Shown: piece by piece, positions 1 to 36,081 of the stretch | How positions within the stretch are numbered: the stretch's first letter is position 1 | Layout: the number at the start of each line of letters is the position of its first letter | Origin: a virus | Lineage: Duplodnaviria > Caudoviricetes | Direction: 5' to 3' (one strand) | DNA: 36,081 nucleotides | Virus record (IMG/VR): IMGVR_UViG_3300016667_000113 | Coordinates: 1-36,081 of that record | Made by a program: the position numbers and the translations under genes | Notes under the pieces: generated by a model | Database searches by the model: none | What the model was told of the DNA's origin: nothing | The model's input: only the letters and a program-made list of their open reading frames with translations

Positions 1-173
1 CCTCCTAAGCACACAAAAAAGTGAAATAAAGAAATAATTAATGAGGGACAGATAAAATGCTAAAAAGACAAATAAATTCAACCACTTAGAAATATTTTCA
101 TGGGAGATGTGCACAAGGGCCAATATAGTGTCGTGTGAATGCTAAAAAGTTGCTCACAAGGGTCTAAAAAGTA

Positions 174-202
174 TTGACAAACGCGAGGAAGTATGATACA
201 TT
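174..202 (+). promoter_or_regulatory. sigma70 promoter for terminase operon
   Basis: TTGACA (174-179), 17 bp spacer, TACATT (197-202) preceded by TGn extended -10. Confidence 0.75.
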
Positions 203-204
203 TT

Positions 205-498
205 CGGGGTAGACAGATGATGTCTTCCGTACTCCTGACGACACTAAGAGCCTGCATGGGCTGCGAGGAAGAGAACACCGACACACGATCACCCCCGTGG
301 CTAACTGTCGAACCAGACTAGGTGTAGGTATTGGTTGAGTTTATAGATAACTAGGGTGGAATACTGGGTCTATAAACAAAAGAGAATACACCCCTCATGG
401 GAACCTGGGGACAAGCCGTTGGAGTCTTGTCTTGGGGAGGTGGTTGATAGAAGCCGTGCACGAATGGCTAATATCCACCCCTAGTAGACCTGTGTCTA
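205..498 (+). ncRNA. putative structured RNA / long 5' leader upstream of terS
   Basis: No + strand ORF; many complementary segments: CGGGGT 205-210/ACCCCCG 291-297, GTTTATAGA 339-347/TCTATAAAC 369-377, GGTGTA 321-326/TACACC 387-392, GACAAG 410-415/CTTGTC 426-431, ACTAGGGTGGA 350-360/TCCACCCCTAGT 474-485. Confidence 0.45.
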
Positions 499-522
499 AA
501 AACATCTCCAGTAAGGATAAAG

Positions 523-915
523 ATGGAAGAAAACAAACGTGGAAGAGGTCGCCCTAAGAAGGGTGAAATTGTTGCAGTAAAAAATAAGAATAAAGGTGTA
601 CTTGGTAGACCTAAAGGGGATGCTGCCATCATCAACGAATATAAGATTCGTATGTTGAACAGTCCCAAGTCTGCTAAAGTGTTAGAGGCCATTTACGATG
701 CTGCCCTCAATGACGATCACAAAAACCAAGCAGCAGCGTGGAAGCTCATTGTAGACCGTATTGTTCCTGTGTCTGCCTTTGAACAGACAAAGGCGGGAGG
801 CGGTACGCCGAGCATTTCCATCAACATCACTGGCCTCAATCAACCTACAGTTGAAGCAGAGCAGGTGTATGACATTACGGACGTAGAGATGAAAGAAGAC
901 GATGACCAGTCTTAA
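523..915 (+). CDS. terS: terminase small subunit
   Basis: 130 aa directly upstream of and overlapping terL; basic N-terminus with GRP motifs; AAGGA SD. Confidence 0.7.
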   Translation: MEENKRGRGRPKKGEIVAVKNKNKGVLGRPKGDAAIINEYKIRMLNSPKSAKVLEAIYDAALNDDHKNQAAAWKLIVDRIVPVSAFEQTKAGGGTPSISINITGLNQPTVEAEQVYDITDVEMKEDDDQS

Positions 916-2176
916 TTTCTCCCTCCTCAAATGGCAACAAACTGTCTTTAAGGACAAGAGCCGCTTCAAGGTGGTGGCTGCTGGGCGTCGATGTGGCAAG
1001 AGCCGTCTATCGGCTGTTACGCTGCTCATAGAGGCTTTAAATTGTCCTGAAGGGTCTAGTGTCATGTACATTGCCCCTACGCTTGGGCAAGCTCGTACAA
1101 TTATCTGGGACTTGCTGCATGAGCTGGGCAGGCCCGTCATTAAGAGCAGCCATGTCAACAACTTGGAGATAACGCTCGTTAATGGAAGGAAAATCTTGGT
1201 TAGAGGGGCAGACAACCCAGACTCCCTCCGAGGTGTAAGTTTGGTGTATGTCGTCTTGGACGAATGTGCCTTTATTAAGGTGGATGTCTGGGAGAAAATC
1301 ATCCGTGCTGCCTTGTCTGACCGCAAGGGCCGTGCCTTGTTCATTTCCACACCTTCAGGCCGTAATTGGTTTTATGAGGTGTTCAAGCAGGGCCAAAAGG
1401 ATAAAGAAGACGAAGGCTTTGACGAGGAATGGAAAAGCTGGCATTTCACCACCCAGGACAACGAAACCATCGATCCAAAGGAAATTGAGGCTGCTAAGAG
1501 GTCTTTGAGCAGCTTTGCCTTTAAACAGGAATATTTGTCTTCCTTCGACAATGCAGGGGCTGACATCTTCAAAGAGGAATGGCTCAAATACGACAAAGAG
1601 CCTAGCTACGGAAGCTATGTCATTGCGATTGACTTGGCTGGCTTTGAACAAGTGGCTAAAAACGCAGGAAGTGCTAAACGTAAGCTTGATGAAAGCTCCA
1701 TTTCAATTGTGAAGGTGGGAGACAATGGGGACTGGTGGGTGAAGGACATTGTTCATGGACGCTGGGACATTCGGGAAACTGCTTCTCGTATTCTTATGGC
1801 TATTCGCGATCATCAGCCCATTGCTGTTGGCATTGAAAGAGGGGCTCTAAGGAATGCCGTTCAGCCCTATCTCGAAGATCTCATGCGAAAGAACAACATC
1901 TACGCCCACATCCAAGACCTGACACACGGGAACAAAAAGAAGACAGACAGGGTTATTTGGAGCCTTCAGGGACGCTTTGAGCATGGACGCATCAAGCTCA
2001 ATGAAGACAAGGAATGGGGTGAGTTTATTGACCAATATCTGATGTTTCCCACAGCAGGTGTCCATGACGACCTCATTGACTCCCTTTCCTACGTCGATCA
2101 ACTGGCAGTTGTGGCCTACAACGCCGATTATGACGAAGATGAATGGGAAATTATAGATAGTGTCTCAGGATATTAA
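902..2176 (+). CDS. terL: terminase large subunit
   Basis: Walker A AGRRCGKS, Walker B VVLDE, coupling motif ISTP, nuclease IAIDLA and HDDLID. Confidence 0.95.
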   Translation: MTSLNFSLLKWQQTVFKDKSRFKVVAAGRRCGKSRLSAVTLLIEALNCPEGSSVMYIAPTLGQARTIIWDLLHELGRPVIKSSHVNNLEITLVNGRKILVRGADNPDSLRGVSLVYVVLDECAFIKVDVWEKIIRAALSDRKGRALFISTPSGRNWFYEVFKQGQKDKEDEGFDEEWKSWHFTTQDNETIDPKEIEAAKRSLSSFAFKQEYLSSFDNAGADIFKEEWLKYDKEPSYGSYVIAIDLAGFEQVAKNAGSAKRKLDESSISIVKVGDNGDWWVKDIVHGRWDIRETASRILMAIRDHQPIAVGIERGALRNAVQPYLEDLMRKNNIYAHIQDLTHGNKKKTDRVIWSLQGRFEHGRIKLNEDKEWGEFIDQYLMFPTAGVHDDLIDSLSYVDQLAVVAYNADYDEDEWEIIDSVSGY

Positions 2177-2184
2177 TAAAAAGC

Positions 2185-2213
2185 TTGACAAATTAACACT
2201 TTTCTGATATATT
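2185..2213 (+). promoter_or_regulatory. sigma70 promoter for portal operon
   Basis: TTGACA (2185-2190), 17 bp, TATATT (2208-2213) with TGn. Confidence 0.8.
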
Positions 2214-2221
2214 CGGCCTCT

Positions 2222-2497
2222 ATGACTATTAAACGTGGTAAAGAAGAGTTTGCTGGCTATAACAAGCCTAAGCGCACTCCCAATCATCCTACAAAAAGTC
2301 ACGCTGTTTTGGCTAAAGACGGAGATGAGGTGAAGCTCATTCGTTTTGGTCAACAGGGTGTTTCTGGCTCTCCTGCTCGTGAAGGGGAGTCTGAGGCGTC
2401 TAAAAAGCGTAGACATTCATTCCAAGCCCGTCATGCCGAGAACATCGCCAAAGGCAAGATGAGCGCAGCTTATTGGGCGAATAAGGTGAAGTGGTAA
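2222..2497 (+). CDS. small basic conserved phage protein
   Basis: 91 aa, K/R-rich, KLIRFGQQG...SFQARH...SAAYWANKVKW pattern; TAATG coupled to portal. Confidence 0.75.
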   Translation: MTIKRGKEEFAGYNKPKRTPNHPTKSHAVLAKDGDEVKLIRFGQQGVSGSPAREGESEASKKRRHSFQARHAENIAKGKMSAAYWANKVKW

Positions 2498-4548
2498 TGG
2501 CAGAATTTACAGAGTTTGAAGAGCCTTCTGAGTCCGACAAGGAACTCGTAGAATGGATTGTTAGCCATACGGAGCGTTGGCGCAACTATCGAAACACCAA
2601 CTTCCTGGCAAACTGGGAGGAATACGAGCGTATTTTCAAAGGTGAATGGGCTGCTGAAGACAAAACCCGTGACAGCGAGCGTAGCCGCATTGTGGCTCCT
2701 GCAACGCAGCAGGCCGTGGAAACCCGCCACGCTGAAATTATGGAAGCCATTTTCGGTCAAGGCGAGTTTTTTGACATTGAAGACGACATCCGTGACGTAA
2801 ACGGCACGCCTTTGGACATTGAGGCCATCAAGCGTCAACTGTCAGAAGACTTCAAGAAAGACAAAATCAAGAAAGCCGTCGACCAGATTGTGTTGATGTC
2901 CGAGATTTATGGCACTGGCGTTGGTGAGATTGTTGTCAAGCGTGAAAAGGAATATGTTCCTGCGACACAGCCGATTCCTGGCGTTGTAGGTCAGGCAGCC
3001 ATTGGCGTGATGGAGCAAGACCGCATTGCTGTCAAACTTCAGCCTATCAACCCTAAAAACTTCCTATGGGATCCTAACGGCACTTCTGTGGATGAGTGCA
3101 TGGGCGTTGCCATTGAGAAGCCTGTTAGCTTCCATAAGGTGGTGGAAGGCATTGAAAAAGGCATCTACCGCAAGGTGGAAATTAAGCAAGAAAGCTCTCA
3201 GGACGATCTGGAAGCCTCTTTTAGCGATGTCCATTATTCCGACGATCAGGTGATTTTGCTCACCTATTATGGCTTGGTTCCTAGGGAATATCTGGAGCAG
3301 CTTGAAGAGGGCGATAATGAGGTGGTGGACATCTTTCCTGAAGACACGGAGATGGACGAATATGCTGACCTCGTGGAAGCCATCATTGTCATTGCCAACG
3401 GTGAAACCCTGCTGAAAGCTGAAGCCAATCCTTACATGATGAAGGATAGGCCCATTATGACCTTCCAGGCCGACACTGTTCCCAACCGCTTGGCAGGCCG
3501 TGGGACGGTTGAGAAGGCTTATAACATGCAGAAAGCCATTGATGCACAGCTCCGTAGCTACATTGATGGTTTGGGGCTTACAACGGCTCCTATGATGGCT
3601 ATGGACGCTACGCGCATGCCTCGTGGCTCTAAGTTTGAAGTGAAACCTGGTAAGGCTATTCTGGTTAATGGCAATCCCAATGAAATTCTTACTCCGTTCA
3701 AGTTTGGCAATCCTGACGGCAGTAACGCACAAGCTGCTCAGAATTTTGAGCGCATGCTGCTACAAGCTACTGGCACTCTCGATAGCAATGGCTTGGTGTC
3801 TTCTGTGTCTCGTGACGCTGGTGGGGCAGGTATGTCGGCTGCTATGGCGTCTATCATCAAGAAATATCGTCGCACTCTCACGAATTTCCAAGAAGACTTC
3901 CTGATGCCTTTTATTAAGAAGGCTGCTTTCCGTTACATGCAGTTTGATCCAGAGCGTTATCCGTCTGTGGATTTCAACTTTGTTCCTACGGCTACGTTGG
4001 GAATTATGGCTCGGGAATACGAACAGCAGCAACTCATTGGTTTGCTTCAGACGCTTGGCCCTGACACCCCTGTTTTGCCTCTCATCCTCAAAGGAATTGT
4101 GCATAACAGCGGCTTGTCCAACAAGGCAGAGCTGGAGCAGATGCTTACGCAGATGTCTCAGCCCAATCCTGAGCAACAAGCTCTTCAACAACAGCAGGCA
4201 ATGCTGCAAATGCAGGCTGTGCAGGCTCAAATTGCTGTCAATGAGACACAAGCGAAGCAGAATGAAGCTGAAGCCACTAAAACCATCATTGAAGCCCAGT
4301 TGAAGCCTAAGGAAATTGAGGCTAAATTGGCGTCTATGTTGACACAAAATCTGCCAAATAATGCAGATCAGGCTTCACAAGAGTTTGACAAACGTGTTAA
4401 AATTGCTGAATTGATGCTGAAAGAAGCAGACATTCGTAATAGATCAAAGATTGTGGAGCTACAAATGCACAAAGCAAAGGGCGATGTTGCAGATGTGGAA
4501 AAAGATTTCTTGAAACAACTGTCTGGAAAGTTAAACAATGGACGTTAA
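2497..4548 (+). CDS. portal protein
   Basis: ~683 aa after terL; acidic, Q-rich coiled-coil C-terminal region typical of P22-like/podoviral portals; start moved to ATG 2497 (TAATG overlap). Confidence 0.85.
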   Translation: MAEFTEFEEPSESDKELVEWIVSHTERWRNYRNTNFLANWEEYERIFKGEWAAEDKTRDSERSRIVAPATQQAVETRHAEIMEAIFGQGEFFDIEDDIRDVNGTPLDIEAIKRQLSEDFKKDKIKKAVDQIVLMSEIYGTGVGEIVVKREKEYVPATQPIPGVVGQAAIGVMEQDRIAVKLQPINPKNFLWDPNGTSVDECMGVAIEKPVSFHKVVEGIEKGIYRKVEIKQESSQDDLEASFSDVHYSDDQVILLTYYGLVPREYLEQLEEGDNEVVDIFPEDTEMDEYADLVEAIIVIANGETLLKAEANPYMMKDRPIMTFQADTVPNRLAGRGTVEKAYNMQKAIDAQLRSYIDGLGLTTAPMMAMDATRMPRGSKFEVKPGKAILVNGNPNEILTPFKFGNPDGSNAQAAQNFERMLLQATGTLDSNGLVSSVSRDAGGAGMSAAMASIIKKYRRTLTNFQEDFLMPFIKKAAFRYMQFDPERYPSVDFNFVPTATLGIMAREYEQQQLIGLLQTLGPDTPVLPLILKGIVHNSGLSNKAELEQMLTQMSQPNPEQQALQQQQAMLQMQAVQAQIAVNETQAKQNEAEATKTIIEAQLKPKEIEAKLASMLTQNLPNNADQASQEFDKRVKIAELMLKEADIRNRSKIVELQMHKAKGDVADVEKDFLKQLSGKLNNGR

Positions 4549-6430
4549 AAAACTAATGGCTGAAGGTAGTTTGGATAATTTGTCCGAAGACCTTTTCAAG
4601 AGCGTTTCTAGCTATTCGGAAGAAGTGAAGGCTTTCCAGCGTCAAAAAGCTGCTGAATATGCCGATCAAGTGGTGGCTGCTCTAAAGAAAATTGAGCAAG
4701 ACATCAAAGATCGCTACGACCGAGTGGGCCTTACTCTAGAAAAGCGTGTTCTCAACATCAAAGACGGCAAAGACGGTATCAATGGTCGTGATGGTAGGGA
4801 CGGCAAAGACGGTAAACCGGGCGCTGCTGGCCTTCCTGGGCGTGACGGCAAGGATGGAAAGAATGGCCGTGATGGTGTAGACGGAAAAGATGGCGTTTCT
4901 GTTATTAATGCCTTCCTTGACTTTGACAATAGCCTTGTCATTGAGCTATCTAACGGCAAACAGGTGAACGCTGGCGCTATTCTCGGTGCAGATTTTGCTG
5001 AGAAAGTGAAAATTATTGCCAACGGTGGCGGTACAAGCCAAGGCGTTATTGACACTTTGGCTTCGTTGCAGGCTCAAATTAGTGCTATTTCCTCTTTGGG
5101 AGCTGTTAGCTATCAGGGAACATGGAATGCTTCGACGAACACTCCTACAATTACGGCAAGTGTTGGCACTAAGGGCTATTATTACGTTGTTAGTGTTGCA
5201 GGCACTACGTCCATTAACGGAGAGAGTAAATGGGGCGTGGGTGACTGGATTGTTTTCAACGGCTCTACGTGGCAGAAAGTGGACGGAGGCAGCACTGGAA
5301 ATCTGACAACGCTGGATGTCAGTGGAGCAGCTACGATTGGCACTGATTTGACGCTTTCTGGAGGCACTGCCAACGGCGTGGCCTATCTGAATGGCTCCAA
5401 AGTTATCACTACGGGGAGTGCGCTGACTTACAACGGAAACACTCTGGGTCTCTATTCGGCTACAGCAGGCTTGAGCCTGCAAACCTCAGTCAACACAAAT
5501 CAAGCGATCATTACGCTGGCTGATGCTGATGGGCGCACGGCAGTATTCCGAAGCCCAAACAGCGGGTCGCCAAACTTGGCGCAGATTGGTACGACGACCA
5601 ACCACGATTTGGCTTTCCTGTACGGCAACACCGAACAAATGCGCCTGACCTCCACAGGGTTGGGCATTGGGACGAGTTCTCCTACGCAACCTGTAAGCAT
5701 CTATAAAGCATCTGGTGGAGTTTGGTTTGGAGCTAAATCAGGAAGCAATTCGGAGCAGTTATTCGGATCAGATTCCTCTGGTAACGCTGCTATTTACGCA
5801 CAAGGCGCAAACGTTATTGCGTTGTATACCAGTGGCTCCGAACGCGCCCGCATCGACTCCAGCGGTAACTTGCTGGTGGGTTGTACAACAGGGTATATAG
5901 CTGCAATGAACTCATTTGGTAGTTCGCGTGATGGTATTCATGTTGGTGTTTCAGCAGGTGCTGGTACAGTATATTCATTTATTGCGGGCTGGTATTCAAG
6001 CACTTCAACATCTCGTGGAACATTATCTTTTAACGTCACTTCAAACGGTAACGTCACAAATACAAACAACAGTTATGGCGCTATTTCTGACATTAAATTG
6101 AAAGAAAACATAACAGACGCAACACCTAAACTAGCGCAACTGTGTCAAGTTCGTGTGGTGAATTACAACTTCAAAGAAGGTCAGACGCAAAAGCAAATTG
6201 GTGTGATTGCTCAAGAATTGGAACAAGTGTTTCCGTCGATGGTTGACGAGACAGCTGATTTTGAGATGGTGACAACAACCGATGAAGACGGTAACGAGAT
6301 AACTGAACGGAGGGCAACAGGCACAACCACAAAGTCTGTGAAATACAGCGTGTTTGTTCCTATGCTCATCAAAGCTATTCAAGAACTCAAAGCCGAGGTG
6401 GACAGCCTCAAAGCACAACTTAACAAGTAA
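4538..6430 (+). CDS. fibre protein with collagen-like repeat and C-terminal intramolecular chaperone (peptidase S74-like)
   Basis: 15 G-X-Y triplets (4766-4900), YQGTWNASTNTP motif, beta-repeats MRLTSTGLGIGT / RARIDSSGNLLVG, SDIKLKENI...IGVIAQELE...LIKAIQEL chaperone signature. Confidence 0.85.
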   Translation: MDVKKLMAEGSLDNLSEDLFKSVSSYSEEVKAFQRQKAAEYADQVVAALKKIEQDIKDRYDRVGLTLEKRVLNIKDGKDGINGRDGRDGKDGKPGAAGLPGRDGKDGKNGRDGVDGKDGVSVINAFLDFDNSLVIELSNGKQVNAGAILGADFAEKVKIIANGGGTSQGVIDTLASLQAQISAISSLGAVSYQGTWNASTNTPTITASVGTKGYYYVVSVAGTTSINGESKWGVGDWIVFNGSTWQKVDGGSTGNLTTLDVSGAATIGTDLTLSGGTANGVAYLNGSKVITTGSALTYNGNTLGLYSATAGLSLQTSVNTNQAIITLADADGRTAVFRSPNSGSPNLAQIGTTTNHDLAFLYGNTEQMRLTSTGLGIGTSSPTQPVSIYKASGGVWFGAKSGSNSEQLFGSDSSGNAAIYAQGANVIALYTSGSERARIDSSGNLLVGCTTGYIAAMNSFGSSRDGIHVGVSAGAGTVYSFIAGWYSSTSTSRGTLSFNVTSNGNVTNTNNSYGAISDIKLKENITDATPKLAQLCQVRVVNYNFKEGQTQKQIGVIAQELEQVFPSMVDETADFEMVTTTDEDGNEITERRATGTTTKSVKYSVFVPMLIKAIQELKAEVDSLKAQLNK

Positions 6431-6441
6431 GGAAAATAAAC

Positions 6442-6732
6442 ATGACTATTTCTTGGAAAATTACACAACTCGACAGTAAAACTGAAGACGGCTTTGTCAC
6501 TACGGCTCATTGGACTTGCTCTGGTGAAGATGGTGAATTTGCTGGCTCCGTCTATGCCACTGCTTCGTGGAGCGAAGGCGAGCCTGCTGTGGCCTATGAA
6601 GACCTCACGGAAGCTCAAGTGTTGGCTTGGGTGTGGGCTTCTGTGGACAAAGACGCCACTGAAGCTGCTGTGCAAGCTCAAATTGACGAACAAAAGGCTC
6701 CTAAAGTAAAAAAAGGTATTCCTTGGGCTTGA
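6442..6732 (+). CDS. fibre-associated small protein (putative fibre assembly chaperone)
   Basis: 96 aa right after fibre, AAGGA SD, YEDLTEAQVLAWV...PW pattern seen next to phage fibre genes. Confidence 0.65.
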   Translation: MTISWKITQLDSKTEDGFVTTAHWTCSGEDGEFAGSVYATASWSEGEPAVAYEDLTEAQVLAWVWASVDKDATEAAVQAQIDEQKAPKVKKGIPWA

Positions 6733-6757
6733 CAAAGCTTAAAAAATAGTGTACATT
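6729..6757 (+). promoter_or_regulatory. sigma70 promoter for scaffold/capsid operon
   Basis: TTGACA (6729-6734), 17 bp, TACATT (6752-6757). Confidence 0.75.
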
Positions 6758-6783
6758 GACGCTTTCACAACAAAGGACAAGCT

Positions 6784-7038
6784 ATGGCCCCTGAGTTAAG
6801 CAAGTTTTATGAAAATGCCTTTGAAATGATGGCTACCGAAGGGTGGACTGACTTGATGGAGGACATTAAAAAGGTTATGGACAGTTATGATAAATTGTCC
6901 TCTGTCACGGAAACGCACCCGTTAGATTTTCGTCGTGGACAGATGGACATTCTTAGCTGGCTATATGGCCTTCGGGCCAGTTATGAGAAAACTTATGAAG
7001 AACTCATGCAGGAGGACGAAGATGCGTCGAATGTATGA
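6784..7038 (+). CDS. head-module hypothetical protein
   Basis: 84 aa, AAGGA SD, helical, FRRGQ motif; lies between portal and scaffold. Confidence 0.7.
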   Translation: MAPELSKFYENAFEMMATEGWTDLMEDIKKVMDSYDKLSSVTETHPLDFRRGQMDILSWLYGLRASYEKTYEELMQEDEDASNV

Positions 7039-7252
7039 GTTTGTTTGTAAAGATTCTCATATCTCTGAGGCTTTAGTGGATGAGGAAGTACGCGAAATCT
7101 CCTGTAGGGGCTGCGGAAAACCTGCTACACGAATAGTCTCAGCCGTGCAGACTAAGCTGGAACCCTTTACAGGCTCATTTCCAACAGCTTATTCAGCATG
7201 GAATCGAAAGCGGGCTGAAAAGCTTGCAATCGAGAAAAAGCAGAACGCATAA
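7022..7252 (+). CDS. zinc-ribbon protein (FmdB-like)
   Basis: MRRMYEFVCKDSH...CRGCGKPATRIVS; GGAGG SD at 7011-7015 fixes start at 7022. Confidence 0.7.
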   Translation: MRRMYEFVCKDSHISEALVDEEVREISCRGCGKPATRIVSAVQTKLEPFTGSFPTAYSAWNRKRAEKLAIEKKQNA

Positions 7253-7315
7253 GCCGATAGGCCGTGTTCATTTATAAACTCCTAGAACCGAATATTACGG
7301 CAGGAAAGGAAAAGT

Positions 7316-8092
7316 ATGGCTACCCTAGTTGATTCCAATGATGATTTTGAAGGTGAAAGCGAACTCGAAAGTGTCGAGCAAATCCTTTCATCTGAGCCGA
7401 AAGTCGAAGATAGTGGCGTAAACGTTCCCGAGAAATATCGGGGTAAAAGCGTTGAGGACATCATCAAGATGCACCAGGAGGCTGAGAAGCTGATTGGTAA
7501 ACAGGCACAAGAAGTTGGTGAGGTGAGGAAACTTGCTGACGACCTCTTGAAGCAGACATTGGGTAAACAGACACAGCCTACTGAAGTAGAGCCTGAAATT
7601 GACTTCTTTGAAGACCCAAAGAAGGCGGTTCAGAAAACGTTGGAAAGTCATCCCGATGTCATGGCAGCTAAACAGGCTGCTCTTGAGCTGAAGCGGATGC
7701 AAATCCAGCAACAACTGGCGACCAGTCATCCTGACTTTCAGCAAATTGTGCAAGATCCGCAGTTTGCCGAGTGGGTAAAAGGCAGTAAAGTGCGTATGTC
7801 TCTTTATGCCAAAGCCGACAGTGAGTTTGACTTTGACAGTGCAGATGAATTGCTTTCTACGTACAAGCAGTTGAAACAAGTGAAAGCCACTTCTCAAGCG
7901 TCTGAGTCTGGTAAAAAGGCTGTAGACAAGGGGTTGAAGGCAGCAGCAGTGGATACTGGTGGTACGGGGGAGTCTTCTAAGCGAGTTTATCGACGGGCCG
8001 ATTTGATCCGTCTGCGTATGACCGATCCTGAGCGTTATGAAACTCTTCAGTCTGAAATTATGGCTGCATACGCTGAAGGGAGAGTGAAATAA
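7316..8092 (+). CDS. capsid scaffolding protein
   Basis: 258 aa, acidic N-terminus, PEKYRGKS motif, coiled coil, ends AYAEGRVK; just upstream of capsid gene. Confidence 0.85.
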   Translation: MATLVDSNDDFEGESELESVEQILSSEPKVEDSGVNVPEKYRGKSVEDIIKMHQEAEKLIGKQAQEVGEVRKLADDLLKQTLGKQTQPTEVEPEIDFFEDPKKAVQKTLESHPDVMAAKQAALELKRMQIQQQLATSHPDFQQIVQDPQFAEWVKGSKVRMSLYAKADSEFDFDSADELLSTYKQLKQVKATSQASESGKKAVDKGLKAAAVDTGGTGESSKRVYRRADLIRLRMTDPERYETLQSEIMAAYAEGRVK

Positions 8093-8166
8093 TGTTGGAA
8101 ACAGTTACTCAAGCAAACTTTATTCCAAACATTAGAGCACTCAACCACCGGGGCCGGGTTAAGTAA
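8092..8166 (+). CDS. 24-aa mini-ORF MLETVTQANFIPNIRALNHRGRVK (capsid-N/scaffold-C chimera or duplication scar)
   Basis: ATG overlaps scaffold stop (TAATG); translated by hand. Confidence 0.35.
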   Translation: MLETVTQANFIPNIRALNHRGRVK

Positions 8167-8194
8167 TTTTTCATTCTTTTAAAGGACTTTATAA

Positions 8195-9157
8195 ATGGCT
8201 ACCTCCTATCTTAACAGTGCTAATAACACTACCGTAACCACCGCAGCAACGTTCATTCCTGAAATTTGGAGTGATGAGATTGTTGCTGCTTATAAGAAAA
8301 ACCTGGTTGCTGCTAACCTCGTCAAGCGCATGTCTTTCAAAGGCAAGCGTGGCGACACCGTGCACATCCCTTCTCCGAGCCGTGGCACTGCCAACGCTAA
8401 AACCGCTACCAACGTCGTCACCCTGCAAGTGGCTACTGAGAGCGAAGTTGCTGTGTCCATCAACAAGCACTATGAATATAGCCGCTTGATCGAAGACATC
8501 GTGGAAGTGCAAGCTCTGTCGTCGCTGCGTGGTTTCTACACCGAAGACGCTGGCTATGCTCTGGCTCGCCAAGTTGACACCGACCTGATCCGTTTGGGCC
8601 GCACGTTCAACAGCGGTTCGGCTGGTGCTCGTTACAACGGCGCTTACATCGGTGGCGACGGCACGACCGCTTTCGACTACTCCGCTTCGTCGGGTGCTGG
8701 TAACGCTTCGGCTCTGACCGATGCTGCTATCCGTCGCACGATTCAGCGTCTGGACGACAACGATGTGCCTATGGACGGCCGTTTCTTCATCATCCCCCCG
8801 AGCAGCCGTAACACGCTGATGGGCTTGGCTCGCTACACCGAGCAGGCTTTCGTGGGTGAGGCTGGTAGCAACAACACCATCCGTAACGGCGAAATCGGCA
8901 ACCTGTACGGCATCCCCGTGTTCACCACCACCAACGCTGACTACCTGAACAGTGCTGCTGATGGCTCTGGCACGAACATCGGTCGTGTGGCTCTGATGGG
9001 TCACAAGGATTCGATGGTGCTGGTTGAGCAGCAGGGCATCCGTTCGCAAACCCAGTACAAGCAAGAATACCTGGGTACGCTGTTCACCTCTGACACCATC
9101 TACGGTGTTAGCGAACTGCGTGACTACGGTGCAGTTGCACTGGCTGTTCCGGCTTAA
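8195..9157 (+). CDS. major capsid protein
   Basis: 320 aa, FIPEIWS, GDTVHIP, GEIGNLYGIPV, DTIYG motifs of HK97-fold podoviral capsids; strongly C-ending codon bias; followed by terminator. Confidence 0.92.
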   Translation: MATSYLNSANNTTVTTAATFIPEIWSDEIVAAYKKNLVAANLVKRMSFKGKRGDTVHIPSPSRGTANAKTATNVVTLQVATESEVAVSINKHYEYSRLIEDIVEVQALSSLRGFYTEDAGYALARQVDTDLIRLGRTFNSGSAGARYNGAYIGGDGTTAFDYSASSGAGNASALTDAAIRRTIQRLDDNDVPMDGRFFIIPPSSRNTLMGLARYTEQAFVGEAGSNNTIRNGEIGNLYGIPVFTTTNADYLNSAADGSGTNIGRVALMGHKDSMVLVEQQGIRSQTQYKQEYLGTLFTSDTIYGVSELRDYGAVALAVPA

Positions 9158-9171
9158 TAGCTGAACGCCTT

Positions 9172-9198
9172 GGGCTCCTCTTCGGAGGAGTCCTTTTT
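9172..9198 (+). terminator. rho-independent terminator after capsid gene
   Basis: GGGCTCCTC-TTCG-GAGGAGTCC-TTTTT (C-UUCG-G tetraloop, U tract). Confidence 0.9.
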
Positions 9199-9233
9199 AG
9201 AGGGCTTAGAGAGTCTTCCAGAAAGGAAAAAAG

Positions 9234-9425
9234 ATGGCTAAGTTTAAATGTAAATTGTCTGGTGTCGTTATTGAATTTACCACTGAGGTGGACATTAAGA
9301 GCATGGCTGGTCATCCCGACTATGACCGTCTTGACGAAGAAGGGAATGCTGTTCCTGTCGTTGAAGAAGAGAAGGCTCTACCGCTAACGGCTCCTAAACG
9401 TGGACGACCTGCTAAGGGGGCATAA
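9234..9425 (+). CDS. hypothetical protein
   Basis: 63 aa, AAGGA SD, C-terminal KRGRP AT-hook-like tail; TAATG coupled to next gene. Confidence 0.7.
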   Translation: MAKFKCKLSGVVIEFTTEVDIKSMAGHPDYDRLDEEGNAVPVVEEEKALPLTAPKRGRPAKGA

Positions 9426-9628
9426 TGTCGGATATCAGTGAGCGTGACTTTGGGCGTTTGGAGGCTGAAGTGCAGAGTTTGAAGACAGAACTCGATGACA
9501 TTAAGACAGATGTTAAATGCCTTCTAGCCTTAGCCAATAAGTCTAAAGGTGGATTTTGGATGGGTATGACGATTGCCTCCGGGATTGGAGGCTTTGTCAC
9601 TTTCTTTTTTGATAGGATGTTCAAATGA
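9425..9628 (+). CDS. coiled-coil protein with C-terminal transmembrane helix
   Basis: 67 aa; heptad N-terminus then hydrophobic GGFWMGMTIASGIGGFVTFFF. Confidence 0.7.
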   Translation: MSDISERDFGRLEAEVQSLKTELDDIKTDVKCLLALANKSKGGFWMGMTIASGIGGFVTFFFDRMFK

Positions 9629-9659
9629 ACACACAGCGTGAATCAAAGCGGAGATTTTC

Positions 9660-10028
9660 ATGAGCGCAATGGCAGGTAAATATGTAGCGTTGTTGTTCTT
9701 GGCACGAGACATTGCTCATCGTGTTCATCTCAAGACACGCTCCTACGCAGAGCATAAGGCTCTCAATGAGTTTTATGACGAGGTGGTGGATAAGGCTGAT
9801 GATTTTGCTGAAGCCTATCAAGGCTGCTATAACGAGCTTTTGAACATTCCTCTGCTCACCAACGAATACAAAGGCAACATTGTGGATGTGTTGCAAAAGC
9901 AGAAAGACTGGATTGAGGCTCATCGTGAGTCGATTTGTCCTCGTGAGAACACAGCCTTGCATAACATCATTGATGAAGCTGTTGCGCTGTACGACTCTAC
10001 ACTCTATAAACTCCGTTTCCTGAAGTGA
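9660..10028 (+). CDS. ferritin/Dps-like four-helix protein
   Basis: 122 aa; AHRVH...HKALNEFYD...DDFAE pattern resembles Dps ferroxidase ligands (H, H, D, E). Confidence 0.6.
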   Translation: MSAMAGKYVALLFLARDIAHRVHLKTRSYAEHKALNEFYDEVVDKADDFAEAYQGCYNELLNIPLLTNEYKGNIVDVLQKQKDWIEAHRESICPRENTALHNIIDEAVALYDSTLYKLRFLK

Positions 10029-10035
10029 GGCTAAT

Positions 10036-10215
10036 ATGGCTATGAAACCTAAAACTAAAGCAGGCAAGGCCGCTAAAGTGCAGAAAGTGATGCATGAATA
10101 CAAGATGGGTACGTTGCATTCTGGTAAGGGTGGCCCTGAAGTGAAGAGCCGTAAACAGGCAGTGGCTATTGCTCTGTCTGAAGCTGGTATGTCTAAAGGT
10201 AAGAAGAAGAAATAA
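10036..10215 (+). CDS. small basic protein (59 aa, missing from ORF track)
   Basis: MAMKPKTKAGKAAKVQKVMHEYKMGTLHSGKGGPEVKSRKQAVAIALSEAGMSKGKKKK; GAGG SD; TAATG coupled. Confidence 0.8.
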   Translation: MAMKPKTKAGKAAKVQKVMHEYKMGTLHSGKGGPEVKSRKQAVAIALSEAGMSKGKKKK

Positions 10216-10562
10216 TGCATCCCTACTCCCGAGAGCAAAGCGTTGGTGTCAACCTCTCTGCGGGGGTGCTCACCACTATTTATACGGTTCCTACGGGCTA
10301 TTATGCCAAGTGGAATCTAATGTATGTGTTCAATAACACAGGCTCTACAAAAACAATAACTGCATATTGGACAGATTCTAGTGCCAGCACAGACATTTAT
10401 GTTTTGAGCGCCAATAGTGTCAACTCCAAAGAATACATCAAGATGGATGGCGGTGCTTATGTTGTGCTTGAAGAAGGCGACACAGTGAAGATGCAGAGTG
10501 AAGCAGGCAGCTCATTTAGCACCATCTGCACATTTGAGCTAGTGAAGAAACAAGGAATCTAA
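10215..10562 (+). CDS. putative virion structural protein
   Basis: 115 aa beta-rich, IYTVPTG...VVLEEGD pattern. Confidence 0.6.
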   Translation: MHPYSREQSVGVNLSAGVLTTIYTVPTGYYAKWNLMYVFNNTGSTKTITAYWTDSSASTDIYVLSANSVNSKEYIKMDGGAYVVLEEGDTVKMQSEAGSSFSTICTFELVKKQGI

Positions 10563-11225
10563 ATGGCTCTCCCTACTTATTTGCAAATCGTCAACGAAGT
10601 GTTGGTGAGATTGCGTGAACCGACAGTGCAAACAGTGTCTGAGAACACCTTGTCCAACCTCATTGGTCAATGGGTGAATGAAGTTAAGCGTCAAGTGAAC
10701 GACTCGTATGACTGGGACGCTTTGAACACTTCCATCTCGATTAACACTGTTGCTGGTCAATACGAAGGCTACACGCTGACAGGCTCTGGTCTGCGTTTCC
10801 GTATTAACGATGTCATCAACACCACTCGGTATTATCCCCTTCAAGGTATTGCCAAGCCTGATCTTGACCGTTACATACACATGATTGCCAATCCTGTTCG
10901 CAATCCTCCTACGGCTTATAACCTGGGCGGTGTGGATAGCAACGGAGACACACAAATCTCTTTGTGGCCTATTCCTGATGGTGTATATAACATCCGTTTT
11001 AGCTTGGTGATTCCTGAGAATGAGTTTTCAGCGGATAGCGACACAACGAAGATGCCTAAAGAACCTATTGTTTTAGGCGCTTATGCTCGTGCTCTGGTGG
11101 AACGTGGTGAAGACGCAGGAATGAGCAGCTCTGAGGCTCAATTTATTTATAAACAAAGCTTGGCAGACCACATTGCCATTGAAGGCTCTCGTTCTCCTGA
11201 AACTGATAGCTGGGGACTTGTCTAA
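10563..11225 (+). CDS. tail adaptor / tail tubular protein A
   Basis: 220 aa starting TYLQIVNEVLVRLRE, LWPIPD motif; position after capsid. Confidence 0.75.
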   Translation: MALPTYLQIVNEVLVRLREPTVQTVSENTLSNLIGQWVNEVKRQVNDSYDWDALNTSISINTVAGQYEGYTLTGSGLRFRINDVINTTRYYPLQGIAKPDLDRYIHMIANPVRNPPTAYNLGGVDSNGDTQISLWPIPDGVYNIRFSLVIPENEFSADSDTTKMPKEPIVLGAYARALVERGEDAGMSSSEAQFIYKQSLADHIAIEGSRSPETDSWGLV

Positions 11226-12778
11226 TGTCTCAACCGCTTCAAGCATATGCCATCACTGCTCCAGGCTTTTATGGCCTGAATACGCAGGACAGCAGCCTAG
11301 ACTTGTCTAGCGGCTTTGCTTTGGTGGCTAACAACTGCATTATTGACCAATATGGCCGTGTAGGGGCGCGTAAGGGCTGGACTAAGGTGAACAGCTCCAC
11401 CAATGCTGACCTGGGCACGAATGACATCAAGATGATGGCAGAGCTTATTGGCAATGATGGTGTGTCGTATGTTGTCTTAGCAGGCAACAATAAACTGTTT
11501 CGTGTAAACGGCTCAAGCATCTCTACGTTGTCTTATGGAGGCGGTGGCACAGCTCCTACTATTACGGACAGCAACTGGCAAGCAGCAGCCATCAATGGCT
11601 ATTTGGTGCTCTATCAATCTGGTCATGATCCTCTGATTTATGATCCTGCCACTTCTACGTCCCAATATAAGCGTATCTCTGAGATGGCTGCTTATAGTGG
11701 TACGGTGCAAAAAAGCAACGCTGTTGTATCGGCTTATGGACGCACCTGGAGCGCAGATGTCTCCACTAACAAAGTGGTGGTGCAGTGGAGTGACTTGCAG
11801 GCTCCAGCAGTGTTTGACAAAGGCACGGCAGGCACGTTAGACACGACACAAGTGTGGCCTAAAGGAACCGATTCTATTGTGGCTTTGGGAGCTCATAACG
11901 GCTTCTTGTACATCTTTGGTAAGAACAACATTCTCATCTATCAAGGGGCCACTGATCCTTCCACAATGTCGTTGTATGACGTTGTAACAGGAATTGGCTG
12001 TATTGCTCGTGACAGCGTACAGAACACAGGAACAGACATTATTTTCTTGTCGGCCACGGGTGTTCGTAGCCTTCAGCGCACCATCCAGGAGAAAAGTGCT
12101 CCTCTGAATGATTTGTCTCGTAACGTTCGTAACGACCTGATTTCGGCAGTGAATGGAGAAGACAAAGCTACCATCAAGAGTGTCTATTCGCCTTTAGATG
12201 GATTTTATGCCATCACTCTTCCTATTCTCAAATCTGTCTATTGTTTTGACACCAAAGCCGCCCTCCAAGACGGAAGCCTTCGTGCAACCACTTGGGATTC
12301 TATCACCCCTAAAAGTTTTTGTAGGAAAGCAGATGGAACCGTCCTTATTGGAAAAGAAGGCTATGTGGGAACATATTCAGGCTATGTGGACGACACTTCA
12401 GCCTATCGCTTTCAATACTTTACCAATCACTTCGACCTTGGCAAGCCTTCTTATATTTCATTTCTCAAACGTCTAAAAGTTGTTGTTATTGGTGGATCAA
12501 ATCAATATATCACTGCTAAATGGGGATATGACTTTGACGGTAACTATGCTTCCGCTAACGTTCGAATTCCTAGTCAAACAGGTATTGCTTATTACGGTGT
12601 TTCTGAATACAATACGTCTACAGCACAATATACAGGTGGTGTTGCTCTTCAAACTCTAACCGCCTATCCTACGGGAAGTGGAAAAATAATTCAAATTGGT
12701 TTTGAGACAGATATTAACAATACTGCTCTTAGCATTCAAAAGATTGAAGTACATGCAAAAGAAGGAAAGATGGCATGA
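11225..12778 (+). CDS. tail nozzle / tail tubular protein B
   Basis: 517 aa beta-propeller-like; GFYGLN, GCIARDSV, IIFLSATGVRSL motifs; follows adaptor. Confidence 0.75.
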   Translation: MSQPLQAYAITAPGFYGLNTQDSSLDLSSGFALVANNCIIDQYGRVGARKGWTKVNSSTNADLGTNDIKMMAELIGNDGVSYVVLAGNNKLFRVNGSSISTLSYGGGGTAPTITDSNWQAAAINGYLVLYQSGHDPLIYDPATSTSQYKRISEMAAYSGTVQKSNAVVSAYGRTWSADVSTNKVVVQWSDLQAPAVFDKGTAGTLDTTQVWPKGTDSIVALGAHNGFLYIFGKNNILIYQGATDPSTMSLYDVVTGIGCIARDSVQNTGTDIIFLSATGVRSLQRTIQEKSAPLNDLSRNVRNDLISAVNGEDKATIKSVYSPLDGFYAITLPILKSVYCFDTKAALQDGSLRATTWDSITPKSFCRKADGTVLIGKEGYVGTYSGYVDDTSAYRFQYFTNHFDLGKPSYISFLKRLKVVVIGGSNQYITAKWGYDFDGNYASANVRIPSQTGIAYYGVSEYNTSTAQYTGGVALQTLTAYPTGSGKIIQIGFETDINNTALSIQKIEVHAKEGKMA

Positions 12779-13596
12779 GTGATTATACAAAAAGTACAAA
12801 CTTTACTTCCAAGGATAGCTTGGCTAGTGGAAATCCGTTGAAGATTGTCAAGGGCACTGAGATTGACACTGAGTTTAACAACATTGCTACGGCCATCTCT
12901 ACGAAAGCTGATTTGGCAAGCCCCACGCTTACAGGAACTCCAGCAGCTCCTACGGCTACGGCAGGAACAAACACCACTCAGTTGGCTACCACAGCGTTTG
13001 TTACAACGGCTGTTGCTAACGCCTCGTCTGCGGCTTCTTCCACCTATGCTCCGTTGGCAAGTCCTGCCCTGACGGGAACTCCGACAGCTCCTACGGCATC
13101 TCCTGGAACAAGTACGACACAAGTGGCTACCACTGCTTTTGTAAGCACTGCTGTGAGCAATGCTCTGGCTGCTGCCTATCCTGTTGGCTCCGTTTACATG
13201 AATGCTACCAACTCCACTAATCCGGCCACTTTGCTGGGTTTTGGTACTTGGGTGGCTTTGGGCGCCGGGCGCATGTTGGTTGGCTTTAGCTCAGGAGATC
13301 CGCTGTTTGGCACCGCAGGAAATACAGGCGGTAGCCGCGATGCAACGCTTCCCAGCCACTCCCACTCTATTACTGATCCGGGCCACGTTCACACGTATCG
13401 TTGGTTTGACCCAAACAACTCTGCCGCATCTTTGTCTACGCCATACGGCGCAAGGCCGTTTGGATATGTGGATGGAGTTTCGACAAACTTTGGTTCGGCA
13501 ACAACAGGCATTAGCGTGAACACAACAGGTACATCTGCCACCAACGCCAACCTGCCGCCGTATTTGACTGTGTATATGTGGCAGCGTACTGCCTAA
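12775..13596 (+). CDS. short tail fibre / needle-like protein
   Basis: EIDTEFNNIATAI N-terminal anchor, two SPxLTGTPxAPT...TTQxATTAFV repeats, YPVGSVY...FGTW...NLPPYLTVYMWQRTA collar/tip domain. Confidence 0.75.
   Translation: MSDYTKSTNFTSKDSLASGNPLKIVKGTEIDTEFNNIATAISTKADLASPTLTGTPAAPTATAGTNTTQLATTAFVTTAVANASSAASSTYAPLASPALTGTPTAPTASPGTSTTQVATTAFVSTAVSNALAAAYPVGSVYMNATNSTNPATLLGFGTWVALGAGRMLVGFSSGDPLFGTAGNTGGSRDATLPSHSHSITDPGHVHTYRWFDPNNSAASLSTPYGARPFGYVDGVSTNFGSATTGISVNTTGTSATNANLPPYLTVYMWQRTA
12907..13164 (+). repeat. tandem ~39-aa tail fibre repeat (2 copies)
   Basis: aa 45-83 (12907-13023) vs aa 92-130 (13048-13164). Confidence 0.85.
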
Positions 13597-13884
13597 ATGA
13601 AAACTCCTGTGTGTATTAAGCCGGAATATGTCCTCTATCTTGAGTGGTTTGGAGGGCATTCCTGGTTTCACACAGATGTTTTTAAATGGAACAAAACAAC
13701 AAAGAAACAATTTGTTAAAGATGTGACACAAGTGCAATCTTTACTTCCCTTGCCTCTATTGGCATTTGTTGAAGAAGAAAAGACACAAGTGGCTAAATTT
13801 GCAGAAAAGGTGGGGTTTGTCTTGAAAGAAACAATTATGTCTAAAGAAGGACAACGTGCCTTCATTTACGCTTGGAGTAAATAA
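13597..13884 (+). CDS. GNAT-like protein preceding ejection genes
   Basis: 95 aa, KFAEKVGF resembles the GNAT C-terminal motif; position analogous to T7 gp13. Confidence 0.5.
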   Translation: MKTPVCIKPEYVLYLEWFGGHSWFHTDVFKWNKTTKKQFVKDVTQVQSLLPLPLLAFVEEEKTQVAKFAEKVGFVLKETIMSKEGQRAFIYAWSK

Positions 13885-15038
13885 TGGGAAGTTTAGTTAG
13901 CTCAGTTGGTGATCTTTTTGGTATTGGGCCAGCCTCACGACAAGCAGAAGCAACAAAAAGTGCAGCACAAACATCCGCTGCTGCTCAATTGGAAGCTGCA
14001 CGTTTGGCCGCTGAAGCACAGAAGTTTCGTCCTGTAGGCGTCACTTCTCGTTTTGGATCGAGTCAATTTGAAATGACTCCTGAAGGCTATCTCAAGAGTG
14101 CTGGATATACACTGTCTCCTGAGCTGCAAGCCATTCAAGACTATGTGATGGGTCAAACCCGCACAGGTTTGGGGGACATTGGAGCTTTGCAAGCTATGGG
14201 TAGAAACTACCTGGGAATGACACAGGGCACTCCTGTGCAAACCTTGGGTGAGCAATACATGGCTTCTACGGCTGGCAGTCCTCTGACAGCTCTGGGGTCT
14301 AGTTATTTGTCTGCTTCTCCTGAACAAGCTGCTGCTGATTGGATGGCTAAACAACAAGCTGTTCTTCAGCCGGGTCGTGAAAGGGCTTTGTCTGGTGTTC
14401 GTAATAACTTGTTCCAGACAGGTCGTACAGGCTTGTCTACGGCTCAAGGGGGACAACTTGGAGCTGCCAATCCTGAACTGCAAGCCTATTACAATGCCTT
14501 GGCTCAACAAGACGCACAACTTGCTGCTGAGGCTGCCGCACAAGGACGAGCACAACAGCAGTTTGGCGCTGGTTTGTTGCAAGCTGGAACAGGTTTGACA
14601 CAGGCTCAACAACTTGCAGGCGCGCAATTGTACGGCACTGGTTTGGGTCTTACGCAGCAAGGCATCGGATTTGGTCAAGGTTTGTTGTCCAGTGCTTATG
14701 CTCCGTTGCAGACAGGTTTGGGCCTTGGAGCCACCATCGAACAACTGGGTCAACAGCCTTTGGATATTGGCGCTCAGTTGGGTGGTCGTTCTGCTACGGC
14801 AGGAGCAAACGTTGGACAAAGTTTGATGGCAGGCGGTCTGGGAGCTGCTAAGACGTTGCAAGCCGCAAATCAATACAGTCCTCTTGCTGCTGGCTTGTAT
14901 GGCTTGTCTCAAAGCCGTCTAGGATCTGCTGCTGACCAATCTTTGATTGATTGGACTAAAGGATTGTTTGGGGGCGGTGGCGGTGTCAATCTGGGTGACA
15001 CTTCTGGCCTCGACGCAATGAGCTCTTTGTGGTATTAA
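13884..15038 (+). CDS. internal virion / DNA ejection protein
   Basis: 384 aa G/A/Q-rich low complexity, MGSLVSSVGDLFG start; first of three large post-tail ORFs. Confidence 0.7.
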   Translation: MGSLVSSVGDLFGIGPASRQAEATKSAAQTSAAAQLEAARLAAEAQKFRPVGVTSRFGSSQFEMTPEGYLKSAGYTLSPELQAIQDYVMGQTRTGLGDIGALQAMGRNYLGMTQGTPVQTLGEQYMASTAGSPLTALGSSYLSASPEQAAADWMAKQQAVLQPGRERALSGVRNNLFQTGRTGLSTAQGGQLGAANPELQAYYNALAQQDAQLAAEAAAQGRAQQQFGAGLLQAGTGLTQAQQLAGAQLYGTGLGLTQQGIGFGQGLLSSAYAPLQTGLGLGATIEQLGQQPLDIGAQLGGRSATAGANVGQSLMAGGLGAAKTLQAANQYSPLAAGLYGLSQSRLGSAADQSLIDWTKGLFGGGGGVNLGDTSGLDAMSSLWY

Positions 15039-15047
15039 GGAATAAAC

Positions 15048-16121
15048 ATGGCAGATAACACTTCTATTGTTGGTAGCTTGTTTGGTACGCCTGAGATGTA
15101 CGATCAAGCTCGCCGTGAACAATTTGCTTCTCAAGCAGCTCAACTTTCTCAGCTCAATCCTTCAGCGTTGGCAAACTTTTATGCCATGCAAACAGGCTTT
15201 GGTGCAGGCGATCAGATTGCAGGTGCTTTGGGTGTTCAAGACCCGATGATGCAACGAATTTCTCAGCAACAACAAATGCTGAAAGATGTTGATTTTACCA
15301 ATGTTCAATCATTGGCTGAAGCAGCTCGTCAAGCTACGGCTATGGGTCGTCCTGACATTGCTCAACAACTTGCTAAACAAGCAATTGACATTCAGTCTAA
15401 GATTGACGAAAAACAAGCAGCCCGGGAACAAGCTTTGGCAATTGCCAGGGAAAGAAACGCTGCTGTACTTGAAGCAGCTCGTGAAAGATCTAATGCAACT
15501 ATTGAAGCAGCTAAAGAAAGAGGAGCCACTCAGACACAAATTGCTGCAATGCAAATTGAAGCTCGTAAAGAACTTGCCAATCTTGCAGCCGCTTTGAAGC
15601 AAGGACAACAAGCAGCCAAGCCTTTGTCTACTAAAGACATTGAAATGGCAAATGAGCTGTCTGCCGCGGTTAAAGATTCTGAATACGGCATAAATGAAGC
15701 TAAACGCTTTACTGAGATGATTGATAAAGGCACTGTTAAATTTGGTGCTGTCGAAAACTTGGCAACTAAAGCCCGTTCTTTTGCTGGTCAAGCAACTCCT
15801 AGTGATGTCGCTAAATCTGACTTGGAAAAGTGGATTACTTCTTCCATCAACGCTGTTCTCAATCAAGCCAAAGGTGTGCAGGCTAAAGATGACGCTGAAC
15901 GTGCTCAACGTCAAATTATGGAAGCTTTGGACAAGAATGATCCTAAGCTGGTAAAGAACGGTATTGCAAGAATTCAGAAACTGTTGGAAAATACCAAAGA
16001 GAATGCAACTAGCGGCTTGGAACTGCTTGGTCAAGAGCGTAATCGAGATCTGGCAGGACGAGTAACAGCTCCTGCTGCCCCTGCTGCGGAAACTGGTGGT
16101 TGGTCTATTAAACGGAAATAA
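15048..16121 (+). CDS. internal virion / DNA ejection protein
   Basis: 357 aa A/Q-rich helical; AAGGA SD. Confidence 0.65.
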   Translation: MADNTSIVGSLFGTPEMYDQARREQFASQAAQLSQLNPSALANFYAMQTGFGAGDQIAGALGVQDPMMQRISQQQQMLKDVDFTNVQSLAEAARQATAMGRPDIAQQLAKQAIDIQSKIDEKQAAREQALAIARERNAAVLEAARERSNATIEAAKERGATQTQIAAMQIEARKELANLAAALKQGQQAAKPLSTKDIEMANELSAAVKDSEYGINEAKRFTEMIDKGTVKFGAVENLATKARSFAGQATPSDVAKSDLEKWITSSINAVLNQAKGVQAKDDAERAQRQIMEALDKNDPKLVKNGIARIQKLLENTKENATSGLELLGQERNRDLAGRVTAPAAPAAETGGWSIKRK

Positions 16122-16123
16122 AT

Positions 16124-18178
16124 ATGGCTACATACGAAATTACAGCCCCTGATGGGAACACTTATGAAGTGAATGCTCCCGAAGGAGCTTCAGAAGCGCA
16201 GGTTTTGGCGTATGTAAAAAGCAATTATAAAAACTTAGGGGCTGCTCCTCAGCCTCAAGCTCCTAAAACACCTGCTCAAGCTCCAGATAGCGTTGCTATG
16301 GGTTTGGGTGATATTGTTTATGGAGCTGGTCAGTTGCTGGCTAAAGGGATGCAAAATCTCCCTGAAGGTCTTACTGTCATGGGTCGTCCTGTGGCAGCTT
16401 CTGCTCGTGCTTTTGCTGAGAAAGTGGTTCCCCAACGTGAAGCCCAATATGAAGCACAACGTCAGGCTGCTGGAGAAGGAGGCTTTGATTTTGGGCGGCT
16501 TATGGGCAACATCATCAATCCTTTGAGTTATGTTGCTGCTCCTGTAGCAAATCCTGTTGTTCGTTCGGCTGTCACTGGCGGGATGTTAGGGGCCGCACAG
16601 CCTGTTACGAATAAAGAAGATTTCTGGTCTACAAAGGCTTTACAGGCAGGTCTTGGTACTGTCATTGGTCCTTTGGCTGATTTGGGTGTTGCTGGTGTAG
16701 GTAAGGTTGCAGAAGCCATTAAAGGCTTAACACCCGCTGGCCGAGACAAAGCCATGCAGAAATATGTTGAAGGTTTGGCTGGTCCTGAGAAAGACGCTGT
16801 TATTAAAGCTCTTCAAGACGCTAAACACCTGGTGACGGGCAGTAAGCCTACGGTTGCTGAAGCTTTGTCTGACATTCCTTCTGCTGCCGATTTGGTGGCT
16901 GCTCAAGCTAAACTCTCTTCTAAAGAAGGATTGGCTGGTCAATTTGCTGCTCGAACGGCTGAACAACAAGCTGCCCGTCTACGTACCATTCAACAGATTG
17001 CAGGGACAGAAGCGGAGAAAGCTGCTGTAGAGGCTGAACGTGCTGCTGTTACTGGTGCTCAACGTGAACAAGCCTTGACAATGGCAAACACAGCTATGGA
17101 GGCTTCTCAAACTATTGAACAGCAAGTGATGAAGCAAGCCCGACAACTGGCTAAAGTGTCAGAAGAAATGACTCAGGGGACAGGCACTGCTCCTTCTGTA
17201 TTTACTTTACAAGGCGCTCAGACTGCTCAAAATCTCAAAACGCTACAGTTGAAAGCTCTTCAAGAAAATGGTGTTTTCCCTTTAATGTCTAAGGATATTG
17301 TATCTCAGATTGACAAAGCAATTTCTGGTACTGAGTCTGACATGAGCAAGGCTGTCTTGGGCGCAGTAAAGGATAAAATCTTGTCTAAAACCGACAAAGA
17401 CGGGTTCATCAGTAGTCGTGATTTGTATGAGAACGTCCGTAAAACTTCCAATCAAGACATTGCTAAACTTTTAGGTCTTGGAGAACAGTTCGCTTCTGGG
17501 GGTATTCCTGAGCAGGCTGCTAAAGCCCTAGGTAATGTTAAGAAATACATTGATGCTTCATTAGACAAGTCTTCAGATGGTTTGTGGTCTAAGTATCTGA
17601 ACAACTACAGCCAATATTCTGATAAACTCAATCGTATGGAGATCGGGGAATATCTGTCTAAGAAACTCAATACGGCTCTGGACAAGGAACGCGCTGCTGT
17701 ATTCTCTAACGCAGTAGACAATGCTGCTACGACAATTAAACAAGCTACAGGCATTCCTCGTTATGAGAAACTGGAACAAGTGCTGACAAAGCCTGAAATG
17801 GCCGCTGTAAACAATGTGCTGGCAGACCTAACCCGTCAACGTAAAGCACAAGAGCTTGCCTCTAAGGTTGGACAATTGGATAAAGGTTTAGTGGATGTCG
17901 CTGGGGCAGTTCCTCCCTGGTTGGACAAAACAGTGACGGTATTGAAAGAAGGGCTGCGTTATCTCCAACAAGGTAGTCAGGATAAGTTCAATCAGAAGAT
18001 GACTGAGCTTATGCTTGATCCTCAAAAGATGGCTCAGGTTCTTACTGCTGGTGTGGATAAACAACGTCTTGCTCCTTTGACAGCTTCAATTATGAAGAAT
18101 TTGAACGAAGCAAACCGTAACAGTTTCATTCAGGTGTTCACTATTCCTACAGTTGGGCAAGCAGCCGGAGGACAATAA
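16124..18178 (+). CDS. large internal virion / DNA ejection protein
   Basis: 684 aa, N-terminal YEITAPDGNTYEVNAPEGAS motif, G/A-rich membrane-like segment, helical C-terminus. Confidence 0.7.
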   Translation: MATYEITAPDGNTYEVNAPEGASEAQVLAYVKSNYKNLGAAPQPQAPKTPAQAPDSVAMGLGDIVYGAGQLLAKGMQNLPEGLTVMGRPVAASARAFAEKVVPQREAQYEAQRQAAGEGGFDFGRLMGNIINPLSYVAAPVANPVVRSAVTGGMLGAAQPVTNKEDFWSTKALQAGLGTVIGPLADLGVAGVGKVAEAIKGLTPAGRDKAMQKYVEGLAGPEKDAVIKALQDAKHLVTGSKPTVAEALSDIPSAADLVAAQAKLSSKEGLAGQFAARTAEQQAARLRTIQQIAGTEAEKAAVEAERAAVTGAQREQALTMANTAMEASQTIEQQVMKQARQLAKVSEEMTQGTGTAPSVFTLQGAQTAQNLKTLQLKALQENGVFPLMSKDIVSQIDKAISGTESDMSKAVLGAVKDKILSKTDKDGFISSRDLYENVRKTSNQDIAKLLGLGEQFASGGIPEQAAKALGNVKKYIDASLDKSSDGLWSKYLNNYSQYSDKLNRMEIGEYLSKKLNTALDKERAAVFSNAVDNAATTIKQATGIPRYEKLEQVLTKPEMAAVNNVLADLTRQRKAQELASKVGQLDKGLVDVAGAVPPWLDKTVTVLKEGLRYLQQGSQDKFNQKMTELMLDPQKMAQVLTAGVDKQRLAPLTASIMKNLNEANRNSFIQVFTIPTVGQAAGGQ

Positions 18179-18179
18179 A

Positions 18180-18911
18180 ATTGATCCTATAAGCCTCCTT
18201 ATGGCAGCACAAGCAACTGTGGCGGCTATCCGTCGCGGTTGTGAAATGCTGTCACAGGGAAAGCAGGAGATACAGAAGGTAAAGAAGGCGGTAGATGACG
18301 CTAAGGCCATATTCAAGGAAGCTAAAGGAATATGGACGTTTATTAAAGGATTGTTTAACAAGGCTCCGCCTCCTGCGCCTGTTCAAGAGGCTCAACCTGC
18401 TCCAGTAAAACCAACAAAGAAGTCTAAAGAGCAGCCTCTAAGCTACGAGGAATATCGCACACAGATGATAAACGATGTGTGTGAACAGCTTAAGAGCTTC
18501 TTTGAGATATATCGACAGCTTAGGGAGCATTGTCTAGTTTTAGAAGAGAAGTCAGCAGACGATCCAAACATAGAAGCCAACTCGATTGACAGGGTGAACA
18601 TAGAGCTTCAAATGGAGAATATGTCCAATCAAATCAGGGAGACAATGGTATATGCCCCTTCTGAGTTGAAAGACATCTATAGCAGATTTCTGGAGATGTA
18701 TGGACGCATCTTAGAAGAGCAAGAATTTAAGAGACAGCTTGAGCGTAGAAAGCGCATAGAAGAGCAATGGCGAAAACACCTCCTACGCAATCACCTTTTG
18801 GACAGAGCCCTTACAGCAGGAACAATAGTGGCAATAGTGATATGGCTATGGGCAATGCTACTATCGCTAGGATGGCTCGTGAGGACACCAGATGGTTTGT
18901 CATTGCAGTAG
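18180..18911 (+). CDS. coiled-coil protein with C-terminal TM helix (lysis-adjacent); probable ATT start
   Basis: GGAGG 18167-18171 lies 8 nt before in-frame ATT 18180; C-terminal TM TIVAIVIWLWAMLLSLGWLV. Confidence 0.65.
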   Translation: MDPISLLMAAQATVAAIRRGCEMLSQGKQEIQKVKKAVDDAKAIFKEAKGIWTFIKGLFNKAPPPAPVQEAQPAPVKPTKKSKEQPLSYEEYRTQMINDVCEQLKSFFEIYRQLREHCLVLEEKSADDPNIEANSIDRVNIELQMENMSNQIRETMVYAPSELKDIYSRFLEMYGRILEEQEFKRQLERRKRIEEQWRKHLLRNHLLDRALTAGTIVAIVIWLWAMLLSLGWLVRTPDGLSLQ

Positions 18912-19048
18912 TTATCTTGTCCCTGGTGCTCTTCCTAGCTCTTCCTTTGTCTGTTCTTATAGCCATTGACACAATGAAGATGAAGGCTCAGGTGAAGGCT
19001 GAATTGAGAGAATTGAAGCAAATTAAGAGAGAGTTGAAGGAGAAATAA
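18767..19048 (+). CDS. membrane protein overlapping previous gene (possible spanin-like)
   Basis: TM WFVIAVVILSLVLFLALPLSVLIAI then coiled coil; TAATG coupled to holin; start uncertain. Confidence 0.6.
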   Translation: MAKTPPTQSPFGQSPYSRNNSGNSDMAMGNATIARMAREDTRWFVIAVVILSLVLFLALPLSVLIAIDTMKMKAQVKAELRELKQIKRELKEK

Positions 19049-19536
19049 TGTTACCTATCGTTGCTGGAATTGTTGCCAACCTCATTAACAACGGCATGCA
19101 CAAGGTTGCAGACCAAGTGATTGAGAAAGGCGTAGACGCTGTGCAGGAGAAGCTTGGCATTGAGCTCAAGCCTGAAGGGGAAGCCACCCCCGAATACAAC
19201 GACAAGCTCAAAGCAGAGGCTATGAAACATGCTGAATTCATGGCTGAGCTGGACGAGAAGAGCACACAACGTGCTACGGATATGTACATGAAAGACGAGG
19301 GGACACGCAAGTTTAGCCAAGCCTATGCCTGGTTTATCACCGCTGTGTCGTTCCTCTATTTCTTCATGGTGTCGTTCATGCCCATTGAGAACCGCAACCG
19401 TGACTTCATCAACATTATTCTCGGCTTTCTTATTGGCACGGCTGTGAACTCGCTCATTCGTTTCTTCTACGGGTCTAGTAACAAGAGCCAAGAGGCTGTA
19501 GACCAGAAGCAAAAGGAGCAAGGAAACAATGGTTGA
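19048..19536 (+). CDS. putative holin
   Basis: Two clear TM helices plus hydrophobic N-terminus, FFYGSS motif; directly upstream of endolysin. Confidence 0.7.
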   Translation: MLPIVAGIVANLINNGMHKVADQVIEKGVDAVQEKLGIELKPEGEATPEYNDKLKAEAMKHAEFMAELDEKSTQRATDMYMKDEGTRKFSQAYAWFITAVSFLYFFMVSFMPIENRNRDFINIILGFLIGTAVNSLIRFFYGSSNKSQEAVDQKQKEQGNNG

Positions 19537-20179
19537 AGAAGCTCATCTCAAAGCTGCTGGCGTCAAAGACCCCGCTAAATGGATTGACGCTGTAAGAGTC
19601 ACCTGTGAGGAGTTTGAGATAAATACGCCTCAACGCATTGCCTCTTTCTTGGCTCAGACGGCCCATGAGTCAGGCGGCTACACAATGTTGTCTGAAAACC
19701 TCAACTACAGGGCTGCTACGCTGGCTGCCTGCTGGCCTAACAGGTTTGCTGAGCTTGGCCCCGATAAGAAACCAAAGAAGGACGCCAATGGCAAACTTAT
19801 TCCTACAGGCGTGGCTAATAGCATTGCAGGAAAGCCTGAGCTTATCGCTAATCTGGTGTACTCCTCTCGTATGGGCAACGGATCGGCAGAGACAGGAGAA
19901 GGCTGGAAATATCGTGGACGAGGCCTGAAACAGCTCACAGGGAAGGACAATTATGCACGTTGTGGCGCTTATCTTGGCCTTGACCTGGTGGGCAACCCTG
20001 ACCAGCTCCTTGAGCCTCTTCCAGCAGCCCGTAGTGCAGGATGGTTTTGGAAGACCAACAACCTGTCTACCTTTGCAGATGCAGGAGACATCAAAGGCAT
20101 GACCAAGAAGATAAATGGAGGCTTTATTGGTCTAGAGGATAGGGAAAAGAGATATAGAGCTGTTCTAGCAGCCTTCTAA
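19529..20179 (+). CDS. endolysin, glycoside hydrolase family 19
   Basis: FLAQTAHES, ENLNY, YRGRGLKQLTG, SAGWFW, TKKINGG signatures. Confidence 0.92.
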   Translation: MVEEAHLKAAGVKDPAKWIDAVRVTCEEFEINTPQRIASFLAQTAHESGGYTMLSENLNYRAATLAACWPNRFAELGPDKKPKKDANGKLIPTGVANSIAGKPELIANLVYSSRMGNGSAETGEGWKYRGRGLKQLTGKDNYARCGAYLGLDLVGNPDQLLEPLPAARSAGWFWKTNNLSTFADAGDIKGMTKKINGGFIGLEDREKRYRAVLAAF

Positions 20180-20180
20180 C

Positions 20181-20213
20181 AGAAAAGGGACTCAAACGAG
20201 TCCCTTTCTTTTA
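20181..20213. terminator. bidirectional rho-independent terminator between late and early arms
   Basis: AAAGGGACTC-AAAC-GAGTCCCTTT with A tract before and T tract after; between convergent genes. Confidence 0.85.
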
Positions 20214-20363
20214 TGTGAACAACAGAGCTATCTGAAAGAAGCCTAGAGAGATGACAACGGCGTTGCAAAACTCATATTCTTCTTCCTCTACCTCTACGAT
20301 GGCTTGATCGGTGTGGGAGATGCCAAACACCAATCCACCAGTAAAAGCAAAGTCAACAATCAT
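20211..20363 (-). CDS. hypothetical 50-aa protein (missing from ORF track)
   Basis: MIVDFAFTGGLVFGISHTDQAIVEVEEEEYEFCNAVVISLGFFQIALLFT; GGAG SD. Confidence 0.7.
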   Translation of the reverse strand: MIVDFAFTGGLVFGISHTDQAIVEVEEEEYEFCNAVVISLGFFQIALLFT

Positions 20364-20372
20364 TGTAGCTCC

Positions 20373-22283
20373 TTAGAAGCTCACTTCGCAGCCGCCTGCG
20401 CTACAAGCAAGCGTCTGCGTGCCTTCAACGTTGTCCGTGTTCTCAATAAATGAGTCCCAATCAATGTCTTGAGGCATTTTAGACGACAGGTCGTGGTAGG
20501 TGTATTCGTCGATGGTCTCATAAGGAGCCTGACGATAAGTGCCTCCGTCCATAGGCAGGAAAGACACACCCGTAATTTCATCGAAATGCTGCCACACCCA
20601 TGCACCCACTTCAGGCCATTCCTCTTCCTTGACGCTAATGGTGACTGAGGGCTTATGCTCACACCAATGACGCTGGAAGATGAGCCACAGCTTCAGATGT
20701 TCAATGGCTGTCAGGTCTTCACGCAACACAGCGCCTTTCTCAACCCGCATAGGGAAGCTAAACACCGTGGTGGAGTCAGGCTTCATCACACAAGGTTCAG
20801 ACGGGAACCCCTGCTGCTTCAGGAATGCAGTAAGAGGGTCTTTATTGTCAGATCGCACACGGCGGATGTAAAAGCTACTATGCTGAGGATGGATACCACT
20901 AGCCGTCCCTGTGAGCTGAGAAACAGTTCCTTCGGGCTTAACACAAGTGATAGCAGCACTACGATTGATGCCAATATTGTCAGCGAATTCAGCGTTTGCA
21001 GCAATAGCAACATTCTTCAGCTCCTCAAGGCGTTTAGGAAGGTCAAGGTCGTTAGGCGAGTTTAGCAGCATGTTATCCAAGATGCCAGTCATAGACACGC
21101 CCAACAGACGCTCTTCCTCGGTGTTGGTCTGCCAAATCTTACGCAGATATGGGAAGTGTGTCAACGTGCTTTGGAACGTGCCGAGAATGGTTGCCAACCT
21201 TACCTTGCGTTTGAGACTGTCCATTGTGTCATCCGAACGGACAGCAACAGAAGACAGGTTGCAAAACTGGTAAGGGCGAAGGATGATTTCAGAACAAGGA
21301 TTAGTGCCCCACTCTTTATCCAGCTCACGCCGTTCATTCTTAGCTGCTTGTAGCTCAGAGGCGTAACGGTTGAAAATGCCTCGCTCCCCAGAGTGGCTTT
21401 CATAAATGTTGCTCCATTCACGCATAAACTGACCGACATCTGGCTTCTGATTGTACACAGCCGAGTTGTTAGCCAAGGCACGCTGTCCCTGACCGTCCCA
21501 CCAATTCCCTGCTTTGGCGTGGGCCATGCGGTCGTCAGAGAGGTCTGACAAGCTAATCATAGCACTACGACGTACTCCACCAACCACAACGACTTCTCCG
21601 ATCTTACAGAGCAAATCGTGGGCTTCAATGGAGTGAAGCTTCCGACCTTTAGCTGCCTTAAACTTTTCCACTGTATATTTGAACAGTTCAACCAACGGCT
21701 CGGGGCCGCTGGCGCGTCCTCCAAAAGTTTTAAGCCGTGCACCTGCGGGACGAACTGACGAAACATCCCAACGAGGGATTTCACCTGCATAAAGCAATGC
21801 AATGAGTTGTCTAAGGCTCTTGGCCCAACCTTCCTTGGAGTCTTTAACCACAATGGTAGTAGCAGACTCAAACAACTGAGCAGGGATTTCAGGGAGTTTA
21901 GAGACATATTTCTGCTCCACAGAGAAGCCTACACCTGTGCCACAGAGCAGGATGTACATGGCTTCGTCAAAGGCTTTGGGGTCGTCAATGGGCAAATAGG
22001 AGCAGTTGTAGCCAGCAATGTTCTGGCGCTCCAAAGCCTCTCCAGCGGTCATAATGGAACGCATAGAGGGCAGCACCTCACGAGCATTAATGGCGTTGAA
22101 CAGCTCTTTACGGAGGCTGGGTTCAATGGTATAGCTGTGCTTGTCTTTCAGATGCTTTTCCATGAACGACATATATCGTTCTACGGTTTCGTCCCAATGC
22201 TCACGACGGCCTTTGTCGTCCAAAAAGCGGCTGTATCGGCTTTTTGCAATGTAAGTTTGGTAGGGGGTCATTTCAGTGGTCAT
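20373..22283 (-). CDS. nrdJ: class II (adenosylcobalamin-dependent) ribonucleotide reductase
   Basis: YNCS, VGGVRRSA, GTNPCSEI, FCNL, TCVKPEGT, C-terminal CSAGGC; no small subunit gene in window. Confidence 0.92.
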   Translation of the reverse strand: MTTEMTPYQTYIAKSRYSRFLDDKGRREHWDETVERYMSFMEKHLKDKHSYTIEPSLRKELFNAINAREVLPSMRSIMTAGEALERQNIAGYNCSYLPIDDPKAFDEAMYILLCGTGVGFSVEQKYVSKLPEIPAQLFESATTIVVKDSKEGWAKSLRQLIALLYAGEIPRWDVSSVRPAGARLKTFGGRASGPEPLVELFKYTVEKFKAAKGRKLHSIEAHDLLCKIGEVVVVGGVRRSAMISLSDLSDDRMAHAKAGNWWDGQGQRALANNSAVYNQKPDVGQFMREWSNIYESHSGERGIFNRYASELQAAKNERRELDKEWGTNPCSEIILRPYQFCNLSSVAVRSDDTMDSLKRKVRLATILGTFQSTLTHFPYLRKIWQTNTEEERLLGVSMTGILDNMLLNSPNDLDLPKRLEELKNVAIAANAEFADNIGINRSAAITCVKPEGTVSQLTGTASGIHPQHSSFYIRRVRSDNKDPLTAFLKQQGFPSEPCVMKPDSTTVFSFPMRVEKGAVLREDLTAIEHLKLWLIFQRHWCEHKPSVTISVKEEEWPEVGAWVWQHFDEITGVSFLPMDGGTYRQAPYETIDEYTYHDLSSKMPQDIDWDSFIENTDNVEGTQTLACSAGGCEVSF

Positions 22284-22325
22284 TAAATTCCTCTCTTTGT
22301 TATGTGTTTTTGGGGGACGAAGATT

Positions 22326-22739
22326 TTAATAAGCTTCGATGAGTTTGTCAAGATACCAACGGGCTTTTTTCAGGTCTTCTACACCATTCTTATCCATAAA
22401 TCGCATCAAATACTGCATAAGTTGTACATAATCTGAGGAAAAAAGAGGCACATACAAAGGCAACTCAGCCGATGCACTGTCCATCTTCTTCACAAGTTGC
22501 TCAATTACATCCCTCACTTCAATGCCCTTGTCTTCAAAGAGCATATAATGCTTTGGTTTACTTACAACATCATAACTTTCCATGTTTTCTCCAGGCAAAC
22601 ATCGTTTCACGTATTGTTTCACAAGTTCTTCATTCGGCTCCCAAAACTTCAAGTTGTGGGACATACATTCTTCACAATGAGCGTTCGGCCACATCATCTT
22701 GGCCAGCTTACATGTTGTGCATCTCTTTTCGGTTTCCAT
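22326..22739 (-). CDS. DUF3310/SaV-like protein with N-terminal Cys cluster
   Basis: DVVSKPKHY...YLMR...KNGVEDLKKARWYL; start placed at METEK (22739). Confidence 0.75.
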   Translation of the reverse strand: METEKRCTTCKLAKMMWPNAHCEECMSHNLKFWEPNEELVKQYVKRCLPGENMESYDVVSKPKHYMLFEDKGIEVRDVIEQLVKKMDSASAELPLYVPLFSSDYVQLMQYLMRFMDKNGVEDLKKARWYLDKLIEAY

Positions 22740-23493
22740 ACTTTCGCTCCAGATAAGGCAGACTAACAGGAAGCTCATCAAAACTTCCATCAACAACTTC
22801 ATTAAACATCCAAACACCAGCCCAGCTTCCGTTGGTTTGCGGTGTCAAGTAGTCTTCATCATGTCGATAACAAATGCCTGCGAACAAGCCTGTCATTCTA
22901 ACACCGTCTGCTCGACGGGCGTAAGCAATTCCGCGATCCTGTACGTGGCCCATTACACAACTCATGTGTTTTTTAGACAACAAAAGGGAAGGACTGCTGA
23001 CGGGACGGCCCATCACACCAGAAGTGAAAAAATGACAGTAAGCAATACCATCAATAACAACAGGCTCAAGAAAATCTTTAAACTCAAAACCATAGTCGGT
23101 AAGCTTGAAATCATGGTATCCGATGAGTCCTTCAAGTTTTCTATCGCTTTGGATGGCTCGTTGAATTCGTTCTTCATGGTTTCCACAGATAAAGACTAGA
23201 CGGGGCTTCCACTGTTTCTCTTTATTTGTCTTAAGACGTTTCTGCTCGTCCCAAATAGGGGACATAAGAGCTTTCATACCTGCGTGACCTGCTTCAATGT
23301 CAGCTTGGTATGTGCGTCCCTCAAAGCTTTTCTTTCCAACATCATAGACAGATAAACTAGGCATATCCCAGTGATCTCCTAAATGGACAATCACTTCTGG
23401 TTTTTTCTCTGCTGCGTATTTCCCAACCCATGTAAGATGTTCAAACGAGTTTCCTGGTTTACATTGGGTGTCTGGAATGACAAGATGCCTCAT
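22708..23493 (-). CDS. calcineurin-like metallophosphoesterase
   Basis: IPDTQ, HLGDHWD, GNHE, MGHVQ motifs. Confidence 0.85.
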   Translation of the reverse strand: MRHLVIPDTQCKPGNSFEHLTWVGKYAAEKKPEVIVHLGDHWDMPSLSVYDVGKKSFEGRTYQADIEAGHAGMKALMSPIWDEQKRLKTNKEKQWKPRLVFICGNHEERIQRAIQSDRKLEGLIGYHDFKLTDYGFEFKDFLEPVVIDGIAYCHFFTSGVMGRPVSSPSLLLSKKHMSCVMGHVQDRGIAYARRADGVRMTGLFAGICYRHDEDYLTPQTNGSWAGVWMFNEVVDGSFDELPVSLPYLERKYGNRKEMHNM

Positions 23494-23554
23494 TCATTTT
23501 CTCCGTACGTTTTTAAAATCCATTGTATTCTGTCCTGGGGTGTACCATAACCTC

Positions 23555-23791
23555 TTACCAATCCAGTTCTTCACCGAGTTCTTTGTTAAGACGCTCAATC
23601 TTCTCTTCTGTTGTCTCAAACTTCACTTTGTTACGGATGTCGTAGCCATAGATGCCAGACAGAAAGCTGATGAAGTCGTTCAACACCATGTCCCACGGAA
23701 TGCCATACTCGTAGTATTTGTCAAAATTCCAATCCCCATCTTCGGAGATGTGGGTAAACCCAAAACGAACTGTCCCATTATCATCGCTCAT
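23555..23791 (-). CDS. hypothetical protein
   Basis: MSDDNGTVRFGF...FISFLSGIYGYDI; GGAGG SD before internal Met. Confidence 0.65.
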   Translation of the reverse strand: MSDDNGTVRFGFTHISEDGDWNFDKYYEYGIPWDMVLNDFISFLSGIYGYDIRNKVKFETTEEKIERLNKELGEELDW

Positions 23792-24269
23792 TGCCAGATC
23801 CTCCAATCGTGCCTCGTTCCAAACGACCCTCAAGCTTTTCAATGTTCATCTTTGCAACGTCTGAGAGTTTCACGTTGTAAAGCTTTGCAATGGAGGCTAC
23901 AAACCAAAGGCAGTCTCCAAGTTCTTTCATCAAGTCTTGCTTAATTGGGAACAATTCTCGATTGCTGTCTCGTAGAAACTTAGCATAGACGCCTGCCACC
24001 TCGCCTGCTTCAGCAGCCAGCCCAGGAATCATGTACATCAAGCCCTTGGCAGAAGGCTTTGCATAGGTGAAAGCCTGTTCTTGATAGGCATCCAGATCGC
24101 TTAGATGTTCAATGTCAATACCGCTAAGTCCACTCATACGTTGTTCCTCTTCTATCTTCAAAATGTTAATGTAAGCTTTGATTTCATCTTGGTAGAGCTT
24201 CAAAAGACACTCTTCTGAAACATTATAAAACACTGTTAGAAATTCTATGGCTTGTTGTTCATAGGTCAT
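23781..24269 (-). CDS. mazG: MazG-like NTP pyrophosphohydrolase (possible internal start at 24137)
   Basis: GLAAEAGEV...KELGDCLWF...NIEKL...GSGNER. Confidence 0.85.
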   Translation of the reverse strand: MTYEQQAIEFLTVFYNVSEECLLKLYQDEIKAYINILKIEEEQRMSGLSGIDIEHLSDLDAYQEQAFTYAKPSAKGLMYMIPGLAAEAGEVAGVYAKFLRDSNRELFPIKQDLMKELGDCLWFVASIAKLYNVKLSDVAKMNIEKLEGRLERGTIGGSGNER

Positions 24270-24895
24270 TTGTCTTCCTCAAACAAAGAAGGACACAACT
24301 CCTTCAAAACAGTTTTACATTTCTCAGCCACTTCACGATGTTCCTTCTGTGTGGCCTGGTCACATCGAATGTCAATGTAATGCAGCCAGCTACGAAGTGA
24401 GCCGTTCATGTACATTCTACTGTACGTATTACCTTCTGGAAGGATTGCCCGAGCAACTTCCTTGGCTATTCCTTCTTTTAGCATACGCTCGTAGACAACA
24501 AGAACATGGTCGATGATGTCTTTCTGAGCTTCTTCCCACATTTTAGCAAGCTCTCTGTCCTGTGTGGGCAAGCTGTTCTGTCGATTCTTAGAGTCTTGCA
24601 TTCGGCATTCACGAGTGTCAAACAACGTAGCAGTTGCATAACGTTGGCTGAATTCTTGGAAGCTGAAGCTGCGATGACGCAAGATTTGCCTGGCAATGTC
24701 TCGTGGAGTTTCAATTTCCATACAGACATTCACCATCTCAAATGGACTCCAATGCTTGTTATCAACCAAGTACTTGAGAAGTTTTGAAGCCGTCTGCTTG
24801 TTGTCCTGATTGGCTGGATTGCTCACCCGAGCCATGTACGCCACTAAATTCTCCGCATCCGGAGTTGACCAAATCAATTTGACTTTTGAGCTCAT
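24266..24895 (-). CDS. thyX: FAD-dependent thymidylate synthase
   Basis: HWSPFE, QILRHRSFSFQEFSQRY (RHRxxxxxxxS motif), TQKEHR. Confidence 0.95.
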   Translation of the reverse strand: MSSKVKLIWSTPDAENLVAYMARVSNPANQDNKQTASKLLKYLVDNKHWSPFEMVNVCMEIETPRDIARQILRHRSFSFQEFSQRYATATLFDTRECRMQDSKNRQNSLPTQDRELAKMWEEAQKDIIDHVLVVYERMLKEGIAKEVARAILPEGNTYSRMYMNGSLRSWLHYIDIRCDQATQKEHREVAEKCKTVLKELCPSLFEEDK

Positions 24896-25043
24896 TCAGT
24901 TTTTTCTCCACTAATAGTTTAGCACCCTCTGTAAGACTCATGAGAAGAGCATATTGCAATAGGGAATTCCTTTCCTGCTCTGTCATGTCAAAAGTGTATG
25001 TTGCACTTCCGTCTTCATGCTCTTTTACCGAGATGATTTCCAT
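24762..25043 (-). CDS. hypothetical protein overlapping thyX 5' end
   Basis: MEIISVKEHEDGSATYTFDMTEQE; GAGG SD. Confidence 0.6.
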   Translation of the reverse strand: MEIISVKEHEDGSATYTFDMTEQERNSLLQYALLMSLTEGAKLLVEKKLNELKSQIDLVNSGCGEFSGVHGSGEQSSQSGQQADGFKTSQVLG

Positions 25044-25429
25044 AACTTTCGTTCCTCTCGTTCGTTCTGTGTCTTCAACCCATGACAGGTGTGACACAAC
25101 ACTTGAAAACCGTCTGCTTCACAGAACATCCGTTCAATGTAGACATCCCATGAAACAAACCCTTGCTTAACATCTACAACAGGGCTAATGTGGTCAACTG
25201 CTACATCTGCTCCTTTGAACAGCTTACCACAGCCTGCACATTTGTAATGGAAAATTTCCTTTCCTGTTGCTCTGTTTAGACGCTTACCGACACAAGCCTG
25301 CTTAAGAGCTTCATGCTTCTGAGGCCATCTACGAGTAGCTGCTCTCAATGCACTTTTGATGAAACTCTCAAACCTGCTTCGTGTCCATTGTCCTCCGTTG
25401 TGTTTCTTCTCAGACTTTTGTTTTCTCAT
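25025..25429 (-). CDS. HNH endonuclease
   Basis: CAGC...VDHI...QVLCHTCHGLKT; start placed at MRKQK. Confidence 0.8.
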   Translation of the reverse strand: MRKQKSEKKHNGGQWTRSRFESFIKSALRAATRRWPQKHEALKQACVGKRLNRATGKEIFHYKCAGCGKLFKGADVAVDHISPVVDVKQGFVSWDVYIERMFCEADGFQVLCHTCHGLKTQNEREERKLWKSSR

Positions 25430-25694
25430 ATTGATGCAAAAAAGTTCCAAAGGCGTCAGTGAACACTTCATCGTGATTGGTTTGACCCATTGAGAACATA
25501 ATGGCGTGTACAAGCTCGTGATAGAAGGTTTGCTCTGTCAGTTGCCTATTCATTCCCTCTCGGATGTAAATGATTTGAGTGGTAGGATCACAGCGTCCAT
25601 ATTCACTCATATCAGCACGGAAGGCCACAGTCCATTCAAAGCCTGCTAAATAGAAGGAACCTGGTAGTGTTGGTTTGTCGCTCTTAGGAGCCAT
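25410..25694 (-). CDS. HExxH zinc metallopeptidase-like protein
   Basis: TFYHELVHAI...HDE motif. Confidence 0.7.
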   Translation of the reverse strand: MAPKSDKPTLPGSFYLAGFEWTVAFRADMSEYGRCDPTTQIIYIREGMNRQLTEQTFYHELVHAIMFSMGQTNHDEVFTDAFGTFLHQYEKTKV

Positions 25695-26386
25695 AGCAGT
25701 TTCCCGTTTTCGATAGTACGTGCAACACCATCTTCTCCATTATCGTTGTAAGCTTTAACGCATACATCAAACATCTCCTTCTCTGTCTTACATTCACATA
25801 ATAGCTTATGTGCTTTGACAGGGCCAATACCCTTAATGCCAACAATGTTATCCACTCTGTCGCCTGTCAAGATTTGCTTGTAGAAGTTTAGCAATGCTTG
25901 CTCTTCAGTGACAAAATATTCCTCATGTTTGACAAAGTTGTAATGGTGTCCTGGTACTTGATCGAGGTCTTTGTCAATGGAGACAATGAAGCCGCCATTA
26001 GCAGTTGCTTCAATGGCAATGGCATCGTCTGCCTCCATTCCTTCCACCTCTGTAGCTCCCAAATCCACCAGATGCCTACGGATGGCGTCATAATGGATTG
26101 GACGCTTCATGTCCTTTCTGTTGCCTTTGTAGGGTGCTGTGACGGCAATGTCGTTACGGAAGTTTCCTTTGCCAGTGATATATGCCTTGTAATCGTCACA
26201 CTTCAACTGAGAAAACACAACGTCCATCACCAACTCAGTCACCCTTGCTAGACACACTTTTTCATCTACATCTTCCGAGGCAAAACCTGTTCTGTAGCAG
26301 ATGATGTCGGCGTCTAGCAGGGCTATTTTAGGACGCTCAGAGGGCGATGTCGTCAAGACTTTCCTCAGGCGGGACATAGGTGACAA
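25646..26386 (-). CDS. 5'-3' exonuclease (T7 gp6/RNase H-like)
   Basis: LLDADI, YKGNR, EADD, SIDKDLDQ, GDRVDNIVGIKGIGP. Confidence 0.9.
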   Translation of the reverse strand: MSPMSRLRKVLTTSPSERPKIALLDADIICYRTGFASEDVDEKVCLARVTELVMDVVFSQLKCDDYKAYITGKGNFRNDIAVTAPYKGNRKDMKRPIHYDAIRRHLVDLGATEVEGMEADDAIAIEATANGGFIVSIDKDLDQVPGHHYNFVKHEEYFVTEEQALLNFYKQILTGDRVDNIVGIKGIGPVKAHKLLCECKTEKEMFDVCVKAYNDNGEDGVARTIENGKLLWLLRATNQHYQVPSI

Positions 26387-26747
26387 GCTTGTTCACCCAA
26401 ATCTTCTTCACAGAAGGGGCATTGCCATGTAGCTTGCTCATCTTGTGCGTGTAAGCCGATACCACAGCACTCACTTCTGTACCGTTGCCAATGGCGTCAA
26501 TGGGCACAGCAGCATCTGTCTTGTTGTCCACAGGCTCAAACACAAACTTGCTCTTGCCAACGATGTAATGGCCCATGCTGTCCTTGTGCTTCACTTTGAT
26601 GCCAAGCTCAGTGAGTTTAGCCACATCATCGTCTGACAGCATACCAATGGTGCATTCAAACTTTTCGTTGGCTTCGTTAAACTTCTTATTGGGCTCTTTC
26701 ATCCACTTAGACCAAAAGAGTTGTCCTTCAATTTTCACGGGTTTCAT
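26337..26747 (-). CDS. putative single-stranded DNA-binding protein
   Basis: GQLFW...IGNGT OB-fold-like pattern, acidic C-terminus; AAGGA SD fixes start at MKPVK. Confidence 0.65.
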   Translation of the reverse strand: MKPVKIEGQLFWSKWMKEPNKKFNEANEKFECTIGMLSDDDVAKLTELGIKVKHKDSMGHYIVGKSKFVFEPVDNKTDAAVPIDAIGNGTEVSAVVSAYTHKMSKLHGNAPSVKKIWVNKLVTYVPPEESLDDIAL

Positions 26748-26769
26748 GTAGTTTCCTTTCTGGAAAAGT

Positions 26770-26910
26770 TTATTCAGGTTGTGTAGCAGTTTGAGCTTTG
26801 ACTTGTTCGTCAAGTTTTTGCAAAAGAACAAAGGCGCCTGTCTTAGAGGGCAGTTCTCCGAGCACTTGCAGGATGAATGCAATTTCGTTTTCTTCCAAAG
26901 ATAGAGTCAT
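26770..26910 (-). CDS. hypothetical 46-aa protein (missing from ORF track)
   Basis: MTLSLEENEIAFILQVLGELPSKTGAFVLLQKLDEQVKAQTATQPE; GAAAGGAAAC SD identical to that of the SSB gene. Confidence 0.7.
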   Translation of the reverse strand: MTLSLEENEIAFILQVLGELPSKTGAFVLLQKLDEQVKAQTATQPE

Positions 26911-26921
26911 AAAGTTTCCTT

Positions 26922-27125
26922 TCATTGTAAATATTTAGCTTCTCTGCTAATGGCATCCTCAGCAGCAGATTCGATGTGATCGAGAGCTGCTGTGAGAATT
27001 AGGTAGACATCTACGATGTCATAATTGTCGCTGTGCATCAATACAAAACTCTTGTCACTGATGTTCAGCAAAATCTGTCCCTCAATGGGTGTCTCTCCAA
27101 GATTTTCCAATTTTGTATTCTCCAT
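26922..27125 (-). CDS. hypothetical protein
   Basis: 67 aa overlapping polA 3' end by 44 nt; fills gap in operon. Confidence 0.6.
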   Translation of the reverse strand: MENTKLENLGETPIEGQILLNISDKSFVLMHSDNYDIVDVYLILTAALDHIESAAEDAISREAKYLQ

Positions 27126-28794
27126 CTAAAGGACAACGCAAGCGGAAATGTTCACCCGCTTCTCGAATTGATTGTACAGCACTTTTGCCAACAAACTCAG
27201 CATATTCAGGTTTTGTTTCAATCTGAATCTCATCGTGAACATTAGCTACCATCTTGAAGAATACTTTTTCTTGTAGAAGTTTCTTCTCAAAGATAACTAA
27301 AGCTTTCTTCATTACAATAGCCCCTGCGCCTTGAAGTAGGCTATTGAGTGCCGCATGTTCACTACGTACCCAAATCTTACGACCATCAAGCCCCGGTACA
27401 TAGCCCTCCACTGCGTAGCGCCCGACCGTTTCACGTAGACGTTGCAGCGCGGGAGTGCTTTTAAGAAATCTATTCTTGAGGCGTTCTCCGTCACGAGCAC
27501 TGCCTCCGACGATGGAGCCGATTTTCGCGTCACCGGCCCCGTAGAGGAACGCATAGATAAACGTTTTCGCTTGGTCGCGGGTAGATAAACCCGCAGCTCT
27601 CTGGTTAACGGTATGGACATCCGTTCCATCTTTAGACGATCCCTCAGTGACGGTTTTGACATACGCTTCATCCTTCATGTAATGAGCCAACATACGAAGC
27701 TCCAGGCCACTGGCGTCAGCGCCTACGAGCACGTTTCCTTCTTCCACAGTCCAACATTGACGACATTCAGGCCCATAAGGGCTGCCTGCGTTGGGCACTT
27801 GAGCCATATTAGGACTGCTGTGTGTCATACGGCCTGTCACAGCCCCGTTTGTCATCACTCGGCCATGCACACGACCATCTGAAGCGCAAGCGTCCACCCA
27901 CGATTCAATCTGAGCAATGCGTTTCTGCAACATCAAATATTCTGCAATGAGTTTGGCTTCTGGAATGTCAACACCCATCAATGTTGTTTCATCCACAATG
28001 GGTTGATTGGTTTCTGTAAACTTCTTAGGCTTCCATCCTAGTTCTTGGAGCTTTTCTCCGATTTGCTTTCGGCTTCCGGGATTGAAGACAACAATCTCAT
28101 CCTTGAGCCGCTTTCCTGTCTTTTCGCTGTAGCGTTCATTGACGATTGGGGGCCATCGCTTTTGCATCTGGTCATCAATGTCTGCCATTTTTCCTTTGAG
28201 GTTAGCAAGAAGCAAGGTTGCATGTTGTATGTCCAGTTTAAAGCCGTTACGTTCTTGTTGAGCAATTATGGAAGCCACCTGGTGTTCCAATTCAACGCTC
28301 TCATCAGAGAATTCCTTTGATGCACAATCTCGTTGAAGACGATGAAAAAGAGCACATAGAACGGCAACATCGCGTACACAATAATGCTCAAGCAAACCAC
28401 TGTGAGGGTTGTCAAAGCATTCACCAGGATAGGTCTCATCTCGTCCTTCCAGCCATGTCCACACGGCTTTGTAGTTAAGCTTGGCCTCGCCGAGTTCTTC
28501 GCCCCATGCCTCTAGGCTGTGCCCTTTCTCCCTCGTCGGATCGAGAAGACGGCTTACGACTAACGTATCGTACACCTTCTTCCTCGTAATATTCGTCTTC
28601 CACAATCTGTTTAGGATCGGAAAATCGAAAGCGATTCCATTCTGGGCCACTATTAATGTAGCCTTTTCTAGATAGTCGTTGAGGCCATTTGGATTTTTCC
28701 ATACTTTTACAACACCTGTATCAATTTCTTGAGTAACACAAAGCCATATTTTGTCATGGCTCATGTTTGTTTCAATGTCAAGAGCTACTTTCAT
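27082..28794 (-). CDS. polA: family A DNA polymerase (T7-like) with 3'-5' exonuclease domain
   Basis: ExoI LDIET, motif A DASGLELR, motif B KTFIYAFLYG, motif C VHDE. Confidence 0.96.
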   Translation of the reverse strand: MKVALDIETNMSHDKIWLCVTQEIDTGVVKVWKNPNGLNDYLEKATLIVAQNGIAFDFPILNRLWKTNITRKKVYDTLVVSRLLDPTREKGHSLEAWGEELGEAKLNYKAVWTWLEGRDETYPGECFDNPHSGLLEHYCVRDVAVLCALFHRLQRDCASKEFSDESVELEHQVASIIAQQERNGFKLDIQHATLLLANLKGKMADIDDQMQKRWPPIVNERYSEKTGKRLKDEIVVFNPGSRKQIGEKLQELGWKPKKFTETNQPIVDETTLMGVDIPEAKLIAEYLMLQKRIAQIESWVDACASDGRVHGRVMTNGAVTGRMTHSSPNMAQVPNAGSPYGPECRQCWTVEEGNVLVGADASGLELRMLAHYMKDEAYVKTVTEGSSKDGTDVHTVNQRAAGLSTRDQAKTFIYAFLYGAGDAKIGSIVGGSARDGERLKNRFLKSTPALQRLRETVGRYAVEGYVPGLDGRKIWVRSEHAALNSLLQGAGAIVMKKALVIFEKKLLQEKVFFKMVANVHDEIQIETKPEYAEFVGKSAVQSIREAGEHFRLRCPLDGEYKIGKSWRDTH

Positions 28795-29224
28795 TTAAAT
28801 ATTCAATTGCTTTTTTTAGAGATTTTGTATCATCTTTAAAATGACCTAATCCCATGTTGCAGTGATGGCAAAGAAGTCCTCTTACTTTTCCTGTTTTATG
28901 GTCGTGATCTACAAAAAGATTGTAAGACGATCTTGAACGACTAACTTCACTAGACGAACATATTTTGCAACGTCCTTGTTGTTGTTCAAGTAAAGTTTTG
29001 TAATCTTCTGGTGTAATGCCATATTTTTTTAAGTTATTTTTAAAAGACCTTTGCTTTTGTTTTTCTTTACCTCCTTTGTTGTGGTAAACATCTAGATTTA
29101 ACTGAACTGTGCATTCTTTACAAGTGCTACGTAATGCATAACTTCCGTCTTTACGTGTCTTTCCTTTTGGAAAACTGTCAAAAGGCTTAGAAATACCGCA
29201 GCATGAACAAGTTTTTAGTTCCAT
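28778..29224 (-). CDS. freestanding endonuclease VII-family (putative homing) endonuclease
   Basis: CSCC...CKEC N-domain; KYGIT...QQGRCKIC...VDHDHKTGKVRGLLCHHCNMGLG; visibly AT-rich versus flanks; GGAGG SD. Confidence 0.85.
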   Translation of the reverse strand: MELKTCSCCGISKPFDSFPKGKTRKDGSYALRSTCKECTVQLNLDVYHNKGGKEKQKQRSFKNNLKKYGITPEDYKTLLEQQQGRCKICSSSEVSRSRSSYNLFVDHDHKTGKVRGLLCHHCNMGLGHFKDDTKSLKKAIEYLNESSS

Positions 29225-29241
29225 AAACACCTCCTACAAGA

Positions 29242-29270
29242 AATGTAACAGATGTCTCACAATTTGTCAA
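29242..29270 (-). promoter_or_regulatory. sigma70 promoter of the endonuclease cassette
   Basis: TTGACA (29270-29265), 17 bp, TACATT (29247-29242). Confidence 0.75.
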
Positions 29271-29430
29271 GTTTTTGTGCTCCTTCATGTTCGTTTCGAT
29301 GTCTAGCGCAATTCTCATGCTCTTCTTTCAGCTTTTCATAATCGTTGATGAGGGTGTGATAGCGTTCTTGCAAGTCATAAAACTTTGTCTCAAGCTCCAT
29401 CAGTCTTCCCACGAGTGTATCAATGTTCAT
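29257..29430 (-). CDS. coiled-coil hypothetical protein
   Basis: 57 aa MNIDTLVGRLMELETKFYDLQERY... Confidence 0.65.
   Translation of the reverse strand: MNIDTLVGRLMELETKFYDLQERYHTLINDYEKLKEEHENCARHRNEHEGAQKLDKL
29286..29318 (-). pseudogene. orphaned original 5' end of polA (MRIALDIETNM)
   Basis: 9/11 aa and 26/33 nt identical to the current polA start MKVALDIETNM at 28794-28762. Confidence 0.8.
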
Positions 29431-29641
29431 GCGTCCCCCTTGCTCGGATGGCGGCGGCAACTTCAGAAAAGCGCCCACCGAACCGGGCTTGTTCGGCTAC
29501 TTCTGCACACGCCTCACGCTCGGCAGCAGCTACAAGGGCGGCAAAGCGTCCAAGCTGAGGAATGTACAAAGGAAGTCTGGTCTCATAGTCATATGGAAGA
29601 AATGCCTCCCGCGCCATGCGGATGATGTCTTCTTGTGTCAT
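29420..29641 (-). CDS. hypothetical accessory protein
   Basis: MTQEDIIRMAREA...RFAALVAAAEREACA...AAAIRARG; GC-rich; ATGA coupled. Confidence 0.7.
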   Translation of the reverse strand: MTQEDIIRMAREAFLPYDYETRLPLYIPQLGRFAALVAAAEREACAEVAEQARFGGRFSEVAAAIRARGTHEH

Positions 29642-29787
29642 TTGATGTTCATCCATAATCCCACCTGTGCATAAGCATAGCCAGTCCAAATCATGCCATT
29701 AGGCATGTCCCCTTTGAGCCATTGAAGAATACCAACAACGGCATAGCCTAAGCCTGTGGCTCCGACGATGATGTGTTCAATGCTCAT
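29638..29787 (-). CDS. small membrane protein
   Basis: 49 aa with two hydrophobic segments; AGGAG SD, ATGA overlap. Confidence 0.65.
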   Translation of the reverse strand: MSIEHIIVGATGLGYAVVGILQWLKGDMPNGMIWTGYAYAQVGLWMNIK

Positions 29788-29912
29788 GCGTTCTTCTCCT
29801 TGAGCCGCATCAGGCGAGCGTATTGGTCGGTCTTTCCGCAGTAGCTTTTGATCCACGCCTTCGTGCTGTCACGCTCATACAGGCGCTTGCATTTTGAACA
29901 GCGATACATCAT
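29784..29912 (-). CDS. hypothetical 42-aa protein (missing from ORF track)
   Basis: MMYRCSKCKRLYERDSTKAWIKSYCGKTDQYARLMRLKEKNA; AAGGA SD. Confidence 0.6.
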   Translation of the reverse strand: MMYRCSKCKRLYERDSTKAWIKSYCGKTDQYARLMRLKEKNA

Positions 29913-29915
29913 GTG

Positions 29916-30128
29916 TTATTCCTTAATGCCGTGGGCGGCTTCAATGTCTCGGGCGAAGTCTTGATGGTCGTAATATGGCGATGTGTTTTGCCATATCGTT
30001 TCAATCTCCTCATCAGTCAGTCCCACCCACGGCAGTTCAATCACATCGTGACCAGCTTGCTTGTAGGCTTCGGCTCGCCACCTTGCGGCACGGTCTTTGT
30101 GATACTCACAGTCGGGGCAGTTTGTCAT
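29916..30128 (-). CDS. hypothetical accessory protein (WVGLT family)
   Basis: 70 aa, WVGLTDEEI...FARDIEAAHGIKE. Confidence 0.7.
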   Translation of the reverse strand: MTNCPDCEYHKDRAARWRAEAYKQAGHDVIELPWVGLTDEEIETIWQNTSPYYDHQDFARDIEAAHGIKE

Positions 30129-30352
30129 GACGCGTACCCATCCATAATAAATTTGTTCTTGGCTTCTTCCAGCGCACCGATAACCATCAGGCGGTCTGAG
30201 GCAGTGGATGTCTTAATCTTGAACTGGCCTCTGTCTTTCCAAAAGCACAACACAAGCACTGTGTCTGGTGCTTCGTCTATGGCCTCGTTTAATACCGCCC
30301 TGGCTTGCACCTTGTGGTGGTCAGGTATGGTCAGTGTTTTTAGTTTGCTCAT
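30125..30352 (-). CDS. hypothetical protein
   Basis: MSKLKTLTIPDHHK...; AGGAG SD and ATGA overlap. Confidence 0.65.
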   Translation of the reverse strand: MSKLKTLTIPDHHKVQARAVLNEAIDEAPDTVLVLCFWKDRGQFKIKTSTASDRLMVIGALEEAKNKFIMDGYAS

Positions 30353-30591
30353 GCGTTCTTCTCCTTGAGTTTGGCTTCGATGGCATCGGCAAATTCCCAA
30401 AAGCCACCGCCTTCTTGGGTCTCATCAAATGCAATGTCGATGTCCTCTTGCGTCAGTCCCACCCATGTGCGCTGTGTCTTGCAGTTCGGGCATTGGCATA
30501 CTTCTGGCTGTGCCGGTTTCTCTTTCATTGCATCATCCCAACCTTTTTTATACCCTTCGTCGTATCCTTGACCCCATTCTCTTGTGCTCAT
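30349..30591 (-). CDS. hypothetical accessory protein (WVGLT family)
   Basis: GYDEGYKKGW, CQCPNC, WVGLT...AIEAKLKEKNA; AGGAG SD and ATGA overlap. Confidence 0.7.
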   Translation of the reverse strand: MSTREWGQGYDEGYKKGWDDAMKEKPAQPEVCQCPNCKTQRTWVGLTQEDIDIAFDETQEGGGFWEFADAIEAKLKEKNA

Positions 30592-30818
30592 GATTGCTCC
30601 TTGTTCGGCCACTCGGCCCAGTAAGTCGGTGTCCCCACAGCATCCTCAATTCCGCCAACAGTGACAACAAAATCCTTGACCGTCAGTTGAACGCGCTCCT
30701 GCTCTGGCTGTGCCAAGGCTTCTCTGATGGCGGTGATGGCTGTTCCTCGCCTATACAGCGGTGTGTTCCATTGTTCCAACGCCTCAAGCGCCAGCTTCAA
30801 TGCTTCGTCTTTAGTCAT
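30588..30818 (-). CDS. hypothetical accessory protein
   Basis: MTKDEALKLALEALE...AITAIREALAQPEQE. Confidence 0.7.
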   Translation of the reverse strand: MTKDEALKLALEALEQWNTPLYRRGTAITAIREALAQPEQERVQLTVKDFVVTVGGIEDAVGTPTYWAEWPNKEQS

Positions 30819-31002
30819 TGTTCACTTTCGTTACAATCCACTGAGAAGGAAAACAAAACCAGTCATGCACAAGAGCCAAGGCTTCTACGAGCTTCTCACG
30901 TTCTCCTGGCTCAAACAAACTGTCATCGCCCTCTTTCAATCGATCATATTCCTTCTTGAGCTCGCTAGAAATAAAATTGTCCAAGTCTTCCGAAGTCATC
31001 AT
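30811..31002 (-). CDS. hypothetical protein
   Basis: 63 aa, GGAGG SD, ATGA overlap with primase-helicase stop. Confidence 0.65.
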   Translation of the reverse strand: MMTSEDLDNFISSELKKEYDRLKEGDDSLFEPGEREKLVEALALVHDWFCFPSQWIVTKVNND

Positions 31003-32609
31003 AGTTCCTCCAAAGTAATTTCGTTCATACGCCCTGTTTCCAAATCATACATCAAAGAACATGCAGGCCCAGTGTCGCCTGTGTAGCGGTTCTTTGCAAT
31101 AGCCACTTTAGTTTTATGCCTGATTGTAGGGTCTTCAGCCATGCTATTACGAGTAAGGGTAATAACAGCATCTGACAACTGTGCAATAGCTCCGCTTCCT
31201 CGCAATTGAGACAAACTCACAGCTTCCCCGTCTTCGTGGCCTGAATTGCCATTAGGACGCTTCAAATGGCTCACAGCAATGAGCGTAATTTCTAGTTCCT
31301 GCACCAATGTTCGCAAGCGTGTCATCAGATTGTCAATGGCTTTGCGTTCATCGCCGTTGTCAGCACCAGAGATGATAATAGAAATATGGTCAACAAAGAT
31401 GACACGACAGTCGCACGCCTTAGCCAGATAGCGGATGCGGTTGATGATGTTGTCAGCAGAGGTAGACCCAAAGTGATCGAACAAGAAAATACGATTAGTG
31501 CCCAGAGTAGCATCAAAAGCATCCTTTAGCTCTTCTTCGGAGGCCAGTGTGTCAGGGATGTGCAGCTTCTTATTTGCGTGCAGAGACATAATGCTCCGGG
31601 CTGTTTTTCGCACGCTCTCTTCGAGGAACATTCCTCCAATATTCCACTTTGTAGTGCGGAGAAGATGATAGAGAATTTCTCGGAGAAACTGAGACTTGCC
31701 CAGTCCGCTGCCTGCGGTAACCATGACGAGTTCGGCTGGCCGAAGTCCATAGAGTTTGTCATTGAGTCCTTTCCAGGGATAGAAGGCTTCTGCCTTTGGT
31801 TCAGGTTTGTTCACTACTTCCCAGAGGGAAGAAGCAGCGACAATACCATCAGGAACATAGGTTTCTGCTTTCCACCAGAGGTTGACAAAAGCTTCCCCTT
31901 TACCAGCCTTAAGATAGTCGCAAGCATCTTTATAGTCTCCTGTGTGCTTAAACACTTTAGCTTTACTTCCGAACAATTCAGCCACTTCCCCGGCTGCCTT
32001 GCGTCCTGGCTCGTCGTTGTCAAAGCATACGACAATGTTCTCAAACGACTCCAGATATTCATAATTATTTTTTGCATCCTTCAAAGCCCCTTGTGCGCCG
32101 TTTCTGATGGACACAACAGGCCATTTAGAACCAGTCATCTGAAAGGCTGCTAGAGCGTCCAGTTCACCTTCCACGAGGGTGATGTATTTGCCTCCCTTGG
32201 GGAACAACTGAGCCCCAAACAAAACAGCCTCACCCCATTGACCCTTCACTGTGAAGTCTTTGGCCTCTACGTCCCGCACCTTCTGAGCCACGTATTTGCC
32301 AGCCTTATCAAAATACGGGTAGACGTGCTTGCCATTGGTCTGCATGACATTGAAAGCCTCGCAGGTGGCCCGGCTGATTCCCCTATCGGAAATCGGTGCA
32401 ATGTCGCCTGTTAGCAGCATTGTGATAGGTTTAGGGGTGCTATTCATATCACTAGCGTGGCTGCGGTTACTAGTAATGCTTTCCCCCTCTGTCACCCCAC
32501 ATGCAAAGCAATGGAAATGCCCATCATCGTAGATGGCTCCTGCGTCACTTGAGCCGCAATGTTCACAAGGAACATGCCTTACAAAATTACTCTTCGTCTG
32601 TGTCTGCAT
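30999..32609 (-). CDS. T7 gp4-like DNA primase-helicase
   Basis: Zn finger CEHCGSSD...CFAC, TOPRIM EGELD / FDND, Walker A AGSGLGKS, VDHI, LRGSGAIAQLSD, KNRYTG; start placed at MQTQT. Confidence 0.95.
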   Translation of the reverse strand: MQTQTKSNFVRHVPCEHCGSSDAGAIYDDGHFHCFACGVTEGESITSNRSHASDMNSTPKPITMLLTGDIAPISDRGISRATCEAFNVMQTNGKHVYPYFDKAGKYVAQKVRDVEAKDFTVKGQWGEAVLFGAQLFPKGGKYITLVEGELDALAAFQMTGSKWPVVSIRNGAQGALKDAKNNYEYLESFENIVVCFDNDEPGRKAAGEVAELFGSKAKVFKHTGDYKDACDYLKAGKGEAFVNLWWKAETYVPDGIVAASSLWEVVNKPEPKAEAFYPWKGLNDKLYGLRPAELVMVTAGSGLGKSQFLREILYHLLRTTKWNIGGMFLEESVRKTARSIMSLHANKKLHIPDTLASEEELKDAFDATLGTNRIFLFDHFGSTSADNIINRIRYLAKACDCRVIFVDHISIIISGADNGDERKAIDNLMTRLRTLVQELEITLIAVSHLKRPNGNSGHEDGEAVSLSQLRGSGAIAQLSDAVITLTRNSMAEDPTIRHKTKVAIAKNRYTGDTGPACSLMYDLETGRMNEITLEEL

Positions 32610-32757
32610 CGTCATCTTCCTGTTCGTTGTCGTCGTCTTGCTCTTCCTCTGGCTCGTCCCGCCCAAAAATAGCCTCCCAGCGTTTGTCGTATTCGTCCTG
32701 GGTGACGCTAAATGGGCGAGGCTTGCTGCCTTTACCGCCATGCCATGAATTATTCAT
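32587..32757 (-). CDS. small protein with GGKGSKPRP motif and acidic tail
   Basis: MNNSWHGGKGSKPRPFSVTQDEYDKRWEAIFG; AGGAG SD, ATGA overlap. Confidence 0.7.
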   Translation of the reverse strand: MNNSWHGGKGSKPRPFSVTQDEYDKRWEAIFGRDEPEEEQDDDNEQEDDDADTDEE

Positions 32758-32984
32758 GTGTTTTTCTCCTTGAGTTTGGCTTCGATGGCACGTACAAACG
32801 GGAGTCCGACTTCTTCCCAATCGCTAGGGTAGACATAGCAGACCCCTGGCTTTGGAAAGTTTACAGCTTTTGCTTCCTCATCCGTCAGACCCACCCACTC
32901 ACGGCGCATCATTTCCACGCCGGAGCCATCCCGGTAATCGTGGCACGCGCAGCCGCGCTCGGCACATGCTGGGTTTGCAATCAT
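32754..32984 (-). CDS. hypothetical accessory protein (WVGLT family)
   Basis: WVGLTDEE...RAIEAKLKEKNT; GC-rich. Confidence 0.7.
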   Translation of the reverse strand: MIANPACAERGCACHDYRDGSGVEMMRREWVGLTDEEAKAVNFPKPGVCYVYPSDWEEVGLPFVRAIEAKLKEKNT

Positions 32985-33040
32985 TTCAAAGCCCCTTTAA
33001 TCAAAGACAAACAAAAGACAAACAATCCAAATATTGTCAT
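32981..33040 (-). CDS. 19-aa hydrophobic peptide
   Basis: MTIFGLFVFCLSLIKGALK; GGAG SD; ATGA overlaps at both ends. Confidence 0.5.
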   Translation of the reverse strand: MTIFGLFVFCLSLIKGALK

Positions 33041-33240
33041 TGTTTGCTCCAGTATTCAAGATATTTTTTCTCAATGTCATCAAGGATAGATAAACTTTTA
33101 GTATTAAAAATCCATTGGGCAATACCATCGACCAATCCCCAGTAATGGCTCTCTTCCAACATCGCCTCAATGTCATCATTCGACACACCATTAAGAGACA
33201 CAAAGTCTTCTTCAATTAGCAGGTTTTTCATTTTACCCAT
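33037..33240 (-). CDS. hypothetical protein
   Basis: MGKMKNLLIEED...; GGAG SD at 33251-33248. Confidence 0.65.
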   Translation of the reverse strand: MGKMKNLLIEEDFVSLNGVSNDDIEAMLEESHYWGLVDGIAQWIFNTKSLSILDDIEKKYLEYWSKQ

Positions 33241-33256
33241 GACATTTCTCCAATTT

Positions 33257-33272
33257 TGGCACACTTTTTGCA
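33257..33272 (+). promoter_or_regulatory. sigma54 -24/-12 element, antisense to early genes
   Basis: TGGCAC-ACTTT-TTGCA in an intergenic gap. Confidence 0.55.
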
Positions 33273-33342
33273 ATACTTTAAAGAATCTTATAGGTATACT
33301 TTAACAGTTGTATTCTTTACTTATAGGTACCTTTAACTGTTG
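33273..33342. repeat. AT-rich direct repeats (possible replication origin)
   Basis: CTTATAGGTA(ta/c)CTTTAACwGTTG at 33287-33310 and 33320-33342. Confidence 0.5.
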
Positions 33343-33584
33343 TCTTCTATGTCTCCTTCATAGTCTACATAGTTATTATAATGGCCCCCGTGAGCTTCTG
33401 GGAAATCTTCAAGGTCAAAATCAGACTCTTTTACTAGGTCTTTCCTGTCCCTGGTGGGCATGATGTCTTTCAATCCAGACTCAGAAAAACAGACATTGCA
33501 GATGTCCACAAAATCACCAGTGTTCGCATTCCTGCGTGTAGATTCAAAATCAGTCAATAGAGCATCACAAATTTTACAATGCAT
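33333..33584 (-). CDS. zinc-finger hypothetical protein
   Basis: CKIC...DICNVC; 83 aa. Confidence 0.7.
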   Translation of the reverse strand: MHCKICDALLTDFESTRRNANTGDFVDICNVCFSESGLKDIMPTRDRKDLVKESDFDLEDFPEAHGGHYNNYVDYEGDIEDNS

Positions 33585-33649
33585 GGCTACCCCTTACCTC
33601 ATGTTAAAAAATCGATTGTAGGCTGTTTTAGAGCGTTTTGGAAGCATTT

Positions 33650-33763
33650 TTAGAAGGGAGCCTCTTCAAGGGGAGGCATGGGAGGCTTGAAAACAGGCAC
33701 AGGCAAGCCATTCCAGACAGGGAAAGGCCATGTGCGTGAATCGTAAGGGCATGGGTTTGTCAT
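33650..33763 (-). CDS. 37-aa proline-rich protein (missing from ORF track)
   Basis: MTNPCPYDSRTWPFPVWNGLPVPVFKPPMPPLEEAPF; GAGG SD; ATGA overlap. Confidence 0.6.
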   Translation of the reverse strand: MTNPCPYDSRTWPFPVWNGLPVPVFKPPMPPLEEAPF

Positions 33764-33993
33764 GTTTTAACCTCAGGAAGTGTTTTAAGCCAATCATAAA
33801 TGTCTTTTACGGGCCCAATTTGCCAATATCTGCCTTCATCCACTGACAGAAGAGCTCCGTCTGCTGTGATACGCATTCGTTCGTTCTTTTCTATCGCTGG
33901 CCCACAATCCAACAAGGCCACAGAACTATCCACCAATGAGGGCTTTACAATCTTTCCCTTTTTAAGGGCTAATGCAATGGTTTCTTCAATCAT
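33760..33993 (-). CDS. early hypothetical protein
   Basis: 77 aa, GGAG SD, ATGA overlap. Confidence 0.65.
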   Translation of the reverse strand: MIEETIALALKKGKIVKPSLVDSSVALLDCGPAIEKNERMRITADGALLSVDEGRYWQIGPVKDIYDWLKTLPEVKT

Positions 33994-34220
33994 GGCTGCT
34001 CCATGTCGTGACAGTGTTTCTCATAAGCGGCCATGACATCGTCTAAGACACTCTCAGACAAAATATCCATAATGTCAACGCCATTGTGATAGACTGCCAC
34101 AATGGACACATTATCGGGCACAGTGTAATGTCCTAAAATGGGATGGTAGCAGTCTTTTTCTGTGTCTTCTATCTCTGCTTCCAGGTCAATAAACCCGTAA
34201 GATAGGTGAATGGTAGTCAT
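33990..34220 (-). CDS. early hypothetical protein
   Basis: 76 aa acidic, GAGG SD, ATGA overlap. Confidence 0.7.
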   Translation of the reverse strand: MTTIHLSYGFIDLEAEIEDTEKDCYHPILGHYTVPDNVSIVAVYHNGVDIMDILSESVLDDVMAAYEKHCHDMEQP

Positions 34221-34447
34221 TGGATGTATTCCTCATAAAGCGTAATAAGTGTCTCGAGACGTTCGAGCTTATACGACTCTATCAGTGTTGATGCATTCTC
34301 TGCCAGCACTGAATAGACGCTATCAATAAGCCCTTGTAGGCATTCTCTGGTGTGTTTTAGCTCTTGCAGGCATCGATATGCTTCGGGAGCCGTGGTGGAT
34401 GTCCACAATGCCTGCTCCATGTCGAACATTTGTTCACGATTTAGCAT
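34217..34447 (-). CDS. early hypothetical protein
   Basis: 76 aa, GGAG SD. Confidence 0.65.
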   Translation of the reverse strand: MLNREQMFDMEQALWTSTTAPEAYRCLQELKHTRECLQGLIDSVYSVLAENASTLIESYKLERLETLITLYEEYIQ

Positions 34448-34450
34448 GTA

Positions 34451-34795
34451 TCATTCTCCAATGTATTCCGCTACTTCGGGCGTATTTTCGTCGATGTATT
34501 CGCCTTGTGTGATGTTACTTGCCACCCATTCAGCAGCAAAGTAGACAACGCTTCCCTTGAACGTATCCACATCATCCATGTTATCAAGGACGTATTGAGG
34601 AAGCTCGCCCGTTTCGTCCTTGTATTCGGCCAGCAAAGCGTGCAAAGCTGCGCCGTGTTCGTCATACAGAGTCACCAAGTCGCGAGTCCAGATAAGCCCG
34701 TGGTGGCCCGTGTTGGCCCCGTGGTTTGCCATATCTGCCAATTCATTGTGGCTGTAGGTGCGTTGCATGTGGGCTGTGAATGTGTTTTCTTGCAT
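34451..34795 (-). CDS. early hypothetical protein
   Basis: 114 aa acidic, DMANHGANTG...YFAAEWVA; AGGAG SD. Confidence 0.7.
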   Translation of the reverse strand: MQENTFTAHMQRTYSHNELADMANHGANTGHHGLIWTRDLVTLYDEHGAALHALLAEYKDETGELPQYVLDNMDDVDTFKGSVVYFAAEWVASNITQGEYIDENTPEVAEYIGE

Positions 34796-34833
34796 GTTAG
34801 CTACTCCTGAGCAAGTATGCGGGCAAAATAGCC

Positions 34834-34861
34834 CCGTAAAGCCCCGTTTAGAGCTTTACAG
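34834..34861 (-). promoter_or_regulatory. intergenic RNA hairpin in early transcript (processing/antitermination site?)
   Basis: CUGUAAAGCUCU-AAAC-GGGGCUUUACGG, 12 bp with three G-U pairs that form only on the - strand RNA; no U tract. Confidence 0.55.
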
Positions 34862-34874
34862 TGCAAATCTACCA

Positions 34875-35108
34875 TTAAGGGTATGAGCGCACAATCAAGC
34901 TATTTTCTAGTTTTCCAATGTAGCAAGTCCCTACATTGGAGAAAATGCAACAATAAACCCGACGCCATTTGCCATTGTATCGAATCATTGTAGCCGTGGC
35001 GATTCTCTTGCCGTATCCCGTGGCCGTTTGCATCAAGCCTAAATGGTGTACCCGCATCGGTGCGTGTTTTGCTTCGCATTGTTGCCCATTAACATAGAAA
35101 AATTGCAT
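34875..35108 (-). CDS. early hypothetical protein
   Basis: MQFFYVNGQ...TATGYGKRIAT...WRRVYCCIFSNVGTCYI; AAGGGG SD. Confidence 0.7.
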   Translation of the reverse strand: MQFFYVNGQQCEAKHAPMRVHHLGLMQTATGYGKRIATATMIRYNGKWRRVYCCIFSNVGTCYIGKLENSLIVRSYP

Positions 35109-35121
35109 GATGGTTTCCCCT

Positions 35122-35214
35122 TTACATAACATCAAAGAATGACAAGACACAAGCCAGGATGACGGCCTGCGAGACAATGAAGAGAGACAGATTGACGATA
35201 GATTGTGTTTTCAT
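35122..35214 (-). CDS. 30-aa membrane peptide (missing from ORF track)
   Basis: MKTQSIVNLSLFIVSQAVILACVLSFFDVM; AAGGG SD. Confidence 0.55.
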   Translation of the reverse strand: MKTQSIVNLSLFIVSQAVILACVLSFFDVM

Positions 35215-35217
35215 GGA

Positions 35218-35346
35218 TTACCCTTTAAGCTGTTTTTCAATCCAAGACAATGCAAGCCACAGTTTAGCAAACTGATGTGGCGTGCCTGTCTCATCGGTGA
35301 CAATCCAGCCTGTCGCTGGCTTTGCTGATTTAATGGTGTATTGCAT
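35218..35346 (-). CDS. early hypothetical 42-aa protein
   Basis: MQYTIKSAKPATGW...; AAGGA SD. Confidence 0.6.
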   Translation of the reverse strand: MQYTIKSAKPATGWIVTDETGTPHQFAKLWLALSWIEKQLKG

Positions 35347-35420
35347 GGCTTGGTTTCCTTTGGTGGTGATGTTGCTGAGAGTGTAGCCCCTTGCGAGGGC
35401 TTGTGAATAGGGACAAACCC

Positions 35421-35549
35421 TTAGCGTGCTACAAAATTCTGTTCTTGTCCAATCATCTGGAAAAATTGTCCCCCGATGCGTGCAAAAACTTTTCCATTGC
35501 TGTATCGAATGGCATAGAAGCCGTTGAGTGTTCCATATTGGCAGTTCAT
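35421..35549 (-). CDS. first early gene, 42 aa (missing from ORF track)
   Basis: MNCQYGTLNGFYAIRYSNGKVFARIGGQFFQMIGQEQNFVAR; GGAG SD. Confidence 0.6.
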   Translation of the reverse strand: MNCQYGTLNGFYAIRYSNGKVFARIGGQFFQMIGQEQNFVAR

Positions 35550-35596
35550 GATGGATGCTCCAGTGTGTCACAGCGACTGTGCTGTGCCTATACCCT

Positions 35597-35612
35597 TGCA
35601 AGCACTGTGCCA
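35597..35612 (-). promoter_or_regulatory. sigma54 (RpoN) promoter at head of early operon
   Basis: - strand TGGCAC-AGTGC-TTGCA matches TGGCAC-N5-TTGCW; predicted +1 ~35586, 37 nt before first early ORF. Confidence 0.7.
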
Positions 35613-35710
35613 GCCCATATAAATTAATGCTTGAGTGTTACATTATAGACCATTTCGTGCCTTCAGTGTTACACTGCCTGGAAATGTAATACTTTTTTGT
35701 CTATTCCTAA

Positions 35711-35770
35711 GGCTCCATATTGGTGCATGAATGGCCTTGGTGCACTGCTTCGGTGCAAGACAATGCACCA
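35711..35770. promoter_or_regulatory. NtrC-type enhancer sites
   Basis: GGCTCCA-TAT-TGGTGCA (35711-35727), TGCACTG-CTT-CGGTGCA (35741-35757), extra half-sites TGGTGCA 35738 and TGCACCA 35764; consensus TGCACCA-N3-TGGTGCA. Confidence 0.6.
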
Positions 35771-35782
35771 GATTGATTAGCT

Positions 35783-35959
35783 TGTGGATAACTCAGTGAT
35801 TATGCACAAGTTATACATCTAGGCTGTGGATAACTTGGCAGATAGGTGGTTTCCCTTAGAACCTTAGTGGTGCTAAATAGGTGCTACTCCGTCCCTCATG
35901 TGTCCATCCTGTGGATAACTCATGTGACTTATACACAACAGTGAATATCCTGTGGATAA
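35783..35959. promoter_or_regulatory. cluster of six DnaA boxes
   Basis: TGTGGATAA at 35783, 35825, 35910, 35951; TTATGCACA at 35800; TTATACACA at 35929 (consensus TTATNCACA). Confidence 0.8.
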
Positions 35960-35971
35960 CTCTTGAGATAC

Positions 35972-36028
35972 TCAGTATGCTTATCATTAGAGACCTAATC
36001 ATCAGTATGCTGAACATTAGAGACCTAA
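35972..36028. repeat. 27-bp direct repeat, 30-bp period
   Basis: TCAGTATGCTtAtCATTAGAGACCTAA (35972-35998) vs TCAGTATGCTgAaCATTAGAGACCTAA (36002-36028). Confidence 0.9.
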
Positions 36029-36035
36029 GATGTAA

Positions 36036-36055
36036 GCTAGTGAGTGCTTACTAAC
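36036..36055. promoter_or_regulatory. SlmA-binding-site-like palindrome
   Basis: TA-GTGAGTGCTTAC-TA; core 10/12 to E. coli SBS GTGAGTACTCAC. Confidence 0.45.
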
Positions 36056-36081
36056 ATAGGGGGGGGGGGGGGGGGGGGGGG

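Follow-up and report, generated by a model that had tools for sequence, protein, structure and literature searches.

A predicted host NtrC-activated sigma-54 early promoter as one version of an exchangeable cassette in a clade of freshwater podovirus-like phages

The DNA analyzed here (the window) is a single IMG/VR record of 36,081 bp, taken at its full length. Terminase, portal, capsid, and tail genes lie on the plus strand, and the minus strand carries ribonucleotide reductase, thymidylate synthase, a T7-like DNA polymerase, a primase-helicase, and small early genes. The four small genes that head the early arm vary across the clade; the first ORF had no match among the first ORFs of relatives, and the fourth matches phrog_3436 (unknown function). 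Upstream of them is a leader that contains a −24/−12 box of the sigma-54 type, NtrC-type sites, and DnaA-type boxes (Table 1).

CheckV puts the completeness of the window at 46%. Related genomes, however, measure 35 to 40 kb, each end of the window matches one half of a junction motif that is conserved, and unitigs from run X1 extend 58 nt beyond position 1 and 10 nt beyond position 36059. We therefore take the window to be an essentially whole, podovirus-like genome, whose ends appear to join across no more than about 70 nt. A 29-nt tandem duplication of the junction motif just past position 1 (window positions 1 to 29), seen in runs X1 and X4, may account both for the break in the assembly and for the low completeness given by CheckV. 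The poly-G tract at 36060 to 36081 is probably a sequencing artefact; it prolongs a natural run of G that relatives also conserve. Positions 35546 to 36059 were identical in run X1, an agreement that is not independent because X1 is possibly the source sample. Runs with at least a quarter of the stretch were freshwater metagenomes from two studies, one possibly the source, and RNA-labelled runs contained less than 10% of its words.

A family search of the record gave no match to RNA polymerase or integrase families, the RNA_pol search having been made without a positive control. No DNA match to positions 33200 to 36059 was found in the cultured-phage collection, and the best cultured protein matches were 48% for the DNA polymerase (Pelagibacter phage HTVC103P), 29 to 35% for the capsid (cyanopodoviruses), and about 25% for the terminase. 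When the capsid (8195 to 9157) was searched, the best 120 of at least 8,000 scored candidates were all at least 76% identical, and none of these 120 named a host. The phage belongs to a large clade without an isolate in the collection searched. Assignment of a host through prophages or bins was rejected, as the 23 genome_contigs loci came from unrelated bins, 21 of them titled MAG or uncultured, and were probably misbinned; they served solely as entry points. The gene after the portal gene (4538 to 6430; L515 to L593) is highly variable, encoding collagen repeats and an S74 chaperone here and being absent or replaced in most relatives. In addition, two overlapping short frames at 32997 to 33273 on the minus strand take the place of one expected gene, which could be a frameshift or a decayed gene.

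Table 1. Positions of promoter elements, regulatory boxes, and first early genes in the window
Feature	Position	Strand	Remarks
−24/−12 (sigma-54-type) box	35597..35612	-	predicted start near 35586; box kept in relatives
Proximal NtrC-type box	35711..35727	.	center −133; 2 mismatches to TGCACCA-N3-TGGTGCA; 15.2 bits
Distal NtrC-type box	35741..35757	.	center −163; 3 mismatches; 17.3 bits, best site of the window
Third, weak NtrC-type site, one perfect half	35764..35780	.	4 mismatches, at −168
Second −24/−12 box	33257..33272	+	antisense to early genes
Strict DnaA-type boxes beside the enhancer	35783-35791, 35825-35833	-	both invariant in 12-leader alignment
Relaxed DnaA-type box	35800-35808	+	
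Zone A strict DnaA-type boxes	35910-35918, 35951-35959	-	
Zone A relaxed DnaA-type box	35929-35937	+	
Clade motif M2	35880..35898	-	parts leader into zone A (promoter independent) and zone B (promoter coupled)
27-nt direct repeat	35972-35998, 36002-36028	.	
GTAAGYACT box	36043..36051	-	common to many relatives
Perfect TATAAT, possible second (sigma-70) promoter	35642..35647	-	−35 only 4/6, 19-bp spacing
First early ORF, 42 aa	35421..35549	-	starts at 35549 behind GGAG; no family
Second to fourth small early ORFs (42, 30, and 77 aa)	34875..35346	-	
Terminator-like hairpin after fourth ORF	34834..34861	-	12-pair stem, weak T tail

A preliminary description of the sequence had reported the −24/−12 element (TGGCAC-AGTGC-TTGCA) and two NtrC-like 17-mers 30 bp apart, and both were found as described and at the coordinates given. 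The element contains the sigma-54 pattern GG-N10-GC within TGGCAC-N5-TTGC, is intergenic, points towards a gene, and is conserved in orthologous leaders. By a hand-made score the −24/−12 pattern occurs twice in the window where 0.12 is expected, and only 1 of 100 shuffles reached two. The second occurrence, overlooked earlier, lies upstream of the primase gene; such an antisense box was present in 5 of 90 non-redundant stretches, the window included, compared to 0 to 1 in shuffles. In the window and in L006, L007, L009, and L010, the antisense box is followed by AT-rich DNA and lies between the early genes and the primase.

Counted by themselves, the NtrC-like sites do not exceed chance, as two were found and 2.5 are expected at three mismatches in 36 kb. 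Their position sets the pair apart, since 36 kb holds no other match and both lie within 150 bp of the box. The two are also the best of the genome, the next best reaching 9.3 bits, under a matrix derived from 41 sites that precede glnA in bacteria; this score is partly circular because the matrix was seeded with the same consensus. The two sites are in helical phase, lie within 80 to 200 bp upstream, and begin 145 and 115 nt before the TGG of the −24/−12 box, with the weak third site at 168. The third site was not in the preliminary description and falls outside the ten best matrix scores; its GTGCA is invariant when the window is aligned with 11 leaders picked for the same layout. In that alignment, the TGGCA and TGCA columns of the −24/−12 box are invariant, and invariant columns concentrate in two DnaA boxes, the NtrC half-sites, and the −24/−12 box, with no more than 1-bp gaps between. 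The left half of the proximal NtrC box is perfect in the window and its right half is degenerate; the 11 aligned relatives have a perfect right half.

Relatives were gathered by means of the junction motif, an anchor outside the promoter, to avoid selecting on the promoter. Two scans with the motif, one viral and one of metagenome contigs, gave at least 120 loci each. In the viral set, 700 nt of downstream sequence was available for 64 of the at least 120 loci, 62 of them non-redundant; in the pooled set, 131 of at least 240 were long enough and 107 were non-redundant. Among the matches listed, a forward box lay within 700 nt in 41 of the 62 viral relatives versus 0 to 2 in 20 shuffles, and in 1/59 and 2/59 of the next windows and 0/53 of the upstream windows. 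Pooled, the box was found in 64 of the 107 non-redundant relatives among the matches listed, a share that may overstate that of the wider clade because the anchor motif was read from ten box-bearing loci. Eighty relatives found through the primase had 63 to 76% identity, and the layout was already evident in L031, L049, and L053.

Relatives keep both the GG-N10-GC box and the NtrC sites at close to the same spacing, −146/−116 from the TGG where the window has −145/−115; the loss of box and sites among relatives, which the preliminary description had named as refuting it, was thus not observed. Moreover, NtrC-type pairs are almost confined to leaders with a box: among the matches listed, two or more NtrC-matrix sites were found in 41 of 64 leaders with a box and in 1 of 43 without, and in zone B alone the numbers were 32 of 55 and 0 of 34. 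A de novo count of dyads recovered ACCA-N3-TGGT from 15 leaders among the matches listed, every one of which belongs to the NtrC class. Neighboring NtrC sites are mostly 20 to 23, 30 to 31, or 52 bp apart, which are multiples of the helical turn and are not independent counts, and at least three layouts occur (−169/−146/−116, −182/−151/−130, and −145/−124/−104). In 44 of 64 leaders among the matches listed, the first ribosome site and its ATG follow the box at a distance of 50 to 70 nt. In seven records (L044, L051, L058, L060, L350, L379, and L413), the two boxes of a divergent −24/−12 pair are 150 bp apart and share NtrC-type sites between them. Host-factor sites are conserved in the early promoters of the clade, the sequence pattern expected where the lytic program is deferred according to host state. 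We conclude that the element is real and conserved and that it probably functions as a promoter.

The preliminary description also held that the leader has no good sigma-70 pair, in contrast to four clear ones elsewhere. Exact TTGACA-type promoters in fact number six. Within the leader, the −35 element is indeed weak, but a perfect TATAAT 30 bp upstream of the −24/−12 box had been missed. A sigma-70 promoter is allowed since TAYAAT is enriched beside the box: it lies within 60 nt in 22 of 64 relatives versus 7.4 in shuffles, 12 times at −47 and 5 times at −35 (among the matches listed). In E. coli, the glnAp1/glnAp2 pair provides a model for such an arrangement. Here, TATAAT could give basal sigma-70 transcription, with a sigma-54 polymerase parked 30 to 50 bp downstream as a roadblock until NtrC clears it. 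Boxes without an evident enhancer would suit a roadblock: among the matches listed, a reversed box was found in 7 of the 43 leaders without a forward box, six of the seven without an NtrC site, which indicates that a box can persist without one, and the antisense box of the window is another candidate. Against this, the −35 element and spacing are poor, a sigma-70 match of at least 10/12 was present in just 2 of 64 box-bearing leaders and TAYAAT is missing from 42 of 64 (among the matches listed), and the arrangement would still require sigma-54 and NtrC. We consider a dual promoter of this kind unlikely, and sigma-54 sites may, from the reversed and antisense boxes, act as roadblocks or decoys in addition. 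A contribution of IHF was not indicated: between enhancer and box its consensus was exact in 0 of 64 leaders and within one mismatch in 14 of 64 versus 13.2 shuffled (among the matches listed), and the window matches only at two mismatches, which lends no support to a promoter of the IHF-assisted type (as in glnHp2 or nifH).

Other elements of the leader are shared by both promoter types. Strict DnaA-type boxes, so labelled by their consensus, number 5 in the window where 0.35 are expected, and the four at 35783 to 35959 had gone unnoticed. DnaA-type boxes occur in 72 of 107 relatives, that is, in 41 of 64 leaders with a −24/−12 box and 31 of 43 without (among the matches listed). In the window they accompany a T7-like polymerase and a primase-helicase that the phage itself encodes; they may serve as an origin, in growth-linked control, or in titration of host DnaA. 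Motif M2 was found in 65 of 80 loci and in 89 of 107 leaders among the matches listed. Contig ends cluster just after M2 and 235 to 390 nt beyond the junction motif, possibly through assembly breakage, and M2 may mark the edge of a terminal repeat because several contigs stop 20 to 40 nt after it. GTAAGYACT occurs in 28 of 64 leaders with the box and 22 of 43 without (among the matches listed). In zone A, Fur-, NrdR-, and parS-like boxes and two dyads accompany both promoter types, and Fur-like boxes were present in 14 of 55 leaders with the box and 11 of 34 without (among the matches listed). The zone A mosaic lies near the probable genome end, with Fur-like boxes in L146, L148, L159, L181, L187, and L188, NrdR-like boxes in L120, L182, and L192, and parS-like boxes in L141 and L166.

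The indifference of these boxes to promoter type raises the alternative that the leader is a decoy array, its copies soaking up DnaA, NtrC, sigma-54, Fur, NrdR, and ParB so as to block host replication and de-repress uptake or nucleotide genes, with any promoter role secondary. A decoy accounts better for zone A and the DnaA boxes than for the NtrC pair. It would require neither the strict coupling of zone B boxes to the −24/−12 box and their helical phase nor a box that faces the first ribosome site, and we regard it as quite unlikely to be the main function.

Zone B indicated that the enhancer is exchanged. Among the matches listed, the 23 box-bearing leaders without an NtrC pair comprised 14 with TGTC-N8-GACA, 4 with CGGCAA, and 5 with one NtrC site. 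Arrays of TGTC-N8-GACA in zone B were found in 13 leaders with the box versus 0 without, CGGCAA triplets (at −97/−76/−55, 21 bp apart) in 4 versus 0, and TCTTATATAAGA in 0 of 55 versus 30 of 34, all among the matches listed. In total, the latter sequence, an operator of the GntR type associated with the tricarboxylic acid (TCA) cycle, was present in 35 of 43 box-less leaders, and just 7 of the 43 had a sigma-70 match of at least 10/12 (among the matches listed). In the box-less leaders (L118 to L192), the TCA operator sits among DnaA boxes; a TGTAAG direct repeat closes several of these leaders. A quick terminase tree comprised 45 rows, namely the window plus 44 of the 62, the others having too little terminase. 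On this tree the NtrC label changed 11 times, at least 6 of them forced by well-supported branches. Moreover, near-identical terminases accompany different cassettes (L166/L177, L116/L122, L139/L191, and L159/L119), which indicates that the cassette moves relative to the terminase gene. The coupling of box and enhancer may come partly from transfer as one block, though at least three NtrC layouts exist. A comparison of tail fibre with enhancer covered 21 loci with more than 6 kb of late genes, 1 of them a TGTC member and 2 CGGCAA members, a set too sparse to match enhancer with receptor.

The other boxes were compared with bacterial genomes from the order to which G001 belongs (record L256, "uncultured beta proteobacterium"). 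TGTC-N8-GACA joined to a −24/−12 box was found in 43 of 301 genomes (including the unpublished G350, counted only there), versus 8 for a scrambled palindrome and 0 for a reversed one, and preceded nif/rnf genes at 14 of 29 loci and pilin-type genes at 5 of 29. This points to enhancers of the NifA or PilR type. The phage box profile is closer to that of the pilin loci, based on 6 boxes, than to that of the nif loci, based on 17, numbers too small to choose between PilR and NifA. GGCAA-N3-TTGCC joined to the box occurred in 17 genomes (reversed control, 0) and preceded flgB, flgH, flgI, or flgK at 14 of 20 loci, six of them confirmed with Pfam. TCTTATATAAGA was present in 82 of 151 genomes (control, 15), at 5 of 10 loci between mdh and a GntR gene, at 1 before isocitrate lyase, and at 2 before aconitase-like genes; its GntR regulator is presumably the one called SdhR. 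CGGCAA corresponds to a motif proposed for FlrC in 10.1101/2021.08.29.457346. The TGTC and CGGCAA motifs are informative only when joined to the box and at the level of the order: in 61 genomes of the family of G001, the strict TGTCGG palindrome occurred in 1, CGGCAA alone in 15, mostly in coding DNA with no strong −24/−12 box near, and an AT-rich palindrome about 30 nt before the box in 1. We conclude that the enhancer is a swappable module within one phage clade, which is new here.

The host is probably betaproteobacterial, an assignment that we infer, indirectly, mainly from the occurrence of TCTTATATAAGA in the order of G001, the motif being one that relatives carry and the window lacks, and a single order having been compared. 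In the family of G001, ntrC was present in 56 of 61 genomes and rpoN in 58 of 61. Leaders of glnA from 30 loci of that family and four more, one of which was too short, had a −24/−12 box in 31 of 33 cases at a looser threshold, and most had a TGCACC-N5-GGTGCA-type box. The phage NtrC sites resemble those before glnA in this group, as scored with the partly circular matrix. Genomes of the family encode several NtrC-like activators and three internal-virion-like ORFs of the phage (13884 to 18178) match no family, so the same promoter might answer to a host NtrC paralogue or to a phage protein, either virion delivered or unrecognized. We think this very unlikely, as the boxes match those before host glnA, no sigma-54 activator domain was matched in the record, and the window has no GAFTGA-like motif. 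That the arrangement is a chance or relic sequence taken from a host promoter is most improbable, for although about two NtrC-like matches are expected somewhere in 36 kb, conservation and coupling across 107 leaders (among the matches listed), with variable spacers and several layouts, largely refute it.

At the sequence level, the leader has every feature by which an NtrC-activated sigma-54 promoter is recognized. As in E. coli glnAp2 and betaproteobacterial glnA, a −24/−12 box is preceded at 100 to 170 bp by tandem TGCACC-N5-GGTGCA-type sites about three turns apart. In glnAp2, the sites are 32 bp apart and start 122 and 90 nt before the TGG; those of the phage lie about 23 to 25 bp further out and are flanked by DnaA-type boxes. 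Unlike glnA promoters, the element is phage borne, stands ahead of small genes of unknown function, and is exchanged for other boxes in relatives. In T7-type phages, constitutive sigma-70 early promoters at the entering genome end are followed by a phage polymerase. As in those phages, a promoter for host polymerase heads the early arm here and the DNA polymerase and primase-helicase are T7-like, but no phage RNA polymerase was matched. LUZ19 has equivalents of the T7-type host-polymerase promoters, according to PMC10914365.

The same paper describes a sigma-54-like promoter, P015, with a mapped start in Pseudomonas phage YuA, which is virulent and lacks an RNA polymerase; its main text names no activator and does not contain the words "enhancer" or "RpoN" (PMC10914365). 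YuA is unrelated and offers one promoter and no clade-wide swapping. Virulent phages that read host regulators are also on record in PMC9437464: phi29 with Spo0A/Spo0J, alphaproteobacterial phages with CtrA boxes, and LexA-controlled phages. There, as here, host-factor sites in phage promoters link the lytic program to host state, but those cases involve repression or a cell cycle link and one factor, whereas the present promoter is predicted to depend on an obligate ATP-driven activator, with several interchangeable factors. In main texts, with subscription journals thinly covered, we found no NtrC-driven or enhancer-swapping phage promoter, and within that coverage YuA's was the only sigma-54-like phage promoter found in print. 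Co-option of host regulators is known, and the swappable sensor is new.

The first early genes define how far such a promoter might reach. Between the first two ORFs (35375 to 35420, minus strand) are an AGGG-N4-CCCT dyad, related dyads of which recur in relatives, a GCAA-loop hairpin, and a 9/12 sigma-70-like site (35407). The first transcript may end at the hairpin that follows the fourth ORF, and the replication genes could be served by a 10/12 sigma-70-like site (33404) and by a TTGACA promoter in the DNA polymerase region (29270); Rfam gave nothing credible in 32700 to 36081. Because of the TATAAT, the sites at 35407 and 33404, the hairpin, and the promoter at 29270, nitrogen control may cover only the four small genes, unless genome entry too is driven by their transcription.

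We conclude, with a probability of about 0.7, that the window carries a host NtrC-activated sigma-54 early promoter that is one version of an exchangeable cassette in a freshwater podovirus clade. To open a promoter, a sigma-54 polymerase requires an ATPase bound at an enhancer; NtrC becomes phosphorylated and active when nitrogen is limiting. Since the spacing is conserved and NtrC pairs are nearly confined to leaders with the box, dependence on host sigma-54 and NtrC would follow from established biology. Host sigma-54 polymerase would dock at the −24/−12 box once that genome end enters, the early-arm end being placed first solely from gene order; phosphorylated NtrC would assemble on the two or three in-phase boxes and loop to the polymerase, and transcription would begin near the predicted start, so that output of the first genes should rise with nitrogen limitation. 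Sister lineages would take the same first step from an activator of the PilR/NifA type or the FlrC/FleR type, and others would use a box-less leader under a TCA cycle repressor.

The preliminary description had proposed a nitrogen-sensing switch, and its NtrC/sigma-54 layout is supported. The proposal was too narrow: nitrogen is one option among several, because the clade swaps the enhancer for boxes of other activators or the promoter for a box-less leader. In T7, transcription pulls the genome in, and a gate is possible if the first transcription here also drives genome entry. A strict nitrogen gate on the whole infection is conceivable but less probable than a boost of the first genes. Because relatives either keep the layout or carry boxes for other regulators, the phages likely tie first transcription to one chosen host signal. 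We offer only as a tentative extension, and a doubtful one, that the cassette is a plug-in sensor at the genome end that enters, such that infection starts only if its activator works (NtrC here; pilin- or flagellar-type activators or TCA state in relatives), that cassettes partition hosts by physiological state, and that the DnaA-, Fur-, NrdR-, and parS-like boxes of zone A titrate regulators.

The usual assumption is that virulent phages begin with constitutive promoters. If the reading proposed here is true, the obligate need for a host activator would tie lytic success to nutrient state by way of a readable DNA element, and the nitrogen status of a lake would be linked to the killing of what are probably betaproteobacteria. 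The clade offers a natural series of cassettes on near-identical backbones, which could be tested with 300-bp reporter fusions and without phage, and sequence would then predict the host state that each uncultured phage exploits.

Follow-up and report, generated by a model that had tools for sequence, protein, structure and literature searches.

A cluster of six consensus DnaA boxes (matches to TTATNCACA) occupies 177 bp (35783..35959) of a podophage genome, in the non-coding stretch from which the two gene arms diverge. This array is real, phage-borne and phased, it is probably not an oriC, and it would belong with the host-factor hubs in phage terminal regions. Judged from motifs, the boxes are one of about ten kinds of putative host-type sites in the interval, and they may form part of a hub that senses host state for the early promoter, a reading that is put forward tentatively. 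The window, i.e., the whole stretch of DNA analysed, is the 36,081-nt virus record IMGVR_UViG_3300016667_000113 (positions 1 to 36,081).

The DnaA-box array and its genome

The boxes form two triplets in which the strands alternate. The first consists of box 1 (35783..35791, minus strand), box 2 (35800..35808, plus) and box 3 (35825..35833, minus), and the second of box 4 (35910..35918, minus), box 5 (35929..35937, plus) and box 6 (35951..35959, minus). The number, places and strands of the boxes agree with the sequence-only reading, and its claim that the triplets are near-duplicates is confirmed by their alignment, with internal spacings of 17/25 and 19/22. Boxes 1, 3, 4 and 6 (4/6) are perfect 9-mers, and these four minus-strand boxes lie near-whole helical turns apart: 42 bp (four turns) from box 1 to box 3, 85 bp (eight turns) from box 3 to box 4, and 41 bp from box 4 to box 6. 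A degenerate box, TTATACATC, that had been noted 11 bp beyond box 2 (35811..35819, plus strand) is present, but it is weak because it differs from TTATCCACA at three positions, and it is absent from the list of box matches at two mismatches or fewer. Counted over the whole window, as had been proposed, matches to TTATNCACA number nine against a chance mean of 1.27, and none of 100 shuffles reaches nine. The largest number of boxes in any 200 bp is two over 300 dinucleotide shuffles, against six observed.

Other features of the array are less origin-like. Its AT content is 58%, and the best 30-bp window somewhere in 35600-36058 is 80% AT. What we take to be the DnaA-trio pattern gave no run at the array. 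There is no exact IHF match within it, and two matches with one mismatch lie at 35766 and 35789; eight IHF sites occur in 68 loci of relatives against 2.4 in shuffles, and seven in held-out loci against five for the reversed pattern. None of the 25 longest inverted repeats in the window is a long one over the array. Two 27-bp direct repeats that are 93% alike (35972..36028, plus strand) lie between box 6 and the SlmA-type site described below; other short tandem repeats are seen at this place in relatives.

The window is a near-complete 36-kb podophage genome. The start of a family-wide G-tract, referred to here as the right element (36059..36081, plus strand), runs into the poly-G tail of the contig, and this tract is kept in 60 of the 63 relatives with enough DNA upstream of terS. 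Position 1 of the window matches sequence about 40 bp past the G-tract in relatives, so that positions 1..21 (plus strand) correspond to the distal part of the same element and the two contig ends are genome neighbours. A probable source-run contig has 58 nt beyond position 1, with a second copy of positions 1-29. Because of the G-tract match, the position-1 match and this extension, the record is considered nearly complete (about 36.1 kb), a reading with which the completeness estimate for the record (46%) disagrees.

Family searches covered 58 ORFs. The plus-strand arm (523-20179) encodes terL, portal, capsid, tail and endolysin genes, and begins with terS and terL (523..2176), terS being assigned by position without a family match. 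The minus-strand arm, from 35549 down to 20373, carries the T7-type primase-helicase (30999..32609), the family A DNA polymerase PolA (27082..28794), an exonuclease, ThyX, MazG and, as the last early-arm gene, a class II ribonucleotide reductase (20373..22283). The replisome ascribed to the phage from its sequence thus stands for PolA and the primase-helicase, while its SSB (Enc34-type) is recognised by feature similarity only. No match to RNA polymerase, integrase, repressor, Rep or Par families, or to host-type regulator genes, was found among the 58 ORFs, and Rfam and tRNA scans of the window gave no match. The cumulative GC skew has its minimum at about 34-36 kb, which coincides with the divergence point of the gene arms.

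Several further features of the genome can be mentioned. A hairpin between A and T runs (about 20180-20212) lies between the converging arms and is likely a two-way terminator. The protein at the terS position (523-915), for which no family match was found, has two GRP motifs, which we take to resemble AT-hooks. A DUF5856 gene, Dps-like and labelled 'starvation-inducible', lies among the virion genes (9660-10028), and an acidic DUF7222 protein is encoded in the early arm (34451-34795); searches of the PDB and the atlas gave no support for the latter as an Ocr-like protein.

Cultured relatives are distant. A blastn search with the array found no match in 50,697 phage records, and none was found by portal at 1e-20. 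Compared with cultured phages, TerL reaches at best about 44% over half its length, the primase is below 50%, and the capsid is about 30-35% identical to that of Pf-WMP3/A-4L-type cyanophages.

About 100 bp separate the array from the poly-G tail at the contig end, and this position could point to an assembly artefact, a captured oriC fragment or a chance cluster. The array is nevertheless phage DNA and not a mis-joined oriC. It aligns with the same position in related phages at 70-76% (E-values down to 3e-27), whereas the best match to the fetched host loci, five dnaA regions included, is 16 nt long (E-value 0.45), and shuffles never reach the observed density. Parts of the array were also recovered in contigs from three further runs, of which one belongs to another study (35707-35921 together with 36035-36064; 35883-36064; 35783-35892). 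The mis-join that the sequence-only reading had named as a way to be wrong is thereby largely refuted, and an artefact of any kind can be given almost no credence.

Turnover, phasing and the probable genome end among relatives

Relatives were collected as 160 loci by TerL and primase, and in these the boxes are densest 600-1200 bp upstream of terS, where they reach up to 3.9 per kb against about 0.3 elsewhere. More loci were added by two pattern scans, and removal of near-duplicates left 128 intervals, each 650 bp long. The conservation that had been expected is supported, since 79/128 relatives have at least one box; 49 intervals have none, 20 have one and 59 have at least two, within a range of 0-8, and at least six boxes are seen in 3/128. 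The perfect 9-mer accounts for 78 of 99 boxes.

Although common, the boxes are not fixed. On a quick IQ-TREE tree of TerL (57 rows, from the 57 of 68 loci with a usable TerL), the state 'at least two boxes' changes 20 times, no fewer than with shuffled labels, and two rows with identical TerL differ in boxes. Since their presence is scattered over the terminase tree, the boxes appear to be optional. This speaks against the array being oriC-like, as do the 49 boxless relatives, the lack of a DnaA-trio at the array and its modest AT content. The alignment of relatives, the gain and loss of boxes and the contigs of other runs together remove the mis-join and make an essential origin unlikely.

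Helical phasing is a property of the family as well as of the window. For same-orientation boxes, the mean of cos(2*pi*d/10.5) is 0.59 (45 pairs in 28 loci) against a null of 0.03 +/- 0.10, none of 5000 redraws is as high, and a period scan peaks at 10.5 bp. The value is 0.43 in 60 held-out clusters, and 0.51 over the 42 distinct distances in all 128 loci. Boxes are also phased relative to NtrC sites (R 0.55, 16 distinct distances, p 0.008) and to TCA-repressor sites (R 0.81, nine distinct distances, p 0.003), while SlmA, Fur and RutR-like sites have no phasing with each other. All of these tests are weakened by the shared ancestry of the relatives, due to which the distances are not independent.

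The two triplets are separated by an element that is universal in the family, the left element (35880..35899, minus strand), which is the inverted partner of the G-tract. It was found in 98/98 loci, and in 67/68 loci with a matrix built from those same loci. By eye, it is not conserved as a sigma70 promoter or as the start of a mini-ORF. Six terS-side contigs start 3-22 bp beyond it, and the density of contig starts is 1.67 per kb at risk within 25 bp beyond it and about 0.1 at greater distances; contig ends on its other side show no pile-up of comparable sharpness. A fixed terminase cut between the two triplets is likely on the evidence of these contig ends, although assemblies of strain mixtures may also break where an element is conserved. 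The array straddles the element, and boxes remain in phase across it (85 and 127 bp). The depth over the array in source-run contigs is 7.3 against 10.8-10.9, so that there is no doubling, but depth taken from contigs says little about the terminus.

Host-type sites around the array

Outward from the early genes, the order of features in the window is the first early ORF (start at 35549), a sigma54-type promoter, NtrC-type sites, triplet 1, the left element, triplet 2, the 27-bp repeats, the SlmA-type site and the G-tract, followed past the contig break by a sigma70-type promoter and terS. The candidate sigma54-type (-24/-12) promoter into the early operon (35598..35612, minus strand) was recognised with a motif that we take to be the sigma54 type. 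An NtrC-type enhancer site at 35741..35757 is the only match in the window at one mismatch or fewer, and weaker sites lie at 35711-35727 and 35728-35744 by motif scan. The box array begins 26 bp from the NtrC-type site and about 170 bp from the sigma54-type promoter. The sigma70-type promoter (174..202, plus strand, promoter scan) would serve the packaging and virion arm.

Leftward sigma54 promoters precede the early genes in 75 of 127 relatives, 53 of them with NtrC sites; a consensus sigma70 promoter is found in 16, five of which also have sigma54. Neither type was found in the other 41, and 25 of these have the TCA operator. NtrC sites thus accompany 53/75 loci with a leftward sigma54 promoter but 9/52 loci without one (p 3e-9). 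The commonest sigma54-NtrC spacings in relatives are 113-116 and 145-146 bp. Relative to the 130-135 bp of three host glnA promoters, they are shorter by about two turns and longer by about one, and the layout matches host glnA promoters in 4/4 rpoN-bearing genomes; over all values the spacing is weakly phased (R 0.2). Just upstream of the sigma54 site in relatives, two palindromes recur, TGTA-N11-TACA (31/128) and TGTC-N8-GACA (20/128).

Boxes go together with these operators in part. At least two boxes occur in 51/88 loci with an NtrC or TCA site against 8/39 with neither (p 1e-4); NtrC sites considered by themselves do not predict boxes (32/62 against 27/65, p 0.29), and the lower share at consensus sigma70 early promoters (4/16 against 55/111, p 0.11) is not significant. 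Boxes are confined to the promoter-distal side of the left element in 9/38 loci. The rightward sigma70 promoter is present in 92/107 relatives against 10 in shuffles. The inner zone, in which the second triplet and most SlmA, Fur and NrdR sites are located, is poor in sigma70 promoters, with leftward ones in four loci and, in shuffles, in 19. Leftward sigma70 promoters that would fire through the array are no commoner than in shuffles. The NtrC sites and the outer boxes lie at candidate phage promoters, and the sites of the inner zone do not.

The remaining site classes were defined from k-mer counts and motif scans with motifs that were taken as known and partly tuned on the data, which is why 60 held-out loci are the fair test. 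Among the 128 loci, putative sites were scored for sigma54 in 90, DnaA in 79, SlmA in 69, NtrC in 62, an unassigned palindrome AGGG..CCCT in 51, a RutR-like motif in 44, the TCA operator in 28, Fur in 26, NrdR in 15, LexA in 11 and parS in eight, and 126/128 have at least one class. In the held-out loci there are 118 DnaA boxes against five for the reversed pattern and 3.7 in shuffles, 41 SlmA-type sites against three and 44 NtrC sites against none, and most classes are far above controls; LexA and parS have just two sites each against none, and IHF and XerD are not above controls. The NtrC, Fur, NrdR, LexA, parS and TCA-repressor types, unlike the SlmA type, are located in betaproteobacterial genomes before genes that such regulators should control, or are otherwise distributed as would be expected.

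The SlmA assignment is the less certain one, because the word is not enriched in most betaproteobacterial chromosomes. The sole SlmA-type site of the window (36040..36051) was scored with the consensus and degeneracy given in the available text of PMC3020112, i.e., a 12-bp palindrome with a purine at position 3 and a pyrimidine at position 6. At these free positions, the half-sites of the family have a pyrimidine at position 6 in 196/196 and a purine at position 3 in 154/196. In most betaproteobacterial genomes the word is not above the reversed control; there are four matches against none in Polynucleobacter, and six to seven against one to two in two gammaproteobacteria. The slmA gene is present in 16/28 genomes.

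The 14-bp palindrome GTCTTATATAAGAC, scored as the TCA operator, has betaproteobacterial titles for 60/80 among the matches listed. Of 29 loci picked from betaproteobacterial matches, 27 have it next to mdh, aceA, acnB/A or icd, often with a GntR/HutC gene among the neighbours; this is so in 0/4 loci from other groups. We take this to be an 'SdhR' site, a name for which the literature search found nothing. The Polynucleobacter checks covered 1.18 Mb of one genome, where LexA-type words are intergenic in 3/3 matches (recA, umuC, mraZ), Fur-type words in 4/4, feoB included, and NtrC-type words in 7/10, including glnA and amt. The LexA-type site upstream of mraZ places this motif at the division cluster.

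NrdR-type boxes precede nrdA in 5/5 hosts at two mismatches, with pairs 31-32 bp apart in three, and the phage pairs are 31-32 bp apart in 14/14. The exact NrdR pattern was found in 0/5 hosts, and the two-mismatch form is unspecific genome-wide, with 43 matches while its reversed control has 142. The parS word is present in 29/30 genomes against one for the control. The RutR-like and AGGG..CCCT palindromes gained no identity from the checks in bacterial genomes; a weak copy of the latter near-palindrome, with two mismatches, lies between the triplets at 35845..35856 (minus strand). An XerD-arm-like 11-mer is found in 16/58 loci, 0-450 bp downstream of the G-tract, and a complete dif or Xer site was rejected, since what we take to be the dif consensus leaves at most 6/11 XerC-arm matches beside it.

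Taken together, the site identities checked in bacteria point to a host that is probably a member of the Burkholderiales. The gene rpoN was found in four of five genomes, with no match in the one Polynucleobacter genome. Searches without a positive control found no match to TerL in 401 genomes of the family of one Comamonadaceae-titled genome, nor to the capsid in 241 genomes of the genus Polynucleobacter. Tandem box pairs of the phage pattern were not found in five host genomes, and the oriC of four Comamonadaceae-type genomes was not found near dnaA.

Possible roles of the array

Three ideas had been offered from the sequence: DnaA titration, a DnaA-dependent origin, and coupling of nearby promoters to DnaA-ATP. 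The last is now the likeliest of the three, because the boxes are phased with the NtrC sites of a sigma54 promoter; phasing and co-occurrence with sites of unrelated regulators suggest a complex built at a regulated promoter. The six boxes are predicted to bind host DnaA cooperatively, as a helically aligned array, within a putative control hub of host-protein sites at the likely genome end, where the left element would mark the terminase cut. DnaA would be one optional input, which with NtrC and sigma54 would set the timing of the early replication operon. DnaA-ATP, as a growth and cell-cycle signal, may tune the promoter in either direction; this would defer lysis in starved hosts, and a secondary consequence would be that the boxes titrate DnaA in the late phase of infection. 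As expected of a hub, the sites are concentrated in one terminal, intergenic region far above chance and fit regulators of the probable host group that the phage itself lacks. A sensor at the early promoter leaves the SlmA, Fur and NrdR sites of the inner zone unexplained, as no promoter lies beside them, and SlmA and ParB are not ordinary promoter regulators.

These inner sites would be accounted for if the region were a decoy similar to datA, in which the multiplying phage boxes would sequester DnaA and keep the host from re-initiating, a division inhibitor would be drawn onto the phage genome by the SlmA sites, and the NrdR, Fur, LexA and TCA-repressor sites would relieve supply genes of the host from repression. 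The sites are near-perfect (78/99 boxes), multiple and interchangeable, the NrdR-type pairs keep the spacing seen at host nrdA, and the array, with six boxes of which four are perfect, has the roughly five high-affinity boxes outside an origin that make a datA-type feature. In the available text of PMC3245932, plasmid-borne datA suppresses over-initiation in E. coli, but in B. subtilis it was not restrained by a box cluster carried in many plasmid copies; according to the available part of PMC4117426, Z-rings are blocked in cells with 4-fold more SlmA if a multicopy plasmid supplies SlmA sites. Titration needs no phasing between DnaA boxes and unrelated sites, the box count rises slightly with the counts of other sites instead of compensating for them (rho 0.20), by our own estimate abundant proteins may not be titrated by as few as one to six sites per genome, and the phage has its own RNR and ThyX. 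A decoy is rather unlikely. An unlikely role, too, is a structural one, with bound host proteins bending or coating the DNA around the terminase site, whether to gate the first cut until phage copies outnumber the host proteins, to shield the end from nucleases, or to anchor the incoming DNA, as has been proposed for the T5 iss. The phased boxes on both sides of the left element and the six contig starts next to it would fit, and perfect boxes are paired in about 11,000 stretches of viral contigs, some 50-fold more often than the reversed pattern (about 210), with spacings that peak at 11-13, 20-22 and 32-34 bp, while those of controls follow codon multiples. A terminase gene lies within 3 kb of at least 26/79 box-pair loci (98/157 long ORFs scanned) against 3/69 controls (87/120 ORFs scanned; nine giant-virus and two near-duplicate loci left out), a link that may only reflect the placement of non-coding DNA in phages, because the control pattern covers genes as well as intergenic DNA. 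T5-like phages keep eight paired boxes in the terminal repeat, in a model that is an in-silico proposal as far as the accessible text goes (10.1101/866236). Against a structural role, the putative terminus of the present genome comes from contig ends alone, which strain mixtures can also pile up, and the depth over the array is not doubled.

A DnaA-dependent origin, for first-round or plasmid-like replication, is very unlikely. Phased high-affinity boxes are found in origins, the skew minimum is close by, parS-type sites occur in 8/128 relatives, and a similar cluster of a box pair plus an inverted box precedes Polynucleobacter dnaA. The skew minimum, however, coincides with the divergence of the two gene arms, 49/128 relatives have no box, and boxes, parS and an SlmA site are combined in only four. 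An origin would further be expected to have an AT-rich trio element and to be retained in all relatives; the array has no DnaA-trio, 58% AT, no complete dif and no exact IHF match, no Rep, Par or integrase family was matched among the 58 ORFs, and no family member was found in the 401 and 241 host genomes, in the searches without a positive control. It is quite unlikely, although conceivable, that the terminal 500 bp are an entry or packaging checkpoint of host proteins. The end would be dressed as origin-proximal chromosome (DnaA, SlmA, ParB), with the first promoter placed on nitrogen status via sigma54 and NtrC; uptake or the first terminase cut would await DnaA, nitrogen, iron, dNTP or damage signals, and the phased DnaA arrays that thousands of other viral contigs have next to terminase genes would be further cases of this device. 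The hub, decoy, structural and origin readings are not mutually exclusive.

The closest parallels to a host-sensing early promoter are phages with CtrA sites. In the accessible part of PMC9437464, such sites in phage terminal repeats or gap regions bind CtrA, repress or activate phage promoters and defer lysis. They resemble the present family in their density within a non-coding gap or terminal repeat, in the position of the gap between divergent gene blocks, in gain and loss among relatives and in the use of a cell-cycle regulator as input (PMC9437464). The differences are that one regulator is involved there and about ten site types here, and that binding and regulation were shown there and are predicted from sequence here; that study found DnaA sites not to be skewed in their distribution in its phages (PMC9437464). 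Its accessible text also covers phi29 with Spo0A boxes and Spo0J sites, and GIL01 and CTX with LexA sites, i.e., virulent or repressor-less phages that use host proteins through ParB-type or LexA sites, as is proposed here, albeit in another host group and tied to sporulation or SOS (PMC9437464).

The T5 iss is alike in having a whole-turn box cluster in non-coding DNA at the end of a phage genome that encodes its own replisome, and its boxes were judged unrelated to replication by their author, as given in the available text (10.1101/866236). They are pairs 3 bp apart in 131-bp inverted repeats, nearly invariant and accompanied by the A1/A2 genes (10.1101/866236), whereas the window has optional triplets, no long inverted repeat and no A1/A2 family match. 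The datA locus and the B. subtilis clusters likewise have five or six high-affinity boxes outside the origin, and can restrain initiation and regulate neighbouring genes; they are chromosomal, datA works with IHF, for which the array has no exact site, and the multicopy effect differs between the E. coli and B. subtilis clusters, again by the accessible text of PMC3245932. In the dnaA-dnaN region, Polynucleobacter oriC shares the 9-mer and its flanks with the phage array, as well as inverted pairs and boxes spaced by 11 bp, but it also has an AT-rich stretch with trio-like repeats that the phage array lacks, and the phage family can dispense with the array. The available parts of PMC11512268 and PMC12484599 report phage origins that were predicted and contain DnaA boxes. 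Literature searches, for which subscription journals were mostly outside the scope, found no sigma54-NtrC phage promoter, no multi-regulator array or natural phage decoy array, and no phage SlmA, NrdR or TCA-repressor sites, SlmA and NrdR not having been search topics of their own.

If the array does sense host state, phages classed as strictly lytic would read or occupy a whole set of host regulators by means of DNA sites only, without encoding a protein for the purpose, and would swap regulator inputs quickly. The array is a small, clonable test case for the role of DnaA boxes in phage terminal regions, for which the T5 iss has so far offered an in-silico model only. The family adds a candidate sigma54/NtrC-driven phage early promoter, present in over half of its members, and candidate SlmA sites on phage DNA, and its operator set gives an indication of which host group this abundant, uncultured family of lake phages infects.

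The composition of the region can differ even within a clade. In one clade of four loci, the TCA operator, DnaA boxes and a rightward sigma54 site whose start is overlapped by a LexA box are packed, together with further sites, within about 550 bp upstream of the G-tract. The parS, Fur and NrdR-pair sites, and up to four SlmA-type sites, vary among these four loci.
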